This document shows, in pieces, positions 1-64,000 of a DNA stretch of 64,000 nucleotides. The position numbers and the translations under genes are program-made. The number at the start of each line of letters is the position of its first letter. Position 1 is the first letter of the stretch. Source of the DNA: an uncultured candidate division Zixibacteria bacterium (GTDB taxonomy: Bacteria; Zixibacteria; MSB-5A5; UBA10806); contig CAWDFP010000006.1 of the NCBI GenBank assembly GCA_963801605.1, forward strand, positions 1,024,001-1,088,000. The letters run 5' to 3'. The notes beneath the pieces were generated by a model. That model searched no databases. It had not been told where the DNA came from and saw only the letters and a program-made list of their open reading frames with translations.

Positions 1-2
1 GA

Positions 3-680
3 AGACTTGGTCTTCGAGCCTACAATAATATCTGTAAAAGCATGATAGAGTATGGTTTGTTTCCCTCTTTTAATAAAAATAAGCTGGAAAGAATTATCAC
101 AATTGAGGGAGCCGAGCATTTCCAGAAAATCAAAAATGCCGGGAAAGGGGCAGTGCTGGTTACCGGGCATTTTGGTAGCTGGGAACTCATGGGAGCTTAT
201 GTTGCCCAGCATGACTGGCCTATCGATTATTTGGTGGGAGAGCAGCATAACCTTAAAGTAAATAAAATCATGAACGATCATCGCCGTATGTTCGGCATTG
301 GGCTTATCGAATTAGGTGTGGCGGCTCGAGGAGTTATTAAGGCTGTTCGCGAGGGGCGTATGGTTGCTATGCTTTCTGATCAGGATGCGGGAAGCGACGG
401 AGTCATCGTAGAATTTCTGGGCCGACCCGCCTCCACGCCTAAAGGACCGGCAGCATTCTCGCTCAAAACTGGCGCGCCGCTGCTTTGTGGTGTAATTATC
501 CGTGAAGGTTTGCGTCAGCGAATAGTTGTTGAGCCGCCGATAAATATCACGCCAAGCGTCGATAAAAATGAAGATATCAGGGCCTTAACACAAGCCTATA
601 CCTCAATTCTTAGTAAATATATAAAGGAGTACCCCGATCATTGGTTTTGGCCGCATCGGCGCTGGAAATCAACCTCATGA
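3..680 (+). CDS. Lipid A lauroyl/lysophospholipid acyltransferase (LpxL/HtrB family), 5'-truncated by the window edge
   Basis: Frame is open from position 3. Family motifs 'TGHFGSWE', 'LSDQD', 'EFLGRPA' and C-terminal 'YPDHWFWPHRRWK'. Confidence 0.9.
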   Translation, partial: RLGLRAYNNICKSMIEYGLFPSFNKNKLERIITIEGAEHFQKIKNAGKGAVLVTGHFGSWELMGAYVAQHDWPIDYLVGEQHNLKVNKIMNDHRRMFGIGLIELGVAARGVIKAVREGRMVAMLSDQDAGSDGVIVEFLGRPASTPKGPAAFSLKTGAPLLCGVIIREGLRQRIVVEPPINITPSVDKNEDIRALTQAYTSILSKYIKEYPDHWFWPHRRWKSTS

Positions 681-3001
681 GAGAGCACTCTCTTTTTACG
701 GGACGGCCCGGACTGGTGGCCATTCTTCTATTTATTCTTGGTATTTTCGTCGCGCTATTTATTCAGTTTCCTTATTCAATCCCATTGACATTTCTTATCA
801 TTACTTTTTTTGCACTTACTTATACCTATCTCAAGGGGTGGATGCGAACATCCGCCTGGATAACTGCGATTCTTATTATTATAACAGGTTGGTATCTTAC
901 GCGGCTTTCCAGCGGCCCGTTTGCCCCCAATCATATCGAAAATCTCGCAAAAAATGGCGGGCGGGTAGAGCTGGTGGGAAGGATTATTGAAGAGCCGGAT
1001 ATCAGAAGAGATAAGACTTATTTGGTTGTCGAAGCTGATTCGATTTTTATGGGCCGAGTTTGGATTCCCACATTCGGCAGGGTACGCGCCGGCATTAAAG
1101 ATGGCGGTTCCCATTATGAGCATTCTGATATCATAAACCTTAACGGATATATCTATCAGCCCGAGGGTCCTCGAAATCCGGGCGGCTTTGACTATCGGGC
1201 TTATCTACGTAATAAGGATATTTCCGCAGCTATTTCAGTTTCGGGGCCAAATCAAGTTATTATTTTGGAAAAAGGAAGATCATTTCTTTCTGCGGTAATA
1301 TCGCCGCTCCGAACCTGGCTGGTTTCAAAAACGAGGGAGTACCTATCACCCCTATCAGCGGCGCTCCTATCCGGATTTATACTTGGCGAGCAACGTGATA
1401 TCCCCGATGAATGCCAGGAACTTTTTCGCAACACCGGAACGCTTCACCTGATGGCAGTCTCCGGATCCAACGTAGGGGTCGTACTGGCGCTCTTTGCATT
1501 CCCTTTAACGCTTTTGAAAGTGCCGCGCAAAATTAAAGTCGTTATCCTGTTTTTGGTAATACTATTCTTTGCCATCTTAACCCGGCTTCAGCCATCCGTG
1601 GTACGTGCCTCAATAATGGCGACGATTGGATTAATCGCTTATGGCTGGATACGAAAACCCGATTATATCAACCTGCTTTCATTTTCCGGACTTCTAATGC
1701 TGCTCTGGCGCCCCCTGCAATTATTCGATGTTGGAGTTCAACTTTCTTTTGCCGCCACGTTTGGCATCATATATGCGCTGCCCAAAATAAATGGCGAGCT
1801 CGCGTTTTTAAAAGGTCGAGTCGGTGGATGGTTGCGAAATTTCCTGCTTGTAGTGGCAAGCACCTTAGCGGCTCAATTGGCCGTTCTGCCGCTTATGGCT
1901 CATTATTTTCAAAATATCCCACTTTCAGGCGTTCTTGCTAATATCCCCATGATACTTTTAGCGGGCCTGGCAAGCACCCTGGGGATCGCATTTTATTTTT
2001 CGCCAATTTTAGGCGGATGGCTATCGACACTGATTTCAATTCCTCTTGGTTGGTGCCTGGATATTATTGTGATAATCCTTCGCTTTTTTGCCTCTCTGCC
2101 TTATGCCAATATCGCGGTAGCTTCGCCGGGCTGGCTCTTGATAATCATTTTTTGGCTTCTTCTATACTTTGGTTTCGAACTTTTGGCCAACCGAAGATTC
2201 AGCAAACTTACATTAATTATGGTCTTGATGGCATCCAACATTTTGATATTCAGCCAAATTTTCCAAACGCGAGACGATTGGAGATTGGAGTTTCTCGATC
2301 TGGGCAGAAACCACGCCTGGATCTATTCTAATAAAGGAGCACCAACTGTCGCCTGCTTAGATTTTTTCGTTCCACAAGAGGATGCTGCCAACGTCATCAT
2401 TCCGCACATTCTTAATCATCATGGAGGAAATCTTAATTATCTTATTACCAGCACTCCTGAAGCAAATGACGTTACTACGATAGCCACAATTTTTAATCCA
2501 AAAATAATTTCATTTTCAAAAATAGATACTATCTTAAAAGATACAGCCATAAGTGATACGGACATAGAGCCTTACAGCAGCCAAAGCAATTTTCCGGCCA
2601 ACATAAAGGTTATATGGGAAAGCTCCGATAATAAGGAAGGGCGCCAGGAGTCTCTCCCGGCGTTTGAGATCGATATAGGGAAAGGTTCGATTGTTTTGGC
2701 TGACTGGACTGGAGCGGAAATTTTGAATGGGCTTGATCAAAAGCGTGTAAGCCTTCTCGAACTGCCGTGGGGCGTCTATGCCCAATCAAGCTGCAAGAAC
2801 GCAATCGAAAAGATCGCTCCGGAGTGTGTAGTTTTCTCCCCCGACCGCTTCACTCAGGCCATGCCTCGGAAGCGGGACGAGTTGACATACTCGGCTGATC
2901 GAATTCTTTCTACATCGATCTTTGGTGGAATCTCATTTAGCAGCGTTGATAGCACTATGAGAATTGAAACCATGAAACCAATTTTCAACGAGAGGAAATA
3001 A
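677..3001 (+). CDS. comEC: ComEC/Rec2 DNA uptake channel
   Basis: ATG at 677 overlaps the upstream stop (ATGA). DUF4131-type 'PRNPGGFDY' and competence-domain motifs 'GTLHLMAVSGSNV', 'PSVVRA', 'QLSFAAT'. The C-terminal MBL-like region is degenerate. Confidence 0.93.
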   Translation: MREHSLFTGRPGLVAILLFILGIFVALFIQFPYSIPLTFLIITFFALTYTYLKGWMRTSAWITAILIIITGWYLTRLSSGPFAPNHIENLAKNGGRVELVGRIIEEPDIRRDKTYLVVEADSIFMGRVWIPTFGRVRAGIKDGGSHYEHSDIINLNGYIYQPEGPRNPGGFDYRAYLRNKDISAAISVSGPNQVIILEKGRSFLSAVISPLRTWLVSKTREYLSPLSAALLSGFILGEQRDIPDECQELFRNTGTLHLMAVSGSNVGVVLALFAFPLTLLKVPRKIKVVILFLVILFFAILTRLQPSVVRASIMATIGLIAYGWIRKPDYINLLSFSGLLMLLWRPLQLFDVGVQLSFAATFGIIYALPKINGELAFLKGRVGGWLRNFLLVVASTLAAQLAVLPLMAHYFQNIPLSGVLANIPMILLAGLASTLGIAFYFSPILGGWLSTLISIPLGWCLDIIVIILRFFASLPYANIAVASPGWLLIIIFWLLLYFGFELLANRRFSKLTLIMVLMASNILIFSQIFQTRDDWRLEFLDLGRNHAWIYSNKGAPTVACLDFFVPQEDAANVIIPHILNHHGGNLNYLITSTPEANDVTTIATIFNPKIISFSKIDTILKDTAISDTDIEPYSSQSNFPANIKVIWESSDNKEGRQESLPAFEIDIGKGSIVLADWTGAEILNGLDQKRVSLLELPWGVYAQSSCKNAIEKIAPECVVFSPDRFTQAMPRKRDELTYSADRILSTSIFGGISFSSVDSTMRIETMKPIFNERK

Positions 3002-3002
3002 A

Positions 3003-4169
3003 GTGAGTTTCGCGGGCAACCTGAAAACCGTATCTCCGGCTGATATTTTCCAGCTTATTGTCACTTCCAAAAAAACAGGTGCCCTGTCTATAGTTAAAAG
3101 CGATTCCCGCCGCTTCATTTACTTCCAGGATGGTCTTCTCACATTTGCCTCATCCTCCGACAAACAGGATATGTTCGGAAGCCTGCTGCTTAAAAAAGGA
3201 AGAATTTCCAAACCTGAGCTTGATGCCATTCTTAAAGAAAAACATGATGGCAAGAAAATCGGCCAGGTATTGGTTGAAAAAGGAATCCTAACCCGGGATG
3301 AGGTTTTCGACTGTCTCAAGATGCAGATCGATGAGATAGTCTATAGTCTTTTCGGATGGAAAGACGGCGACTTCGAATTCATCGAGGGAAAGGCGCCGCC
3401 GCCCGATGTCATTCTTACCGAGCTCAATCCCATGAATATGATCATGGAGGGGATGCGGCGTATTGATGAATGGACCGAACTAAAAAAGATTCTGCCCTCC
3501 GATGATGCCCAAATCGAGCTGGTGGTTGATCCGGTCATGAGAAACGAAGAGATGAGACTTACCAAGGATGAGTTTATCGCCCTGGCGTTGATCGGATCTG
3601 GCAAGAGATTCTCGAAAGTTGTGGAAGAAAGTTACCTGGACCAGTTCCAAACCTGCAAGGCGCTGGCTAATTTGTTACAGATGGGGCTTATCAAGGTCGG
3701 GAAAATTCTTCCGGTAATTAAAAACTCAGAGCAGGAACAGAAAAATTTAGTCGAACTATTAGCCCAGGTTTATATCAGCAATCTGGCGCTTATCTTCTCC
3801 GGATTAAAAGAAAAGCTGGGTAACAAAGGCGACCGGGTGATATTCGAGACGTTCGAAGAAAATAAAATGTTTTATCCGATCTTAAGCCAGTTTTTTACCG
3901 CTCGCGATGGTACCATTAATTTTGAGCACTTCCTTGAATTCTATAAAAGATTGCCGGAAGAGGCTCGAATCTGGCGCATTGTTTCAAATTTCAACTCCCT
4001 CCTCAACGATTACCTCGTGGCTGTCCAAAGGCATCTCGGAAATAAGATTTACCGTCGAGTGGTTTCCGAAATTAAAATAAATATCCAAAACAGTATTAAT
4101 CGCAATCGCCAATTGGCCTTAAAGTACGGGCTCGAAGAAGAATTTTCGCGAGCCTTGCGAGATAGATAA
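3003..4169 (+). CDS. DUF4388 (PATAN-like) domain protein with internal MshEN-like helical repeats
   Basis: N-terminal 'GNLKTVSPADIFQLI..KKTGAL..IYFQDG..FGWKDGDFEF' is typical of DUF4388. Repeats 'FGSLLLKKGRI' and 'IGQVLVEKGIL'. Confidence 0.85.
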   Translation: MSFAGNLKTVSPADIFQLIVTSKKTGALSIVKSDSRRFIYFQDGLLTFASSSDKQDMFGSLLLKKGRISKPELDAILKEKHDGKKIGQVLVEKGILTRDEVFDCLKMQIDEIVYSLFGWKDGDFEFIEGKAPPPDVILTELNPMNMIMEGMRRIDEWTELKKILPSDDAQIELVVDPVMRNEEMRLTKDEFIALALIGSGKRFSKVVEESYLDQFQTCKALANLLQMGLIKVGKILPVIKNSEQEQKNLVELLAQVYISNLALIFSGLKEKLGNKGDRVIFETFEENKMFYPILSQFFTARDGTINFEHFLEFYKRLPEEARIWRIVSNFNSLLNDYLVAVQRHLGNKIYRRVVSEIKINIQNSINRNRQLALKYGLEEEFSRALRDR

Positions 4170-4173
4170 TTTC

Positions 4174-4539
4174 ATGAAGAAATCCTTCGTTGTTCTTATT
4201 ACCGGGCTTGTCCTGGCGGATCATGGACACGCTAATGCCATGACATCCACAGGATATGCTATACTGGGCGAGTCATTTTCGCTGGTATTGTTATTGGCCT
4301 GTCTCATTATTGCATCGCTTATTATAACGGAGCTTCGAGGCGGGAAATTTGGCCAGCCCTGGATTTTTATGGCCGCCGGATTTGCCGTTGCTCTGGCAGC
4401 CAGCGTAATCCATTTACTCGATCTGAAGGCAATTATCTTTGGCGATTATGATCTCAGGCCTATTTACCTCGCGGCCCGAACTGCTTCAATGCTTTTAATC
4501 CTGGTTGGCCTTTTTTTCTATAAGAAGGGGCTGCAATAA
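4174..4539 (+). CDS. Small membrane protein (signal-like N-terminus plus about 3 TM helices)
   Basis: Hydrophobic segments around 'LRGGKFGQPW'. Starts 4 nt after the previous stop. Confidence 0.7.
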   Translation: MKKSFVVLITGLVLADHGHANAMTSTGYAILGESFSLVLLLACLIIASLIITELRGGKFGQPWIFMAAGFAVALAASVIHLLDLKAIIFGDYDLRPIYLAARTASMLLILVGLFFYKKGLQ

Positions 4540-4614
4540 TCGTTTGATTGGCTCTAAACATCTTCGCGGCCTTGTCGATAACATTATTAGTTGGTTTGAC
4601 CTGAGAGGTCCTAT

Positions 4615-5439
4615 ATGATTGATGTCATTGAAATAGACGAACGTATCGCCAAGTGCGAAAAGATTCTCGATATGAATCCGCAAAGCCAGATTTTTGCGGC
4701 TTTGGCCGATGCCTATCGCAAAAGGGGAGATTTGGCCAGAGCTCAGGAAATTTGCAATGATGGGCTGAAACTTCACCCGTCTTACGCATCGGCTCGAGTC
4801 GTCATGGCTAAAATTCAATTGGCCAGAGGGAATTATGATTTGGCCTCCGATGAACTTAAAATGGCCATCCTCTCAACCGGACGCACCAGGGCGATCGATG
4901 TTTTAGAAGCTGAGATATTAATCAGACGCGGCCAGAAAGCCGAGGCCTGCCTTATCCTCCAGGGACTCGAGGCAACTGACCCCGATGACGAAAATGTAAA
5001 GAATCTCAAAGCGCTTCTCGATGAAAAACCGAACCCGGATAAGATCGAACTGCCTGCGGATTTATCGCTTAAGCTCGAAAGAGCCGATCAAAAGAGCCTT
5101 ACGCTTGCTCATGCCTTAAGTGTTCTTAAAGTTATGCCGCGCGTTATGGGCGTGATTGCAGTTGGATCTAACGGGCTTCTCCTTGATGGCCGTTTCGACA
5201 GCCATAATGTTAAAGAGGAATTTGCGGCTCTTTCAAAAGGCTTTGTTGATTGGGCAACACAGGGAAGCCAGCGCATCGATTTCGGGGCGGTAAATGAGGT
5301 GCTGATTGAAACCACTTCGTCGAAAATCTGGATTTTCGATAAAATAAAGTATCTGCTCGTAGTTTTTACCAGAGATGATGTCAGCATGGGTGCTCTTAAA
5401 CTGAAAATAGATGATCTCTTTAGAGACATTGTTATTTGA
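4615..5439 (+). CDS. TPR + C-terminal Roadblock/LC7 domain protein
   Basis: TPR-like 'NPQSQIFAALADAYRKRGDLARA' at the N-terminus. Roadblock pattern 'VMGVIAVGSNGLLL..FAAL..EVLIET..LLVVFTRDDVSMGALK' at the C-terminus. RBS GAGG. Confidence 0.82.
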   Translation: MIDVIEIDERIAKCEKILDMNPQSQIFAALADAYRKRGDLARAQEICNDGLKLHPSYASARVVMAKIQLARGNYDLASDELKMAILSTGRTRAIDVLEAEILIRRGQKAEACLILQGLEATDPDDENVKNLKALLDEKPNPDKIELPADLSLKLERADQKSLTLAHALSVLKVMPRVMGVIAVGSNGLLLDGRFDSHNVKEEFAALSKGFVDWATQGSQRIDFGAVNEVLIETTSSKIWIFDKIKYLLVVFTRDDVSMGALKLKIDDLFRDIVI

Positions 5440-5448
5440 GGAATCGAT

Positions 5449-5898
5449 ATGGCCCGAGCAAAAGCAGTTAAAAAAAACCAGGACAAATTTCAAATGGCTG
5501 TCAACTATTTGATCGAGTACGATGGGGTAAGGGGAGTCGCTATCGCCGATCCCGAAGGGCTGGTTATAGCTCGCGGCGGAAACGATTTCGATGCCGAGCT
5601 CCATTGTGCCCTGGCGCAGCAAATTACAGCATCCTTAGATGCTATATTGCCGAAATTAATAACTCCGGGAATCGAACATCTTATTGTCAAAACCCCGCAG
5701 GATTGGCTGACCGTGGCTCGCTCGGCAACCTTTCTTCTGATTGTGGTGGCCAAACGAAATGCCGATGAGCTTCTTAATATCCGAATCGGCAAAGCGCTTG
5801 AAATGATTTCATCTCATCTAAAAGGCAAATATCAACCGGCCTTTTCGACTGACCCATCCGGAGTCAAGGCGAAAAAAATGGAGGCTATAAATGTATGA
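5449..5898 (+). CDS. Roadblock/LC7 domain protein
   Basis: 'GVRGVAIADPEGLVIA' roadblock signature; RBS GAGG. Confidence 0.85.
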   Translation: MARAKAVKKNQDKFQMAVNYLIEYDGVRGVAIADPEGLVIARGGNDFDAELHCALAQQITASLDAILPKLITPGIEHLIVKTPQDWLTVARSATFLLIVVAKRNADELLNIRIGKALEMISSHLKGKYQPAFSTDPSGVKAKKMEAINV

Positions 5899-6229
5899 TG
5901 TTTTAGGCGATCTCAACAAGACCTCCGGAGTCAAAGGCTCTATGCTGGTCGGCAACGACGGTATCATTATCGCCGCAGATCTCGATGCCAAGCTCGAAGA
6001 CGAAACCGTAGGCGCGATGGCAGCTTCGATTATGACCAACATCGGCAAAGCTCTGGGTCGGCTTAAACAACATAACCTGGAAAGAGTAACCATCGAGGCT
6101 GATGCAGGAAAAATATTCCTATGCGAGGCCGGAGTTGGGATCCTGGCAGTTGTAACTGAGCCGCAGGTTAATGTCGGATTAGTCAGGTTGGAGATTAAAA
6201 ACGCCGTTTCGCAAATTAAGGGGATGTAG
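5891..6229 (+). CDS. Roadblock/LC7 domain protein
   Basis: 'SGVKGSMLVGNDGIIIA..VGAMAASI..VNVGLVRLEIK'; overlaps the upstream stop; RBS GGAGG. Confidence 0.9.
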   Translation: MYDVLGDLNKTSGVKGSMLVGNDGIIIAADLDAKLEDETVGAMAASIMTNIGKALGRLKQHNLERVTIEADAGKIFLCEAGVGILAVVTEPQVNVGLVRLEIKNAVSQIKGM

Positions 6230-6242
6230 AGAGGAATTTGGG

Positions 6243-7451
6243 ATGGTATCCATTAATTACGCTTTCAGGGAGATTATCTCCAAAATAGTTTACTATGGTC
6301 CGGGCCTCTCAGGGAAGACTACTAACCTTCAGTATGTCTTTAAAAAGATTCCCAGTGAAACCCGCGGCGAGCTCATCAGCCTGGCAACTGACGCCGACAG
6401 GACTCTATATTTCGATTTTCTGCCTGTCAATGTTGGAACGATACAGGGTTTTGCCACCAAATTCCAACTCTATACGGTTCCCGGCCAGGTGTATTACAAC
6501 GCCACGCGCAAGCTTGTTCTACGGGGCGTGGATGGCTTGGTATTCGTGGCAGATAGCCAACTGGCCAAGATGGATGAGAATCTTGAATCGCTCCATAATC
6601 TAAAAGACAACCTCGAGGAATATGGGTACGATATGTGCCAGATTCCTTTGGTTATACAATACAATAAACGTGATTTACCGGATATCGTATCAATCGCCGA
6701 CCTTGAGAAAGCTCTTAACCCGGGCGGCTTGCCGTACTTTGAGGCCGTGGCCGTCACGGGCGATGGAGTGTTTAAGACACTTAAAGCCATAAGTAAAATC
6801 GTTCTGGATCAGGTAAAGGCCAAAAGAATGGAACCGGCCAAGGTTATTAAAACGCAAACGCAACCTCAACCAGCGCCCAAGGTGCCCGTGGGAGTAGCCC
6901 CGGCCGCCAGCCCGCGAGCAGTTAATAATGAAGTACTTGTTGCTCAACCAAAACCTGAGATTATTAGCCGGGGAGTCGAGGTGCCGGAATCTAAGCTAAA
7001 ATCCGATGATAAGATTGGTACCAGCCAGGTTGAATCTGCAATCATTTCCGATATACCGGGCAGAGTGGTGGTATCTGACGCGCAGGATGATAAACCGCAG
7101 CCTCATGAGGAATCAGTGCATCAGACAGCCACCGAAGAGACAACCGAAAAGGCTGTCATTCGGGATGAAGCACCAGAGCACGGTACGAAGAGCATCGTTG
7201 TTAGCCAGGATTTTGGTCTTACCAACGAATATAGCGTGGTTGACACCAAAGAAGAGGCTTCCCAGGGCAAGGGATGGCTTTCGTATAATGACAACAAATC
7301 AGTCAGCGAAGATGATAATGACGAAATAGAAGACATTAGTCTAAAAAGCGCTTTGCCGTTACGCAAACCGCAAATGGCTGAGAGCCGTAAGGTAAAGAAT
7401 AAAACAGGGAAGTTTAATATCTTCGGCTGGTTCAAGAAATCGAAAAAATAA
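6243..7451 (+). CDS. mglA: MglA-family small GTPase with a ~200-aa C-terminal extension
   Basis: 'KIVYYGPGLSGKTTNL' (G1), 'DRTLYFDF' (intrinsic Arg), 'TVPGQ' (G3), 'NKRD' (G4), 'FEAVA' (G5). Confidence 0.95.
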   Translation: MVSINYAFREIISKIVYYGPGLSGKTTNLQYVFKKIPSETRGELISLATDADRTLYFDFLPVNVGTIQGFATKFQLYTVPGQVYYNATRKLVLRGVDGLVFVADSQLAKMDENLESLHNLKDNLEEYGYDMCQIPLVIQYNKRDLPDIVSIADLEKALNPGGLPYFEAVAVTGDGVFKTLKAISKIVLDQVKAKRMEPAKVIKTQTQPQPAPKVPVGVAPAASPRAVNNEVLVAQPKPEIISRGVEVPESKLKSDDKIGTSQVESAIISDIPGRVVVSDAQDDKPQPHEESVHQTATEETTEKAVIRDEAPEHGTKSIVVSQDFGLTNEYSVVDTKEEASQGKGWLSYNDNKSVSEDDNDEIEDISLKSALPLRKPQMAESRKVKNKTGKFNIFGWFKKSKK

Positions 7452-7477
7452 TACCTGGCGATAAAAGGAGGTTTAAG

Positions 7478-7963
7478 TTGTCTCAAGAACAACAGGTCCT
7501 CTATGAGGATCAAATTCAGCAGATCGATCAGGTCCTGAGCCGGATCATCAGGGAAGCGGAGGCTAAATGCGCGCTCCTGGTGGATAAGGACGGGCACCTC
7601 ATCACGCGGCAGGGGTTTACCCATACTCTCGATACCACGGCCCTGGCTGCTCTTCTGGCGGGAAGCTTCGCCTCCACGAAGGAGATTGCTCGCCTGGTTG
7701 GCGAACCGGAGTTTTCGGTTCTTTTCCATCAGGGGAAAAAAGATCATATCCATATCTCACTTATCGACGAGCGCACCATTATGGTGGTGATTTTCGACGA
7801 CCGCACCACGATCGGTATGATCAGGCTCTATGCCAAAGAAATCGGAGAGACTTTAAAAACTATTCTGTCTGGCACATCGGAAAGCAAACATGATGATCTT
7901 GAATTGGGCAAGGATTTCTCGGATAGCGCTGAAGCTAAACTCAACGATATTTTCCAGGAATAG
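7478..7963 (+). CDS. mglB: MglB (roadblock-domain GAP of MglA)
   Basis: 'LLVDKDGHLI..DTTALAALLAG..IARLVGEPEFSVLFHQG..VIFDDRTTIGMIRL' plus acidic C-terminal helix '..LNDIFQE'. TTG start with AAGGAGG RBS. Confidence 0.93.
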   Translation: MSQEQQVLYEDQIQQIDQVLSRIIREAEAKCALLVDKDGHLITRQGFTHTLDTTALAALLAGSFASTKEIARLVGEPEFSVLFHQGKKDHIHISLIDERTIMVVIFDDRTTIGMIRLYAKEIGETLKTILSGTSESKHDDLELGKDFSDSAEAKLNDIFQE

Positions 7964-8011
7964 ATTCGATTGGCATATTTGTGGCTGTATAGAAATTAAG
8001 GATTCAGAAGA

Positions 8012-9706
8012 ATGGCAATAGAGCTCGGTAAGATACTTGTCAAAGCCGGCAAAATCACAGAAGTCCAACTTCAAAAGGCGCTGGAAATGCAAAAAAACGG
8101 CGCCGGTAAGCTGGGTGAGATCTTGGTTAAAATTGGCGCTATTACCGATGAAAATGTCATCTCGGAATTTATCGGAAAGCAGCTTAATATTGGTGCGTTA
8201 CGCTTAACCGATATTGAGCTCAATCCCGATATTGTTAAGCTTATCCCTCAGGATATCGCCCGTAAATTTAACGTTATTGCCGTTTCCAAACTTGGCAAGA
8301 CCCTGATTGTCGCCATTTCCGATCCTAATAATATTTATGTTCTCGATGCCATTAAATTTATCACCGGCTGCAATATTCAGCCGGTCATTTCGCCCGAAAA
8401 TACCATCCAGAGCGCTATCGAAACTTATTATGGTGATACCAGCGGCATCAATGAAATCATTAAGGGGATGAGCGCGAACTGGAGGTAGTCGAGGAGGCGG
8501 AAGATGACCCCATCGGAACAGGATCTGCAATCGCAGGTTCAGGATAAGCCTCTGGTGAAATTGGTCGATGGTATCATCGCCGATGCCATCAGAAAAGGCG
8601 CCTCAGATATTCATTTCGAAAGTTATGAAAAGCGCGTTCGGGTCCGTTATCGTATCGACGGCGTACTGCAGGAGATGGCTCCTATTCCGTTTAAATACCG
8701 GGCAGCCATCATTTCACGTATTAAGATTATGGCCGATCTCGATATTTCCGAGCGTCGATTACCGCAGGATGGCAGAATCAAGGTGAAGTTGGGCGAGCGC
8801 ACCATCGATCTTCGTGTTTCGGTTTTGCCAACAATTTTCGGCGAAAAGATCGTCATGAGAATTTTGGATCCCAAATCACTTATGATCGATCTGACCAAAC
8901 TTGGTTTTCCCGAGCTGGCGCTTGATAATTTTAGCAAAGCTATCAGTCTGCCTTATGGCATGATTCTGGTTACGGGGCCTACCGGATCCGGTAAAACTAC
9001 GACCCTGTATTCGGCCTTAAAGACGTTGAATACGATTGATGTTAATATTATGACTGCCGAAGATCCGGTCGAGTTCAATTTCGACGGTATTAATCAGGTA
9101 TTGGTTAGATCCGATATTGGCCTTACTTTTGCCGCCGCGCTACGCTCCTTCTTACGCCAGGACCCCGATATCATCATGGTGGGCGAGATTCGCGACGGCG
9201 AAACTGCCGATATTGCCATCAAGGCCGCCTTAACCGGTCACCTCGTATTTTCAACTCTGCATACCAATGACGCACCTTCGACCATCAACAGGCTGGTGGA
9301 TATGGGCGTACCCAGCTACCTGGTAGCGGCTTCTACAAAGTTAATCATGGCTCAAAGAATGGTGCGTAAAATCTGCACCTTCTGTAAACAGGAAGTGGCC
9401 ATTGACGCCCAAAATCGCCGATATACTTCGATTGGATACCGAAGAAACTAAATCAATGAAGCTATTCGAGGGAAAAGGCTGCAATCAATGTAATGGTACC
9501 GGGTTATTCCGGAAGAACCGGCCTTTTCGAAGTTATGCCGATATCACCGGCTATTGAAAAGATGATCGTCCTGAACGCGTCGACGGCCGAAATAAGGGCT
9601 CAGGCCATGAGCGAAGGGATGCTGACTCTTGCGTCACGCCGGGTTTGAAAAACTTCGCCTGGGGATCTCCTCGCTGGAAGAAATAGTAGCCGAGACTGCG
9701 GTATAA
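8012..9706 (+). CDS. pilB: Type IV pilus extension ATPase PilB (split by several indels)
   Basis: MshEN-type N-terminus, 'ERRLPQDG', Walker A 'GPTGSGKTT', 'LRQDPD', 'TGHLVFSTLHTN' and Cys pairs. Frame breaks near 8470, 9410, 9500-9530 and 9630; stop TAA at 9704-9706. Confidence 0.92.
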
Positions 9707-9759
9707 AAACTATAGTAGTTAAATTTATTGTCGATAATAAGTAAAGAGGTATAATTGAA

Positions 9760-10891
9760 ATGGTTACACTACGCGAATTACTCGAATTGATGGTTAAGCG
9801 CCGAGCCTCCGATCTTCATCTTACGGTTGGCGCTCCACCGGTTATTAGAATAGATGGCAAGCTCGTCAGAACCGACTACGAGATATTGACGCCTGATTTA
9901 ACCAAGAAGCTGGCTTATTCGATCATGAACGAAAGGCAGCGCCAGAAATTTGAGGAAAATTCGGAGCTCGATTTGTCTTTTGGAATTGAGCATCTATCTC
10001 GTTTCCGCTGTAACGTTTTCATGCAGCGAGGCAACGTAGCGGTAGCTTTGCGTCAGATTCCGTTCAAGGTTCTGACTTTTGAGGAACTTGGGTATTCCCG
10101 ATACGATTGTTAAATTAGCCGAACTGCCTCGTGGTCTGGTTCTTGTAACAGGTCCTACGGGCTCAGGCAAATCTACAACTCTTGCGGCTCTGATGGATAA
10201 AATAAATACCGAACGGCAACTGCACATAATAACCGTAGAAGATCCAATTGAGTATCTTCACCGCCATAAATCATCGCTTGTCAATCAGCGCGAAGTCCAT
10301 TCAGATACGAAGAGCTTTGCAGCTTCGCTTAAATATGCTCTTCGCCAGGATCCCGATGTGGTTCTGATCGGAGAAATGCGCGATCTGGAAACGATGGAAG
10401 CAGCCCTGACGATTTCCGAAACGGGCCACCTGGCGTTCGCCACGTTGCATACCAACTCCACCGCCGAAGCCATTAATCGTATTGTTGACGTATTTCCTCA
10501 TACGCAGCAGGAACAAGTACGAATCCAGCTTTCCTTTGTCTTGCAGGGAATTGTTACCCAGCAGCTTATCCCCAGGGTAAACGAGGGACGAGTTCTGGCC
10601 ATGGAAGTACTGATTGCTACACCTGCCGTCCGTGCCGTCATTCGTGATGATAAGATTCATCAGATTTATTCATTGATTCAGGCCGGACATAAGTATGGTA
10701 TGAAGACCATGAACCAATCGCTACTAGAGCTTTATACGAAAAAGAAAATAACATATAGTGATGCCCTTGCCAGATCGACAAACGCCTCAGAGTTCGAGGA
10801 GATGGCGCGGCAGGGTAATCTTCGTGGCGATGCTACCAGCAGAAACTTGGATGCCACGGGTAGAAACTTAGCTGAACAGATTGAGAGGTAA
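9760..10891 (+). CDS. pilT: Type IV pilus retraction ATPase PilT (one indel near 10090)
   Basis: 'ASDLHLTVGAPP', 'GPTGSGKSTT', 'TVEDPIE', 'ETGHL..TLHTN', and 'AVRAVIRD' (AIRNLIRE-like). Confidence 0.93.
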
Positions 10892-10894
10892 GGC

Positions 10895-12094
10895 ATGCCT
10901 GTCTACGATTACAAAGGCAAATCCCTCGGAGGCAAGCAGGTCCAGGGTGAACTCAAGGCCAAAAACAGAGTTGAGCTCGAGAGGCTCCTGCGCTCCAATA
11001 AGATCTTAGTAACGAGCATTTCCAAAAGGCCGTCGCAAATTAAGATTCGCTTTGGAAGCGGTATTAAGAAGATCGACATCTCACGCTTTACTCGCCAGTT
11101 TGCCACTATGATCTCAGCCGGTCTTCCTATGGTGCAGTGCCTGGAAATACTTGCAACCCAGATGGAGTCTCCCGAATTTCGAAAAATAATTAACGAGGTT
11201 AAGGAGTCTGTGCAGTCGGGCTCAACCTTATCGGAGGCTATGAGCAGGCATAAGAAAGCCTTCGACGATCTCTACGTCAATATGGTAGAGGCCGGTGAGG
11301 TCGGTGGTGCTCTCGATACCATCTTGATACGTCTCGCCTCTTACCGCGAAAAAGCCGATAGGCTGGTTCGCAAAGTAAAAGGCGCCATGGTTTATCCTGT
11401 GGTGGTTATGATCGTAGCCATAGGCGTGACATTCGCGATGTTGCGATTCATCGTACCTGTATTCGCCAAAATGTTTTCCGGATTAAATGCCGCTTTGCCG
11501 GCGCCTACTCAATTCGTATTGAATATTTCCAATTTTCTGCGGGATAACTCCCTGATTCTTCTGGCAGGAGTCGCCGGCATCATCATAGCATATAAGCTTT
11601 TTGTTAGGAAACCAAACGGCCGACTGGCGGTTGATAAATTTAAACTTCGCATGCCGCTTCTTGGAGATCTCATCAGGAAAAGTTCGGTCTCGCGTTTTAC
11701 CCGGACTCTGGCGACACTGCTTTCTTCGGGTGTTTCAATTCTGGACGCCTTAAACATCACTGCAAAAACATCGGGCAATATGGTCCTGCAAAATGCTATC
11801 AAGCAGGCCATGCTCTCTATCGCCGAAGGTGAAACGATTACCGCTCCCCTTAAGGATTCCGGAGTATTCCCGCCAATGGTAACCCAGATGATTTCGGTTG
11901 GTGAGAAGACGGGCGGAATGGATGAGATGCTGACCAAGATCGCCGACTTCTACGATGAAGAAGTCGATGCGTCAGTGGCGGCTTTGACATCAATTATCGA
12001 GCCGGTCATTATTGTATTCATGGGCGGTATGATAGGCGCTATTTTGATAGCCATGTATCTACCCATGTTCGATATCGTCGGAAAGATTAACTAG
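10895..12094 (+). CDS. pilC: Type IV pilus platform protein PilC (GspF family)
   Basis: 'FTRQFATMISAGLP', 'AGEVGGALD', 'GEKTGGMDEML', 'AMYLPMF'. Confidence 0.95.
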   Translation: MPVYDYKGKSLGGKQVQGELKAKNRVELERLLRSNKILVTSISKRPSQIKIRFGSGIKKIDISRFTRQFATMISAGLPMVQCLEILATQMESPEFRKIINEVKESVQSGSTLSEAMSRHKKAFDDLYVNMVEAGEVGGALDTILIRLASYREKADRLVRKVKGAMVYPVVVMIVAIGVTFAMLRFIVPVFAKMFSGLNAALPAPTQFVLNISNFLRDNSLILLAGVAGIIIAYKLFVRKPNGRLAVDKFKLRMPLLGDLIRKSSVSRFTRTLATLLSSGVSILDALNITAKTSGNMVLQNAIKQAMLSIAEGETITAPLKDSGVFPPMVTQMISVGEKTGGMDEMLTKIADFYDEEVDASVAALTSIIEPVIIVFMGGMIGAILIAMYLPMFDIVGKIN

Positions 12095-12116
12095 AGGATT
12101 TCGGCCTCTTACTTAC

Positions 12117-12150
12117 AAAGGGCTTCTTTTTCCAATGAAAGAAGCCCTTT
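12117..12150. terminator. Intrinsic terminator-like hairpin after pilC
   Basis: 13-bp perfect inverted repeat aaagggcttcttt / aaagaagcccttt. Confidence 0.7.
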
Positions 12151-12156
12151 CTTAAT

Positions 12157-13869
12157 ATGAAACTATCATCCAAATATTTCCAAATTGAGCCTATCGATAA
12201 ACGGGCCTGGTTTCTAATACTTCGCCTGATAATCCCGGCATTATTGGTCGGCTCAGGGCTGGAGTTTTTACGTCCTATCGCCTTCAATTATGCACTCCTG
12301 GTGATCTATGGTTTATTGGCAATAGTGCTGTTTATCTACACGCTCGCTACCCGAAATACTACCGGGACTTTTATCAGGTCGCTTATTATTGCCCTGATAT
12401 CGGGAGAACTGTTAATTGAAGGATTACTGGTCAATCAGGTCGGCGCCAACTTCTCGCCGTTTATTCTGTTTTTTATTATCACCATTGTCACGGCTGCCAT
12501 GTTTTTCCATCTGATCGGCTCTATCGTGGTTGCATCTCTGGCCGGGCTCCTATATTCGCTTCCGATATTTTTTAATCTATCTACAATCTATGAGGGCTTG
12601 ATTGAACCCGCGAGGTTGGCTGGAATCGGACTTTCATCGGACGAAGCTTTCTATACGGTATTCCTGCACCTTTGTTTATTCTATATCTCCGCCTTTATTG
12701 CCGGATATTTGGCGCAAAACTTGTTACTTGCTTCACGCGAATTAAGCCAGGTTCGACTTGAGACCAATGAAATTTTGGAGCAGATGCACTCCGGCCTGTT
12801 AACCATCGATGGCGAAGGCCGCATAATATATTTTAATCGGGCCGCCAGCGAAATATTGGCAGTAGATCACCTGCGTGCCAAGGGGACCTATGTTGAGGAT
12901 ATATTTCATTCCGGCCTGACCGATTTTTCTCAAAAGATATTAAATGCCCTGCAAAATGGCCGTTCTGAGATTCGCGCCGAAATAAATATCAAGCATCCAA
13001 CCAAGGGCATCATTCCCATCGGTCTGACATCATCAGTGCTGCGGGATGATGATGGGCATACTCGCGGGGTGATTGCCGTTTTCCAGGATCTGACCGAAGC
13101 TAAAAAACTCGAGGCTCGTCTTCGGGCGTCCGATAGACTGGCGGCGGTTGGACGCCTGGCCGCGGGGATCGCACACGAGATTCGAAATCCGCTGGCATCG
13201 ATTTCGGGATCGGTAGAGGTCTTGAAAGATGATCTTCATCTAACTGATGGTGATGATCTCAGACTACTCGAACTTATCCTGAAAGAGTCCTCACGTTTGA
13301 ATACCATCCTGACAGATTTTCTCAACTTCGCCCGTGTCAGCAGAGTATCATCCGGTCAGTGCAATCTATCGTCGGCAATCCTTGAAGTCGTGGCGCTCGC
13401 GTCGGCGCATCAACAACCGGGCCAGAAGATTTGCATTACCCAGGAAATTCATCGTCCTAACATCTTCATTCAGGGAGGCGAGGATCAGATCAAGCAGATT
13501 CTCTGGAATTTAATTCTAAACGCATTTCAGGCTCTCAATGAAAACGGCGGCGAAATCTGCGTGGCCACCCGCGAATTGCGCTCCCATGAGGGTTCTCCAA
13601 TAGTGCGCCTGGAAGTAGCCGACAACGGCCCCGGGATACCTTCCGATCTTAAAGAAAAGATTTTCGAACCCTTCTTCTCGACAAAAGATGACGGCACCGG
13701 CCTGGGATTGCCAATGGTAGGACGAATCGTCGATTGCCTGGGCGGGCGAGTCGAGTTAGAATCGTCGCCTCTATGGAAAACAATATTCGCAATTTATCTC
13801 CCCGTGACAACCGGCAACATATCGAGCCAGGAAACGGCTCAACAAGAAGTATCAGCTTTAATAAACTGA
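12157..13869 (+). CDS. pilS: PilS-like membrane PAS sensor histidine kinase
   Basis: Multi-TM N-terminus, PAS region, H-box 'AAGIAHEIRNPL', N/G boxes 'NLILNA', 'DNGPGI', 'GTGLGL'. Sits directly after pilC. Confidence 0.8.
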   Translation: MKLSSKYFQIEPIDKRAWFLILRLIIPALLVGSGLEFLRPIAFNYALLVIYGLLAIVLFIYTLATRNTTGTFIRSLIIALISGELLIEGLLVNQVGANFSPFILFFIITIVTAAMFFHLIGSIVVASLAGLLYSLPIFFNLSTIYEGLIEPARLAGIGLSSDEAFYTVFLHLCLFYISAFIAGYLAQNLLLASRELSQVRLETNEILEQMHSGLLTIDGEGRIIYFNRAASEILAVDHLRAKGTYVEDIFHSGLTDFSQKILNALQNGRSEIRAEINIKHPTKGIIPIGLTSSVLRDDDGHTRGVIAVFQDLTEAKKLEARLRASDRLAAVGRLAAGIAHEIRNPLASISGSVEVLKDDLHLTDGDDLRLLELILKESSRLNTILTDFLNFARVSRVSSGQCNLSSAILEVVALASAHQQPGQKICITQEIHRPNIFIQGGEDQIKQILWNLILNAFQALNENGGEICVATRELRSHEGSPIVRLEVADNGPGIPSDLKEKIFEPFFSTKDDGTGLGLPMVGRIVDCLGGRVELESSPLWKTIFAIYLPVTTGNISSQETAQQEVSALIN

Positions 13870-13996
13870 CATATAAGTTTTTCACGGTTCCCCAATAATA
13901 TCGTTCATTCATATTGCTTTTTGAATAGCGGTTAGCGATAATATCGTTGTATTTATTTATTAGCCGCTATTCTTTTTTTACAGCGAAATTGACCGG

Positions 13997-15710
13997 ATGA
14001 AACGTATCGATTACAAACATTCAAATATATATCCAAATATCGCAATCACTCTTACGGTTGCATTATGGCTTTTTACTGTAATTTTTCATCCCCGGCCGAT
14101 TTTGGGGTATGGGGCAGCTTGCATATTTCCCGATAGTATGGTCATTGATATATATCGCTGGTCTGATATTCCTGTTTGCTTATCTATCGAAAATAATTCA
14201 ATCGGCTGTTCTCACCAATATTTTAGCTTCAGTTTCATCCTTGTGGAAACGGTGTCCGGAATGGTTAAAATTTTCAATAACTGGGATTACCGCACTTGCC
14301 TTGTTTATCATATTAAGGGATCGGACCATGCTGCTGGGTGACAGCATTATTCGAATCGGAGAATTGGGCGATAAAGGCCTCGACAGAATACTCAGCACTT
14401 CAGCGGCTGAACCACTCGATTATGTCATTCACCGTGTATTTTATAAATATCTTTGTCTTCCGCTTGGCCTCAACGCTACTATTTGTTACGAATTGATCTC
14501 ATACGCAGCCGGCTTGATATATCTTTGGGTGGCTTGCATGATTGCACGGCAGATTAAAAGCGATGAGTCCGGTTTCTGGCTGCCATTTTTATATCTGTTA
14601 GGATGGGGTGGAGTTTTTATGCTTTTCGGTTATGCCGAGGAATATGGCCTGGCGGCCTCGGCTTTGTTGCTGTTTGTTTACTACTCGATAAAATATTTTA
14701 ATAAAAAAGGAAGTATCATTCCTGTTGCGATTGTCTTTCTAATCGGCTTTTTTTTGCATAATCTGTTATTGATATTACTGCCGTCAATTCTCTATTTGCT
14801 TTTTATCGAATATAAATCGAGCAGCAAAAAAGCGATTGCGGTATTTATGGGATTAGCGATTCCTATTGCGGGTTGGCTTCTGATAAGCTACACGAAAAAA
14901 GAAACCGGGGCATTTCTTTTACCTGAAAGCGGAACCGAGCCGGGATATATGCTCTGGAGCGGCAAACATCTTCTTGATATTATTAACGAGCTGCTATTAA
15001 TCTGTCCGGCAATTTTGGTAATGCTATCGCTCCAGGAAAGAGGTAAGATGCCAACCGCCAGACGCAATAGCATGCGTCAGGCTATCGGACTCGCGGCCAT
15101 CTCCAGTTTGATCGTACTGATCTTCGTTGATCCCCAACTTAGCATGGTGCGCGATTGTGACCTCTTTGCGCTGCCCCTTCTGGCTTTTAATGTGGCGCTG
15201 TTTTTGGGAGTCGATTGGTCTAAAGTGGGGACCATTCTAAAAAATGCTATCATAATCATTACGCTGGGATTCACTTTCTCCTGGATTATGATTAATGCCA
15301 GCGAAGATCTGGCGTTGGCGCGCTATGAGAAATTACTCCCTTTAGATCCTGCCAGAGCGCGCTTGGGATATGACCGTCTCGGTTTCTATTATACGTCGCA
15401 AAAGAAATATCCTGAAGCCGAAGCCGCTTATAAGAAATCGATTGAGATAAAGCCAAATTTCCGCACTATTTTAAATCTGGCTTATTTGCAGGAAGATATG
15501 GGGAAAAACACTGAGGCTGCCGCAAACCTGAGGGAATTGCTAAAAAAGGAACCCATGAACGCGATAGTACTCTATGAATTGGGATGGCTTTACTATAATA
15601 CCGGTCAACCCAAAGAAGCACTTGAGATTTTCCGTCAATTTGAGCGAACCGGCGAGTATGCCCCTGATATCGACCAGGCAATTATCAAGCTCGAGAAAAA
15701 GGCGCTTTGA
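13997..15710 (+). CDS. Polytopic membrane protein with C-terminal TPRs, GT-C-like (indel near 14100)
   Basis: About 12 hydrophobic segments with loop motifs 'LLGD', 'GYAEEY', 'RDCDLF' and a TPR tail. The N-terminus lies in the 13997 frame and joins the 14109 frame. Confidence 0.65.
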
Positions 15711-15813
15711 TAGCGATATATGTGATTTCTATCCATATTTTCAATTTATTAGCCAGGTAAACCTTTTACCTATAACGTATTATCAGATTTTGTGCGGGGC
15801 TTCTTTTTTCCGC

Positions 15814-15842
15814 TTGACATGAACAAATGAACAGTATATTTT
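15814..15842 (+). promoter_or_regulatory. Sigma70-type lexA promoter with a candidate LexA operator in the spacer
   Basis: TTGACA at 15814-15819, TATATT/TATTTT at 15835-15842, and TGAACAAATGAACA between them. Confidence 0.65.
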
Positions 15843-15908
15843 TATGCAGCAAAACAGATTTAACGATTTTGATAATTGAAGAACTGGTTTTATAGATTGG
15901 AGGCTCCT

Positions 15909-16536
15909 ATGGCCAAAGACTTAACCGCCCGGCAGACGGGAAATATTCGAATTCATCAAGAATATGATCCGCAGTAAAGGCCGTCCGCCATCCATACGAG
16001 AGATCGGCGAAAGCTTTAAGATTCATTCTACAAACGGTGTTCGCGCTGTGCTGGAGGCTCTGGAACGCAAGGGGTATATCAAACGTGACCGCTACACCTC
16101 GCGCGGCATAGAGCTTCTCAAGGAGGCTCTCGATCAGACCATCTCCGATCGCCTTCGGGAAGTACCCTGGGTAGGCCGGGTGGCCGCCGGTACCCCTATT
16201 TGGGCGGAGCAGAATATCGAGGGCAGCTTTTTGTTGGATCGCGATTTTGTGCCCGGTGAGGAGGTATTCTCGCTCAAGGTGCGCGGCGATTCGATGATCG
16301 ATGCCGGTATTTTCGACGGCGATTATGTGCTGGTCAAACGTCAGGATATGGCCAACGCCGGTGATGTGGTGGTGGCACAAATCGGCGACGAGGCTACGGT
16401 CAAAAAGTTCTTTCCGGAGCGGCTGCGTATTCGTCTGGAGCCTGCCAATTCCGACTATGGTCCGATCGTGGTGGAGAGAAACACACCCGGTTTTGCCATT
16501 GCGGGCAAGGTAATTGGGCTGTTAAGGAAGATGTGA
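15909..16536 (+). CDS. lexA: SOS repressor LexA (indel near 15940)
   Basis: RBS GGAGG. 'MAKDLTARQ.EIFEFI..PPSIREIG' winged HTH, Ala-Gly site 'VAAGTP', catalytic Ser 'GDSM' and Lys 'TVKK'. Confidence 0.95.
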
Positions 16537-16541
16537 TAACC

Positions 16542-16683
16542 GTAGGTCAGGCGCCCTGGCGCCTGACATTGCGTGTCACAATTTATTGTGACCGCAAATA
16601 TTGCCTCAGGATGTGCCCCGATTCATGATCGGAGTATCCTGAGGCATAAAAACAATGTGTTTGGGGCACGACAACCGTACCCC
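16542..16683. repeat. Cluster of four REP-like palindromes between lexA and the next gene
   Basis: gtag-gtcaggcgcc-ct-ggcgcctgac (16542-16567); gtcacaatttattgtgac (16575-16592); tgcctcaggat..atcctgaggca (16602-16646); ggggcacg..cgtacccc (16663-16683). Confidence 0.8.
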
Positions 16684-16704
16684 ATGGAAATAAATATCAT
16701 TCCC

Positions 16705-16953
16705 ATGTACCAGGACATCGAAGAATCAGTTGACGTAATCGCCGTCTTTGAATCGGGACGGCTGCAGCCGATCAAGTTCCGCTGGAAAGGCCGCTCGATC
16801 AAGATTAAGCAGATCACCGGTTCCTGGAAATCGGATGTCGGCGCCCACAAGATACGTTTTTATGCGGTGCTCGATAGTGCCTCCAACTTTTTCCAACTCG
16901 CTTACGATGAGAAGAACACAGCCTGGGTACTCAATAAAATATGGGTGGAGTAA
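16705..16953 (+). CDS. Small beta-rich protein, DUF6504-like
   Basis: 'P.KFRWKGR..I..I...W.....FY......FQLAYD....W.L' pattern. Start at 16705 or 16684; the longer ORF from 16573 runs through repeats. Confidence 0.7.
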   Translation: MYQDIEESVDVIAVFESGRLQPIKFRWKGRSIKIKQITGSWKSDVGAHKIRFYAVLDSASNFFQLAYDEKNTAWVLNKIWVE

Positions 16954-16964
16954 TAGAAAATAGT

Positions 16965-16990
16965 GATGGCACACGAGGACGTGCGCCATC
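16965..16990. repeat. REP-like hairpin with GAGGAC loop upstream of dinB
   Basis: gatggcacac-gaggac-gtgcgccatc, 9 of 10 stem positions pair. Same loop as the hairpins at 30680 and 47849. Confidence 0.7.
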
Positions 16991-16997
16991 CACGGGC

Positions 16998-18191
16998 ATG
17001 TTGGATTGGGGCAACAGCCCGGTCATCATGCATCTCGATATGGATGCTTTCTTCGCCGCAATCGAGCAGACCATCCATCCCAGTCTCAGGGGCAAGCCGG
17101 TAATTGTGGGGGGAGACCCCGATTCGCGCGGCGTGGTCTCCACCTGTTCTTACGAAGCCAGAAATTACGGAGTCCACTCTGCGATGCCGATGAAAGAGGC
17201 ATACAGGCTTTGTCCCGATGCGGTCTATGTCAATACATCTGGCGACAAATACTCCTATATGTCGGCCCAGGTAGTATCGATCATGAGACGATATTCACCG
17301 TCGATTGAACCTGTCTCTATCGATGAAGCTTTCGCTGATATCACCGGTATATACAAACGTTACGGCGGACCTGAACAGGTTGCCAGAGCTATCAAAAAAG
17401 ATATATTAGATGAGATCAATCTAACCTGTTCTATCGGAATCGGACCGAATAGATCAGTAGCCAAGATCGCCTCAGGTTCAAATAAACCGGATGGGTTGGT
17501 GATAATTCCGCCGGCTGATGTGAAACAATTTCTCTGGGTGAGGCCTGTCGATCATCTCTGGGGTGTGGGAAAGAAATCTGCCGAGGCTCTTGGCAGAATC
17601 GGAATCAAAACAATCGGCGATCTGGCGCAGACTCCGGAGAAAACCTTAAAGACGATGTTTGGTATCATGGGGCCGGGCCTGGTGCGTATGGCCAACGGCG
17701 AGGGTGAAACTGATGTCAGAGCCAGCCATATCGAGTACGAAGCAAAATCGATGGGGCATGAGCATACGTTCGATAAAGACACTAACGACCAGGAAAAAGT
17801 ATTAGGTCTTCTTTTGTATCTGTCAGACCGGGTTTCCCGTCGGCTCAGGCAGTCCGGATGTATTGCTCGAACGGTGACCCTGAAAGTTAGAAGATCAGAT
17901 TTCAAACTTCTCACCAGGGCAAAATCCCTCAATGTCTATATCGATACTGAAAAAGATATATTCCGCGCTGCCCGCAAGCTGTTGCTTGACAACCGCTTTC
18001 TCGATGAGCCTATCAGGCTGATTGGAGTCAACGTTTCAAATCTGAAAAATAACGGAGGCGAGACATTTGACGATTACTTAATTGATTACGATCCCCTGAA
18101 GAAACGCAGGCAGCTCGATAAAGTCCTGGATAACCTCAGGGACAAACATGGGGAAGAGTCAATCTTTTTTGCCGCTTCGCAGATATTTTAG
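16998..18191 (+). CDS. dinB: DNA polymerase IV (Y family)
   Basis: 'HLDMDAFFA', 'RGVVSTCSYEAR', 'SIDEA', 'KPDG', 'WGVG'. Confidence 0.95.
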   Translation: MLDWGNSPVIMHLDMDAFFAAIEQTIHPSLRGKPVIVGGDPDSRGVVSTCSYEARNYGVHSAMPMKEAYRLCPDAVYVNTSGDKYSYMSAQVVSIMRRYSPSIEPVSIDEAFADITGIYKRYGGPEQVARAIKKDILDEINLTCSIGIGPNRSVAKIASGSNKPDGLVIIPPADVKQFLWVRPVDHLWGVGKKSAEALGRIGIKTIGDLAQTPEKTLKTMFGIMGPGLVRMANGEGETDVRASHIEYEAKSMGHEHTFDKDTNDQEKVLGLLLYLSDRVSRRLRQSGCIARTVTLKVRRSDFKLLTRAKSLNVYIDTEKDIFRAARKLLLDNRFLDEPIRLIGVNVSNLKNNGGETFDDYLIDYDPLKKRRQLDKVLDNLRDKHGEESIFFAASQIF

Positions 18192-18291
18192 TATCGAATT
18201 ATACTTGACTTATACTTCCATCTTTTTATTATTAAGAGCGTATTATATGATGTTTAGGGTTTGACGGATTTTCATTTAAGGTGGGTGCACT

Positions 18292-19504
18292 ATGTCGGAT
18301 ATTCTGGAACACGTGGGGCAACTTGTGGACCGTTGGCAATTTTCAAACAGAGCTAGAGCACAGAAAAGTTCTATTATCAGAGAGATCCTCAAGGATTCCT
18401 CCAAGCCTGGCGTAATCAACCTCGCAGGTGGACTTCCCGCTCCCGAGCTATTCCCGGTTGAGGCCATCAAGCAAGCCTGCATTCGAGTGCTCGACAAGTA
18501 TGGACCCGATTCTCTCCAGTATTCTCTCACAACAGGTGTGCCGCTTTTAAAGAAATTTTTGGCAGATCGAATCAGCGCCAGCGGCCTGGAGTTTTCTCCC
18601 GATTCTATCCAGATTACTGGGCGGCTCTCAGCAAGGCCTCGATATCGTCGGAAGAGTATTTATCAATCCCGGCTCCGTAGTTCTTACCGAAGAGCCTACT
18701 TATCTGGGAGCGCTTCAAGCATTCTCATTCTACGATGCTAATTTTGTTTCGGTTAAGACCGATGAAAACGGCATTATCCCCTCCGATCTCGAATACAAAA
18801 TCAAGGAGTTTAATCCAGTTTTTGTATACCTGGTGCCGAATTTCCAAAACCCATCAGGGGTTACCCTTTCAGCGGAGCGTCGCGAGGCGGTAATTGCCCT
18901 GGCAAAAAAATATGATGTTCCTATTATTGACGACAACCCCTATGGGGAGCTTCGTTTCTTTGGGCAGCCCGTGCCATCTCTTAAGGCTTTGGGCGGCCAG
19001 CATGTCATCCAGCTCGGGACATTTTCCAAGATCATTTCGCCCGGCCTTCGCATTGCCTGGATTGCCGCCGACAAAGAGTTTATCAGAATGTGCGAACTAA
19101 TGAAACAAGCTTGCGATTTGCACACCACCACATTCTCACAATATGTCGTATATGAGTTTGCCAAGGATGGCGCCTTAGAGGACTATATCGAGGTCCTGAA
19201 AAAGGCTTACAGGCGCCGCCGCGATGTGATGATCGAGACGCTTTCCCGCGAGCTAAAAAATCGGGCCACCTGGTCGGAGCCTGAGGGCGGGCTTTTCCTC
19301 TGGGTTAAGCTGCCTGACGGGATCTCGTCCTCCGAGCTTTTACCCAAAGCCATTAGTTCCGGATTTGCCTACGTGCCCGGTAAATATTTCTATAGTCAAA
19401 AACCTGACGATACGACCTTGCGCCTGAATTTCTGTAATGCCAGCGAGGAAAATATTGTCGAAGGCATAAAGCGTCTGGCCGCCGTGGTCAAGGCAGCAAT
19501 GTAG
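18292..19504 (+). CDS. PLP-dependent class I aminotransferase, LysN/2-aminoadipate transaminase-like (indel near 18620)
   Basis: 'INLAGGLPAPELFP', 'PNFQNPSG', 'IDDNPY', 'GTFSKIISPGLRIAW', 'LRLNF'. Confidence 0.88.
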
Positions 19505-19515
19505 ATATTCGAAAA

Positions 19516-20352
19516 GTGGATATACCTTTTATAAAGATCGAGGGCCTCGGGAACGATTATATCTTTGTCGATGATAGCGTTTTTCGCGGCCGAAAGATGC
19601 GTTTTCCCTCTTTAGCGCGTGCCATTTCCCATAGAAGATTCGGCGTCGGCTCCGATGGATTAATAATCGTAAAAAAAATCGATTCTAAATCAGCTTCCAT
19701 GACAATTTACAATTCAGATGGCTCGCAAGCAGAATTTTGCGGCAATGGACTTCGTGGAACTGCACTTTATATCAAATCTGTTTATAAGGCTAAGGGTAAC
19801 GAGTTTTCCGTTTCCACGAAGTGGAGAGAGTATCGCACGAATATTGTTAAAACCTATGGTAATTCGGCCATGATAAGAGCCTCTTTGGGAGCGCCTTCGT
19901 TCGATTCCAAAGATGTGGGTTTCAATGGCCCCAATTGTCTGGGGGTTGAGGTTACTCCGGCGGGAATTCCACGGCAACTTTACTGCGTCGCTATGCCCAA
20001 TCCTCACGCCGTGATTTTTGTCGATGATTTCGATTTTAGCTGGCAAAATGAAGGCATGATTCTCGAAAAGAGCAAACTCTTCAAAAACGGCATTAATGTC
20101 ATGTTTGCCAGGGTCGATTCGCCAAAGAGGATCTCGCTGATGCCATGGGAACGCGGGTCGGGACCGACCATGGCGTGCGGTTCCGGAGCTGCCGGTGCAA
20201 CTGTGATTTCTAATCTTCTTGAGATGACTAAAGGCCCGGTTACGGTTCAGATGCCGGGTGGGACTCTATTAACCCGTTGGGATATCGCTGAAAATCAGGT
20301 CTACCAGGCCGGACCTGCACGAATAGCATTTTCGGGAACTTATAAAATTTGA
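19516..20352 (+). CDS. dapF: Diaminopimelate epimerase
   Basis: 'GLGNDY', 'EFCGNG', 'NPHAV', 'WERG', 'ACGSG'; both catalytic Cys are present. Confidence 0.93.
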   Translation: MDIPFIKIEGLGNDYIFVDDSVFRGRKMRFPSLARAISHRRFGVGSDGLIIVKKIDSKSASMTIYNSDGSQAEFCGNGLRGTALYIKSVYKAKGNEFSVSTKWREYRTNIVKTYGNSAMIRASLGAPSFDSKDVGFNGPNCLGVEVTPAGIPRQLYCVAMPNPHAVIFVDDFDFSWQNEGMILEKSKLFKNGINVMFARVDSPKRISLMPWERGSGPTMACGSGAAGATVISNLLEMTKGPVTVQMPGGTLLTRWDIAENQVYQAGPARIAFSGTYKI

Positions 20353-22061
20353 AGTCTCTAAAAAACGATATAGCAGAAAAAATCTCGGCCGTTGTCGGAG
20401 TCGATAAGGCCCAGCTAATCGATTTGTTTGAAACCCCGCCATCCGAGGATATGGGCGATCTTGCACTGCCATGTTTCCATTTTTCCAAGATGCTGAGGAA
20501 ATCCCCTTTAGCTGTTGCTATCGATCTGGCAGCCAAAATCCATCCGGACGAACTTTTGGAACGCGCCGAAGCCAAAGGGCCTTATCTCAACTTTTATTAT
20601 CGCCATGATAAAGTTATATCGGATATTCTTGCGGAGATTTCCGAAAAGAAAGAGAAATACGGTCGAGATAATTATGGGGCCGGCAAGACCGTTGTAATCG
20701 ACTATTCGTCTCCAAATATTGCCAAACCATTTGGAATCGGGCATCTGCGATCTACCGTTATTGGCGCGTCACTCAAACGGATTTTCGAACACCGCGGATA
20801 TAAAGTTATCGGCATTAATCATCTCGGTGACTGGGGAACGCAGTTCGGCAAAGTCATCCTGGCATATAAGCTCTGGGGAGATGAAAAGAAACTTGGCATA
20901 AATCCGATCGAGTATCTTTACGATCTGTATGTCAGAATACATCAGGAAGAGGAAAAAGACCTTGCGCTTAAGGAACGAACTCGCGAGGAGTTTAAGAAGC
21001 TCGAATCCGGAGACCCGGAGAATCTTGCTTTATGGAAAAAGTTTTCCGAGCTAAGCCGCCAGGAATTTGACAAAATATATGGCATTTTGGGTATTACGTT
21101 CGAAAGCGTGGCGGGCGAATCGTTTTATAACGATAAAATTGCCTCAACCGCGGAACTTCTCGATAAGAGCGGTCTTCTCTCAGAAAGCCGGGAGGCCACT
21201 ATTGTCGATCTCGAAAAGTATAATCTTCCTCCCCTGCTGATTAAAAAGAGTGATGAGACCACTCTATATGCTACCCGCGATCTGGCCGCGGCTATTTATC
21301 GTCAGAAAACATACAATTTCGATAAAATGCTGTATGTGGTCGGTGTAGCGCAATCTCTTCACTTTAAACAGTTTTTCAAGGTTCTGGAGCTTCTGGGATT
21401 TGATTGGGTAAAAAAATGCCACCATATAAGCTTTGGATGGGTAAAACTTGGCGATGAAATGATGTCGACCCGGAAGGGAAATATCGTTTTTCTGGAAGAT
21501 GTTATTTCAAAGGCAGTGGAGCTGGCCCAAAAAATAATAAAGCAGGGTAGCCCCGATCTTCCCGATCCCGAAAAAACCGCTCGTGACGTGGGAATCGGCG
21601 CGGTGGTATTCACCGATCTTGCTTTCAGGAGAGATACCGATATTTCTTTTGATTGGGATCGAATGCTCGATTTCTCGGGTAACAGCGGACCTTACCTGCA
21701 ATACAGCTACGCTCGCATATCGAGCATATTTAGAAAATATGGCAAGCCGATGCCATTGAATTATTCACCGAACGAACTAACGCTTCCCGAAGAATATTCA
21801 TTGGTTAAAAAACTAAGCTATTATCCCGAGATTATCGCAAAAGCGGCGGAGGAGTGTGAACCATTTTATATTTCAACTTTTCTTCTTGAACTTTGCGGAC
21901 TTTTTAACACATATTATCAAAAATACAAATCCGCGGAGGATAGAGTTCTTTCAAATAATAATGATAAAACCGAAGCTCGACTGGCACTGGTAAATTCAGT
22001 AAGATATGTGCTTGGCTCCGGTTTATCCATTCTGGGCCTCACGGCTCCGGAGATGATGTAA
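20349..22061 (+). CDS. argS: Arginyl-tRNA synthetase
   Basis: 'DYSSPNIAKPFGIGHLRST', 'NHLGDWGTQFG', 'MSTRKG', 'GPYLQYSYARI', C-terminal 'PEMM'. Confidence 0.97.
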   Translation: MKSLKNDIAEKISAVVGVDKAQLIDLFETPPSEDMGDLALPCFHFSKMLRKSPLAVAIDLAAKIHPDELLERAEAKGPYLNFYYRHDKVISDILAEISEKKEKYGRDNYGAGKTVVIDYSSPNIAKPFGIGHLRSTVIGASLKRIFEHRGYKVIGINHLGDWGTQFGKVILAYKLWGDEKKLGINPIEYLYDLYVRIHQEEEKDLALKERTREEFKKLESGDPENLALWKKFSELSRQEFDKIYGILGITFESVAGESFYNDKIASTAELLDKSGLLSESREATIVDLEKYNLPPLLIKKSDETTLYATRDLAAAIYRQKTYNFDKMLYVVGVAQSLHFKQFFKVLELLGFDWVKKCHHISFGWVKLGDEMMSTRKGNIVFLEDVISKAVELAQKIIKQGSPDLPDPEKTARDVGIGAVVFTDLAFRRDTDISFDWDRMLDFSGNSGPYLQYSYARISSIFRKYGKPMPLNYSPNELTLPEEYSLVKKLSYYPEIIAKAAEECEPFYISTFLLELCGLFNTYYQKYKSAEDRVLSNNNDKTEARLALVNSVRYVLGSGLSILGLTAPEMM

Positions 22062-22103
22062 GGTCAATTAACATTTAATCTTCAAGATAAAGCATTAATT
22101 AGT

Positions 22104-23485
22104 ATGGATAAAATTATAAATCCCGTTCGCAAACTTCAGGGAGTTATTAAAGTCCCCGGGGATAACCCAATCTCGCATCGTATCGCTTTTCTTTCGGCGG
22201 TATGCGAGGGGCCGGTTGAGATAACCAACTACTCGTCAGGAATGGAAGCCCAATCCGCCTTAATCTGTCTTTCTCAATTGGGAGTTGAAATTGAGCGCCC
22301 GGAGGGATAAAACCATCATCCACGGCAGGGGCATGCATAATATTAAAAAGCCCGATCAGCCAATCAATGTCGGGACCTCAGTGATTGCCGCACGCATTAT
22401 TTGCGGAATCCTTGCCACCTGCGATTTTGAATCCGAACTTATTTGCGATGATATCATATCTAATTTGCCCATGAGGAGAATAATCGAACCCCTGGAGCAA
22501 ATGGGAGCCAAAATCGAATCCAATAATTATCGCTTTCCTCTTAAGATTAAAGGCGGGAAACTAAAGGGTATCCGGTACGCTATGCCCGTTCCCTCCTCGC
22601 AGGTGAAAGGCGCTCTGCTTATTGCCGGGATGACCGCCGATGGAGTTACCGAAATTATCGAACGCATGCCCAGCCGCGACCATTTGGAGCGCTTGTTGAC
22701 ATACTTTGGAGTTCGTTTGCGCAAGAGCAGAGTCGAACCTAAAGCATCCAACGAAGATCCGCTCGCCAAACGATTCAAAAAGGCAGCGGGAATTGTCTCG
22801 CCCGACATCAAAGGAGATATGATTTCAATCCGCGGCGGGCAAAAGGCAATCCCTAAAGCGGTGATAGTCCCTGGCGATCTATCTGCCGCCTCCTATTTTA
22901 TTATCGCCGGTCTACTTGGTGGATGGCTCAGAAATTCGAGTAGATGATGTCGGCTTAAATCCTACCAGGCTGGGATTTGTCGAAGTTCTTAAAAAGATGA
23001 AAGCCCCCATCACGGTCAAGCAAACCGGTGAATACGGATTCGAACCAGTGGGCAGCATCGAGATAAAATCGGCCAATATCAAAGGGCGACGAATGGTTGG
23101 AGAGCTTATCCCCAGCATTATTGATGAACTTCCTGTAATGGCCATAGTTGCCGCTGCTGCTCAGGGCACATCCGTCATTCGCGATGCCTATGAGCTTCGC
23201 CATCAGAAAACCGATCGCATTAAAACTATCGCCGGTAATCTTCGCAAAATGGGAGTTAAAGTCGGCGAGCTCGAGGACGGCCTGGCAATCGATGGTGGTA
23301 CTGAGCTTGAAGGGGCCGAAATCGAAACTTTCGGCGATCACCGCATTGCCATGTCATTTGCTATTGCGGCGTTAATTGCCAAGGGCCAGTCGGTGATTAA
23401 AGATGCGGAATGCGTCGAGGTCAATTATCCCGGCTTCTGGGACGATTTCGACATGCTTGTCAACGGGGAGCTTCCCAGGGCTTAG
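22104..23485 (+). CDS. AroA (EPSP synthase) homologue with a degenerate PEP site (indels near 22305 and 22920)
   Basis: AroA landmarks 'VPGD..ISHR', 'SSQVKG', 'SRDHLER', 'VPGDLSAA', 'LNPTR', 'IDELP', 'TDRI', 'DHRIAMS', but key residues are substituted (see findings). Confidence 0.85.
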
Positions 23486-23505
23486 CGCTCCCGAGGCATA
23501 ATCTC

Positions 23506-23937
23506 ATCGAAAAGCGGTTTATCCATGCAGCAAGCGAGGGGTTCCGAAGCGGAATCCGCGCTTTCTACAAGCTTTCGACCATTATGATACCGGTATATCT
23601 GGTTGTTGCTCTCCTGAAATTAACTCCATTATTCGATATCTTGAGTAGATTTTTTCAGCCCTTTATGACCTACTTTGGTCTTCCGGGAAACTCGGCTCTA
23701 GCCTATGTCACGGGCACCTTCGTAAATCTATATGCCGCGCTTGCCATAGTTGCAGGAATCGATATAACCGGCCGTCAGGTTACCATTCTGGCAATCATGC
23801 TGGGGATATCGCATTCGCAAATTATGGAAGGAGCCGTTCTGGCCAAGATGAAGGCTCGTCCGGTTATAGTCACCATAGCGCGAGTCGTGTTTTCGCTGCT
23901 CTGCGGGTTCGTCCTTAATTTGGTGATGCCGGAATAA
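23506..23937 (+). CDS. Nucleoside-recognition (Gate) domain membrane protein, SpmA-like; start uncertain
   Basis: 'PFMTYFGLPG..A..TG..VNLYAA..QVTILA..HS..ME'. No canonical start between the aroA-like stop and 23584; GAGG precedes ATC at 23506. Confidence 0.7.
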   Translation: MEKRFIHAASEGFRSGIRAFYKLSTIMIPVYLVVALLKLTPLFDILSRFFQPFMTYFGLPGNSALAYVTGTFVNLYAALAIVAGIDITGRQVTILAIMLGISHSQIMEGAVLAKMKARPVIVTIARVVFSLLCGFVLNLVMPE

Positions 23938-23939
23938 GT

Positions 23940-24378
23940 ATGGATTTTGCCCTCGATACTCTGATGGGACTTGGCAGCCTTCTTTTGAAGGTCTTTCTAA
24001 TTGTGGTTCCTCTCATGGTGCTTCTCGAGGTTTCCCGCGAGTACAAAGTACCTCGATAAGTTGATTCACGGCAGTTACCCTATTACCCGCCGGATGGGAT
24101 TAAAGCGCGATTCAATTTATCCTCTTATCGCCGGAATTATATTTGGAATTTCATACGGCGCCGGAGTCTTAATTGGTGAATCCGATTCAGGGCGTATCAA
24201 GGGCAATCAAATGTTTTTGGTGGCGCTATTTCTTGGAATATGTCATTCTATACTCGAGGATACGCTGTTGTTTGCAGCGCAGGGCGCCAATGGTTTTGTC
24301 ATTCTCGGGGTGCGGATTCCATTGGCCATAATTATTGTATTTTTTGCGTCATTAATACTGCGGGAGAAATCCGATTAG
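23940..24378 (+). CDS. Nucleoside-recognition (Gate) domain membrane protein, SpmB-like (indel near 24045)
   Basis: 'MDFALDTL..VPLMVLLE' joins 'AGIIFGISYGAG..CHSILEDTLLF'. Confidence 0.8.
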
Positions 24379-24745
24379 CACCAGATCCAAAGGCGCCAGG
24401 GCAGAGCAAGTTGCGGTCTCATACCTGAAATCGCAAGGCTATATCATTATCGCCACCAATTGGCGGAAGAAAACATTCGAGATCGATATCGTTGCCCGCT
24501 TAGGGGATGACCTTATTTTCGTGGAAGTGAAATCATCCCGAAACACCGCGTTTGGGCCTCCGGAATTAAGAGTTAATAAAACCAAGCAAAAGCGCCTGAT
24601 TACCGCCGGATGGGAATATCTTTCACAAATTGATTGGGAGCCGGTCGGCGTCAGGTTTGACGTTATCGCCATTACGTGGCCATTTGGCAAATCTCCTGAA
24701 ATCTGCCACTTGGAATCGGCTTTTACGGCTGATGTTGATGACTGA
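24374..24745 (+). CDS. YraN (UPF0102) endonuclease-like protein
   Basis: Frame upstream of the called ORF reads 'KGARAEQVAVSYLKSQGY.IIATNWR..EIDIVA..IFVEVK..RFDVIAI'. The apparent start is ATT at 24374. Confidence 0.85.
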   Translation: MSTRSKGARAEQVAVSYLKSQGYIIIATNWRKKTFEIDIVARLGDDLIFVEVKSSRNTAFGPPELRVNKTKQKRLITAGWEYLSQIDWEPVGVRFDVIAITWPFGKSPEICHLESAFTADVDD

Positions 24746-25097
24746 TAGTAAGAGTATCAGGCTCCTTTACTTTTCTTAGCGAATCGAGCCTGCCGGTAAT
24801 ATTATTCCAAACTTGAACGCTTTTATTCAGATCTTTCGATAGCTTGTTCCCATAGTTGGCCATCCAAATAGAATCGGTTCCGTACTTAATATATATTTTG
24901 TCGATTGCCAATTTTAGAGAATCAGATGCGTTATATTTTTCTTTGGCGATTGAAATAGCCAAATAGGTCAGGATGAAACGGTTATCATTGGATTTACGAT
25001 AATTTAAAAACCGGGACCTGGCGCCAATGGCCGCCGCGATCCCGGCTAAAATTATTATCAGGATTATCGTTAACTTCGCAAACGGCTTAACTGCCAT
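24723..25097 (-). CDS. Membrane-anchored hypothetical protein (DUF4296-like)
   Basis: N-terminal TM helix then helical 'IYIKYG.D....W..I..RLDSL'. Overlaps the ppiD-like stop. Confidence 0.55.
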   Translation of the reverse strand: MAVKPFAKLTIILIIILAGIAAAIGARSRFLNYRKSNDNRFILTYLAISIAKEKYNASDSLKLAIDKIYIKYGTDSIWMANYGNKLSKDLNKSVQVWNNITGRLDSLRKVKEPDTLTISHQHQP

Positions 25098-26961
25098 AGT
25101 ACGTTGAACGGAAATCCTCTATCTTCGAATTTTGTTTAAGGCTGTTGATCCACTTGCTCCAGATATCTTTTCTCTTGGTGTTGATCATCTCGTTTGTCAG
25201 TGAATCAGCCGCCACCGTAAACTGTGTGGTATCTGCCGGTTGATGATCGACGAATTTCAGTAAGAATGAACCGGTACGCGAACTAACCGCTTTCGAATAT
25301 GGTTTTGACGGTGAAAGGGCGAAGGCCGCACCTATAAAATCTGGATCACTGCCGATTTTGGGTACGAATTGAGAGCGGCTGAAAAGTCCGGTTTCCAATA
25401 TCGGTTTCCCGGTTTCGAGAGCGATTTCCTGGAAAGTTTTGCCGCGAGACATTTGCTCGGCAAGTTCCTCGCCTCTCTTATGAGCCATATCAACTCGCTT
25501 TTCGCGCAGAATTGTATTCTGGAGACGATCCTTAATATCGGCGTATGGCGCAATGCCGGCCGGAGTCCTGCGTTCGATCTGAACCAGGAAATAGCCGTTT
25601 CTGGTGGAAACGACATCGGAAAGCTCACCCGGTTTGCCGATAAAAGCAAAATCGTTGAGTTGCTGATTCTGTCCGATTGCCGGTACACTTGGGCCTTTGG
25701 GAAAAGGCCTGCTTTCAGTTACGGTTAGCCCATACTGCTCAGCCGCTTTTTTAAGACCGAGATTTTCGGCGTCGGCTTTGAGGTTGTTCATCTTTTGTTC
25801 AAGATCGGCCAGCGTTTGAGAGGATGCCTGGGACAATATCAATATATGGCTGGCCATGTATTCGACTTTATCTTTACCATCCGGACCCTTGGTTGAGCGC
25901 TTGCCCGTCAGCTTTACTATATGCCATCCAAACTGCGATTTAAACGGAGCTGAGATATCGTTAATGTTTTTAAGGCTCGCGGTCGCATCCCAGAATTCCT
26001 TGACCATTCGGCCTTCGCCAAACCAGCCTAGATCGCCTCCCTTTTTACCGGAACCGGGATCCTCGGAGCGCGCCATTGCCAGGGTCGCGAAATCAGCGCC
26101 GCCTAATAACTGCTGATAGATGCTATCGATCACGACTTTGGATTCCTTCGAGTCGGCCTCGCTGGGTGTTTTCGGCATCTGAACGTAACTGATAATTGCC
26201 ATTTCCGGCTGTTTGAATTGGTCTTTGTCCTTTTCATAACGGGCTTTAATCTCATCCTCCGGTACCTTAGTGATGGTAGAGTCATAATCGCCGCCGGGGA
26301 TAAAGATATACTGAACGTTGATCTTGTCGTTTTTATCGACATAGTCGTTCTTGGCATCATCCTGGGTAATTCTCACATTGGAGAGCACAAAATCCTGAAG
26401 TCTGGAGACCAGAAGTTGCTGACGAATCTGAGTTTCGAAATCGGTGATGATGGTTTGGGCTCGCGGGTCTTGCGATGCTGCCAACTGCTGCAGCCACATC
26501 TGGTATTTGCTGAGATCGAACTTACCGTCGGTGGCGAAATCTTTCGACTGCTGGATATCTCTGGGAGGCGATTGCCTCATATAATCGGCGACTTCGGGGT
26601 CGGTAACCGCGATACCATGCTTCTTGGCCTCCTGTTCCAGAAGGGCCAGGGTGGTCATGCTATTCCAGATATCGTTGCGGGCCTGCTCCAGCTCGGCGTC
26701 GGTTGGCTCGATAATTTCCTTGGTCAGGGAATCTTCTTTGGTCAGGGCCTGCATCCGTCTGCGGTAGCTTTCGTCGAAGGTATTGTGGCTGAGTTGTTCG
26801 CCATTGACAATGCCAATAACTCCGGGGGGCGCTGCGCCTCCCTGTGCCCGGTTTTTGCCAGAAAGAAGGGAGACCACTCCGCCATAGGCCATAAAGCCCA
26901 CAAAGGTGACCAGGACTATGAAGAAGATGATCTTGGCTGAATTTCGCATTGTCTGCATCAT
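25087..26961 (-). CDS. PpiD/SurA-type periplasmic peptidyl-prolyl isomerase
   Basis: N-terminal anchor 'MMQTMRNSAK' and parvulin motifs 'FATLA..SEDPGS..GGDLGWF..MV.EF..SQFGWHI'. Confidence 0.9.
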   Translation of the reverse strand: MMQTMRNSAKIIFFIVLVTFVGFMAYGGVVSLLSGKNRAQGGAAPPGVIGIVNGEQLSHNTFDESYRRRMQALTKEDSLTKEIIEPTDAELEQARNDIWNSMTTLALLEQEAKKHGIAVTDPEVADYMRQSPPRDIQQSKDFATDGKFDLSKYQMWLQQLAASQDPRAQTIITDFETQIRQQLLVSRLQDFVLSNVRITQDDAKNDYVDKNDKINVQYIFIPGGDYDSTITKVPEDEIKARYEKDKDQFKQPEMAIISYVQMPKTPSEADSKESKVVIDSIYQQLLGGADFATLAMARSEDPGSGKKGGDLGWFGEGRMVKEFWDATASLKNINDISAPFKSQFGWHIVKLTGKRSTKGPDGKDKVEYMASHILILSQASSQTLADLEQKMNNLKADAENLGLKKAAEQYGLTVTESRPFPKGPSVPAIGQNQQLNDFAFIGKPGELSDVVSTRNGYFLVQIERRTPAGIAPYADIKDRLQNTILREKRVDMAHKRGEELAEQMSRGKTFQEIALETGKPILETGLFSRSQFVPKIGSDPDFIGAAFALSPSKPYSKAVSSRTGSFLLKFVDHQPADTTQFTVAADSLTNEMINTKRKDIWSKWINSLKQNSKIEDFRSTYYGS

Positions 26962-27188
26962 AATTTTATCTCTCCACTAATTATTTCGATCAATCGGACT
27001 TTCCCGAAAACCAAGTAAAATATATGGTTTGAGGGGTAGAAGCAAGGAGAAAATGGGGGCGAAAATAGGAGCCTGAGTTTCGGATTAAGCATACATTATT
27101 TCCATTTTTAACTTGACAAAGGCGACCCGCGCCCCCATTATTTTAGTGCATACATTGTTTTGCCTTCTTTGAAAGAATTTTTCTGGAG

Positions 27189-28409
27189 GTGCCCTTGAAA
27201 GCGCCAATCAAGATTATTGGGATAATCGTTTTGCTTCTACCAGCCATATATTTATTGGCATACGCCGGTTGGACCGAGCCGGTGCCGGTTCAAGAGCTTA
27301 ATATGAGCGGCGATGAATTGACCGCCCTATCTTTCAGCAGACGGTCAGATAATGATGTTTTCGGCGCCAAGGTACCGTTACAATGAGCCATTGGAATGGA
27401 ACTTCGTGGGGGCCAAGAGAATACTTGCCCGCGCCAATTAACTATGAAGGTCTACAGCGGCAAGCCGCAATAACACCCGACCTACATTGGATTTACTGGG
27501 TTTCGTGGAGGGCGGGTGGAATGGGGATGTGGGATATCTGGCGAGCGAGTTGGGATGATAGCAGCCATACATGCGGACCGGCTGAATGCCTAGGACCGAA
27601 TGTGAATTCAGTCGGATATAGAATGGAGCATTTGCTTTACATTCGAGCGGCAATCGTATGTATTTCGTAACCGATACCTATCAAAAGAATGGACAATATG
27701 GCTTTGGATCAATGGATATTTGGTACGCCGATTGGGATAGTACGCTCGGAGATTGGGGAGAACCATCTAATCTAGGTCCGCTGATTAATACTACCGATAT
27801 AGAACAATCCCCATATTTATCGGCAAACGATTCTACGCTTATATTTTGTATGCGCCGGTGGCCATAGAGCTTCCAGGCTGGCAAGGGGGTGATGATATTT
27901 ACGTAGCATTTGGTAATGGTTCGGTTTGGGATAGCGTTCAAAATATAGGACCGCCAATTAATTCACCCACTTGGGAATGGGGTCCGACAATAACGCCGGA
28001 CAATCTTAAGCTATATTTTTGTACGCATCGCAATAGGGATCCTAATGCGGATTATGAATTAATGGTATCTACTTGGGAGCCAGAGGGAATAGAGGATGAT
28101 AATATAGAACCCGAGGGATAATACAATTAAGCGTTGATTGTATACCCCAATCCGTTTAACGAACAAGTTGAAATTCGAATAGAAGCCTTAGGTCAGAAAC
28201 GGAAAGCACAGCCGAAATCGCGATTTATGACATAGGTGGGCAGAAAGTGAGGGAGTATGTCATAGCACTATAAGAGCGATGGCCGTGGAAGAGCAACATG
28301 GGACAGCAAGAATCGACAGGGCCAAAAGGTAGGAACCGGAAATTACATACTTACAGCTCGTATACCGGGCGGGCAAAAGACACAAAAAATAGTTACCCTG
28401 CTTAAATAA
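27189..28409 (+). CDS. Secreted PD40/WD40-like beta-propeller protein with FlgD/T9SS-like C-terminus, copy 1 (several indels)
   Basis: Fragments 27189-27386, 27383-27670, 27658-27867 and 27846-28121 are colinear with copy 2. 'YPNPFN' near 28141; ends '..VTLLK*' at 28409. Confidence 0.8.
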
Positions 28410-28497
28410 TGCATTTTTTATTGACAACTTTATCTGTGTATATTTGGAATAACGATGTATCAATATTAATCCGGTCGCTTTTAGGAAAATCAATAAT

Positions 28498-29686
28498 ATG
28501 AAACGAATTCTTCTGACAATTATTTTGGCTCCATTGTTGAGTCTTTTGGCCTCCCCCGCCTTTGCCGGTTGGACAGAGCCGGTGCCGGTTCAAGAGCTAA
28601 ATATGAGCGGCGATGAACTATTACCGAATCTTTCTGCAGACGGTCAAATTATGATGTTTTCTGCTCAAGGTACGGTTACAATGAGCCATTGGAATGGAAC
28701 TTCATGGGGGCCGAGAGAATATTTGCCATCGCCAATTAATTATATCGGCTTACAAGATGAGGCCGCAATTACCCCGGATAAGCGTTGGATATATTGGGTT
28801 TCCTGGCGTGAGGGCGGAATAGGAATGTGGGATATCTGGCGGGCAAGTTGGGATGATAGCAGCCATACTTGCGGGCCAGCGGAGTGTTTGGGACCTAATA
28901 TCAATTCATCAGATATTGAGTGGGGATTATGTTTTTCCTCGGACGGCGAACGCATATTTTTTGTCACCGATACGCGTAACAAAAATGGGCAATATGGTTT
29001 TGGATCAATGGATATTTGGTATTCCAACTGGGATACAGTAATTAATGATTGGGGCGAGGCGTATAATTTGGGACCACTTATTAATACAACCGATACGGAA
29101 GAAACCCCGTATATTTCTGCAACAGGAGATACTCTTTATTTTTCATGCGCTGGGGGTCATCATTTGCCCGGCTGGCAAGGGGGATACGATATATATATAG
29201 CGGTCGCGAGTAATAATGAATGGATATATGCCGAAAATATCTTGCCTCCAATTAATTCGCAAACCTGGGATTTCGGTCCGACAATAACTCCCAATGGACT
29301 ATATTTATATTTTACTTCGCCTCGGGAAAGAAATCCAAATTTTGATTATGAATTGATGGTGTCCTATTGGGAACCTGATGGTATAGATGACGATAAAGAA
29401 CCGAGAGACAATTCAATTAGGGTAGAATGTTATCCTAATCCGTTTAACGAACAGATAGAAATACAGGCTTATTCTACTGGACGAAAGCACTGCCGAAATT
29501 TCTATTTATGACATAAATGGCCAGAAAGTGAGGGAATATGGTCTAAGTATCAGTAATGGCTATGGAAGGACAACATGGGATAGTAAAAATCAACAGGGCC
29601 AAAAGGTAGCAACGGGGAATTATATAGTAAGGGCTGATTTCCCAGATGGCAAAGAGATTAGAAAATTAATTACTTTGTTGAAATAA
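28498..29686 (+). CDS. Secreted PD40/WD40-like beta-propeller protein with FlgD/T9SS-like C-terminus, copy 2 (indel near 29485)
   Basis: Signal peptide 'MKRILL..AFA', repeats 'NLGPLINT..P.IS..G..LYF', 'YPNPFN'; ends '..ITLLK*'. Confidence 0.85.
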
Positions 29687-29709
29687 TGTATCTAGACAAG
29701 GAGGCCAAA

Positions 29710-29808
29710 TTGAAACGGCTGTTTATTGCTGTAGCCCCAATATTACTATTCCTTAGCCTGTCTCAAACGGTTTCCATTCTGAAAATAAAAATTCGACGAA
29801 AACTCTAA
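29710..29808 (+). pseudogene. Signal-peptide-only remnant (32 aa) after the tandem pair
   Basis: AAGGAGG RBS, TTG start, 'MKRLFIAVAPILLFLSLSQTVS' and an early stop. Confidence 0.4.
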
Positions 29809-30044
29809 AGTGTTTTCGCGCAAACGGGTATTTATAAGAGCATGGGGCGATGTTGCGGTGGTTGGATTGCCGATATAGGCACTAAACAGATTAAGTAAAA
29901 TACCGTAAGCCTCAGTCGCTTTGATTTGCCAGATGCCAAGTGGCTATGGACTCGGAGGGAAGGAGGGGGGATAAAGAATATCAATGCGCGGAAAGCGACT
30001 GGTGCCAAACTGGCTTAAAAAAGGAGTGGCTACCTCCCCCGAAT

Positions 30045-30437
30045 CTACGTAGTAGCGGTTGAGGCGGATGGTTTAACGGCCAGGAAATATCCGAATCCGA
30101 GAGTAAAGAAAAGATAGAGCGCGACAACGAGCCAGCCCAATGGATTTAAAATCCCCTTAATTATTGCCATTATCGACATAATGACGCCAACGCCATCATA
30201 TACAAAAAGGGCTCGGATAATGGCCAGTCGAGCTTCAGATGCACCCGCATTACGGGCAAACCAAGTGAGCACAAGATTACCAAAGAGGGCGGCACCATAT
30301 TCCCATGCGGGAAATACCGCCTCTGGGCTCAATACGACTCCAAAGATTGACAACAATTTAATGGGGGAGAAGATAAAGGCGATGCCGAAAAAAAGGCATA
30401 CGACCGCCTTAATGATCATCAATGTTTTGAATCTCAT
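30045..30437 (-). CDS. Hypothetical 4-TM membrane protein
   Basis: 130-aa hydrophobic ORF with AAGGAG RBS. Confidence 0.75.
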   Translation of the reverse strand: MRFKTLMIIKAVVCLFFGIAFIFSPIKLLSIFGVVLSPEAVFPAWEYGAALFGNLVLTWFARNAGASEARLAIIRALFVYDGVGVIMSIMAIIKGILNPLGWLVVALYLFFTLGFGYFLAVKPSASTATT

Positions 30438-30626
30438 GGCAATTTCTCCTTTGATAGTAATGCCCGGGTTAATATTACCGGTTGATTTTATTATAAGGCC
30501 TTTGGCGCGGTTTAGTTAATTGAGATAATCAATTAAGGCTTATCGGCATGTTATTTCAAATGAACTGAAGCAAATGATAGAATAGAATTTGGGAATTTAC
30601 AATAAATAAGTTAGCGAAATAAGAAA

Positions 30627-30703
30627 GCGGTCAGGTTCGGGGACCTGACCGCACAGATTGATATGAGCATTGCGAGTCCGGCATGTGTCCTCACATGCCC
30701 GAC
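30627..30703. repeat. Two REP-like hairpins downstream of gyrA
   Basis: gcggtcaggt-tcgggg-acctgaccgc (25 of 28 identical to 48095-48122) and ggcatgt-gtcctc-acatgcc. Confidence 0.8.
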
Positions 30704-30716
30704 CTCTTGCAAATAT

Positions 30717-33161
30717 TTATTCCCCTACCTTTTCCCCGGCCGGAACGCGGGCTACGTCGATGACCTTGTCGTCGTCGGTCATGCTCATCAGATGCACACC
30801 CTGCGTGGCGCGGCCAATCGAGCGGATCGAATTAACCGCCAGACGGTTGACGATTCCCTTCTGCGTAATCAGCAGAATCTCATCGCCATCGACAACTTCC
30901 TTAATCGAAATCACCTCGCCGTTGCGCTCGGAGACACGGATATTAATCACGCCCTTGCCGCCGCGGTTGGTGATCCGGTAATCGGATATATCGGAACGCT
31001 TACCGTAGCCGTTCTCGGTCACGGTCAGCAGAGTCGATTCGCGTCGAATAACCACCATGCCAACCACTAGGTCGCCCTCGGCTAAGGTAATACCCCTGAC
31101 ACCATAAGCGGCGCGGCCCATGTCGCGTACCTTGCTCTCGGGGAAACGGACCGCCTGCCCCTGACGAGTAGCCATGACGATATCGCTGCTGCCATCGCAC
31201 AACGCGGCTTCGATCAAATCATCGTCGTTGGGCAACGTCATGGCGATAATGCCGTCACGGCGCGGATTGGAAAACATCTTGATCTCCGTCTTTTTGATCT
31301 GGCCTTGCTTGGTGCAGAGGATAATAAACTCGTTGGTATCGAAACTGCGCACCGGCACAAAGGCCGCGATTGAATCGTTCTTTTCGATTCCAATCATGTT
31401 GATAATCGCTTTGCCCTTGGCCAGTCGTCCGCCCTGGGGGATCTCATGCACTTTGAGCCAGTGGCATCGTCCCTGGCGCGTGAAGAAGAGGATATAGTTG
31501 TGGGTCGAGGCTACGAACATATGTTCGCAGAAATCCTCGTCCTTGGTTTCCATGCCGATAACGCCCTTGGTGCCGCGGTTTTGCTTTCGATACGATGTGA
31601 TCGCCAGGCGCTTGATATAACCGGTATGGGAGATCGTCACGATCATATCCTCTTCGGCGATCAGGTCCTCGATATTGAAATCCTCGTTAATCTCTTCCTC
31701 GATTATTTGGGTGCGACGGACATCACCGAATCTATCTTTGAGTTCGATGAGCTCATCTTTGATAATCCTCATGCGCTTCGCCTTAGAGGCCAATATGCTG
31801 TTTAGCTCTTCTATCAGCTTGATCGTTGCTTCATACTCCTCGATAATCTTGGTGCGCTCCAGGCCTGTAAGACGTTGAAGACGAAGATCGAGGATTGCCT
31901 GCGCCTGAATCTCAGAGAGCTTGAAATTTTTAATCAAACCGGCTTTAGCTTCAGCCGGGTCTTTGGACGAGCGAATCAGCTTGATAACCGCATCGAGATT
32001 ATCCAGCGCGATCTTGTATCCTTCTAAGATATGAGCGCGTTTTTCGGCTTCTTCGAGATCGTATTTGGTACGGCGCAATACCACTTCATGACGATGATCG
32101 ATAAAGTGCTGTAGGATTTGCTGAAGGTTTAAAATACGGGGTTCGCCTTTGACAAGCGCCAGCATGATCATTCCGAAGGTGGCCTGCATCTGGGTCATTT
32201 TGAAAAGCTGATTCAGAACCACATCGGTTTGGGCGTCTTTCTTAAGTTCGATAACGATTCTCATGCCGTCGCGATCGGATTCGTCGCGCAGATCGGAGAT
32301 GCCCTCGATCTTTTTATCGCGCACCATCTCGGCGATACGCTCCAGAAGATTCGATTTATTTACCTGGTAAGGAATTTCGCTGACGATAATGCTTTCGCGT
32401 CCGTTCTTTTGAACCTCGATATTAGCCTTGGCGCGAATGAAAAACCGTCCTCGCCCGGTGAGATAACCCTGACGCATTCCCTCGATACCGAATACCAGTC
32501 CGCCGGTGGGAAAATCCGGTCCTTTGATATGCTGCAGCAATTCCTCCGATGTTGTCTCCGGTTCGTCAATCAGAGTGCAGATAGCGTCAACCGTTTCAGC
32601 TAAATTATGGGTCGGTATATTTGTCGCCATTCCTACAGCAATACCGGTGGCCCCGTTGCAAATCAGATTGGGGAATTTCGATGGCAGCACCGTTGGCTCT
32701 TCGCGGGTCTCATCGTAGTTGGCTTTCATACTGACTGTGTTCTTTTCGAGATCGAGAAGCATCTCCATAGCGATGGGGGAGAGGCGCGCCTCGGTATATC
32801 TCATGGCCGCCGCAGAGTCACCATCGATAGAGCCGAAGTTTCCCTGGCCATCGACTAACAGGTAGCGCATATTGAAATCCTGCGCCATACGCACCAGCGT
32901 TGGATAGACCACTTGCTCGCCGTGAGGATGGTAATTGCCCGACGTATCACCGGCGATCTTGGCGCATTTACGATGTGGTCTATTTGGCGCCAGGCCCAGG
33001 TCGTTCATCGCCACCATGATGCGCCTATTGGACGGTTTCAGCCCGTCGCGAACATCCGGTAAAGCGCGATTGGTGATGACCGACATGGAATAGTCGATAT
33101 AGGAGGTTTTCATCTCCTCTTCTATAAAAACAGGGACGATTTTTTCAGATTCTAACGGCAT
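30717..33161 (-). CDS. gyrA: DNA gyrase subunit A
   Basis: 'RALPDVRDGLKP', 'YHPHG', catalytic 'AAMRYTE', GyrA-box-like 'QNRGTKG', C-terminal pinwheel repeats. Confidence 0.95.
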   Translation of the reverse strand: MPLESEKIVPVFIEEEMKTSYIDYSMSVITNRALPDVRDGLKPSNRRIMVAMNDLGLAPNRPHRKCAKIAGDTSGNYHPHGEQVVYPTLVRMAQDFNMRYLLVDGQGNFGSIDGDSAAAMRYTEARLSPIAMEMLLDLEKNTVSMKANYDETREEPTVLPSKFPNLICNGATGIAVGMATNIPTHNLAETVDAICTLIDEPETTSEELLQHIKGPDFPTGGLVFGIEGMRQGYLTGRGRFFIRAKANIEVQKNGRESIIVSEIPYQVNKSNLLERIAEMVRDKKIEGISDLRDESDRDGMRIVIELKKDAQTDVVLNQLFKMTQMQATFGMIMLALVKGEPRILNLQQILQHFIDHRHEVVLRRTKYDLEEAEKRAHILEGYKIALDNLDAVIKLIRSSKDPAEAKAGLIKNFKLSEIQAQAILDLRLQRLTGLERTKIIEEYEATIKLIEELNSILASKAKRMRIIKDELIELKDRFGDVRRTQIIEEEINEDFNIEDLIAEEDMIVTISHTGYIKRLAITSYRKQNRGTKGVIGMETKDEDFCEHMFVASTHNYILFFTRQGRCHWLKVHEIPQGGRLAKGKAIINMIGIEKNDSIAAFVPVRSFDTNEFIILCTKQGQIKKTEIKMFSNPRRDGIIAMTLPNDDDLIEAALCDGSSDIVMATRQGQAVRFPESKVRDMGRAAYGVRGITLAEGDLVVGMVVIRRESTLLTVTENGYGKRSDISDYRITNRGGKGVINIRVSERNGEVISIKEVVDGDEILLITQKGIVNRLAVNSIRSIGRATQGVHLMSMTDDDKVIDVARVPAGEKVGE

Positions 33162-33390
33162 TCAAAGACTCCTTCTATATATTTTTTCGCCGCTTTTTTG
33201 GCGAATTTTTCCAGATCAATATTATACCAGGAATGTCTCTAAAATTTCAACTCTTATTTTGAAAAAAATGATTTGTAACACAATGCAGTGTAACAAGATA
33301 TGTATATCAAAAAAGCATCTATGGGTGTTTGAGGACGATTTTTAGAAGCGGTTTTATAAAACAATAATATATGGCAAATTTTGGTGAGAT

Positions 33391-33420
33391 TAAGGGAACG
33401 TTCGACAGAATGTTCCCTTA
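33391..33420. terminator. Hairpin downstream of the 33442 gene
   Basis: taagggaacgttc-gaca-gaatgttccctta. Confidence 0.55.
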
Positions 33421-33441
33421 GTCGAAATGATGTTGAAGAGA

Positions 33442-35259
33442 TTATTTCATCAACACTAATTTCTGTGTTTTGCCTAAATAATCGACGTTCCACTGGGTAA
33501 TTCTGGCGAAGTATATCCCCGATGCAAGCTCATTGCCCGAATCATCACGGCCATTCCAGGCTATGGAGTGCTTTCCCACCTCCCTTTTATCATCTAATAA
33601 CGTTCTTACTTTCCTACCTTGAATGTCATAGATATCAATATTGATCTGAGCTGGTATTGGCCCCAAATTGGCAACATAATAGATTATGGTAGTAAAAGAG
33701 TTGAAGGGGTTAGGGTAGCTAGATTCTATAGACGTAATAGAGGGAATATCAATTCCTGTATAGTCATCTATTCCCACATTAATTACCCGGAGTTCCTCAG
33801 AATAGGCGCTTAAATTCCCTTGATTGTCATAAGCCGCTATTTTGTAGTAGTAGTTATGCAGACTATCCCAGTTTAAATCTACATAAAAGGAGGTATCGGG
33901 TTCAGAAAGTATGTTTCCGGCCCAAGGGGCAAATCCGGGTATCGTATCTCTGTTTATGATATATCTCCAAAAATCAGCTTCGAGATTATCATCTTCCACG
34001 CAATGATCAGGCTGTCTTCCGAAATCGTATAAGAAAGGCTATCAGGTTTCCTTGGCGAGTAAATCCAGATACTGGTAGGAAGAGCCACATAGGTCCCCCG
34101 AAAACATCCAATATCAGACTTCTTGGGTTCGTCTACATCTAGTATATGTAGGGTCTCCGGCATCTATCAGGGGGGAATAAGCCTGGAGATGGACATCAAA
34201 GGAGTCAGGGTTGGAATACATGGGATCAGCGTAGAAATTACCTATCGTATCTACTCTCCTCCGAGCCGACGATCTACAGCATCAGCAACTGTAAATTCCC
34301 CCAGAAGGCGTTGTAACCTAACGGATAAGCTGTCGTGGGGGGCATAGATAGCCGTGCCACATTCGGTAACGGAGTTGTTTCTAAAGACTACTGTTCCCGG
34401 AATCTCGAGAGACCATAATATGATCCCAAAAGCCTGAGCCCCAAAGGAACTATTATAGCAGATCCTCCTGACCGTATTGTTTTCAACAATGGCTTTCTTG
34501 GAGGCCATGACACCATGCCCTCGCTGAAAATTGTCAATGTAATTGTTTCTGAAAAAGGAGGAATCCTCAACCCCGGTAAACTCATCAAAGACGGCAAGGT
34601 GTCCATTTCCAATTATATAGAAGATGTTATTTTCAATCACCGCCCAAGACCAGTCGCCGTGGAGGACGGAAGCATTCACGGTTATTAAGCGCGTGATGGA
34701 AAATATTGTTTTTAAACAAAAATTTACCGCTAAAAAGGGATAGGTTTACCGCTTCCCAGCAGTTTATAAATTCACAGTCTTCCACATAGGCTGAATCTCT
34801 GCAGACCGCCGCCGGCTAGAACGCCGATTCCACCTGTAAATTTGCAGTTGATGGCTAAAATAGAGGCTGGCCTCAACGTATCCCCTAAAACCTGAGCGAG
34901 TATCACGCGGTACTCAATGAAAGCCATATCCCTAACCAAGCGTATTGTCTCAGGCCAGCCAGATGATTAGGGCTGGTATTTTCGGTTAATATGGTCGAAT
35001 CGGATCCTGCCCCAATGAATGTAAGGCAGCTATCTTGGTTTCTTTGCCTGATAAGTTGATCGAATGTACCTGGTCCTATAAAGATGGTATCAAATGGGCT
35101 TGAGGCATATATGGCAGAATCGATTATCTCTGCCGCCGTCTCCCAGGAGGCATAGGGGTAAGTATTGGAGCCAGTGTGGGAGGCGTAGTGGTAGTCGGCG
35201 TGGGCTGGAACTGCGGACGCTATGGTAATTATTATTAAGCAAACAACGAAGGTTTTCAC
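33442..35259 (-). CDS. Secreted protein with right-handed beta-helix, FN3-like and FlgD/T9SS-like C-terminal domains (multiple indels)
   Basis: GGAGG + GTG start and a signal peptide. 'HYASHTGSNTYPY.SWETAA', Asn-ladder repeats 'IENNIF/VENNTV/FRNNSV', 'ILDVD..SDIG', 'YYYKIAAYD..N.S', 'SYPNPFN..LVLMK'. Confidence 0.75.
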
Positions 35260-35440
35260 AAATACCTCCCGAAATTTCGATTTCAAAGCAAATAAAAGGT
35301 GCAAGAAAAATATAGAAGGCGAACCCTTTTTTGTCAAGATTATTATGGATTGTTTAAGATATTTAGAATAAGTAAAAGTGAGGATGATATTTATAAAGCT
35401 CCGGGGCAAAGCGAATCAACATAAGAATCATTTTACCCGC

Positions 35441-35474
35441 AAAAAACAAAGCCCCGCCTATTATGACGGGGCTT
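35441..35474 (-). terminator. Intrinsic terminator
   Basis: aagccccg..cggggctt stem with an A-tract on the + strand (U-tract on the - strand). Confidence 0.7.
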
Positions 35475-35492
35475 AAAAACTTGAAAATTCAA

Positions 35493-36134
35493 TTAGTACT
35501 TGGGGGGAGCGTCTTTGCCTTTAGAGGCGAAAGATAATTTCACACCGACATATAGAAAATCCCAGGCGTTGGTGCTCATATTGCCCGGAAGACCGTAATC
35601 GGCGCTGGTAATGTCAGCCCGTCCCATATTATATCTTATTTCCAACTCATAAAGAGTCTTAAGATAAGGCGAACTGGTGAGGCCGATACCGGCAAAACCA
35701 AAATAGCCTCTATTAGGCGAAGTGATATCGATGGAGTGATCGGGTACGTAATAATGAGCATTGGGCTTAAATGTCCCGCCTCCGCCATTGATAAAAATAG
35801 CTCCGTCGGACAACGAAATTAGGTTCAGTCTGGCAGTGCCGCCGAGTTGGCTGAAGTTATAGCTTAAACGGCCGGTTGCCGATGAGATCGTTGTTCCAAA
35901 CCTGAGCCAGTTGCCCATAACGCCTATTCCAAAACCATTAAATAGATAATAGCGAACCTCGCCCTCAAATCCAAAACCTGAGCCTGCGGCCAGAAATTTC
36001 GGGTCGCTAAAATCGCCCTGGGCCGAAGGAAGACCAAGACCCAAAGAGCCAACAAATGCTCCGGCCTGTTGCGCGGATGCATAAATTGGCGTGATCGTTA
36101 ATAATAGCACAATCAACAACAAAGCTTTTTTCAT
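35493..36134 (-). CDS. Outer-membrane beta-barrel protein
   Basis: AGGAG RBS, signal peptide 'MKKALLL..ASA', alternating Gly/aromatic beta-strands. Confidence 0.75.
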   Translation of the reverse strand: MKKALLLIVLLLTITPIYASAQQAGAFVGSLGLGLPSAQGDFSDPKFLAAGSGFGFEGEVRYYLFNGFGIGVMGNWLRFGTTISSATGRLSYNFSQLGGTARLNLISLSDGAIFINGGGGTFKPNAHYYVPDHSIDITSPNRGYFGFAGIGLTSSPYLKTLYELEIRYNMGRADITSADYGLPGNMSTNAWDFLYVGVKLSFASKGKDAPPKY

Positions 36135-36473
36135 CAACTTCTCCTTAGCAAAGATATATAATTCAACTTTCTCCAATATAATATAACTCCATCGCAACGT
36201 AAACGGATTTTTCCGGAAACCAAGCCTGTAGACATTTTTATCCTATCACCCTATTCTGCTTACTCGGAACAAATGTCGAGGCCCCCCAAAGCAGGTTTAC
36301 AGTATAACAAAATGCCCCGGAATTCCGTTGCAATTTCTTTTCAGAGCTAAAAATATTTTATTTATTAAGCTATTTATAGACACTCAACAACAGCAGATAT
36401 CTATGGCTATATTGAATAAAATAACTAAACGGGCATGTTTCCTAAAGCTATTAAGATGTTATGACGTAAACCG

Positions 36474-36761
36474 TTAGGCGATCGATTGACTATGACGTTG
36501 CTGCAAGAGATCTAGCTCTCGTTCATAGGCTTCCAACACCATCCCTTCCAGATGGCGGCGCATATCGGTATTGATGGGATGAGCCACATCCTGGTAGGTA
36601 CCGTCCGGGCGGCGCCGCGATGGCATGCTGACGAATAATCCCCTGCTACCGCTTATAACTTTTAATCCTCTGATTACGAATGAATCGTCAAAAGTTACAT
36701 TAGCGAATGCCCTTAGTTTCTCCTCATTCCTCATTGTGAATCGGATCTCTGTGATTTCCAC
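36474..36761 (-). CDS. spoVG: SpoVG family nucleic-acid-binding protein
   Basis: GGAGG + GTG; 'EITEIR..LRAFANVTFDDSFVIRGLKVI..GLFVSMPSR..YQDVAHPIN'. Confidence 0.95.
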   Translation of the reverse strand: MEITEIRFTMRNEEKLRAFANVTFDDSFVIRGLKVISGSRGLFVSMPSRRRPDGTYQDVAHPINTDMRRHLEGMVLEAYERELDLLQQRHSQSIA

Positions 36762-36840
36762 TTTACCTCCCAGGTTGCATGCAATTTCCAAGATGCTTTC
36801 AACATGCAATTAACCGAGACCGCGGATGCTTTTTGTCAGC

Positions 36841-37704
36841 TTAAGCGCTGTAAGGTTGAAGCGGAATCGGTCTGCACCGGAAAACCTTTATTCCCCATTC
36901 TCTTAAGGTTTCAAGCTTATCCTGCTGAATGGCCCCAGGTGAATAAAGGCCAAAAAAGGATGAGCCTGATCCTGTCATCGAACTATAAAAGGCCCCGGAT
37001 CCCAACAGAGACCGTTTTAACTGAGTTAATTCAGGATTTTTTGCCAGAGCGACTTCTTCAAGATCGTTGCGAAAATATTTTGCCAGTTGCAACAGATCGG
37101 CGAAGTCTATCCTGCTTTTTAATAAAGGTCCTATTCTCTCCTTTGTCAAGTCAATTTTTGCATTCGCATAAGCCGTGGCTGTAGATATTGCCAGGGGTGG
37201 CGAGACTATCACAATTTCGTAATCAAGCGGTAAAGCAATGGGCTCAATTATCTCCCCACGCCCCTTTATGAGTGATTGCCCCGTTGAAAGGAAAAAGGGA
37301 ACATCCGAGCCGATAGAGGCGCCGATTTCGGAAATTTCGCTAATTGACGGCCTTAAGCCGAATAGCTGACATATTCCTCGAAGTACAAAAGCGGCATCCG
37401 ATGATCCGCCTCCAAGACCTGCTCCCATGGGGATTTTTTTGAGCAACTCGATTTTTACGCCGGGAAACGGAAAGAAATCTTGAAGCGCTTTCGCTGCCCG
37501 AAAAGCTAAATTGCCCTTATCGTTTGGAAGCGAAGAATCGCTACAGACAAGTTCGATTTTATTAGATTTTTCAAGATGGATTTCATCATAAAGGTCGACC
37601 GCCTGAATCAGGCTTTCGATTTCATGAAAACCATCGTCCCGTTTCCTTAAAACCTCAAGGTATAGATTGATTTTAGCGGGTGCTTTTATTGATAATTTTT
37701 CCAA
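36841..37704 (-). CDS. ispE: 4-diphosphocytidyl-2-C-methyl-D-erythritol kinase
   Basis: 'APAKINLYL', 'KKIPMGAGLGGGSSDAA', 'GSDVPFF', 'MTGSGS'. Confidence 0.96.
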   Translation of the reverse strand: MEKLSIKAPAKINLYLEVLRKRDDGFHEIESLIQAVDLYDEIHLEKSNKIELVCSDSSLPNDKGNLAFRAAKALQDFFPFPGVKIELLKKIPMGAGLGGGSSDAAFVLRGICQLFGLRPSISEISEIGASIGSDVPFFLSTGQSLIKGRGEIIEPIALPLDYEIVIVSPPLAISTATAYANAKIDLTKERIGPLLKSRIDFADLLQLAKYFRNDLEEVALAKNPELTQLKRSLLGSGAFYSSMTGSGSSFFGLYSPGAIQQDKLETLREWGIKVFRCRPIPLQPYSA

Positions 37705-39240
37705 AAGGGCAATCCCAGGCTGAAGTCGTAAGACAGCTCCAATTTACCGTAGAACTGTTTGGGGGAGATTCCGGATCGATGTTGGAAATTACGTATAGTT
37801 TGGTATCCGGTCGCAATATGTGCAGTCAAGCCATTGGTTCCATTCCAGTCTGCCGTCAGCGCCAGTTGACGAGTCCATTCCACCAGTCCTGATGGAAATT
37901 TAACTCCAAATGGCGCCATACCGGGCTGAAGATCGGCAGCATCATATTCCCCCTTATCGCGTCCCACAAATTCCGCACCGAGTTTTAGCTGGTATCCAAG
38001 CCTTCTATAAATGCCGGCGAAATATTCTCTTTGATCGGAATCAAGTCGGGACAGGGGCCAGCCATAATTGAGATAGGCATTATAGCGCCATCGTTGCCCA
38101 TAAACGTACGTATTGACGATATTAAGTTCTACAAGCCCGGTCCAGTTCGGTAAGATGGCAGGCGCCAGATTCGCTCCAAATTGCATGGCAATTTTCTGCG
38201 GCCCGCGGTGCTGGCGTTGGATATCATCGAAATTAAACTGAGTGTATAATTTCCCCAATCCCCGTTTTGTCCAGGAGATATCCAGGCCCCAAAAAGCGTT
38301 ATCGTCAAGATGGCGATTTTGAGCCTCCCAATAAAACAGGACAAATGGAATATTGTAAAATAATTCCGGTAGCCTGTCGGGTCCGCCATAGATATATATT
38401 TCGGAAAGCGCAATTTCCCAACCCTTCCCGGGTGTGAAACGAAGCCTATGGCCCGAAATGAATCGCCGGTCAGCAAATCCAGTCGCCGGGTCGATATAAT
38501 CGTCAAGCCTGGCGCCAAAACCGGATAATCGGAATGGTTTTAAGGTGAAGCTATAGCCGATCATATCGAGAGGGGGCGAGTTGTCATCGAGAAGAATGCT
38601 TCCTCTCGGCGATGGTCCCCAAACAAGCCGATCCCGTCCGAACATAAGGCCGAATCGATTGAGCTTAACCGTTAGATAGGCGCGGTCGAATTGGCCGATA
38701 ATATGCTCCCTATGAGCGACGCCGTAATACCAGGGATATCGAATGCCATCGGAATCGAAAATGAGCTGGCTATCCCATCCCCAACTGGATTCCTTCGAAA
38801 GTTGAATTCCTGCTTTATATACCGATCCAAATTCATTTTTATATCCACGATCGATAAAGATATCGCGTTGGTAGAAATAACCATCGGATTTTTGCCGGGA
38901 TAAGGCTCGAATCTCAAGCCCGCCGTTAAAACCTGCCGATAGATTTTCGGGCTCTACCTTTTGCGGAGGAGTCAGACGATTCAAAATTGTCGCCGCGATT
39001 TGTTTGCTTGTAGGATCGAAAAGAAAGGTCATCTTTGGCAATTTCAGCGGCGATATCGGAGATCAGCCAGGGTTTTTCAGTCTGGCTTAATCCACTGAGA
39101 TACCCCTGTATCTGAAGATCCTCAATTTGTTTGACTATTGGATCATTTGAAGGCAAATAGATTAATTGAGCGGATATTATTTGGATAAAAATCAGAAAAA
39201 AAATAAAAAAGCCGATACTGAGAGGAAACGCTTTTCTCAT
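37686..39240 (-). CDS. Capsule assembly Wzi family outer-membrane protein (indel near 39030)
   Basis: N-terminal 'L...GYL..LSQTEKPW' and barrel motifs 'FGRDRLVWGP..SILLDDN.PP', 'GHRL', 'DDN'. Confidence 0.78.
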
Positions 39241-39291
39241 GGACATAAAGGTATAGCGGAGTTCCTGCAATGTCAAGGCGATAGCGCCCGT

Positions 39292-39504
39292 TTGGCCCGC
39301 GGGTTCCGCCTTTCGGTCCGGAAGACCGAAAGAAATAAATCCGATTGGGAACAGATGCGACCATGCCCATTGATTCTGGCACCTATTAGTTTATGGATAA
39401 ATAGTCGGATCTCTGAGAGCTATCTATCGGCGAAACAACTGTCAGACAGCCCCAATCGGATTTCCTGCCCCGACTTCGTCGGGGCTGCGGAACCCGCGGG
39501 CCAA
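39292..39504. repeat. 213-bp element with 18-bp perfect terminal inverted repeats and nested stems (MITE/REPIN-like or structured RNA)
   Basis: ttggcccgcgggttccgc (39292-39309) pairs with gcggaacccgcgggccaa (39487-39504); inner pair aaatccgattggg / cccaatcggattt; two side hairpins. Confidence 0.75.
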
Positions 39505-39521
39505 GAGTGATGGAATGATTT

Positions 39522-40355
39522 CTAGAAGCCCAAATGGATACCGAAAACGGTTTTGCCGTCGCGGTTTCTTACCGATTGCGAGTCGTACGGCCACCAGCCA
39601 AGATAGGCCATCACGATCCCATTTTTGCCATAGACCACGAAATCAAAATTCAGCCCATGCTTTCGCTTGAGATCGTGGTGGGAATTGATTACCCACAGGT
39701 TGTTTGATTCGATATTGAATCCCAGGCTCTTATACCGGGCAACCAGGATATTAAAATTGGTCTGCGACGTGAATTCGTAATCGTGGTTTTTCTGCCAGGT
39801 GCCTTCGCCTCGCGGTGCATAGAAACCGATTTGCAGATAGTAATCGAGCTTGCTTGGAAATGAAAGTCCGGGTATGCCGGACTTGGGTTGATGATATTTG
39901 TATTTTGAGAGATACCCTTTACTTCCGAATCCTATACGCGGGCTGTTCCAAAAAACGGAGTAATCCTCCTGCTCCCAGCGGCCAATATCATGGAAACAAT
40001 CGTGATGCATTTGCAGATCGAAAAAGTGTTTTTCGAATTCAAATTTACCGGCAATACTGAATGCCCAGCCGCCCCGGTTGGGATCGAATACCATATTGGA
40101 ATGATATTTCCGACCCATATAAATTTCGTGAGTCAGTTCGACCAGGAAAAAAAATCGATGATAGCGAATTGTCTCCAGGCTGACGCTCAGTTCTGTATCT
40201 ATAAAGTAAGTGGCATCCTGATTAAAATAGATATATGACATGATGTCGCCGTAGCCGGTCATCAAAGCTTCGAAATTGGGTTTATCCTGTGCTGCACTGT
40301 TTGATGAAACCATTATTAGTATTAGCGCCGATATGGAGAAAAGATATTTACGCAA
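39522..40355 (-). CDS. Hypothetical exported, probably outer-membrane, protein
   Basis: Signal peptide, aromatic beta-rich body, C-terminal 'GIHLGF'. Confidence 0.7.
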   Translation of the reverse strand: MRKYLFSISALILIMVSSNSAAQDKPNFEALMTGYGDIMSYIYFNQDATYFIDTELSVSLETIRYHRFFFLVELTHEIYMGRKYHSNMVFDPNRGGWAFSIAGKFEFEKHFFDLQMHHDCFHDIGRWEQEDYSVFWNSPRIGFGSKGYLSKYKYHQPKSGIPGLSFPSKLDYYLQIGFYAPRGEGTWQKNHDYEFTSQTNFNILVARYKSLGFNIESNNLWVINSHHDLKRKHGLNFDFVVYGKNGIVMAYLGWWPYDSQSVRNRDGKTVFGIHLGF

Positions 40356-40456
40356 TTGAACCTCGCTCCTTAGGCAAAACTCAAACCGGCCATGTAACGC
40401 ATAGCATCCCTCTTACGGTAAATCTACCATAGCGTACGGAAAAGAGCAACAGGCAT

Positions 40457-40484
40457 AAAAAAACGCCGCTTTTACAAGCGGCGT
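40457..40484 (-). terminator. Intrinsic terminator of the sugar-nucleotide operon
   Basis: A7 followed by cgccgctt-ttac-aagcggcg. Confidence 0.8.
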
Positions 40485-40508
40485 ATTAATATCCACTAAT
40501 GCTATCTT

Positions 40509-41891
40509 TTAAAGCTTAAAGATTTTCTTTTTGGAATCAGTCACATTACTGGTAGCGTTTCTTGTATCTACGATGAGATTGGCTTTATCCACAATCCATT
40601 GATAGTTGAAGCTTGAGTGGTCGGTGATAATTGCTACGCAGTCGGCGGATTTTAGAAGCTGCTCATTTAGCGGAGTTGCTTTCATGTCCGGGCCGACTTC
40701 CATCTTAATTGTCGAAACGAAGGGGTCAACATATTTGACATTGGCGCCTTTTCCCTGCAAAAGCCTGATTACATCGAGAGCCGGTGATTCACGCAAGTCG
40801 GAAATATCTCGCTTATAGGCTACGCCCAGGACCAAAATAACCGAATCATTAATCGCTTTTTTCCTGGTATTGAGGGCGTTAACGATCTTTTCCACAACAT
40901 ATTCCGGCATGTGGGAGTTGATATCACCAGCTAACTCAATAAAGCGCGCATAGTAGTTAAGCGATTTAAGCTTCCACGACAGATAATGCGGATCAATCGG
41001 GATACAGTGTCCTCCCAAACCGGGGCCGGGATAGAACGGCATAAATCCAAACGGTTTGGACGCCGCCGCATCGATAACTTCCCAAACATCGATTCCCAGA
41101 CGATCACACATCAAGGCAACCTCGTTGACCAGACCGATATTTACCGACCTGAAGGTGTTCTCGAGAAGCTTAACCATTTCGGCGGTTTTTGTCGATGATA
41201 CCGGTATAACCTGCGAGATGACCTGCTCATAGAAGAACTGGGCTACCTTGAGACATGCCGGGGTGGTGCCGCCGACAACCTTAGGGGTATTTCGAGTCTG
41301 GTATTTGGGATTGCCGGGATCAACTCTTTCGGGCGAGAAGGCCAGGAAAAAATCAGTGCCCAGCTTCAGGCCTGTAGCCTCAAACTTCTCTCGCAAAAGT
41401 TCATCGGTAGTGCCGGGGTAGGACGTCGATTCGAATACGATCAGCATTCCTTTGTGCAAATACTTACTGATTTCCGTAACCGCTGCCAGTATGAAGGAAA
41501 CATCGGGATCTTTAGTTTTATTAAGTGGAGTGGGGACACAAATGATCGCCACATCGGCCTTTTTCAAATGGCTGAAATCGTTTGTGGTATAGAGCCTTTT
41601 TAATTCAACCAGCTCCTTTACCTCATAATCCTTGATATCATCGACATCCGATTTTCCGGCGTTTAGGGTTTTAATCTTTCTCTCTAAGATATCGATACCC
41701 GTTATCTTGAACCCTACTCGTCCGAATTCCACCGCCAGGGGGAGCCCGACATATCCCATTCCAATAATTGCAATTGATGCTGAACGATCCGCAATCTTAC
41801 AGCGCAGCGATTCGACGTAATTATCTTCGGCTGCTTTTGCGATAGCGGCTTTGGTTTTGGCGTTGACCGATTTTATTGATTTAGCGGGCAT
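40509..41891 (-). CDS. UDP-N-acetylhexosamine 6-dehydrogenase (WecC/WbpA/TviB family)
   Basis: 'GMGYVGLP', 'CVPTP', 'FSPERVDPGN', 'KLLENTFR', 'GLGGHCIP'. Confidence 0.92.
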   Translation of the reverse strand: MPAKSIKSVNAKTKAAIAKAAEDNYVESLRCKIADRSASIAIIGMGYVGLPLAVEFGRVGFKITGIDILERKIKTLNAGKSDVDDIKDYEVKELVELKRLYTTNDFSHLKKADVAIICVPTPLNKTKDPDVSFILAAVTEISKYLHKGMLIVFESTSYPGTTDELLREKFEATGLKLGTDFFLAFSPERVDPGNPKYQTRNTPKVVGGTTPACLKVAQFFYEQVISQVIPVSSTKTAEMVKLLENTFRSVNIGLVNEVALMCDRLGIDVWEVIDAAASKPFGFMPFYPGPGLGGHCIPIDPHYLSWKLKSLNYYARFIELAGDINSHMPEYVVEKIVNALNTRKKAINDSVILVLGVAYKRDISDLRESPALDVIRLLQGKGANVKYVDPFVSTIKMEVGPDMKATPLNEQLLKSADCVAIITDHSSFNYQWIVDKANLIVDTRNATSNVTDSKKKIFKL

Positions 41892-41935
41892 TCGAAATCC
41901 CCCTCTCATAAGTTGTTACTACAATCGTCATTTAT

Positions 41936-42898
41936 CTAAACCTCCTCAACTAAGTATTCGCGCCAGTAATCAAATAAATCCTTTAAGGTTTTATCTATTG
42001 GGATAGTTGGATTCCATCCCGTATCGCGCCTGATCTTTTTATTAGAACCTACCAGTATCGGGATATCGACCGGCCTCATGCGGGATTGATCCACGACAAT
42101 CTCGATATTTTTCGAGGTAAACCGTCGATACTTTTCAAGCAGGTCGGCAAGCTCGTATCCGGTACCTGAACAAACATTGTATGGTTCCCCAATCCGACCC
42201 TTATCTACTATATCGACATAAGCCCGAATTACATCACGTACATCGCTGTAATCTCGTCTGACCTGGATATTGCCGACTTTAATTGTCGGTTGGGAAAGTC
42301 CCAAATCGATCTTGGCAACCTGGAAAGCCCAATCGGAGAGCACCCCCACGGTTTTCTGCCAGGGGCCCGAATGGGAAAAAGCCCGGGCAATATAAACTTG
42401 CTGCCCGTACGATTTGACATATTGATAGGCCAGAAGATCTATCGAAGCTTTGCTTACTGCGTATGGGTTTACAGGACGCAGAGGATGTTCTTCAGTTACC
42501 GGCACTTCCTCGGGCTTTAATGGTCCGTAAACCTCGGATGACGAAATCACTAATGTTTTAATCGGGAAATCGACTTTATTGATCGCTTCGAGTAGAGTCA
42601 ACGATCCCATAATATTTATCGCTAACGTTTCTTGCGGATTTTCAAAAGATAAGCGCACCGATGATTGCGCCGCCAGATGATATACTATGTCCGGTTTGAA
42701 CTGCTTTAGCGCTTTGGTAATAGTTTTTTCGTCGCGGATATCGCCAGTGAAGATTTTAACGTCATGCGCTTTTGTCAGTAGCGCAAGATCCTCGTTATCT
42801 TCCGGCTCAAGACCGGCCACCTCATCGCCTCTGTTGAGGAGAAAAGATGTCAGGTGCCGTCCCGCAAAACCCGCTATGCCTGTGATAAAAACTTTCAA
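41936..42898 (-). CDS. rmd: GDP-4-keto-6-deoxy-D-mannose reductase-like SDR
   Basis: 'TGIAGFAG', 'HLAAQS', 'SSEVYG', 'YAVSK', 'RDYSDVRD'; directly downstream of gmd. Confidence 0.75.
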   Translation of the reverse strand: MKVFITGIAGFAGRHLTSFLLNRGDEVAGLEPEDNEDLALLTKAHDVKIFTGDIRDEKTITKALKQFKPDIVYHLAAQSSVRLSFENPQETLAINIMGSLTLLEAINKVDFPIKTLVISSSEVYGPLKPEEVPVTEEHPLRPVNPYAVSKASIDLLAYQYVKSYGQQVYIARAFSHSGPWQKTVGVLSDWAFQVAKIDLGLSQPTIKVGNIQVRRDYSDVRDVIRAYVDIVDKGRIGEPYNVCSGTGYELADLLEKYRRFTSKNIEIVVDQSRMRPVDIPILVGSNKKIRRDTGWNPTIPIDKTLKDLFDYWREYLVEEV

Positions 42899-42994
42899 AT
42901 TTCTTTTCTTCTATTTGTAAATCAAGACCCCGAAAGGGCATGACTTATCATCTCAATTATTATTATGACTTTGTCTTATATTATCCGTTAAAAA

Positions 42995-43960
42995 TTATCG
43001 CTGAACCTTGCTCAATCTTTCCATATCGCAATCCACCATTATACGGACCATATCTTCGAAAGTCACAGTTGGCTCCCAGTTGAGTGTCGTTTTGGCATGC
43101 GACGGGTCGCCAAGCAACACATCGACCTCTGCGGGACGAACGAATCTGGGATCTGTGACTACATAATCGTTATAATCCAGATCCAGGTGCGAGAAGGCCG
43201 CTTCGCAAAGCTGCCTGACTGAATGATGCCGTCCCGATGCGATCACAAAATTATCGGGTTTATTCTGCTGAAGCATCAACCACATGGCGTTAACATAATC
43301 ACCGGCATACCCCCAATCGCGTTTGGCGTCGAGATTGCCGAGCGATAACTTATCGAGCATCCCAAGCTTAATGCGGGCTGCTCCGTCGGTTACTTTGCGA
43401 GAAACAAATTCCAATCCACGCCTTGGCGATTCATGGTTAAATAGGATTCCGCTGACAGCGAATATGTTATATGATTCACGATAATTGACCGTTATAAAAT
43501 GTCCGTAGACTTTCGCTACTCCATACGGGCTTCTGGGATAAAAAGGAGTCTTCTCGGTTTGCGGCACTTCGGCCACTTTACCGAACATTTCTGATGATGA
43601 AGCTTGATAAAATTTGATCTTGGTATCAACCTGCCTGATCGCTTCCAGCATCCTGGTGACACCGAGGGCGTCAAACTCGCCTGTGAGAATAGGTTGTTTC
43701 CAGGATGTCGGTACGAAGGACTGCGCTGCCAGGTTATAGACTTCATCCGGGCGAACCTCATCGATTAACCGCAGTATCGAAAGCTGATCCAGAAGATCTC
43801 CCTGGATCAATTCCAGCCTGTGACGAATATGGTTGATCCGCTCGAAATTTTCCGTGGAGTTGCGGCGTACCATTCCCCAAACCTCATACCCCTTCTCCAG
43901 CAGAAGCTCCGCTAAATATGATCCATCTTGTCCCGTTATACCGGTAATTATTGCTCGCAT
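42995..43960 (-). CDS. gmd: GDP-mannose 4,6-dehydratase
   Basis: '[12 protein letters not shown]', 'YQASSSE', 'PRSPYGVAK', 'NHESPRRG', 'KRDWG'. Confidence 0.96.
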
Positions 43961-44266
43961 ATCACCCTTTCGTTACAGCCCGCAAATATAGCGTGCTAAA
44001 TCTAACTGTCAATTGAATATAATTGAATGGCAGACTCATTCGGTAATTGGGATATTGATTCGTTTTATAAGCAAAGGTGGCCGCAGCCGCCGGACGTTCT
44101 TTGAAACTCCTTGCGCTACAATATGTTATAGGTATAAATTAATAATAAAATATTGTTATTTAGCTTGAAATTTTACTCCCAAAATGGTATATTTTGTGAC
44201 TGTAAACGAATTAGAGGATGTCCCTTGAATAGGAGGGGGATATACCTCGATTTTAGGAGGTTTGGC

Positions 44267-44554
44267 TTGGCCCGGGAGCCTGAGAAAATCGGCGGACTTA
44301 TTGCGGGATATTTGGATAAGCTCGGTTTTGCCGGCAGGCTCGGTAAACAGGCCGCGGTTTTAAACTGGGCCGAAATAGTCGGCCCGAGGATTGCCCAGGA
44401 GACCCAGGCGCTTCGCATAGATGGCGATGCGCTGGTGGTCAAGGTCAATCAATCGGCCTGGAGGCAACAGCTCTCATTTCTGAAAACGGAGCTATTAGCC
44501 AAATTGGATTCGAAACTTGGTAAGGGATGCATCAAGGACATCCGCTTCATTTGA
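44267..44554 (+). CDS. dciA: DUF721 / DciA family protein
   Basis: AGGAGG + TTG; 'W.EIVG..IA....AL.I....LVV.V....W.QQL' immediately upstream of gyrB. Confidence 0.85.
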   Translation: MAREPEKIGGLIAGYLDKLGFAGRLGKQAAVLNWAEIVGPRIAQETQALRIDGDALVVKVNQSAWRQQLSFLKTELLAKLDSKLGKGCIKDIRFI

Positions 44555-44564
44555 AAGGATCATC

Positions 44565-46522
<1,958 letters not shown>

Positions 46523-46596
46523 ATAGAGACGATAATCGCCGCCGGGTTGAATTAACTGGGGGCAGATTAATGATAAATATTTTAGATTTTTTGTTT

Positions 46597-46644
46597 GTAG
46601 GTCAGGTCGCCCGCGACCTGACTCTTTTAATTTCCTTTTTTTAT
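46597..46644 (+). repeat. 48-bp direct repeat, copy 1 (GTAG-REP hairpin plus T-rich tail)
   Basis: gtaggtcaggtcgcccgcgacctgactcttttaatttcctttttttat; 44 of 48 identical to 47558-47605. Confidence 0.9.
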
Positions 46645-46657
46645 TCTATGAGGTTTT

Positions 46658-47538
46658 ATGAAACAAGGACAAAACCTTGAATGGATTCCGCTAAATTCGG
46701 ATACTAGAAATTTGTTAAATTCGGCAGGATTAATAATGATAGATTACACAATTGGTTTTATGGGTATTGAGACCCAAAATAGAAGGGACAAAAGTATTGA
46801 TGTTGATTCGTGGTTGATTGGTTCAGGCGTATTAATAAACGTTGGTAAAACAAAAGGTATTTTGACGGCTTATCATCTAGTTAATAGTAAAATATTTAAA
46901 AAGGCAAACGCAATTGGTTTAATTTTACATAGAAAAGGCCCACATAGATTTCCTATAACTATAAATTGTGAGGATATAGTTATTATAGCAAAACCAAATT
47001 CGGATGATTTGGGGCCGGATTTAGCTTTTATTAAATTGAAGCAAGACGCTATTGGATCGCTAGAAGCATATGGGAAAGTATTTTGGAATTTGGAAAAAAG
47101 GCGAAACTCGATATTATCATCACCAGTTTCAATTGAAATCGGCGCCTGGGTTTTTTTGGGATATCCCAAAGAAAAGTCGAAGAAGACATTACCTAAAGAG
47201 CAATTTTTAAGTAATACACAGTTAGAGGCCTTGGTTACTTTTGCAGAAATACAGGATGATGGAATTCGCGATGGATTCGATTATTTAAATGCAAGAGTTC
47301 CCTATAATGTTGACCCGCAATCCCAACCAACTTTCAAGGAGTTAGCGGCGGAGGATTATGGCATATTACTTCATTAGATAAAAACGGTGATCAGAAGAAA
47401 CTTAGCGATCCAATTTTATCTGGTATAGCCTATTACCAAACACCCCTAGAAGATGATCAAAGGATTATTAAATGCCATGGAAGACTCAGTCTATATAAAA
47501 AAGTATATGAAGCCATTTTGGGCTTGAATAATTCCTGA
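46658..47538 (+). CDS. AT-rich trypsin-like serine protease (indel near 47335)
   Basis: 'GSGVLI..ILTAYHL' (His), 'PDLAFIKL' (Asp), 'FLGYP', then in the adjacent frame 'GVSGGGLW' (Ser), running to TGA at 47538. Confidence 0.75.
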
Positions 47539-47557
47539 TTTTTCAATATGCCAGTCC

Positions 47558-47605
47558 GTAGCCCAAGTCGCCTGCGACCTGACTCTTTTAATTTCCTTTT
47601 TTTAT
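47558..47605 (+). repeat. 48-bp direct repeat, copy 2
   Basis: gtagcccaagtcgcctgcgacctgactcttttaatttcctttttttat. Confidence 0.9.
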
Positions 47606-47609
47606 ATTT

Positions 47610-48122
47610 GTCAGGTGCCAGGGCACCTGACCTACCAAATTTGATTGTAGGCGGCCAATTTATTTGGCCACATCCTGGTGTCGGCGGATAAACTGCCAAA
47701 CTACTTACGTTCGGTCAGGTCTTAGGCATTTTGCCGTGACCTGACCGTTTTGCGGAGATACGATACCGCCAGGTCTCGGAAACCTAAGACCTGGCGGAAC
47801 CATTTGCGTGACAGCCATCCTCGGCTGCCCGTTCTTGAAAGCCTCGCGTGCATGGTGTACGTCCTCGTGCACCATGCATTAAATGGCCGTAGGGTGCGCT
47901 CCGCGCACCATATTTGTCGGGGTTGGTGCACATAGTGCACCCTACGTCTGGCAACATCGCGTGCAGCGTATATGTCCTCATATACACAGCCTTCTTAAAA
48001 GAAAATTATTTTATTCCTTGCCCGGCAGCCATCCTCGGCTGCCCATTCTTTTTTGGGTGGTGGCGGGGTCTCCGTACCCGCCACCAATCTGACAGCAGTC
48101 AGGTGCGGAGACCTGACCGCAC
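47610..48122. repeat. Mosaic of about 11 REP-like hairpins from several families
   Basis: Hairpins at 47610, 47647, 47712, 47766, 47812, 47849, 47889 and 47924 (inverted GTAG../..CTAC pair), 48024, 48059 and 48095. Confidence 0.85.
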
Positions 48123-48195
48123 GCGTTATAAATCGTCTCATATTAACGGGCAAAAATTCCTGTTCCCATTATCCCATTTGATTCGTATCCTATAT

Positions 48196-48717
48196 ATGCC
48201 GATGATCGAAGAGTTTCAAATATCAGTCAAACTGACCAAATGGGAGATTGCTACCTATAATTTTCATCATATCCGATGGCTCTTGTGGCTGGATGGTTTC
48301 GGCCTTTGCCTGTTACTGGTGGCCGCCTATTTTTCCTTTACCAGCCCCGATCCTGCGGCCAGGAACAACTTGAGTATCCTGGTTTTTTGGGGAGTTCTAT
48401 TCCTGGCAGTCGGGCTTTCGCAACCGTTTATACTATTTTTGCAGATTTACATTTTCAAAAGCCCGGCGGTGATCGATCAAATGCAACCCAAAATATATAG
48501 ATTCGATGATTTTGGCATTCATATCAAAGTAGATAATCGTAAAGCTACTACTATTTGGTCGAACGTAACTGATGTTAAGGAAATCGACCAACTCTTGCTT
48601 ATATACACCAGCCCCAAGCTGGCCTATATCATTCCCAAGCGCTATTTCTTTTCGAGTGATGAACAAAAGCGGTTTGTCAAAGAGCTTCTCGAACATCTCA
48701 AGATCGAAAAGCCTTGA
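48196..48717 (+). CDS. YcxB-family membrane protein
   Basis: Two TM helices then 'F.D.GI......W..V..V.E....L.IY.....YIIPKRYF'. The 47914 start reads through repeats and is unlikely. Confidence 0.8.
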   Translation: MPMIEEFQISVKLTKWEIATYNFHHIRWLLWLDGFGLCLLLVAAYFSFTSPDPAARNNLSILVFWGVLFLAVGLSQPFILFLQIYIFKSPAVIDQMQPKIYRFDDFGIHIKVDNRKATTIWSNVTDVKEIDQLLLIYTSPKLAYIIPKRYFFSSDEQKRFVKELLEHLKIEKP

Positions 48718-48755
48718 ATTAAAATTTATTAAAGCCCCTGGAACACTCCTCAAAT

Positions 48756-48783
48756 AAAAAAGGACCGCCAAAGCTGACGGTCC
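48756..48783 (-). terminator. Terminator between convergent genes
   Basis: A6 followed by ggaccg..cggtcc. Confidence 0.6.
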
Positions 48784-48807
48784 CATAAATTAATTAGTAA
48801 TAATATC

Positions 48808-49419
48808 TTAGAAGATAAATCTGATTCCCAGATATCCCTTTAGAAGATTTTTATCGGATTTCTGCGGATTAATAAATCCCACGAATCGTCCTTCGAGGAA
48901 AGCCATTGTTTTAGGATTGATTTGAGCCTCAACGCCCATCCCGCCACTAAGCTGCCCGAGCGAGTGCAGACCTTTGGATTTCATGCTGACAGTACCGTTA
49001 CTGTCTTCCTCACGCTTGTAATCGAGGAAATATCCGCCAACACCGCCGATAAGATAACCGGAGAAAGCATTGGAGAAATCGATAGCGCGATATCTCTCTA
49101 AGATCGCTACTCCCAATCCGGAGTATTGTTGTTCCCGCAGTTTGGCAGTATAGGGCTGGCCAAAAGAGCTGGTTTGAACCGAATCCCCGCTTTTGGTAAA
49201 TTGAACGCCCCATTTGTCCAGATCAAATTGGGTCGTGAATCTGGAATCGGGATTGGCAAAAGTCAATAAAAGCCCGCCCCCAAGCGCGTTAGAATAATTC
49301 TTACCCGGAATAACGCCTTCGAATTTAGCCCCAACACCAAAATGCCAATAATCAGCACCGGCCGCATATCCGAATGCTATTAATATGATTGCAGCTATGC
49401 TAAAGATTTTTCTCATCAC
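48808..49419 (-). CDS. Outer-membrane beta-barrel protein
   Basis: Signal peptide, 'YLIGGVGGY', C-terminal 'GIRFIF'. Confidence 0.8.
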   Translation of the reverse strand: MMRKIFSIAAIILIAFGYAAGADYWHFGVGAKFEGVIPGKNYSNALGGGLLLTFANPDSRFTTQFDLDKWGVQFTKSGDSVQTSSFGQPYTAKLREQQYSGLGVAILERYRAIDFSNAFSGYLIGGVGGYFLDYKREEDSNGTVSMKSKGLHSLGQLSGGMGVEAQINPKTMAFLEGRFVGFINPQKSDKNLLKGYLGIRFIF

Positions 49420-49582
49420 TTTCTCCTTCTGCCGCAGTAATATTCTCGCTGCACCTAATATAGTCTCTTAATTTTAAAAGGGCAAGGAACTTGAATGTCC
49501 CTACCGATTATTTCCCGCTCTCGCAGCCCGAGGGTCGGGCTGAACGATGTGAAGATATAAAACCGGGGTTAGATTGTCAATA

Positions 49583-50323
49583 TTAGCCGGATTTCTTTTG
49601 GGTAAGTTTATCCTGTCGGAAAAGCTTCTTGAAAAAGAGCTTCCAGACTCCGAAAACCGCCTCGTAGACAATCTTTTTGGACATTTTGGATGTTCCTGCC
49701 CGCCTATCGATAAATAAGATCGGCATTTCCTTTATCCTGAAACCGCCGCGCCAGACAAAGAAATTCATTTCTATCTGGAATCCATAACCATTCGATTTTA
49801 TTTTCCTCAGGTCCAGCCATTCCAGTACTTCACGTCGGAAGCATTTAAAGCCGCCGGTTGGGTCCTTGATCGGCATTCCGGTTATAACGCGCACATAAAT
49901 CGATGCAAAATAGGAAAGCAGCAGACGGCTCATCGGCCAGTTGACAATCGAGATACCATTTGAGTAACGCGAGCCGATCACGAGATCGTTTTCTTTGATA
50001 TTTTCGCGAAAATCGCTGATATATTTGGGATCATGCGAGAAATCGGCATCCATCTCCATGAGATATCCAATTTGCGGCATGGCTAATCCGAATTTGAAAC
50101 CATCCACATAAGCGGTACCCAGGCCTAATTTACCGGGCCTTTTCAGGATATGTATTCGAGGTTCATTTGGCATCAGGCTTTCCACGATAGCCGCGGTGCC
50201 GTCCGGGGAATTATCGTCAATTATCAGTATCTCAATATCATTTCCCTGGGTCAGGACTTCCTCAATGATATGCCTGATATTTTCTTTTTCATTGTAAGTA
50301 GGAATGCAGACTAGAATATTCAT
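49583..50323 (-). CDS. Polyprenol monophosphomannose synthase (GT2, DPM1-like)
   Basis: 'IPTYNE', 'DDNSPDGT', 'EMDADFSH', 'TGGFKCFR', 'GTSKMS'. Confidence 0.92.
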   Translation of the reverse strand: MNILVCIPTYNEKENIRHIIEEVLTQGNDIEILIIDDNSPDGTAAIVESLMPNEPRIHILKRPGKLGLGTAYVDGFKFGLAMPQIGYLMEMDADFSHDPKYISDFRENIKENDLVIGSRYSNGISIVNWPMSRLLLSYFASIYVRVITGMPIKDPTGGFKCFRREVLEWLDLRKIKSNGYGFQIEMNFFVWRGGFRIKEMPILFIDRRAGTSKMSKKIVYEAVFGVWKLFFKKLFRQDKLTQKKSG

Positions 50324-51288
50324 CGGACCCTCGGAGATAAAAGATAGACGATGCCTCCTATTGCCACCAGGCTCCAGTAGCTGATGAGGCGATCAGTCAT
50401 TGTTACGGCGGCTGCCAGAGATGTTGACATGCCGGCGGACGATAAAAGTTTCAACATTAAAAATTCAACCAACCCCAACCCCGCAGGCGAAAGAGGTATC
50501 GACATCAGGATGAGCGAAGCTTGAGAAATAAAAAGGGCGACCAAAAATCCGGTTTTCACCCCAAACGCCAAAAATACCAGATATAAGCGCAGTGCTTCGG
50601 ATAGCCAGATCAGCGTAGTCATGGCGGCTATTTTGGGTAGTAGTGACGGCCACTTAAAAATACCGGCGCTGAATAGCTCAATCTTTTCGCGCCATTTCGA
50701 TGGGGCGATTTTCGATATGGCCGGTAAAAAGTATATAGCTGCTATAAAAAATATCACCAGCGCTGTAACGGCAATGAGACCCCATACTATATAACGGCCT
50801 TCCTCGGCGTTCTTCAACGCTCCCCAAAAATAAGAACCGGATAGAACCAGGAGGATAGCCGTAACGGCCAGGTCTAAAATTCGCTCGGAGAAGATTACTC
50901 CCAGCGAGAGCGAAATTGATACGTTGTCGTTTCGTTTGAGAAGATATGCCCGGTATACATCGCCGATTCTGGCCGGAAGGATGGCATTGGCAAACCAGGA
51001 TAAAAAATAATAATGCGAAAGAGGGATATAATTTATCTCGACTCCTGATGGTTTTAAAAGCGCGCTCCAGCGCAGTCCTCGTAATGGCAAAGACGAGTAA
51101 AAAGCAACCGTTGCCAGAATCAGGATCAGAATATTAGCTTTTGAGATATTAGTTAATGCTTCGCTAAGGTTAAAGTTGCGCAAGAATAGGTAGATAACAA
51201 CTGCGGCAATTGCAAAACCCAATAGCGTGCGAAGCTTAAAAATGTTTTCTTTTAACCCGATGGTTTTTCCGGCGATAGTTTCAGTCAA
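50320..51288 (-). CDS. Flippase-like membrane protein (LPG synthase TM / UPF0104)
   Basis: 'RW..LL', 'N.ILPARIGD..RA', 'ERILD', 'P.SPAGLG..E'. Confidence 0.85.
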   Translation of the reverse strand: MTETIAGKTIGLKENIFKLRTLLGFAIAAVVIYLFLRNFNLSEALTNISKANILILILATVAFYSSLPLRGLRWSALLKPSGVEINYIPLSHYYFLSWFANAILPARIGDVYRAYLLKRNDNVSISLSLGVIFSERILDLAVTAILLVLSGSYFWGALKNAEEGRYIVWGLIAVTALVIFFIAAIYFLPAISKIAPSKWREKIELFSAGIFKWPSLLPKIAAMTTLIWLSEALRLYLVFLAFGVKTGFLVALFISQASLILMSIPLSPAGLGLVEFLMLKLLSSAGMSTSLAAAVTMTDRLISYWSLVAIGGIVYLLSPRVR

Positions 51289-51468
51289 TCAGCTTACCTT
51301 TCTTGCGCTGAATATACTATTGAGGATATTTGTTGGCAACACCATAAGTGCCGATATCATTCAATTCAAGAGAGGTCTGAACAATATGAAAAACGCCAAA
51401 TTCTTAGAACGTTGCTTTCTCACTTTTTGACCATTGCCTTTTTTTACGTCATCGACTACCTTTGGTTC

Positions 51469-52254
51469 GTGAAACGATTTCGTCATCTTCTCTTAGATAT
51501 CGAGGGTACCATCGTACTCGATAAAAAATACACTCCTGTTCCGGGAGCCGTCCCTTGGTTCAATTTACTGGAAGATAGAGGAATTTCCGCTCGTCTGGTT
51601 ACCAATAATACTACAGAGTCTCCGGATAGTTTATATCGAATCCTTACACGAAAAGGATTCCATTTCGGCCGCAACGATTATTACACTTGTCTGACAGAGG
51701 CCATTGTATTGATGAAACGTCGCGGTATTCGCTCCTGCCTGGTTTTGGCCAAAAGCGCCGCTAAGGATTTCCTTAAAAGCGAAGGGATAAAACCGCTCGG
51801 TACGTCCGGAGTCGATGCAGTATTGGTCGGATACGATCCATCTCTAACCTATCACAAAATGAATCTGGCAGTTAAGGCCATCAAAGACAACGGGGCAACT
51901 CTTTTTACATTGAATCGAAATCGTCGTTTTGTAAATGAAAATCGAGAGATCGTCATGTCCGCCGGGCCGATAGCGGCTGCTCTGGAATTCGCATGTATGA
52001 CTCGCGCGATAGTCTGTGGTAAGCCGAGCCGGCGATTTTTTCTCGATTCTATTAAAGGCTGGGATATTGCCCGAGAAAAGATTCTTATGGTCTCGGACGA
52101 TCCCTTTGCCGATCTTATCGGCGCTAAAAAAATCGGTATGTCGACCTGTTGGGTTCTCACGGGATCGATTAAAGACCGCACTCAAATTGACGTAATTCCG
52201 GGAAAATATCGTCCGGATTATATTTATGATAGTGTAATTGAGATGCCTCTATGA
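51469..52254 (+). CDS. HAD-IIA family hydrolase
   Basis: 'LDIEGT', 'VTNN', 'GKPS', 'MVSDD...DL.GA'; GTG start. Confidence 0.85.
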   Translation: MKRFRHLLLDIEGTIVLDKKYTPVPGAVPWFNLLEDRGISARLVTNNTTESPDSLYRILTRKGFHFGRNDYYTCLTEAIVLMKRRGIRSCLVLAKSAAKDFLKSEGIKPLGTSGVDAVLVGYDPSLTYHKMNLAVKAIKDNGATLFTLNRNRRFVNENREIVMSAGPIAAALEFACMTRAIVCGKPSRRFFLDSIKGWDIAREKILMVSDDPFADLIGAKKIGMSTCWVLTGSIKDRTQIDVIPGKYRPDYIYDSVIEMPL

Positions 52255-52284
52255 GCATCCCAAATTATATCGTATATTAAGGAA

Positions 52285-53385
52285 ATGGCTATGCTGCAAC
52301 TTGGAATATTAGGCTTGCCTCTTTCCGGCAAGACAACCGTGTTTAACGCTCTTTCCGGTTCTCATGCCGCGGTGGGCGATTATTCCACATCAAAATCGGC
52401 CAATTTGGCCGTGGTCAAGGTCCCCGATCCGCGATTAGACCGTCTGGTGGAAATATTTCAACCCAAAAAGATCACTCATACAGAGATCGAATATATCGAT
52501 ATCGCCGGCCTGACTCGGGATGCCTCCTCATCAGACAAGAAAAAGGAGGCCGCATACGTGCATTCGCTTCGGCAAACCGACGCTCTTCTTCAGGTAGTAC
52601 GGTGTTTTGAAAATCCCAACGTACCCCATCCCGACGGTTCCATTGATCCCCGCCGCGATATCGCCGAGGTAGACTCAGAGCTTATCCTCGCCGATCTCAT
52701 CGTGGTGGAAAACAGAATCTCCAAGCTTGAGCATCTGATTAAGGTCACCAAAAAGGATCAGGATGTGGTCCACTTGCAGATTCTCCAAAGATGTAAGGAA
52801 ACGCTGGAGCAGGGATTACCACTGCGAATTATTGATTTTACGTCCGATGAAAAAAAGGCGATCGGCGGCTATCGATTTTTAAGCCAGAAACCGATGCTGT
52901 ATCTGCTCAATCTCGATGAGAAACAATGCAGTGACGGGGTGCGCTGGGAAGAAGAATATTCATTTGTTACAACGAATCCTCAAAGCTCGCTTTCGCATAT
53001 CTGCGCCCTGCTGCAAATGGAAATAGCCGGGCTCGACGAGGCTGATCGCGCCGAGTTCATGAAGGACCTGGGGCTTAAGGAACTGGCCTCAGAGACAGTT
53101 ATTAAAAAGTCATTTGATTTGCTGGGATTAATCGTCTTCCTGACCGGAGGAGCTCCCGAAGTACATTCCTGGCCGATACGAAAAGGTATCAATGCCCAGC
53201 TGGCAGCGGGGGAGATTCACTCCGATATTCAAAAAGGGTTTATCAAAGCCGAGGTGGTTTCGTTCGCCGATCTCGACCGGTTGGGAAGCTGGTCTCGTGC
53301 CCGCGACGAGGGCAAACTCAAACTTCAGGGCAAGGAATATATCGTGCAGGATGGCGATGTGATGCTGTTCAGGTTTAATGTTTGA
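52285..53385 (+). CDS. ychF: Ribosome-binding ATPase YchF
   Basis: 'GLPLSGKTT', 'VPDPRL', 'DIAGL', 'IHSD..GFI.AEV', 'YIVQDGD..FRFNV'. Confidence 0.95.
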   Translation: MAMLQLGILGLPLSGKTTVFNALSGSHAAVGDYSTSKSANLAVVKVPDPRLDRLVEIFQPKKITHTEIEYIDIAGLTRDASSSDKKKEAAYVHSLRQTDALLQVVRCFENPNVPHPDGSIDPRRDIAEVDSELILADLIVVENRISKLEHLIKVTKKDQDVVHLQILQRCKETLEQGLPLRIIDFTSDEKKAIGGYRFLSQKPMLYLLNLDEKQCSDGVRWEEEYSFVTTNPQSSLSHICALLQMEIAGLDEADRAEFMKDLGLKELASETVIKKSFDLLGLIVFLTGGAPEVHSWPIRKGINAQLAAGEIHSDIQKGFIKAEVVSFADLDRLGSWSRARDEGKLKLQGKEYIVQDGDVMLFRFNV

Positions 53386-53499
53386 AATCGAAACCATAAG
53401 CTTAACTCAGGTAATTTTTGCATTGCCAATGAATAACAGTTTAGGTTATATTTTTACATTCAAAGATGTTAATATTATTTTCGGGAGCCTATCTAAGAT

Positions 53500-53805
53500 A
53501 TGATTGAAGAGGGCAAGATTCGATTCAGAACCTTTATTCTGGAGATTAAGAAACGGCCCATTCCCAACAGCTACCTGCTATCTTTTTCGGGTGGCACCGA
53601 AATCGATTCCAGCGGCTGGGAAACCCCGGCAGGCGATCGCAAGAAATTCGAAGGGGATTTCAAATTTATGTGGAACCCGCTTGATGCCCCCTCGAACAAA
53701 AAGGGCGAATATATAGTTAGATTTTCAGCGGATGATAAAATAAAGAAATTTGAGTCGTGGTTTGAAAGTCAAATAAAACAGTACGGCGGCGTACTCGATA
53801 AGTAA
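53500..53805 (+). CDS. Hypothetical protein upstream of lon
   Basis: 101-aa ORF with GGGAG RBS filling the intergenic gap. Confidence 0.7.
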   Translation: MIEEGKIRFRTFILEIKKRPIPNSYLLSFSGGTEIDSSGWETPAGDRKKFEGDFKFMWNPLDAPSNKKGEYIVRFSADDKIKKFESWFESQIKQYGGVLDK

Positions 53806-53849
53806 TTAAACGAACAAAATCTGACAACGGAAAATATTGGGGAGGTGCA

Positions 53850-56304
53850 GTGGTAGACGGAGCAGCAAAACAGGATAGCGCCGGTTCGACCATCCTGGAT
53901 AAAGATAAAATAGCGGCAACTGCCCTGGCGGTTCTACCTATTAAATCGGCGGTGGTTTATCCCTCGCTTGTCATGCCTTTGATGATATCCGAGGCCCGGT
54001 ATGCCAAGCTCATCGATGATTCTCTTATGGCAGGTGAGCCGATTGTATTGGTCACCCAAAAAGACGCTGACCAGGATTTTCCCGGCCCGGAGGGCTTGTA
54101 TACTGTCGGTACAGTTGGGGCTATTCTAAAAATGTTGAGATTTCCCGACAGCTCTGTTCGGTTTCTGGTTCAGGGTTTGGCTCGGGCTCAAATTTTAGAA
54201 TACACCGAAACTGAACCATATCTTAAGGCCAAGGTTAAGCCGATAGACGAAGTTGTCACCACATCTGTGGAAATGGAAGCCCTGGTTCGAAATATACTCG
54301 AACAACTAAAGCATGTGGTCCAATTGGCGCCTTATCTGCCCGATGATCTACAGGTTTCGGCTATGAATACCGAGGATCCCTCCAAACTGGCAGATCTTAT
54401 CGCCTCCAATCTCAATCTTTCGACTACTCAAAAGCAGGAGATTCTCGAAATTTTCGATGTCGCGGAAAGACTTCGCAAGCTCACCACGCTAATTGCCAAA
54501 GAGATCGAAGTTCTGGAAATGTCGCGCAAGATTCAATCTGAAGCTGCCAGCGAAATGGGAAAGTCTCAAAGAGAGTATATCCTGCGTGAGCAATTAAAGG
54601 CTATTCAACGGGAGCTTGGCGAAACTGACGAGCGCACGGTCGAACTTGAGGATTTTCGGCAAAAGATTGAGGCTGCCAAGATGCCCGCCGAGGCCAAAGA
54701 GGCCGCCGAAAAGGAACTCGATAGACTCTCCAAGATGAACCCATCGGCTGCCGAATACACTGTTAGCCGCACTTATCTCGATTGGCTGGTATCGCTTCCC
54801 TGGGCGATTGCGACTCAGGATATCATTGATATAAAAGAGGCAGAGAAGATTCTCGATGAGGATCACTACGACCTGGAAAAGGTTAAAGAACGCATTCTGG
54901 AATACCTGGCAGTGAGGAAGCTTAAAAATCAGCTCAAGGGACCAATTCTCTGTTTCCTGGGGCCTCCCGGAGTTGGCAAAACTTCGTTGGGCCGATCAAT
55001 AGCTCGCGCCATGGGCCGTAAATTTCAACGGCTCTCGTTGGGCGGCGTGCGCGATGAAGCCGAGATTAGAGGCCATCGACGAACTTATATCGGCGCCTTG
55101 CCCGGTCGTGTTATTCAGGGGCTTCGAAAAGCCGGCTCCAACAACCCGGTTTTTATCCTCGATGAGGTCGATAAAATGGGTCAGGATTTCAGAGGTGACC
55201 CGGCCTCGGCCCTTCTCGAAGTACTTGATCCCGAGCAGAACAATTCATTTTCCGATCACTACCTCGATGTGACTTTTGATCTCTCAAGCGTGCTGTTTAT
55301 TACTACGGCTAATTTAATTGAGACCATTCCGCCGGTGCTGTTGGATCGTATGGAAGTTATTCAGCTCACAGGCTATACCGATATGGAGAAAGCTGGCTAT
55401 CGCCAAAAAATACCTTATACCCAGAAATTTAAGCGATCACGGCCTTAGCACTGAGCATTTAAAATTCACCGATGCCGCGATTCAAAAAGTTATCAACGAC
55501 TATACACGCGAATCTGGTTTGCGCAATCTCAATCGTGAAATAGGTAATGTCTGCCGTAAAGTGGCACGTAAGGTAGCCTCCGGCGAAGCCAGCGATATCA
55601 AGGTTGATCCCAATAAAGTCAGGGAGTTTCTTGGTCCGGAAAAGTTCTATCAGGAAGTTGCCGAACGAACTTCGCATGTTGGAGTAGTCCCCGCTCTTGC
55701 CTGGACATCCTCAGGCGGTGAAATACTTTTTGTCGAGGCTACCAAGATGCCCGGCAAGAAGGGGTTGATACTTACCGGCCAGTTGGGTGATGTTATGAAG
55801 GAATCGGTCAAGGCCGCACTATCGTATCTGCAATCGCATCAGCAGCAACTTGGCATACCTAATACGGTTTTTGAAAATCACGATTTTCATATTCACGTGC
55901 CGGCGGGAGCGACTCCCAAAGATGGCCCCTCGGCAGGCATCACGATGTGCACGGCGCTGGCATCGGTGCTTACCAATCGAGCGGTAAAACCGGAATTGGC
56001 CATGACAGGCGAGATTACTCTTCGGGGCGATGTTCTACCTATTGGAGGAATCAAACAAAAGGCTCTGGCAGCCTATCGGGCAGGGATCAAGAAAATCATC
56101 ATGCCCAAACGCAATCTCAGTGATCTCGAAGAGGTTCCCAAGGAAATCAAAGACAAGATTGAGTTTATCCCGGTGGAACGGGTTAGTGAGGTTCTCTGGC
56201 ACGCTCTGGGTATTAGAATGAAAGATGACGGCGCTCCCGTGATTAAAAAGATGGCCAAACGCCCCCCGGCTTTAAAAGAGCGAAAGAAAAAAGCGTCCAG
56301 GTAA
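53850..56304 (+). CDS. lon: ATP-dependent protease La (indel near 55390)
   Basis: LON N-domain, 'GPPGVGKTS', 'HRRTYIGA', 'LDEVDK', catalytic 'KDGPSAG' and 'GGIKQK'. Confidence 0.96.
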
Positions 56305-56326
56305 TAATTATTGTAATGGAATATTT

Positions 56327-56357
56327 AGGGCGTCCGAAAATAAACGGGCGCCTTTTT
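56327..56357 (+). terminator. lon terminator
   Basis: gggcgtccg..cgggcgcc followed by T5. Confidence 0.7.
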
Positions 56358-56409
56358 CTAATTATTGTTCGCGCCGTTGGTACACCGAATCGACCTAAAT
56401 TCTCTAAAT

Positions 56410-56437
56410 AAAAAAGGCCGGGCGATTTTGCCCAGCC
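56410..56437 (-). terminator. Terminator of the minus-strand operon
   Basis: A6 followed by ggccgggc..gcccagcc. Confidence 0.65.
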
Positions 56438-56462
56438 GCGTTAAATACCATAAAATCGTATA

Positions 56463-56885
56463 TCAATCCCCCGGAATAATCTCATAGTCGTAAGTGATTT
56501 CAGCGCCGGCTCTTAGCATAGCTGAAACTGAACAATATTTCGTTTCGGAAAGCTCAATCGCGGTCTTCAATTTGCTCTCATCGATATTATTACCTTTGAT
56601 GATATACTTGATATGAATCGTCTTCCACGATTTCGGGTGCTGTTCACGTGCCTCACCATCGACCAATATTTCCAACGAGTCAAACTTCACACGCATCTTC
56701 TTTAGTATCGAAACAACATCGATTCCGGTGCAACCACCTAATGCCACCAATGTTAATTCGCCGGGGCGAACCGCGACATTATCGCCGCCCGCTTCAGGTG
56801 GGCCGTCAAGTAGAATGCTGTGCCCCGAGGGCGCGTCTCCCACGAATTTCAGATTTTCGACCCATTTTACCCGCGCTCTTTTCAT
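56463..56885 (-). CDS. OsmC family protein
   Basis: 'RP.EL...LGGCTG.DV..IL.KMR' and 'KYCSV'. Confidence 0.9.
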   Translation of the reverse strand: MKRARVKWVENLKFVGDAPSGHSILLDGPPEAGGDNVAVRPGELTLVALGGCTGIDVVSILKKMRVKFDSLEILVDGEAREQHPKSWKTIHIKYIIKGNNIDESKLKTAIELSETKYCSVSAMLRAGAEITYDYEIIPGD

Positions 56886-56911
56886 ATTTTCACTCCAATT
56901 ATTACCTGCCC

Positions 56912-57685
56912 TTAAATTTTCAATGCCATAGCGTCCGACGCCAGACTCAGGTTCGATATGCCGAATTTCCCAGCCAGTTGAACGATCTTATCCGGCTCCC
57001 GATATATTTTGTCAGTAAGATGTGTTAGTACAAGCTGTTTTACATTGTTTGTGGCAACATCCGCGAAAAGTTTTTCCAAATCAAGATGCATCCCCTCAGT
57101 GATAAGCAGATCGCACTCGTCCAATAAATCGGAGTAATCATCCGACGATCCGATATCGCCCGAGTAGATCATCTTCTTATTTTCGGTTATAACTACAAAC
57201 GAATACGATTGCAGTTTATTGGGATATTTCCCATTTTCAATAAACCGCCTGTAATTGTCCAGATGGCTATTAGAGCGGGCATATATAGTTACATTCTCAT
57301 CGCGGAAGATCGGATCGGGCTCTATGGCGCGTATGGGAATTTCGAAACCCATCTTCTCTTCAAATAGATAAGTTGCCTGCATGAATTGTTCGACTGCTTC
57401 TTTAGCTTCTGCGGGGAGGTAAATCGGCAATGGCTCCTTGCGCCCGGCAAGGTACATCATCTGAATTTCCAGGAAAATACCGGTGATATGATCCGGATGA
57501 GTATGGGATATGAAAACGCCGCTTATCTTCGAGTGATCGATTTTTTGCCTTTTCAAAGCTGCAGAGCAGCCCTCACCGGCGTCAAACTGATAAAGCTTGC
57601 CTCCGGTGCGGAGCAGAAATGAGGAGTTGGCCCGTTCCGGCGAGGGGTCACCCGATGCGCTGCCGAGAATAATTATATCAGCCAT
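56912..57685 (-). CDS. Metallo-beta-lactamase fold hydrolase (RNase Z-like)
   Basis: 'ILGS', 'FDAGEG', 'SHTHPDH', 'YSGD', 'LTH'. Confidence 0.85.
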   Translation of the reverse strand: MADIIILGSASGDPSPERANSSFLLRTGGKLYQFDAGEGCSAALKRQKIDHSKISGVFISHTHPDHITGIFLEIQMMYLAGRKEPLPIYLPAEAKEAVEQFMQATYLFEEKMGFEIPIRAIEPDPIFRDENVTIYARSNSHLDNYRRFIENGKYPNKLQSYSFVVITENKKMIYSGDIGSSDDYSDLLDECDLLITEGMHLDLEKLFADVATNNVKQLVLTHLTDKIYREPDKIVQLAGKFGISNLSLASDAMALKI

Positions 57686-57698
57686 CTCATGCCGCTTC

Positions 57699-58619
57699 TT
57701 ATGGATTAACCTTAAAATAGGCCACGGTTCTCTCGAGCCCCTGTTCGATTGTCACCGATGGCATCCATCCCAAAAATTTCTTAATTTTTTCCGATGAAAT
57801 GCAGCTCCGCCTTTGCTCGCCGGGTTTTGGAGGAAGATTAATCCGGGGCTGGGTTGATTTGGTAAATGTTTTAATTTTATCATATATCGTATTGATATCA
57901 GTTTCGATTCCGGTACCGATATTAAAGGCCATCGAGCTTTCGAAATTCATGGCCAGGAGATTCGCTTTGACCACATCATCAACATAAACAAAATCGCGTG
58001 TCTGGCCCCCATCGCCGTTAACAAAAGTTTTCTCTCCAGTGAGAAGCTTTTTGCAGAAAATAGCAACCACACCAGCCTCGCCCTCGGAGTTTTGCCTGGG
58101 TCCGTAGACATTGGCATAACGAAGGCATATATAAGAAAGACCATGCTGGAAATTGTAAAAGAATAAATATTTTTCAAATGCCAGTTTGGAGACCCCATAC
58201 GGACTGACCGGATTGGCCGCATGGCTTTCAGTAGCCGGAAACTCTTCCTGTTCGCCATAAATTGCTCCGCCGGTAGAGGAGAATATCACTTTCTTGACTT
58301 TGTGTTTCACCGCCGCCTGAAGCAAGTTCAGTCCTCCGACAATATTGGTCCGAGCGTCAAAGGCGGGGTCCGCGACCGATTTTCTTACATCCATCTGGGC
58401 CGCCAAATGAAAAATTGTATGGAATTGCCCTTGTTCGAAAACCTTATCTATTTCGGGGCTGGCGATATCGAGTTCAAAAAACTTCGCCTGCGATGGCATA
58501 TTTGATCGTTTACCGCTAGAGAGGTTGTCGATAATCGTGACCTGATGGCCTTTCTCAACTAAAGCGTCTGCTATGTTGGATCCTATAAAACCCGCACCGC
58601 CGGTTACAAGTACGTTCAT
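57699..58619 (-). CDS. NAD-dependent epimerase/dehydratase (GalE-like)
   Basis: 'TGGAGFIGS', 'STGGAIYG', 'YGVSK', 'NVYGPRQ..GEAGV'. Confidence 0.9.
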   Translation of the reverse strand: MNVLVTGGAGFIGSNIADALVEKGHQVTIIDNLSSGKRSNMPSQAKFFELDIASPEIDKVFEQGQFHTIFHLAAQMDVRKSVADPAFDARTNIVGGLNLLQAAVKHKVKKVIFSSTGGAIYGEQEEFPATESHAANPVSPYGVSKLAFEKYLFFYNFQHGLSYICLRYANVYGPRQNSEGEAGVVAIFCKKLLTGEKTFVNGDGGQTRDFVYVDDVVKANLLAMNFESSMAFNIGTGIETDINTIYDKIKTFTKSTQPRINLPPKPGEQRRSCISSEKIKKFLGWMPSVTIEQGLERTVAYFKVNP

Positions 58620-58656
58620 TTACTGCCTTTATTTAATGGTTATAATTTTCGATCGT

Positions 58657-60354
58657 TTAGTAATCCCGCTTCTTCATCGATAGAAATCCTAATCTAAGCG
58701 GGATAATGGTGGTTGTCAAATTCAAAATCGCCATCATAATCAGAGATATCGTTACTTCGAATTTGGGAAATGGGATAGTAGGGTCAATCTTGTAAATCGA
58801 ATAACGTTGAGCCGGTATAGCGGCAATCACCACCATCAGGCCGACATAAATCAGGCTTAATACCGTAGTCAGCATCCCGCCTACCGAAGATGCGATTTTT
58901 CCGGGATTGCGTTCCTCGAATCGGGGATAGATCGCCCCCATGCCAACCGATAGACTAACAAGGGAAACTGACATCAAGAGCACTGAGAAAAAAGTAAGCA
59001 CCATGAGCAGTCCGCGCAGACCCAGCATGATATTAGAAACCAGAGCCAAAACCTCCGAGATAAGCAGGAAAATTATAAATGCCGACCAAAACTTTTCCCA
59101 AAAAACCCGCGACATGGGCATAGGGGAAGCTGCAATTGCCCAAAACGATCTGCCCTCAAGGCTAATATTGGGAAAGACAAAACGTACTGATAGTGTGGCT
59201 AATATAAATCCTGAGAACGCGAAATTGGTAAAACCGATAAATGTTTTCCAATATGAATCTTTTACCTCAGTTGGGAAATATTTCAAGTTTACCAAATATA
59301 TGAGAAGGAGAACCAAGAGTACCGTGAACTGCGCCCATTGAGCCGGCTCTCGGGCAAACAATTTAAGGTCTTTAGAAAGAACCGCCCGAAAATCGGCAGG
59401 CAGCCAATCAGGCAAACGGAAAAATGGCGGTGAACTTCTGGGCCTGAATACTTTGGGTTGAAGAGAACCATGATATTCCAGTGACGCTAACCAGCTTCGA
59501 TAGTAAAACTTATCGGCCAATAAGAAAATAACATTCAAAGCCATAATGGCCGTCGCTACCAGGGCCAGCATATATATAAACAGGGAACTCCTGGCCCCGA
59601 TGGATATTAATCGCAAAGATTCCGATACCCAAAAGCTCGGGAGAAAGGCAAATGATGTTGCCCCCATCGAACTCAAATAGCGGTTAAGTATTCGCCAGTC
59701 GGAGATCACATTTATTGCCAGCGAAGTCGGCTGACCAAATTTGAAATATAAAGCAACAGCCAATATTAGTAGCGAACCCATACCGAGAATGAGAGTTTTC
59801 GGACTGATATAATGTGACGCTAAGAACATGAAAATCGAAAGGCCCACTCCAATACAGCCGGGAATCAGCACAAACGGAATCAGTACACAAAATAACTCGA
59901 AAATATATTCCCAGAATACGAAGCCCCGCGCCATTCCATAAGCGATAACAACCGGCATACCCAAAAGGAGCACTGCCCAGGTGGAAAAAATCATATTGTC
60001 GATAAATTTAACTGTAAAAACCTGCCTATAGGTGGCCGGAGTTGAAAGCAGGAAGGCAGTCTCAGGCGATCTATAAAGAGTTGAAATGGAAGTCACCAGA
60101 TTTGATATAATCAGCATTATAAAAATTGCCAGGAAACCAAGGGAGATAATTTTATTCATCAGGAGAAACCCGATATCCATCAGGCCGGCCAGATATTCAA
60201 AGACTCTGTGGAAAAAGAAAAGACTGCCCGAAAAAAAGCAGGCCATAACAAATAATCCCACCAGCCCTTTTATGACTCGTTCGCTGTTTAAGTCCCTGAA
60301 ATAGGACCTGATAGCCAGAGTCTTATAATGCAGTATGTGTAGAGTTCTACTCAG
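58657..60354 (-). CDS. Putative ABC exporter permease (multi-TM)
   Basis: About 14 TM helices, 'KDLKLFAR.P.QW.Q', 'FP.ISLEG..FW'. The frame stays open upstream of GTG 60261 to a CTG at 60354 that overlaps the ATPase stop. Confidence 0.8.
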   Translation of the reverse strand: MSRTLHILHYKTLAIRSYFRDLNSERVIKGLVGLFVMACFFSGSLFFFHRVFEYLAGLMDIGFLLMNKIISLGFLAIFIMLIISNLVTSISTLYRSPETAFLLSTPATYRQVFTVKFIDNMIFSTWAVLLLGMPVVIAYGMARGFVFWEYIFELFCVLIPFVLIPGCIGVGLSIFMFLASHYISPKTLILGMGSLLILAVALYFKFGQPTSLAINVISDWRILNRYLSSMGATSFAFLPSFWVSESLRLISIGARSSLFIYMLALVATAIMALNVIFLLADKFYYRSWLASLEYHGSLQPKVFRPRSSPPFFRLPDWLPADFRAVLSKDLKLFAREPAQWAQFTVLLVLLLIYLVNLKYFPTEVKDSYWKTFIGFTNFAFSGFILATLSVRFVFPNISLEGRSFWAIAASPMPMSRVFWEKFWSAFIIFLLISEVLALVSNIMLGLRGLLMVLTFFSVLLMSVSLVSLSVGMGAIYPRFEERNPGKIASSVGGMLTTVLSLIYVGLMVVIAAIPAQRYSIYKIDPTIPFPKFEVTISLIMMAILNLTTTIIPLRLGFLSMKKRDY

Positions 60355-61108
60355 GTTTCGCGCCGGGCGGCAGATTGGCTGGCCTCGGCCCTCCGGTCAA
60401 GTGCAGGAAGAGGCCTTCGAGATTCTCGCCTCTATCGGCCGCGGTCTTCCTCAGATCGGAAATGCTGCCTTCAAGTATTAGCTTGCCATTATTAACGATT
60501 CCGATCTGGTTGCACAGCTCCTCCGCTACGGTTAGGGTGTGGGTCGATATAAAAACAGTCGTTCCCTGCTGAGCAAATAATTTGAGCATATCCTTTACCA
60601 GGCGCATCGACTGCGGATCAAGACCAACCATCGGCTCATCGATTATAAGGACTTCAGGTTCATGCACGAATGCGGCTCCGAAAATCACCTTTTGGCGCAT
60701 ACCATGTGAGTATTCCTCGCAACGCCGATCGGCCCAACCGTCCATTCCGAATAGTTCGAAAATCCATTCGATTTGAGCTTGAAGCTTATCAGTAGGGAGG
60801 TTGTATAATCCCCCTGTAAATTCCAGGTATTCGCGGGCCGTCAGTTTTTCATATAGATATGGTGAGTCGGGAATATAGCCAATACGCATTTTTGCGGCCT
60901 CCGGTTCTTTAGAGACATCGATACCGCAAATTTTCGTAACACCGTTTTCAGGCTTGATAAGCCCTGTCATAATCTTGATGGTCGTGGTTTTGCCGGCGCC
61001 GTTTGGTCCCAAAAATCCAAAAAACTCTCCCTTACCTATAGTGAGGGATAGATCGTTTACCGCTTGTTTTTTCCCGAACGATTTAGAAATATTAATTAGT
61101 TCTATCAT
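60347..61108 (-). CDS. ABC transporter ATP-binding protein
   Basis: 'GPNGAGKTT', 'YSHGMRQK', 'IIDEP', 'STH'. Confidence 0.95.
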   Translation of the reverse strand: MIELINISKSFGKKQAVNDLSLTIGKGEFFGFLGPNGAGKTTTIKIMTGLIKPENGVTKICGIDVSKEPEAAKMRIGYIPDSPYLYEKLTAREYLEFTGGLYNLPTDKLQAQIEWIFELFGMDGWADRRCEEYSHGMRQKVIFGAAFVHEPEVLIIDEPMVGLDPQSMRLVKDMLKLFAQQGTTVFISTHTLTVAEELCNQIGIVNNGKLILEGSISDLRKTAADRGENLEGLFLHLTGGPRPANLPPGAKPE

Positions 61109-61119
61109 AATGGCTTTCT

Positions 61120-62610
61120 TTATAAATCTTCTGGAGTATTGAGAATCGTGATACTAATCTTTCCAACAACTCGCATAAGCTCGGCCTGACGTTCAAATCC
61201 TCCTTCGAGAAGCTTGATATGGGTGGCATCGGCGCGCTCCTGCCCGAACGTCGGATCGAGAGGAGTCCAGCCCCCTAAATGTACTGCCGGCCAGGCATGA
61301 TAATAAAATACGCCATCCTTATATACAAGGCCGATACACATCTTGGTAGGAACCCCGGCCGCACGTGCCAGCGCCGTGTACAGAGTGGTATGTTCGTTAC
61401 AATCTCCTTTTTTAACGCTGAGAACATCCACTGCCGATGGCAATGAAATGGTGTAATCCTTTTTTAGGGTTTTAAATACCCAGTCGCCAAGTTTTTCCGC
61501 TTTTTTTTCAGGCAAATTTTCATTTCCCACGATTTCCTCTGAAGCTGAAACAATCCTTGGATCAGTTACCTGCAAAAACGGGTCTGACTCTAAAAAAGGC
61601 GCTGTGTTTGTCAATGTTGAAGTATCAATTTTGCCTGTATGGATTTCAATTACCAGTGGATTGGTTGAGATTACTTTCTGGAAATCATCATTTAGATCAA
61701 ATAGGCCGGGATCAACTCCATCAATTTTCAAGCGAAGTGTCTTGATATTTCGCGGATTCTCGATTTTCCCTACGCATGAGACCGCCAGGTTAGCCAGAAG
61801 ATCTTGCCCTGTTGGGATGGCGACCGGCATATCCAGCGCCAAATCCTTAGTGGTAGCTTCCATCACCATACCGCCCGTTTCTTCTTCGCGAAGGACATGT
61901 CCGGTGGAATCAACCCACATTGTACTCGTCATGCCAGAGACGAAAATAGTCATCCGATGGGCTGGGGTTGCCCCGCCCGCCGTTTTTAATTCTTCGGGAA
62001 GACCGATTGTCACCTGTATCTCATTTAAAGCTAAAGAAAAGGGATCGAATGTCGGAAGCGAAAACTCGCCTTGAGGAAAACCGCGCAGGCTGGCCAGTAG
62101 GGGTATTACTCCGGGAAGATAAACTCCCTTGTTTGCGGGAAATGACGTTTCCGAATTACTATTTTGCGATTTTATTCTGATTTGAAGTTGGTTGTTTTTT
62201 ACTTCGCCGAAAACATCAGTGGTATAATCCCCTGAAACCAGCCCGAACGTAAAAGTCTTAATAGAGAAATCCAAATTCAGCACCGCGTATGAATCGAGAT
62301 ATATCTCCTTGATAGTTCCTCCCAGCGGAAGACGAATCAGGGAATAATCTTTGACCACGTACCCCAGAGGAGAATTGGAAAAAGATTGCATGGTATAGCC
62401 GATTTTCCCTCCTCCCATGGTAACATTCATCCAATTCTGAAATTCGCCTTTAATGGGTGCATCTATCGGCACATCGATAAGATCAGTCGATTTTGGCGTA
62501 GCGTAATTCTTATCATAGATTAAAAACATCGATACGCCCCAAATGATCACCGCGACCAGAGTCGAGATTTTTGAGCCTAAGCCTTTTTTGAGCAAGTTTC
62601 CTCCACTCAT
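61120..62610 (-). CDS. Membrane-anchored transglutaminase-like domain protein
   Basis: N-terminal TM helix; Cys-His-Asp triad 'GDCNEH', 'YHAW', 'LDPT'. Confidence 0.88.
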   Translation of the reverse strand: MSGGNLLKKGLGSKISTLVAVIIWGVSMFLIYDKNYATPKSTDLIDVPIDAPIKGEFQNWMNVTMGGGKIGYTMQSFSNSPLGYVVKDYSLIRLPLGGTIKEIYLDSYAVLNLDFSIKTFTFGLVSGDYTTDVFGEVKNNQLQIRIKSQNSNSETSFPANKGVYLPGVIPLLASLRGFPQGEFSLPTFDPFSLALNEIQVTIGLPEELKTAGGATPAHRMTIFVSGMTSTMWVDSTGHVLREEETGGMVMEATTKDLALDMPVAIPTGQDLLANLAVSCVGKIENPRNIKTLRLKIDGVDPGLFDLNDDFQKVISTNPLVIEIHTGKIDTSTLTNTAPFLESDPFLQVTDPRIVSASEEIVGNENLPEKKAEKLGDWVFKTLKKDYTISLPSAVDVLSVKKGDCNEHTTLYTALARAAGVPTKMCIGLVYKDGVFYYHAWPAVHLGGWTPLDPTFGQERADATHIKLLEGGFERQAELMRVVGKISITILNTPEDL

Positions 62611-62650
62611 AATATATCGGCGGCAAGCTCGGTTTTATTGAGCTTGAGGC

Positions 62651-63685
62651 TCATGCAGCACCTGCGGTTTCGATCATTATTTTCGATGCTTTTTCAATAT
62701 CGTTGTCGTCTATATCGAGATGCGCCACTACTCGTATTTTCCCGGCGCCAAACGGCACTGCCAATACGCCTTTTTCAGCCAGTTTCGAACAGAATTTGCC
62801 GACTTCAAGTGGCGGTTTCAGGGTAATAACAAGAATATTGGTTTGAACTGATTCAAGATTTATATTGAAAAGCTCACATTTCGATAAATTCGTTGCCAGT
62901 GTCTTTGCCCGACGATGATCTTCGGTAATCCTTTCCAGGTTGTGTTCCAGGGCATAAAGGGCTCCGGCGGCAATTATTCCCACCTGTCTCATACCGCCTC
63001 CAAACATCTTTCTCACCCGGCGAGCTTTGGCAATTCTCTCCTTGGTAGATACTACTGCCGACCCGATTGGCGCCCCAAGTCCTTTGGAAAAACAAACCGA
63101 GACGCAATCGAAATGGCCCGCGATTTCTGACGGTTTTACCGAGTGATAGGCAGCGGCGTTCCAGAGTCTGGCGCCATCAAGATATAAGAGAAGCTTGTTG
63201 TTTTTGGCGAGCGTTTTGATTTTCCCAATAAGCTCCATTGGATAAACCGTGCCGCTGGCGCGGTTATGAGTATTTTCAAGAGCAATTGCGGCTGTTACCG
63301 GAGTATGGATATTGGCCGAACGAATATAAGGCTCAAGTAACTCCGGAGTCAGGATACCGTTTTTGGCCAAAATTGGTTGAAGCTGTATCCCGGAGAGAGC
63401 AGCTGCTCCGGCGACCTCATTATTGAATATATGGGAAAAGCTTTCACATAGAATCTCATCTCCGGGCTGGGTTAATACCCGAAGCGAGATTTGATTGGCC
63501 ATAGTCCCCGATGGAACGTACAGGGCCGCCTCATGGCCAAGGAGTTCAGCAGTCTTAGCCTCAAGTTTTTTGACAGTTGGGTCGTCTTCGAATACGTCAT
63601 CTCCCACCTCGGCCTCGGCCATTGCCTGGCGCATTTGCAGCGATGGTTTGGTGACTGTATCCGATCTCAAATCGATTATTTTCAT
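62651..63685 (-). CDS. ltaE: Low-specificity L-threonine aldolase
   Basis: 'IDLRSDTVT', 'SGTMAN', 'LENTHN', 'DGAR', 'CFSKGLGAP', 'GGGMRQ'. Confidence 0.93.
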   Translation of the reverse strand: MKIIDLRSDTVTKPSLQMRQAMAEAEVGDDVFEDDPTVKKLEAKTAELLGHEAALYVPSGTMANQISLRVLTQPGDEILCESFSHIFNNEVAGAAALSGIQLQPILAKNGILTPELLEPYIRSANIHTPVTAAIALENTHNRASGTVYPMELIGKIKTLAKNNKLLLYLDGARLWNAAAYHSVKPSEIAGHFDCVSVCFSKGLGAPIGSAVVSTKERIAKARRVRKMFGGGMRQVGIIAAGALYALEHNLERITEDHRRAKTLATNLSKCELFNINLESVQTNILVITLKPPLEVGKFCSKLAEKGVLAVPFGAGKIRVVAHLDIDDNDIEKASKIMIETAGAA

Positions 63686-63743
63686 ATTTTCCTCGCGAAG
63701 CGCCATGCAGGCATTCGATTATTTCCTTATTTAGACAAAATAA

Positions 63744-63773
63744 TCAGGGGCTCAAATACTAACGAGCCCCTGA
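63744..63773. terminator. Hairpin downstream of the cold-shock gene
   Basis: tcaggggctc..gagcccctga, 10-bp stem. Confidence 0.65.
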
Positions 63774-63858
63774 AAAATTTTGCTATTAAAATCGCTGATA
63801 TACTTTCATCACAGCCTATTTTATAAGCTAATGCAACGGCTCAGGCCGTCAGAAAAGA

Positions 63859-63999
63859 TTAGTCTACTAATACGACATTGGTAGCTTGAAGCCCCTGCGG
63901 GCTTTCTGCCACCTCAAATTCGACTTTTTCTCCCACTTTCAAAGTCTTGTAACCGTTTTTCCGGATTTCGGAGTGATGAACATAAAGGTCCTCCGAATT
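63859..63999 (-). CDS. Cold-shock protein, 5'-truncated by the window edge (not in the ORF track)
   Basis: Minus strand reads 'EDLYVHHSEIRKNGYKTLKVGEKVEFEVAESPQGLQATNVVLVD*'. Confidence 0.92.
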   Translation of the reverse strand, partial: NSEDLYVHHSEIRKNGYKTLKVGEKVEFEVAESPQGLQATNVVLVD

Positions 64000-64000
64000 C

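Follow-up and report, generated by a model that had tools for sequence, protein, structure and literature searches.

The window analysed here, a 64,000-nt stretch of a Zixibacteria genome, carries a seven-gene cassette that runs from DUF4388 through mglB and is followed directly by the pilus motor genes pilB, pilT and pilC. Judging from gene order and encoded domains, this cassette probably specifies an MglA polarity switch tethered to the membrane, which would act on the extension ATPase PilB, likely via its PATAN (DUF4388) protein. A literature search found no publication on the tailed MglA, the roadblock with membrane helices or their common row with pilB, and these three features may be new. 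Other elements are already known. A neighbourhood of MglA, roadblock and PATAN genes has been published (Wuichet and Sogaard-Andersen, PMC4316618; Makarova 2006, cited there), as have double roadblocks coupled to one group 1 mglA (PMC4719450). MglA and MglB are described as setting pilus polarity in Myxococcus xanthus (PMC7519303, PMC11580455) and as placing pili in Thermus (review PMC12024867). Similar neighbourhoods may also appear in Table S2 of PMC4316618.

Organization of the locus and its pilus motor

Twelve genes lie on the plus strand in the order comEC, DUF4388, small membrane protein, TPR-roadblock, RB1, RB2, mglA, mglB, pilB, pilT, pilC and pilS (Table 1). Their successive junctions measure 1, 4, 75, 9, -8, 13, 26, 48, approximately 53, 3 and 62 nt, where the pilB/pilT value takes the pilB stop as 9704-9706. 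This agrees with an earlier note on this DNA, which listed the same co-directional genes with gaps of 75 nt or less. The extent of the run was only partly as described there: the row from comEC to pilC holds, but it does not start at comEC, which is overlapped by 4 nt by an upstream lipid A acyltransferase gene (lpxL), and pilS lies on the 3' side of a hairpin. comEC is treated here as a flank outside the cassette. Genes for LexA and a DinB-type polymerase are located downstream of pilS.

Table 1. Coordinates of the cassette, its neighbours and mapped segments within the window.
Feature	Position	Strand	Basis
comEC, DNA uptake channel	677..3001	+	PF03772, PF13567
DUF4388/PATAN protein, 388 aa	3003..4169	+	PF14332, E 2e-32
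Small membrane protein, 121 aa, three hydrophobic segments	4174..4539	+	Hydropathy; no Pfam match
TPR-roadblock fusion, 274 aa	4615..5439	+	TPR matches at residues 8-87; weak Robl_LC7 at 172-250
Roadblock RB1, 149 aa, soluble form	5449..5898	+	PF03259
Roadblock RB2, 112 aa, MglC-like	5891..6229	+	PF03259; x-D-G-I/V motif
MglA G domain	6243..6824	+	P-loop, Arg53, Gln82 and NKxD intact; E 8e-80 to M. xanthus MglA
MglA linker, polar, predicted disordered	6825..7373	+	Coil, pLDDT mostly <50; low bulky hydrophobic share
MglA C-terminal basic-aromatic segment, predicted MinD-type membrane-targeting sequence	7374..7451	+	Charge and aromatic test
mglB (GAP) with C-terminal helix	7478..7963	+	M. xanthus MglB matched over its full length, E 2e-32
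pilB extension ATPase with MshEN domain	8012..9706	+	PF05157, PF00437; several frameshifts in assembly
pilT retraction ATPase	9760..10891	+	One frameshift near 10088
pilC platform protein	10895..12094	+	PF00482, two domains
Terminator-like hairpin, 14 pairs, position conserved	12117..12150	+	Folding energy against shuffles; relatives
PilS-like membrane PAS histidine kinase, 3' of hairpin	12157..13869	+	PAS, HisKA, HATPase_c

The strong terminator-like hairpin reported after pilC was recovered. It folds at -20.1 kcal/mol (z -5.35, with 0/200 shuffles as good) and is the sole non-coding one among the ten strongest 44-nt windows of positions 600-14000. Its position is also kept: the pilC/pilS junction folds at -15 or below in 31/46 relatives, compared with only 3 to 11 of 50 to 64 relatives for five other junctions. 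The hairpin was not listed by a consensus promoter and terminator scan, the counts of which were at chance level for both elements. No Rfam match was found in positions 1-20000 of the window.

The motor is of type IVa, as pilB, pilT and pilC stand in a row and the genome holds pilM-Q and type IVa pilins. Another pil cluster, 11-31 kb upstream, is equipped with a PilB, PilC and PilT of its own; by elimination, the probable partners of the motor in the window are therefore the pilM-Q cluster of contig C7 and three type IVa pilins encoded elsewhere on contig C6. Since the genome encodes a further PilB/PilC pair as well as two additional PilT-like ATPases, the target of the cassette is not fixed by elimination.

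In the window's assembly, pilB is interrupted by indels near 8474-8510, 9397, 9501 and 9626, in addition to the single one in pilT. These frameshifts are likely assembly errors, because up to 17/83 genes compared with a family relative are broken in the same assembly and because pilB is full length in the loci of 60 relatives (with four short ORF pieces). Re-examination of six broken genes gave four clear frameshifts, one in-frame break and one false call; we take the four clearly frameshifted genes to be ileS, mraY, murG and purM. Real inactivation of pilB and pilT was judged unlikely, given that other genes, essential ones included, are similarly broken. The four or five indels of pilB do exceed the assembly average.

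Conservation and probable loss of the cassette

Named relatives are mostly Zixibacteria, and MglA was found in 149/151 genomes drawn from the phylum, nearly always as a single copy. Gene order was compared over 65 non-redundant loci of 77 (L031-L107), after exclusion of ten non-Zixibacteria or fragmentary loci and two near-duplicates. A gene was counted only where it was found or where enough DNA flanked the locus. As the loci were gathered through MglA and are related, the counts measure retention and not independent events. On this basis, the cassette is conserved: DUF4388 in 60/60 loci, the small membrane protein in 55/61, TPR-roadblock in 62/62, and RB1, RB2 and mglB in 64/64 each. Its neighbours comprise pilB (61/61), pilT (49/57), pilC (47/54), pilS (43/49) and comEC (51/55). 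The synteny sought by the neighbourhood survey that the earlier note had proposed is thus present, with mglB followed by pilB in all 61 loci with enough DNA, at a median gap of 40 nt. Block breaks occur between pilB and pilT (8/57 loci) and between comEC and DUF4388 (4/55); in the counted loci, none was seen within the cassette itself or at the mglB/pilB junction. As breaks fall only 5' of DUF4388 or 3' of pilB, the fixed neighbour of the cassette is pilB. Gene order changes slowly in this phylum, however, and the upstream lpxL and downstream lexA also persist in part of it.

Two genomes of one genus, G024 (96% complete) and G033 (88%), have no MglA, roadblock or DUF4388 match genome-wide. In each, comEC lies on one contig with an intact pilB-pilT-pilC-pilS row, separated from it by 290 and 284 nt respectively. 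A FastTree phylogeny of PilB and PilC places both genomes at the base of the phylum on a long branch, with a small sister phylum outside. The simpler reading is a single loss and not two gains. Loss of the block is favoured because the sister phylum outside this genus has TPR-roadblock, RB2, tailed mglA, mglB and pilB, although some parts of the cassette may be younger than the split. It represents one event in one genus. On this reading, the seven genes were lost together, leaving comEC beside an intact motor, and the cassette thus behaves as one dispensable unit. Another genome (G086) is without MglA, comEC and this pilB, which may be an assembly gap; the block is split over contigs in G036 (74% complete).

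In the sister phylum, the row comprises TPR-roadblock, RB2, tailed mglA, mglB, pilB, pilT, pilC and pilS. A PilR-like regulator is also present in this phylum, and no comEC was found within 10 kb of the cassette. A more distant arrangement occurs in the metagenome loci L180 and L181, which are 84% alike and are counted as one event: tail-less mglA, DUF4388, pilM, pilN, two genes, secretin, pilB, pilT and pilC, with no roadblock seen in the row. Relatives of this MglA (about 75%) are named as Armatimonadota in two of four named rows. On the evidence of gene order, this lineage appears to have joined mglA and PATAN to a pil operon independently, which suggests that MglA and PATAN form the core link to the pilus.

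Among 80 metagenome loci, 53 that serve as a control have the order mglB-mglA; all are tail-less and none has pilB, with at least 3 kb of downstream DNA available in 29/53. The mglA-mglB order with a tail occurs in 13 loci, 11 of which have pilB. Tailed mglA with mglB also occurs where no pilus gene is seen in the available DNA: L122, from a Chitinispirillaceae-named cluster, has DUF4388, tailed mglA and mglB with no pilus gene within 2.1 kb beyond mglA, and L123 has tailed mglA and mglB with none within 0.2 kb. Longer MglA clusters are also present in the Atlas, with Fibrobacterota, Myxococcota and Krumholzibacteriota as their commonest taxa; they are listed by length.

Components of the predicted switch

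The window's genome is 87% complete, and its only MglA, its only DUF4388 protein and all of its roadblock matches are encoded at this locus. Together with the joint retention and loss of these genes beside pilB, this upholds the part of the earlier proposal that described a self-contained switch tied to the pilus motor. No CheW was found in this 87% complete genome; across the class, CheW is found in 32/61 genomes and was not found in 29/61. No MinD above the cut-off was found in the window's genome, and dprA is present.

MglA retains the group 1 residues (G1 P-loop, Arg53 finger, Gln82 and NKxD), and its catalytic residues are kept in 68/68 sequences. The encoded protein has 402 aa and not about 195, and is longer than the single-domain size of 150-240 aa used in the survey of PMC4316618. 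The earlier note lacked the tail, the most distinctive feature of the cassette. In relatives, the tail that follows the G domain is polar and spans 79-455 aa, with a median of 179 (n=62). The bulky hydrophobic share is 0.13 in the linker versus 0.28 in the G domain.

The C-terminal end of MglA is predicted from its sequence to be a membrane-targeting segment of the MinD type. The end test required at least two aromatics and a net charge of at least +3 in the last 25 residues. It was passed by 65/67 MglA ends, versus 1/348 windows inside the tails and 292/1694 ORF ends of the window's genome. Because membrane proteins of the locus pass more often (27/55 for the small membrane protein), the test is crude. 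It is not circular, in contrast to a separate pattern test that was drawn from the same sequences. Some tail ends (e.g. L091, L102) are nearly identical to the last ten residues of E. coli MinD, the C-terminal end of which is described as a membrane-targeting sequence (PMC6803595). This likeness extends over about ten residues and may be convergent. Within the order to which the window belongs, hydrophobic moments reach modest values (mostly 0.2-0.6, against a maximum of 0.63 in MinD). An AlphaFold model of full-length MglA gives the tail as low-confidence coil with no terminal helix; it is poor over residues 1-90 and was used for disorder only. The coil in this model is evidence neither for nor against a helix formed upon membrane contact. 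In an MglA tree built by a quick method from 104/146 rows, 60 tail-less canonical rows group at 99, and the tailed rows were not resolved into a single clade.

The gene after mglA encodes a true MglB, with full-length likeness that includes the C-terminal helix (E 5e-18 to Thermus MglB, in addition to the M. xanthus match in Table 1). The mglA-then-mglB order pointed out earlier is therefore genuine. RB1 and RB2, encoded 5' of mglA, are distant paralogues, and RB2 is little like MglB. The motif of RB2 is kept in 62/62 orthologues and appears to contain the conserved Asp of the FDI surface of MglC (PMC4719450); its register against F25-D26-I28 of MglC is inferred from sequence. No MglC-named chain was found among the 14 solved-structure matches of RB2 at E up to 1, which include a weak match to LAMTOR2 (E 0.25). 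RB1 is long in 44/63 orthologues, and 35 of those 44 have at least three hydrophobic segments; in other orders it carries an N-terminal membrane domain, whereas the window's order has the short form. The TPR-roadblock protein combines about three TPRs with a roadblock. A search of representatives with this protein gave two taxon names from ten look-ups, both of them TPR-only matches. The fusion protein was rejected as SgmX, which has about 1,060 aa and TPR blocks at both ends and is without a roadblock. The small membrane protein has no match in Pfam or to any known family.

The DUF4388 protein is a candidate output to PilB. Its model (mean pLDDT 84) shows a PATAN core that bears an MshEN-like insert of helices, together with a winged-helix part and a C-terminal domain that is likewise helical. 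A receiver domain is absent from it and present in the PATAN protein of the sister phylum. The insert resembles the N-terminal helices of MshE and PilF and matches MshE 5htl with Z 7.2 and rmsd 3.0 over 59 residues. The C-terminal domain has helical-bundle matches only (Z up to 7.5), and a Foldseek search with the model gave no match at E 0.001. A preprint (10.1101/2021.06.11.447907) equates PATAN with DUF4388, notes this likeness of the insert for the family, and describes binding to the N-terminal domains of PilB1 and PilC in Synechocystis two-hybrid tests. In the two motifs of the c-di-GMP receptor MshEN (RLGxxL...LxxxLxxQ), Glu or Asp replaces the first Arg in 55/55 PilB sequences, although most of the Leu, Gly and Gln residues are retained; an Arg occurs there in 5/56 PATAN inserts. 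Changes of Arg9 in MshEN are described as costing less than fivefold (PMC5013675).

Proposed function and comparison with known systems

We propose that the tail would keep MglA at the inner membrane on a leash, allowing membrane-held MglA-GTP to gather at one site. MglC-like RB2, RB1 and TPR-roadblock would position MglB, which would switch MglA off away from the active pole. TPR-roadblock and PATAN may then relay the signal of MglA-GTP either to the PilB N-terminal domain or to PilC, both of which are targets of cyanobacterial PATAN, so that PilB would be licensed for extension at one place on the membrane. Because pili can be built without the cassette, it would govern the place or timing of extension (the direction of twitching and perhaps the site of DNA entry), and not pilus assembly. 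A more elaborate version is held only tentatively and is on balance unlikely: a bacterial Ras-like GTPase that anchors itself through its C-terminal tail, like eukaryotic Ras and Rab, and forms a MinD/MinE-like polarity pattern on the membrane, a Ragulator-like scaffold of four roadblocks that places the GAP, and PATAN as direct effector to PilB, without RomR or chemosensory input.

Alternative functions were weighed against the same evidence. The switch could serve another process, such as the division site, growth pole or secretion, with adjacency to pilB being inherited order. The conserved lpxL and lexA neighbours in part of the phylum are compatible with this, as are the DUF4388-mglA(tail)-mglB row of L122, without pil genes in the available DNA, and the lack of a MinD above the cut-off in the genome, which makes a MinD-like positioning role possible. 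We nevertheless consider this reading unlikely: breaks flank the block on both sides yet spare the mglB/pilB junction throughout, an unrelated lineage couples mglA and PATAN to a pil operon, and the published functions of MglA and PATAN both concern pili. Less probable still is a cassette dedicated to natural transformation, which would place ComEC and a competence pilus at the same site. comEC abuts DUF4388 and flanks the cassette in most loci, dprA is in the genome, and lexA and the polymerase gene follow pilS; however, comEC itself is coupled to the upstream lpxL, is parted from the cassette in four loci, was not found within 10 kb in the sister phylum, and persists with pilB-pilT-pilC where the cassette is gone. 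The dedication to DNA uptake that the earlier note had also raised is thus weakly supported.

The most improbable of these alternatives, with a very slight chance in our estimate, is a transcriptional output, in which the winged-helix part of PATAN would bind DNA and, with the PilS-like kinase, control pilin or pil expression under MglA. PATAN residues 167-240 do match winged-helix folds (Z 5.5-8), pilS follows in most loci and a PilR-like regulator occurs in the sister phylum. However, such Z scores are typical of common arrangements and some of the matched proteins do not bind DNA, DNA binding by PATAN is disputed in the preprint (10.1101/2021.06.11.447907), and pilS sits behind the conserved hairpin and is kept where the cassette was lost.

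Control of PilB by a membrane-tethered MglA switch, the reading that we prefer, would have several implications. In M. xanthus, direct MglA-PilB and SgmX-PilB contacts were not detected (PMC7519303, PMC11580455); for the route from MglA-GTP to PilB, the cassette supplies a short list of candidates. It also joins the literatures on MglA polarity and PATAN-PilB binding in one testable chain, and two lineages put mglA and PATAN before pil genes. A prokaryotic Ras-like GTPase with a C-terminal membrane anchor would matter, if true: such extensions are considered a eukaryotic arrival in PMC10933270, with regard to Asgard Rab, and small GTPases above 240 aa were dropped from the main prokaryotic survey (PMC4316618). 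Finally, the cassette is a clue to surface motility in Zixibacteria. To our knowledge, this phylum has no cultured members.

The closest counterpart is the Myxococcus polarity module and its pilus branch, compared here as MglA, MglB, MglC, RomR/RomX and RomY, with SgmX, FrzS and SopA acting on PilB. Both systems have a group 1 MglA (Arg53, Gln82), an MglB with C-terminal helix, an MglC-like roadblock, a TPR protein and PilB as likely target. Unlike in Myxococcus, the cassette MglA has the long tail with a MinD-like end and precedes mglB; of its four roadblock domains, one is attached to TPRs and another, in most orders, to membrane helices; the block includes a PATAN protein; and all genes stand in one row 5' of pilB. 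In addition, the block has no 1,060-aa SgmX, and CheW was not found in this genome or in 29/61 genomes of the class. The earlier contrast, that the Myxococcus regulators lie outside the pil locus, was overstated: by locus number it is right for mglAB (MXAN_1925/1926), but mglC (MXAN_5770) and sgmX (MXAN_5766) are near pil genes (pilT is MXAN_5787).

Other systems share single components. Like the PatA-type regulators (PixE, PixG, LsiR, PilG), the cassette has a PATAN/DUF4388 protein linked to PilB and PilC, the helical insert of which resembles the N-terminus of PilB. Unlike them, its PATAN protein has no receiver, has a C-terminal domain of no known family, and is encoded with a GTPase switch instead of a chemosensory system. 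The available text of PMC4316618 on MglA-PATAN neighbourhoods describes no pilB-pilT-pilC link, tail or membrane roadblock. As in MinD and FlhG, the MglA end consists of basic residues followed by a helix-spaced aromatic end, but it sits on a Ras-like GTPase, beyond a long linker, and not on a dimerising ATPase. Likewise, the combination of four roadblock folds with a membrane anchor and a small GTPase recalls Ragulator-Rag, in which roadblock domains (again four) tether small GTPases to a membrane; this is an analogy, with no orthology claimed.

The first MshEN arginine of PilB

In all 55 PilB proteins adjoining the cassette (the seven genes from DUF4388/PATAN to mglB), an acidic residue, Glu or Asp, takes the place of the first Arg of the N-terminal MshEN motif. 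The lineage that lost the cassette carries Lys at this position. Covariation between residue 4 and the cassette is not clean, because Lys is likewise found in PilB of the sister phylum, a small group branching outside Zixibacteria that possesses MglA.

Neighboring genes on the contig

The genes lexA, DUF6504-like and DinB-type polymerase constitute an SOS mutagenesis cassette; placement of lexA after pilS is common to many relatives within the window's order. Further along, the split aminotransferase-like gene is in line with the error load of the assembly. Separately, the region 11-31 kb upstream of the window holds another self-contained cluster for a pilus or secretion system. This cluster encodes a pilin, pilT, minor pilins, pilMNOPQ and large repeat proteins, as well as additional pilB and pilC genes that represent second copies.

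Coordinates of features in the window, its contig (C6 of genome G000) and compared loci
Feature	Location	Remark
First Arg position of MshEN motif	window 8021-8023	PilB residue 4
Second hairpin with U run, 3' of pilS	window 13920-13970	weaker; z -2.0
lexA, DUF6504-like gene, DinB-type polymerase	window 15964-18191	consecutive
PLP aminotransferase-like gene	window 18292-19504	frameshift-split
Second pilus or secretion cluster	G000:C6:993104-1013175	
mglA-DUF4388-pilM-pilN-..-secretin-pilB-pilT-pilC operon	L180:9995-20287; L181:9995-20346	metagenome
TPR protein, roadblock, mglA	L158:677-2724	consecutive; another lineage; mglA incomplete, contig stops within gene
MglA paralogue	L082:9995-11074	Deltaproteobacteria
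Counterpart of cassette region	L074:4049-9645	sister phylum

mglA loci in other lineages

MglA from the L180 and L181 operons belongs to a large family of MglA proteins of 200 aa, and no mglB is in view at either operon. The deltaproteobacterial paralogue has a folded-looking C-terminal extension from which the basic-aromatic end is absent. At the sister-phylum locus, the genes 5' of TPR-roadblock include one for a fusion of receiver, PATAN and roadblock domains and one for a membrane protein with a HAMP domain; pilS is followed by a PilR-like regulator. Compared with the Zixibacteria cassette, roadblocks are more numerous in this sister-phylum version.

Follow-up and report, generated by a model that had tools for sequence, protein, structure and literature searches.

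The MglA protein of this Zixibacteria bacterium carries a tail of 207 residues behind its G domain. Judged by its motifs, the 402-amino-acid protein is a Group 1 MglA GTPase with intact catalytic motifs and a predicted GTPase activity. Genome comparisons place the tailed form as the rule across the Zixibacteria phylum, and substitution ratios indicate that the tail is under purifying selection. The tailed MglA is a real, phylum-wide variant of a known switch, in a form that is apparently undescribed. The tail is predicted to be flexible and ends in a basic-aromatic peptide, and we predict that it likely leashes MglA to the inner membrane.

The tailed mglA gene and its orthologues

The gene lies in the window, which is the whole stretch of 64,000 nucleotides that was analysed. 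Its features are as follows.

6243..7451, + strand: mglA, tailed form, 402 aa (P0001); a single open frame, with homology to MglA structures and with orthologues
6243..6827, + strand: G domain, residues 1-195; aligned to PDB 6h17 and folded in the AlphaFold model
6828..7337, + strand: hypervariable linker, residues 196-365, Pro/Ala-rich and then acidic, net charge -16, predicted to be disordered from AlphaFold, column identity and composition
7062..7079, + strand: first linker motif, with a VVVS core, at residues 274-279; conserved in 90/120 homologues, identity peak 0.69, in its own order only
7134..7157, + strand: second linker motif, with an EETTE core, at residues 298-305; conserved in 99/120 homologues, identity peak 0.60, in its own order only
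7365..7385, + strand: pre-anchor motif KPQMAES, residues 375-381; kept in 111/120 homologues
7386..7451, + strand: polybasic-aromatic end, residues 382-402, with a hydrophobic core F391-F397; a predicted membrane anchor, from homologues and hydrophobic moment
7465..7471, + strand: mglB ribosome-binding site AAGGAGG, from the sequence

Residues 3-192 align to M. xanthus MglA (PDB 6h17) with an E-value of 1e-78, and T. thermophilus MglA matches the same G domain with an E-value of 5e-70. An earlier note on this DNA had described an intact G domain of ~195 aa, and the alignment bears it out. The G1 motif (residues 19-26), Arg53-Thr54, the G3 motif TVPGQ (residues 78-82) and the G4 motif NKRD (residues 141-144) are all intact, and their columns are invariant or nearly so in an alignment of 128 sequences. 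Group 1 MglAs are defined by an Arg next to the G2 Thr, according to passages of PMC4316618. Both R53-T54 and TVPGQ are invariant across the 128 sequences. Further marks of Group 1 are also present: G1 and G4 are whole in the 402-aa MglA, and the gene that follows encodes a coupled MglB, which matches M. xanthus MglB with an E-value of 2e-32. At 402 aa, the protein exceeds the limit of ≤240 aa for the ‘small’ single-domain MglA set (Wuichet 2014).

The frame ends with a stop codon at 7449-7451, and mglB starts 26 bases on with a TTG at 7478. Related sequences of 98%, 87% and 78% identity show no frame breaks when aligned along the entire tail. The dN/dS ratio is 0.014-0.068 in the G domain (seven pairs), 0.02-0.25 in the last 35 codons (7/7 pairs) and 0.20-0.28 in the linker (5/7 pairs, the other two being saturated). 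In most pairs, selection on the end is about that on the G domain.

The G domain was matched in 269 of the 285 Zixibacteria genomes. Frame lengths were taken from 150 of the 274 G-domain matches in the phylum; in 147 of these 150 the open frame has 311-661 aa, and the remaining three frames are shorter and run off contig edges. Among the matches listed, a Zixibacteria genome usually has a single MglA match, which is the tailed form. The tail is 104-454 aa long, with a median of 184, in 70 distinct complete orthologues, a set that excludes four contig-cut rows and a Nitrospiraceae row. The Nitrospiraceae MglA among the related records has 195 aa. A record labelled Ignavibacteria groups within the Zixibacteria MglA clade in the G-domain tree.

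The tail could also be read as a sequencing or read-through artefact, and the assembly does have indel-type breaks just downstream, in pilB and pilT. However, independent genomes retain the tail in frame and under selection, and the orthologues rule this reading out; its chance of being right is close to nil. The earlier note had called an indel artefact unlikely, which agrees with the 147 long frames among the 150 listed, the whole-tail alignments, the dN/dS ratios and the restriction of the breaks to pilB and pilT. It had also named orthologues ending at ~200 aa as a finding that would refute its claim, and the tails of the complete orthologues leave the claim unrefuted.

The linker and the terminal peptide

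The tail after residue 195 consists of a 170-aa linker (residues 196-365) and a 37-aa basic-aromatic end (residues 366-402). Residues 196-240 contain 20% Pro, 16% Ala and 9% Gln. The following stretch, residues 241-365, is acidic with a net charge of -18, and residues 366-402 carry a net charge of +11. The earlier note had read a continuation of ~200 aa, Pro/Ala/Gln-rich and then acidic, up to the terminal peptide that it quoted, and the one frame 6243-7451 indeed contains all of it. In the AlphaFold model, made with the 128-sequence alignment, the pLDDT of the linker is mostly below 50 and there is no secondary structure. Column identity in the linker is mostly 0.2-0.5, and the tail has no NCBIfam match.

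Short motifs are conserved within the tail, suggesting that it is more than a spacer. In addition to the two linker motifs, the pre-anchor motif stands out in the 128 sequences: P376 is invariant and M378, A379 and S381 are conserved in at least 90%. Its P-x-M core occurs in the last 45 residues of 46/70 orthologues versus 67/1673 ORFs of the genome and is present in many families of the phylum. It also has the top pLDDT of the tail (66) and sits just ahead of the predicted anchor. The EETT motif may resemble FHA-binding phosphosites. By their conservation, the tail motifs are likely candidates for extra docking sites. Another motif, [RK]P[YF]x?P, is found in 20/70 Zixibacteria tails, where 500 shuffles gave 1.3 on average and never more than 5, for a pattern that was drawn up post hoc from data already seen. 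It lies within several Zixibacteria tails and at the end of 111/119 Fibrobacter-type tails, and is absent from the tail of the 402-aa MglA. We note it as a candidate conserved docking motif (proteins P0393-P0511; loci L077-L094, L105 and L106).

The basic-aromatic end is retained in 118 of 120 homologues, which are 221-704 aa long; the two exceptions have 265 and 334 aa. The earlier note had proposed checking whether orthologues keep the terminal peptide despite a variable linker, and across the 104-454 aa range of tail lengths they do. The last 20 residues have a net charge of +8, reached by only 3/1673 ORFs of the genome. The hydrophobic moment is 0.70 over 8 residues and 0.56 over 11 residues, compared with 0.69 and 0.48 for the E. 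coli MinD end, which was taken from the K-12 record. Used as the sole test, the moment fails to set the end apart from the genome background, since 468/1673 ORFs have an 11-residue moment as high near their ends. The moment of MinD itself is equally ordinary against this background. Thus, of the ‘basic amphipathic’ end claimed in the earlier note, the basic part stands and the amphipathic part is only moderately supported.

A joint test required a net charge of at least +5, at least three Phe/Trp and a moment of at least 0.45. It was passed by 49/70 orthologues (21/70 fail) versus 6/1673 genome ORFs, the tailed MglA among these six, with thresholds that were chosen post hoc and kin that are not independent. 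A 246-aa ORF at 49583-50323 on the - strand is among the five other genome ORFs with such an end.

Over the 15 other families compared, the letters and spacing of the end differ and the basic-then-hydrophobic pattern stays. In several sister families the last residues are almost a copy of those of E. coli MinD (close in f9, f13 and f15-f17), and in f9 they agree with the core of the E. coli MinD end at 7/8 positions. A profile built from 43 ends of the other families ranked the E. coli MinD end first of 1674, weakly (E 0.25). The end of the 402-aa MglA itself came only 40th and is less MinD-like in sequence than the ends of its relatives. As in MinD-type targeting sequences, the end is basic and located at the extreme C-terminus. 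A search for minD in the same genome gave no match above the family cut-off, and the end of the FtsA encoded there is basic-aromatic. The membrane-targeting-like character proposed in the earlier note is thus favoured by the position, charge and moment of a MinD-type anchor and by the near-copy MinD ends in sister families; against it, AlphaFold predicts no helix at the tail end.

The hypervariable region of Ras is ~20-25 aa long. The linker here is far longer, and there is no cysteine in the tail, so the prenylation motif of lipidated eukaryotic Ras/Rab tails is absent. The eukaryote-like layout suggested for the protein therefore holds as an analogy only.

The pilus locus and the RomR-like protein

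The gene order around mglA is comEC, DUF4388, small hydrophobic protein, TPR-roadblock, two roadblocks, mglA, mglB, pilB, pilT, pilC and a PilS-like kinase. The genes flanking mglA are listed here.

3003..4169, + strand: DUF4388 protein with an MshE-type c-di-GMP-binding motif (PF14332; NF053729 at 38.2 bits, just above the cut-off of 38)
4174..4539, + strand: small hydrophobic protein, 121 aa, without a family match
4615..5439, + strand: TPR plus weak roadblock protein, from domain search
5449..5898, + strand: roadblock protein 2 (PF03259, E 3e-8)
5891..6229, + strand: roadblock protein 3 (PF03259, E 2.5e-14)
7478..7963, + strand: mglB, 161 aa (PDB 6izw, E 2e-32; Robl_LC7)
8012..13869, + strand: pilB (MshEN plus ATPase), pilT, pilC and PilS-like kinase, from domain and profile matches

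MglB aligns to M. xanthus MglB along its full length, including the C-terminal segment. We take DUF4388 to be PATAN-type. The small hydrophobic protein was recognised beside the module in family-level relatives only, and for the TPR protein there were matches to generic TPRs only. MglC was considered as an identity for roadblock proteins 2 and 3. A comparison with solved structures matched neither of them to M. xanthus MglC, and we therefore give this name to neither. The motif in the DUF4388 protein and the MshEN domain of PilB (8012-8488) give a hint of c-di-GMP input to the module. Within 8012-10891, in-frame stops break pilB, which gives a single tblastn frame with two stops, and one frameshift breaks pilT; these are likely assembly indels. 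Locus L083 has like breaks in pilB, pilT and pilC.

Of 56 Zixibacteria-clade loci, 54 have mglB as the recognised gene that follows mglA, and the two others stop at contig edges. pilB then follows in 53/56 loci. By this comparison, the PATAN-roadblock-mglA-mglB-pilBTCS block is conserved. Family f3 (two genomes, 96 and 88% complete; L290/G024 and L291/G033) retains pilB, pilT and pilC without the mglA-mglB module: comEC lies ~290 bases before pilB, and the queries used found no match to mglA or mglB in either genome. The module therefore appears to come and go as one unit at the pilus locus, and an optional unit would fit a regulator rather than a structural part. It is gene order alone that suggests the link between the MglA module and pili.

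In M. xanthus, RomR is the polar targeting factor of MglA, and MglA is diffuse without RomR (PMC3441718, in part), raising the question of whether the tail replaces RomR. A RomR-C profile was built from receiver-linker-RomR-C proteins pulled from metagenomes with a short motif; these proteins agree with the RomR description in passages of PMC3441718. The profile was found in only 5/285 Zixibacteria genomes, weakly, with a Nitrospiraceae control at E 3.8e-8, which at first backed the replacement. However, the five matches are receiver-linker-helix proteins (one with a masked N-terminus), and they led to a like protein in the present genome at C6:976993-978066 (L253:4994-6067), which is 52 kb upstream of mglA and outside the window. 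This protein consists of a receiver domain, a disordered linker with a conserved aromatic-acidic motif and a helical end, the arrangement of the RomR subfamily. In a tree of the receiver domain (115 columns), it groups with the five matches (98/90) on a long branch that is sister to RomR (99/90). The invariant Trp and Pro of RomR-C are absent from the C6:976993-978066 protein and the RomR-C profile misses it; we therefore call it RomR-like only. It is present in 23/23 genomes of this order, in 2/2 genomes of f11 and in 26 of the 61 genomes searched overall. The tail is therefore not simply RomR's replacement. That reading was overturned by the divergent RomR-like protein, is largely refuted for this order, and strikes us as very improbable.

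A predicted membrane leash, alternatives and relatives

Tailed MglAs are not confined to Zixibacteria. The best 150 representatives of a library of 1.84 billion proteins are all longer than 220 aa; long forms are probably over-represented in this set, since clusters are broken up by divergent tails. By rough rules, 50 of the 150 ends are basic amphipathic-type, 20 transmembrane-type, 38 beta-rich, 6 an acidic motif and 36 unclassed. A G-domain tree of 159 rows (FastTree, midpoint-rooted, with only six short MglAs from one lineage) placed the Zixibacteria (support 99), transmembrane (98) and second amphipathic (98) groups in separate clades. The tree included 19 of the 20 transmembrane-ended MglAs, and all of these group in a single clade (support 98) close to that of Zixibacteria. 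Cluster look-ups gave only two taxa for 20 distant proteins. One member of the second amphipathic group is labelled Chitinivibrionales, and the transmembrane class is labelled Planctomycetota and Myxococcota (one cluster member plus atlas clusters). The clade in which a disordered linker leads to a transmembrane-type helix at the C-terminus (P0137, P0166, P0197, P0200 and others) contains candidate tail-anchored bacterial GTPases. Another long-MglA clade (P0145, P0151, P0163 and others) has a small beta-rich C-terminal segment and a Lys in place of the usual Ala-Thr at the start of switch I. A plasmid search gave one Deinococcus MglA. The 119 Fibrobacter-type tailed MglAs end in an acidic stretch and LRPYVPKKK; only 2/119 pass the basic-aromatic test, and the ends of this type are non-amphipathic. 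Given the Fibrobacter, beta-rich and unclassed ends, a tail by itself need not mean an anchor.

For the Zixibacteria tail, a membrane leash is likely because its moment equals that of MinD and, in a sister clade of MglA, a transmembrane helix forms the end. In the mechanism that we consider probable, charge and the insertion of aromatic residues would hold the terminal peptide at the anionic inner membrane, reach would come from the acidic linker, and the GTP switch would act on membrane-side partners to place pilus activity. The Lys/Arg residues in the last 37 (+11) would bind anionic lipids, and F391, I393, F394, W396 and F397 would insert in the form of a short helix induced by the membrane. 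The acidic linker would keep off the membrane, lending the G domain its reach. Membrane binding would be largely standing and not GTP-switched, because the end has more charge and a higher aromatic content than the E. coli MinD anchor, which is weak. In two dimensions, the GTP switch would then act on MglB, the extra roadblocks, the RomR-like protein and regulators of the pilus motor, and its output would set where type IV pili are active. Precedents are the MinD anchor for C-terminal membrane targeting (PMC6803595, in part), archaeal ArcoA and the control of pili by MglA-SgmX (PMC7668184, in part).

Two other readings of the tail have to be weighed against this mechanism. The tail may mainly be a protein-docking arm, in which the motifs and the aromatic end bind partners at the pole or the pilus base, with only a minor part for lipid binding. 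Several motifs are conserved although the linker around them drifts, the [RK]P[YF]x?P motif recurs in Zixibacteria tails and in Fibrobacter-type tails that have no amphipathic end, and RomR likewise combines a variable linker with a conserved end (PMC3441718, in part). However, the letters and spacing of the end vary while its charge and hydrophobic pattern stay, which would fit a lipid surface better than a fixed pocket. A transmembrane end in the sister clade and the absence of [RK]P[YF]x?P from the 402-aa MglA also argue against a docking arm, and we regard it as unlikely, with an appreciable chance nonetheless. Alternatively, the end may be a membrane anchor that is gated as in MinD or FlhG: a single copy would be weak or hidden, and avidity would come from assembly with MglB, roadblocks or effectors that depends on GTP, so that the protein goes on and off the membrane. 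On its own, a single anchor of E. coli MinD is too weak, and in monomeric FlhG the anchor is hidden (PMC6803595, in part). The hydrophobic core here, of only ~7-9 residues, and the conserved P-x-M just before the anchor, with the highest pLDDT of the tail, are consistent with gating. The end is, however, far more basic than that of MinD, which has three Glu, a linker of free length (104-454 residues) gives no obvious coupling to the nucleotide site, and the transmembrane-ended relatives cannot cycle. Gating is somewhat less probable still than docking. The standing membrane leash remains our preferred reading.

The protein resembles MglA/MglB of M. xanthus and T. thermophilus (PDB 6h17, 6izw and 3t12) in its G domain, the Arg by the G2 Thr, TVPGQ, the adjoining full-length MglB and the link to type IV pili. 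It differs in the 207-residue tail with its basic-aromatic end. The gene order also differs: here mglA precedes mglB, with three more roadblock genes and a DUF4388 gene, directly before pilB-pilT-pilC-pilS. Unlike M. xanthus RomR, the RomR-like protein here lacks the RomR-C Trp.

Long MglAs have been recorded. Passages of PMC4316618 (Wuichet and Sogaard-Andersen 2014) state that proteins >240 aa, 39 of 488 MglA-clade sequences, were excluded from analysis. Because the standard survey dropped it at this cut-off, the phylum-wide form went unexamined. Table S2 of that paper gives long Group 1 MglAs by length only: Fibrobacter 313 aa, Anaeromyxobacter 335-356, Corallococcus 378, Geobacter 270-289, and M. 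xanthus 298 and 372. These share with the Zixibacteria protein a Group 1 G domain in a longer protein, and the Fibrobacter entry also shares the mglA-then-mglB order. They are mostly paralogues beside a short MglA, whereas the Zixibacteria tailed form is usually the sole match; Fibrobacter-type tails end in a motif other than the Zixibacteria basic-aromatic end, and the myxobacterial and Geobacter entries are known by length only. The passages of PMC4316618 contain no description of the long-MglA extensions. The M. xanthus 372-aa Group 1 MglA adjoins a PATAN gene (MXAN_2693 neighbourhood; PMC4316618, Table S2), and a literature search on its presumed locus tag, MXAN_2694, found no paper. Likewise, no paper on a tailed or membrane-anchored MglA was found in a literature that was searched without most subscription papers.

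The closest likeness of the end is to the C-terminal targeting sequence of MinD (and of FtsA and FlhG), which is also extreme C-terminal, basic and aromatic, with a similar hydrophobic moment. Unlike in MinD, the anchor candidate is on a TRAFAC GTPase, follows a long linker and is more basic, and its own end is a weaker sequence match. K-Ras4B is a eukaryotic Ras-family GTPase with a polybasic C-terminus. Unlike the eukaryotic Ras family, the tail here has no lipidation cysteine and a much longer linker, and there is no evidence of a common origin of the tails. RIT1/RIT2 have the same succession of G domain, variable linker and basic membrane-binding end, the latter predicted here (PMC13565119, in part). 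Among prokaryotic Ras-superfamily GTPases, Asgard Arf-like GTPases (PMC11914678, in part) and archaeal ArcoA bind membranes by means of an amphipathic helix, which in ArcoA is N-terminal (residues 1-20), unlike the C-terminal end here (bioRxiv 10.64898/2026.07.23.738820, in part).

A broader view, which we hold only tentatively, is that tailed MglAs make up a large class of bacterial Ras-like switches that has been overlooked and whose members bring an address of their own. Their disordered arm may bear an exchangeable end module, which would be an amphipathic peptide in Zixibacteria and Chitinivibrionales-like proteins, a transmembrane helix in the clade labelled Planctomycetota and Myxococcota, a short motif in Fibrobacter and a small beta domain elsewhere. 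Bacteria may thus have evolved C-terminally membrane-anchored Ras-type GTPases independently, and the Zixibacteria set of a membrane-bound GTPase, a GAP and multiple roadblocks might be a self-organising polarity system of the pilus motor.

MglA is the model bacterial Ras-like polarity switch. It is treated as cytosolic, a term that passages of bioRxiv 10.64898/2026.07.23.738820 apply to the family, and as placed at the poles by its partners. Long MglA paralogues occur in cultured, genetically tractable bacteria. If our prediction is true, a built-in membrane leash would change the diffusion and patterning of the switch and bring it nearer to Min-type and eukaryotic Ras systems, and C-terminal membrane anchoring of Ras-superfamily GTPases would not be confined to eukaryotes.

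Follow-up and report, generated by a model that had tools for sequence, protein, structure and literature searches.

An AroA-derived protein with a degenerate active site, retained under selection in Zixibacteria that mostly lack the shikimate pathway

EPSP synthase (AroA), the target of glyphosate, is among the best-studied of enzymes and is treated as single-purpose. The window analysed here, a stretch of 64,000 nucleotides from an uncultured Zixibacteria bacterium, includes an aroA-derived gene, designated aroA*, in which much of the active site is replaced. Such a locus raises the question of whether the product can still be an EPSP synthase and, if not, why the gene has been kept. A first-pass annotation had read it as an AroA homologue with a dismantled PEP site, either a pseudoenzyme or the carrier of a new activity.

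The gene and its altered active site

In the assembly the gene is broken into three frames (Table 1), for each of which aroA models were the best match in a profile search; intact orthologues in relatives are 454–460 aa long. The split is due to two single extra bases relative to a genome of the same genus (G001). The pieces are 81–97% identical to G001, with dN of 0.02–0.13, synonymous sites near saturation and no internal stop on the read-through path, and each of the 13 genomes of the same family has an open-frame orthologue in which the same residues are lost, one of them truncated at the end of its contig. Ribosomal protein S1 of the source genome (G000:C6:1867220-1868931) has two frameshifts and two isocitrate/isopropylmalate dehydrogenase homologues are split too, which marks the assembly as indel-prone; frameshifts affected 7 of 40 conserved loci, at eight events per 16,205 codons, and rpoC was intact. 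One DNA sequencing run (0.06 share) provided 13 contigs, all less than 95% alike. It is unlikely that the strain itself carries a genuine lesion.

Table 1. Features of the aroA* locus, given as positions in the window
Feature	Position	Strand	Remark
aroA-derived gene (aroA*), ~459 codons	22104..23485	+	three frames here: 22104-22303, 22305-22914, 22916-23485
Extra base in G run vs G001, first frameshift	22304 (about)	+	probably assembly error
Extra base vs G001, second frameshift	22915 (about)	+	probably assembly error
N-P replacing K22-S23	22164..22169	+	alignment to E. coli K-12 AroA
GTSVI replacing GNAGT (N94T, G96V, T97I)	22372..22386	+	alignment to E. coli K-12 AroA
L replacing R124	22465..22467	+	alignment to E. 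coli K-12 AroA
27-residue insertion vs E. coli	about 22729..22812	+	core D-P-L-A-K-R-F-K-K at 22756-22782, predicted helix
K-K closing C-terminal-domain helix (296-297, G002 numbering)	22991..22996	+	strongest covariation partner of the insertion helix
K-G-R-R strand motif	23081..23092	+	basic in degenerate copies, not conserved so in insertion-less canonical AroA
T-S-V-I-R strand	23168..23182	+	Arg in 90% of degenerate copies vs 42% of insertion-less canonical
Q-K-T-D-R replacing K340-E341-T-D-R344; no catalytic Glu	23204..23218 (K340Q/E341K 23204-23209)	+	
K-V-G-E-L-E-D-G hairpin	23258..23281	+	conserved among degenerate copies
argS (arginine-tRNA ligase)	20349..22061	+	upstream neighbour of aroA*
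Two small Gate (nucleoside recognition) membrane genes	23410..24378	+	frameshifted in this assembly; ancestral aromatic operon remnants

Alignment to E. coli K-12 AroA bears out the substitutions that had been noted by eye (K22N/S23P, G96V/T97I, R124L and K340Q/E341K), and N94 is also altered, to T. The residues named as retained are indeed so (R27, R100, SSQ with Q171, D313, R344 and D384-H385-R386), and the charged insertion, put at about 25 aa, is present with 27 residues. The description of a dismantled PEP site can be refined: S23 and K340 contact the shikimate substrate and not PEP, going by PMC10305266, which lists Lys22, Ser23, Arg27, Asp313 and Lys340 as shikimate-ligand contacts, so that both halves of the site are touched. 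PMC12256929 describes Glu341 and Asp313 as the acid/base pair and Lys22 as crucial.

In 51 full-length close homologues (65–95% identity), K22, R124, K340 and E341 are non-canonical without exception, and since the same positions are invariant in 37–38 of 37–38 canonical homologues, chance can be excluded. Among the 51, 142 of 457 columns are invariant. Positions 22, 94, 96 and 97 vary freely; R27, R100, Q340, K341, R344 and D384 are invariant; D313 is N in nine, H385 is variable and R386 is retained in 37.

The two-domain EPSPS fold, in which the S3P ligands are placed on two facing repeats, is indicated by family homology (an intact orthologue scores 339 bits on TIGR01356, against a cut-off of 287) and by a predicted (AF2) model of the orthologue from G002, with pLDDT 92 and a TM-score of 0.90 to Coxiella AroA. 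A homodimer prediction for this orthologue scored 0.00 in two runs, which is evidence neither way. Identity as MurA was rejected: the pieces reach 21–40 bits on MurA models against 123–172 on aroA, and a canonical MurA is encoded elsewhere in the genome. When held against the requirements of EPSP synthase catalysis, the protein lacks Glu341, Lys22, Arg124, Lys340 and the Gly96/Thr97 contacts. It combines lost catalytic residues with a retained predicted fold and, as described below, purifying selection, the marks of a pseudoenzyme, and aroA* is predicted to specify an AroA homologue that works like one and is catalytically dead.

Selection, pathway loss and operon history

In three unsaturated pairs, all from one genus, the dN/dS of aroA* is 0.096, 0.076 and 0.077, against 0.115, 0.101 and 0.082 for argS, and its protein is more conserved than ArgS in eight of eight same-family pairs. 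Between distant lineages the order is reversed, with 22–39% identity for the aroA* protein against 48–50% for ArgS (three pairs). The alignment of orthologues proposed in the first-pass annotation gives substitutions common to all 13 same-family genomes under strong purifying selection (dN/dS 0.08–0.10), and the recent decay against which its reading had been staked is not seen, close relatives sharing the non-canonical residues.

A second canonical aroA, another proposed check, is absent from the source genome, where the sole other PF00275 match is the canonical MurA. Neither aroB, aroC, aroE nor aroK was found in this 87% complete genome, and tblastn detected no aroB, aroE, aroK, aroQ, trpA/B/C/F, tyrA or chorismate mutase. 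Shikimate kinase gave no match there, and weak matches (24–25 bits) in two of five genomes. A weak DAHP-synthase-like match (C6:383627-384361) was rejected, its motifs being those of KdsA. Because the source genome is only 87% complete, the missing-pathway argument is carried by its relatives: aroC and aroE were not found in 11 of 13 genomes of the same family or in 10 of 10 of the same order. Across 41 genomes, the two genes occur together in 13, exactly those with a fully canonical AroA (aroB is in the same 13, plus one weaker match). In seven of the 13 the native AroA bears the insertion and is encoded in an aro operon; the other six (G006, G007, G026, G028, G035, G037) use a canonical aroA that lacks the insertion and carry the native gene besides, as a second, degenerate copy.

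The native gene is retained by 26 of the 28 aroC-less genomes of this first set. In a sample of the phylum aroC was found in 108 of 151 genomes, and in a second set of 27 without it (21 identified by elimination, with family totals that agree, and one contig-split copy unscored), 13 have a degenerate copy (11/11 in family f16, 2/2 in f19) and 14 only weak matches, read as MurA. Altogether, 39 of 55 aroC-less Zixibacteria genomes retain the gene and 16 have no detectable copy, so its role is dispensable in some lineages. By family, f1–f5, f7, f16, f17 and f19 retain it, and f8, f12, f15 and f18 lack it. In five of five genomes checked from gene-less lineages argS stands without aroA*, and in G067 it runs directly into two Gate genes. 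That the other pathway genes are missing as well lends further support to a purpose other than EPSP synthesis. Retention for such a purpose, as the annotation had supposed, is thus supported by selection and the missing pathway, but none of its three suggestions (sensing, regulation or another chemistry) is singled out. The protein is very probably not an EPSP synthase and is kept for another job.

Some genomes also carry dehydroquinate-synthase-like extras that fall below the aroB cut-off (G010:C128:5922-6839, G007:C253:7513-8520). The first of these genomes lacks aroC and aroE, and its gene may specify a sugar-phosphate cyclase of another pathway.

The canonical operon of G031 reads trpB-trpA-argS-aroF-aroA-aroE-gate-gate-aroK-aroB-aroQ (labelled by blast to other loci). 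Judged by gene order, the argS-aroA*-gate-gate run of the window is the same operon minus the other aromatic genes, aroA* being the aroA native to the phylum. Of the 36 degenerate Zixibacteria loci that were inspected, 33 have argS directly upstream, and the remaining three end before its position. Among the first 40 relatives, all seven native AroAs with a canonical site have an insertion at the same place, and it is therefore no mark of a dead copy; as active relatives carry it, it predates the decay. Of 15 site residues, families f6, f9, f10, f11, f13 and f14 retain all 15, f2 retains 11–14, f3 and f4 9–10, f1 5–9, and f5, f7, f16, f17 and f19 0–5. Quick trees join the f17 copy to canonical f10, set f16 apart and unite f1–f4 in a clade. 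A single clade of the 11 degenerate rows was rejected (p-AU 0.0115), in a test on a quick LG+G4 tree of 29 rows that left out f5, f7 and f19, the three longest-branch families. Decay has probably occurred more than once, from enzymes already bearing the insertion.

Several other features of the window can be recorded. A PLP aminotransferase gene upstream of dapF (18292-19504) is split by a frameshift here and is intact, at about 405 aa, in relatives. DapF itself (19516-20352) evolves faster than its neighbours within the family (dN/dS 0.13–0.27), with an N-terminal motif that varies among relatives; both catalytic Cys motifs are present in the window copy. Positions 15964-18191 hold genes that are lexA-like and dinB-like by their motifs, with a small ORF, a trio that lies upstream of the aminotransferase-dapF-argS-aroA* run in several genomes of the same family. 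A tandem pair of paralogous secreted proteins, their repeats nearly identical, is encoded at 27383-29511, the first of them in pieces in this assembly. A scan for promoters and terminators did no better than chance (12 sites where 10.0 were expected, and 10 where 8.0 were).

A conserved surface and a wider family

Conservation was compared between 84 degenerate copies, with rows of the same family cut to three, and 71 insertion-less canonical AroAs. Among the former, the insertion core has D in 77%, E in 69% and L in 75%, a basic residue at 222 in 94% and at R223 in 99%; outside the insertion, 296/297 are basic in 81%, 328 and 329 in 86% each, and R359 is found in 90–93%; G387 is kept in 92%, an acidic residue at 391 in 98% and G392 in 100%. 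These figures are partly circular, since about 58 of the 84 copies were gathered with a profile of four insertion-bearing dead copies. In the same copies the active site is poorly kept (K22 basic in 32%, R27 in 13%, E341 in 19%), and positions 328, 329, 359 and 387 are not conserved likewise in the 71 insertion-less canonical proteins.

The insertion, modelled with low confidence (pLDDT 63–72), has a predicted helix at 219–227 of the G002 orthologue (pLDDT about 65–70), and predicted secondary structure would place the conserved strands in one sheet of the C-terminal domain, a sheet that faces outward in the EPSPS fold. By mutual information over 208 insertion-bearing rows, the helix has its partners mainly at 297, 327, 355, 386 and 388; the effective depth is about 90. 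Leaving out f1 does not remove the signal, but restricting the rows to a single insertion type weakens it, so that it may be phylogenetic.

The profile built from four very degenerate insertion-bearing copies returned 2,510 representatives. Among the best 150, which were examined, 129 are full length: a long insertion is present in 58 degenerate and six canonical copies and absent from 58 canonical and five degenerate ones, and two copies are intermediate. One cluster of canonical insertion-bearing AroA (P0147) belongs to Latescibacterota, the only taxon among ten clusters looked up. A scan of genome contigs found one true orthologue among 42 loci. In metagenomes, 13 of 80 loci hold a copy that lacks all four of the canonical motifs examined. 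This distant dead family is flanked by tyrA before and NAD kinase after in the eight of these 13 loci that were annotated, and one such protein has a predicted EPSPS fold (pLDDT 92, TM 0.80) with a helix in the insertion. Co-loss with NAD kinase was considered and rejected, as NAD kinase is present in five of five genomes lacking aroA*.

An insertion-bearing dead AroA family can be defined from an insertion core of D/E-x-L-x-basic-basic together with G-R-R/K, x-I-R and G-E-x-E-D-G motifs. The window protein fits, with D-P-L-A-K-R, K-G-R-R, V-I-R and G-E-L-E-D-G, and its insertion core matches the family motif D-E-L-x-R-R-L-x-R; in f16 the core differs (D-P-x-D-P-R-K/R-K). P0186, P0191, P0204 and P0214 are degenerate AroA copies in which a short basic insertion (R-R-x/K) replaces the helix and a K-V/I-G-E/Q-F hairpin is retained. 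In f16 an ORF of about 104 residues, with no Pfam match, lies directly upstream of argS (L145:2504-2815; also L142 and L143).

Possible function and comparison with known systems

The reading that we favour, with a probability of about 0.55 for the mechanism as a whole, is a non-enzymatic binding role inherited from a moonlighting ancestor. The inserted helix (218–226, G002) would lie across the exposed C-terminal sheet (297, 327–329, 355–359 and 386–391), clamping the two domains, and an arginine-rich face could be presented to a macromolecular partner, either RNA or an acidic protein. Where the pathway was lost or replaced, only the second job would have remained under selection, and the active site would have decayed, more than once. 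A non-catalytic role is favoured over new chemistry by the loss of the pocket altogether across the wider family. More tentatively, and at rather less than even odds, it could be speculated that this is an ancient second function of AroA in Zixibacteria and several other phyla, in which the protein, its helix clamped on the outer sheet, binds RNA or a core cellular machine, that it outlasts both catalysis and pathway, and that it explains the recurrent dead EPSP synthases of distant bacteria.

Two observations speak against a purely surface role, the cleft residues held invariant in the 51 close homologues and the 11–14 canonical residues kept by the pathway-less sister family f2. They lead to the main rival, itself unlikely, in which the cleft has been remodelled within the order, as a sensor of an anionic metabolite or for a different chemistry, through R27, R100, Q171, K341, R344 and D384. 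It is the main rival because the order holds several cleft residues fixed: those named are invariant or nearly so, Q340-K341 forms a fixed new pair, and K22, R27, D313, K340, E341, R344 and DHR are all retained by 10 of 10 f2 genomes, in which aroB/C/E were not found. The predicted model is also nearer to closed, liganded structures than to open ones (rmsd 1.6–2.6 against 3.8–5.1). Set against it are the variability already described at D313, H385 and R386, and the copies retained in f16, f17 and outside the phylum with only 0–4 of 15 site residues; R100 and D384, moreover, may be kept for domain closure. One specific chemistry, the synthesis of a futalosine precursor, was rejected, since no gene of the MqnA/MqnD family was found in any of the 28 aroC-less genomes; PF02621 occurs in three of the 41 (G027, G032, G036), all with the shikimate pathway.

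The position of argS directly upstream in 33 of the 36 loci, together with the basic surface, could suggest a protein that assists arginyl-tRNA synthetase or acts on the transcript encoding it. This is improbable, as canonical lineages (G030, G031, G039, G040, G065) already have argS in the ancestral aromatic operon, so that the adjacency is inherited, and both the tyrA and NAD kinase neighbours of the distant dead family and the gene-less lineages with argS alone argue against it. A genuine pseudogene, with real frameshifts in the strain, or a family in simple decay is a shade less probable again: two frameshifts in 1.4 kb exceed the rough genome rate, but conserved loci of the assembly, S1 included, are frameshifted as well, and the low dN and open frames of relatives point the other way. 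There is very little room for slow EPSP synthesis that persists through a shifted set of catalytic residues. Intact orthologues do pass the TIGR01356 cut-off, databases label them EPSP synthase, and D313, R344 and DHR are present in the window, but E341 and K22 are gone, neither a source of S3P nor a chorismate synthase was found, and where the pathway was regained a separate canonical aroA came with it. Least credible of all is a passenger, a translated spacer in the argS operon. Its fixed position and the clean deletion tolerated in some lineages (G067) would suit such a role, but the idea is largely refuted by the low dN/dS and by a within-family identity above that of ArgS, both of which require selection on the protein sequence.

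Selection has here retained an EPSPS homologue after its pathway was gone, and living lineages that share the insertion cover every stage between a fully canonical and a fully degenerate site, a natural series for the search for a hidden second function and for the study of pseudoenzyme origins. There is also a practical consequence: as aroA* proteins score above the curated aroA cut-off and bear the EPSP synthase label in databases, metabolic reconstructions and surveys of glyphosate sensitivity would miscount them.

Among known systems, the closest in sequence and structure are the class II EPSPS (AroA, EC 2.5.1.19). The best sequence match is the Bacillus halodurans enzyme (3RMT, E 2.9e-103), and the model resembles Coxiella burnetii AroA (3SLH, also 3TR1; TM 0.90, with 39% identity to 3SLH). 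With these enzymes, including that of Agrobacterium CP4 (2GG6), aroA* shares the class II-type motifs RxHxE and NPTR and descent from a canonical operon aroA; it differs in the replacement of K22, S23, N94, G96, T97, R124, K340 and E341, in its 27-residue helical insertion and in the absence of pathway genes. The canonical insertion-bearing AroAs of Zixibacteria (G027, G030–G032, G036, G039, G040, G065) and of the Latescibacterota cluster P0147 have the same insertion site, similar sheet motifs and argS in the operon, but they keep all 15 of the canonical residues and their aro operon is complete; no experimental study of them was found in the literature search. Rcl1, the non-cyclising relative of RNA 3'-phosphate cyclase, belongs to the same fold superfamily and may be a precedent for the fold as a binding platform, but is eukaryotic and of the Rtc branch.

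The search, which covered literature other than subscription journals and supplements, returned no paper on the insertion-bearing dead AroA family. The nearest published case (PMC1173090) is the truncated EPSPS domain of Pseudomonas syringae, AroF fused to TyrA, the function of which was discarded after a second gene arrived; Song et al. 2005 raise the thought that this disrupted remnant might become regulatory. The P. syringae domain has a 200-residue deletion and is a fusion in an organism where the pathway is present, whereas aroA* is stand-alone, full length and lineage-wide, in genomes that are mostly pathway-less.
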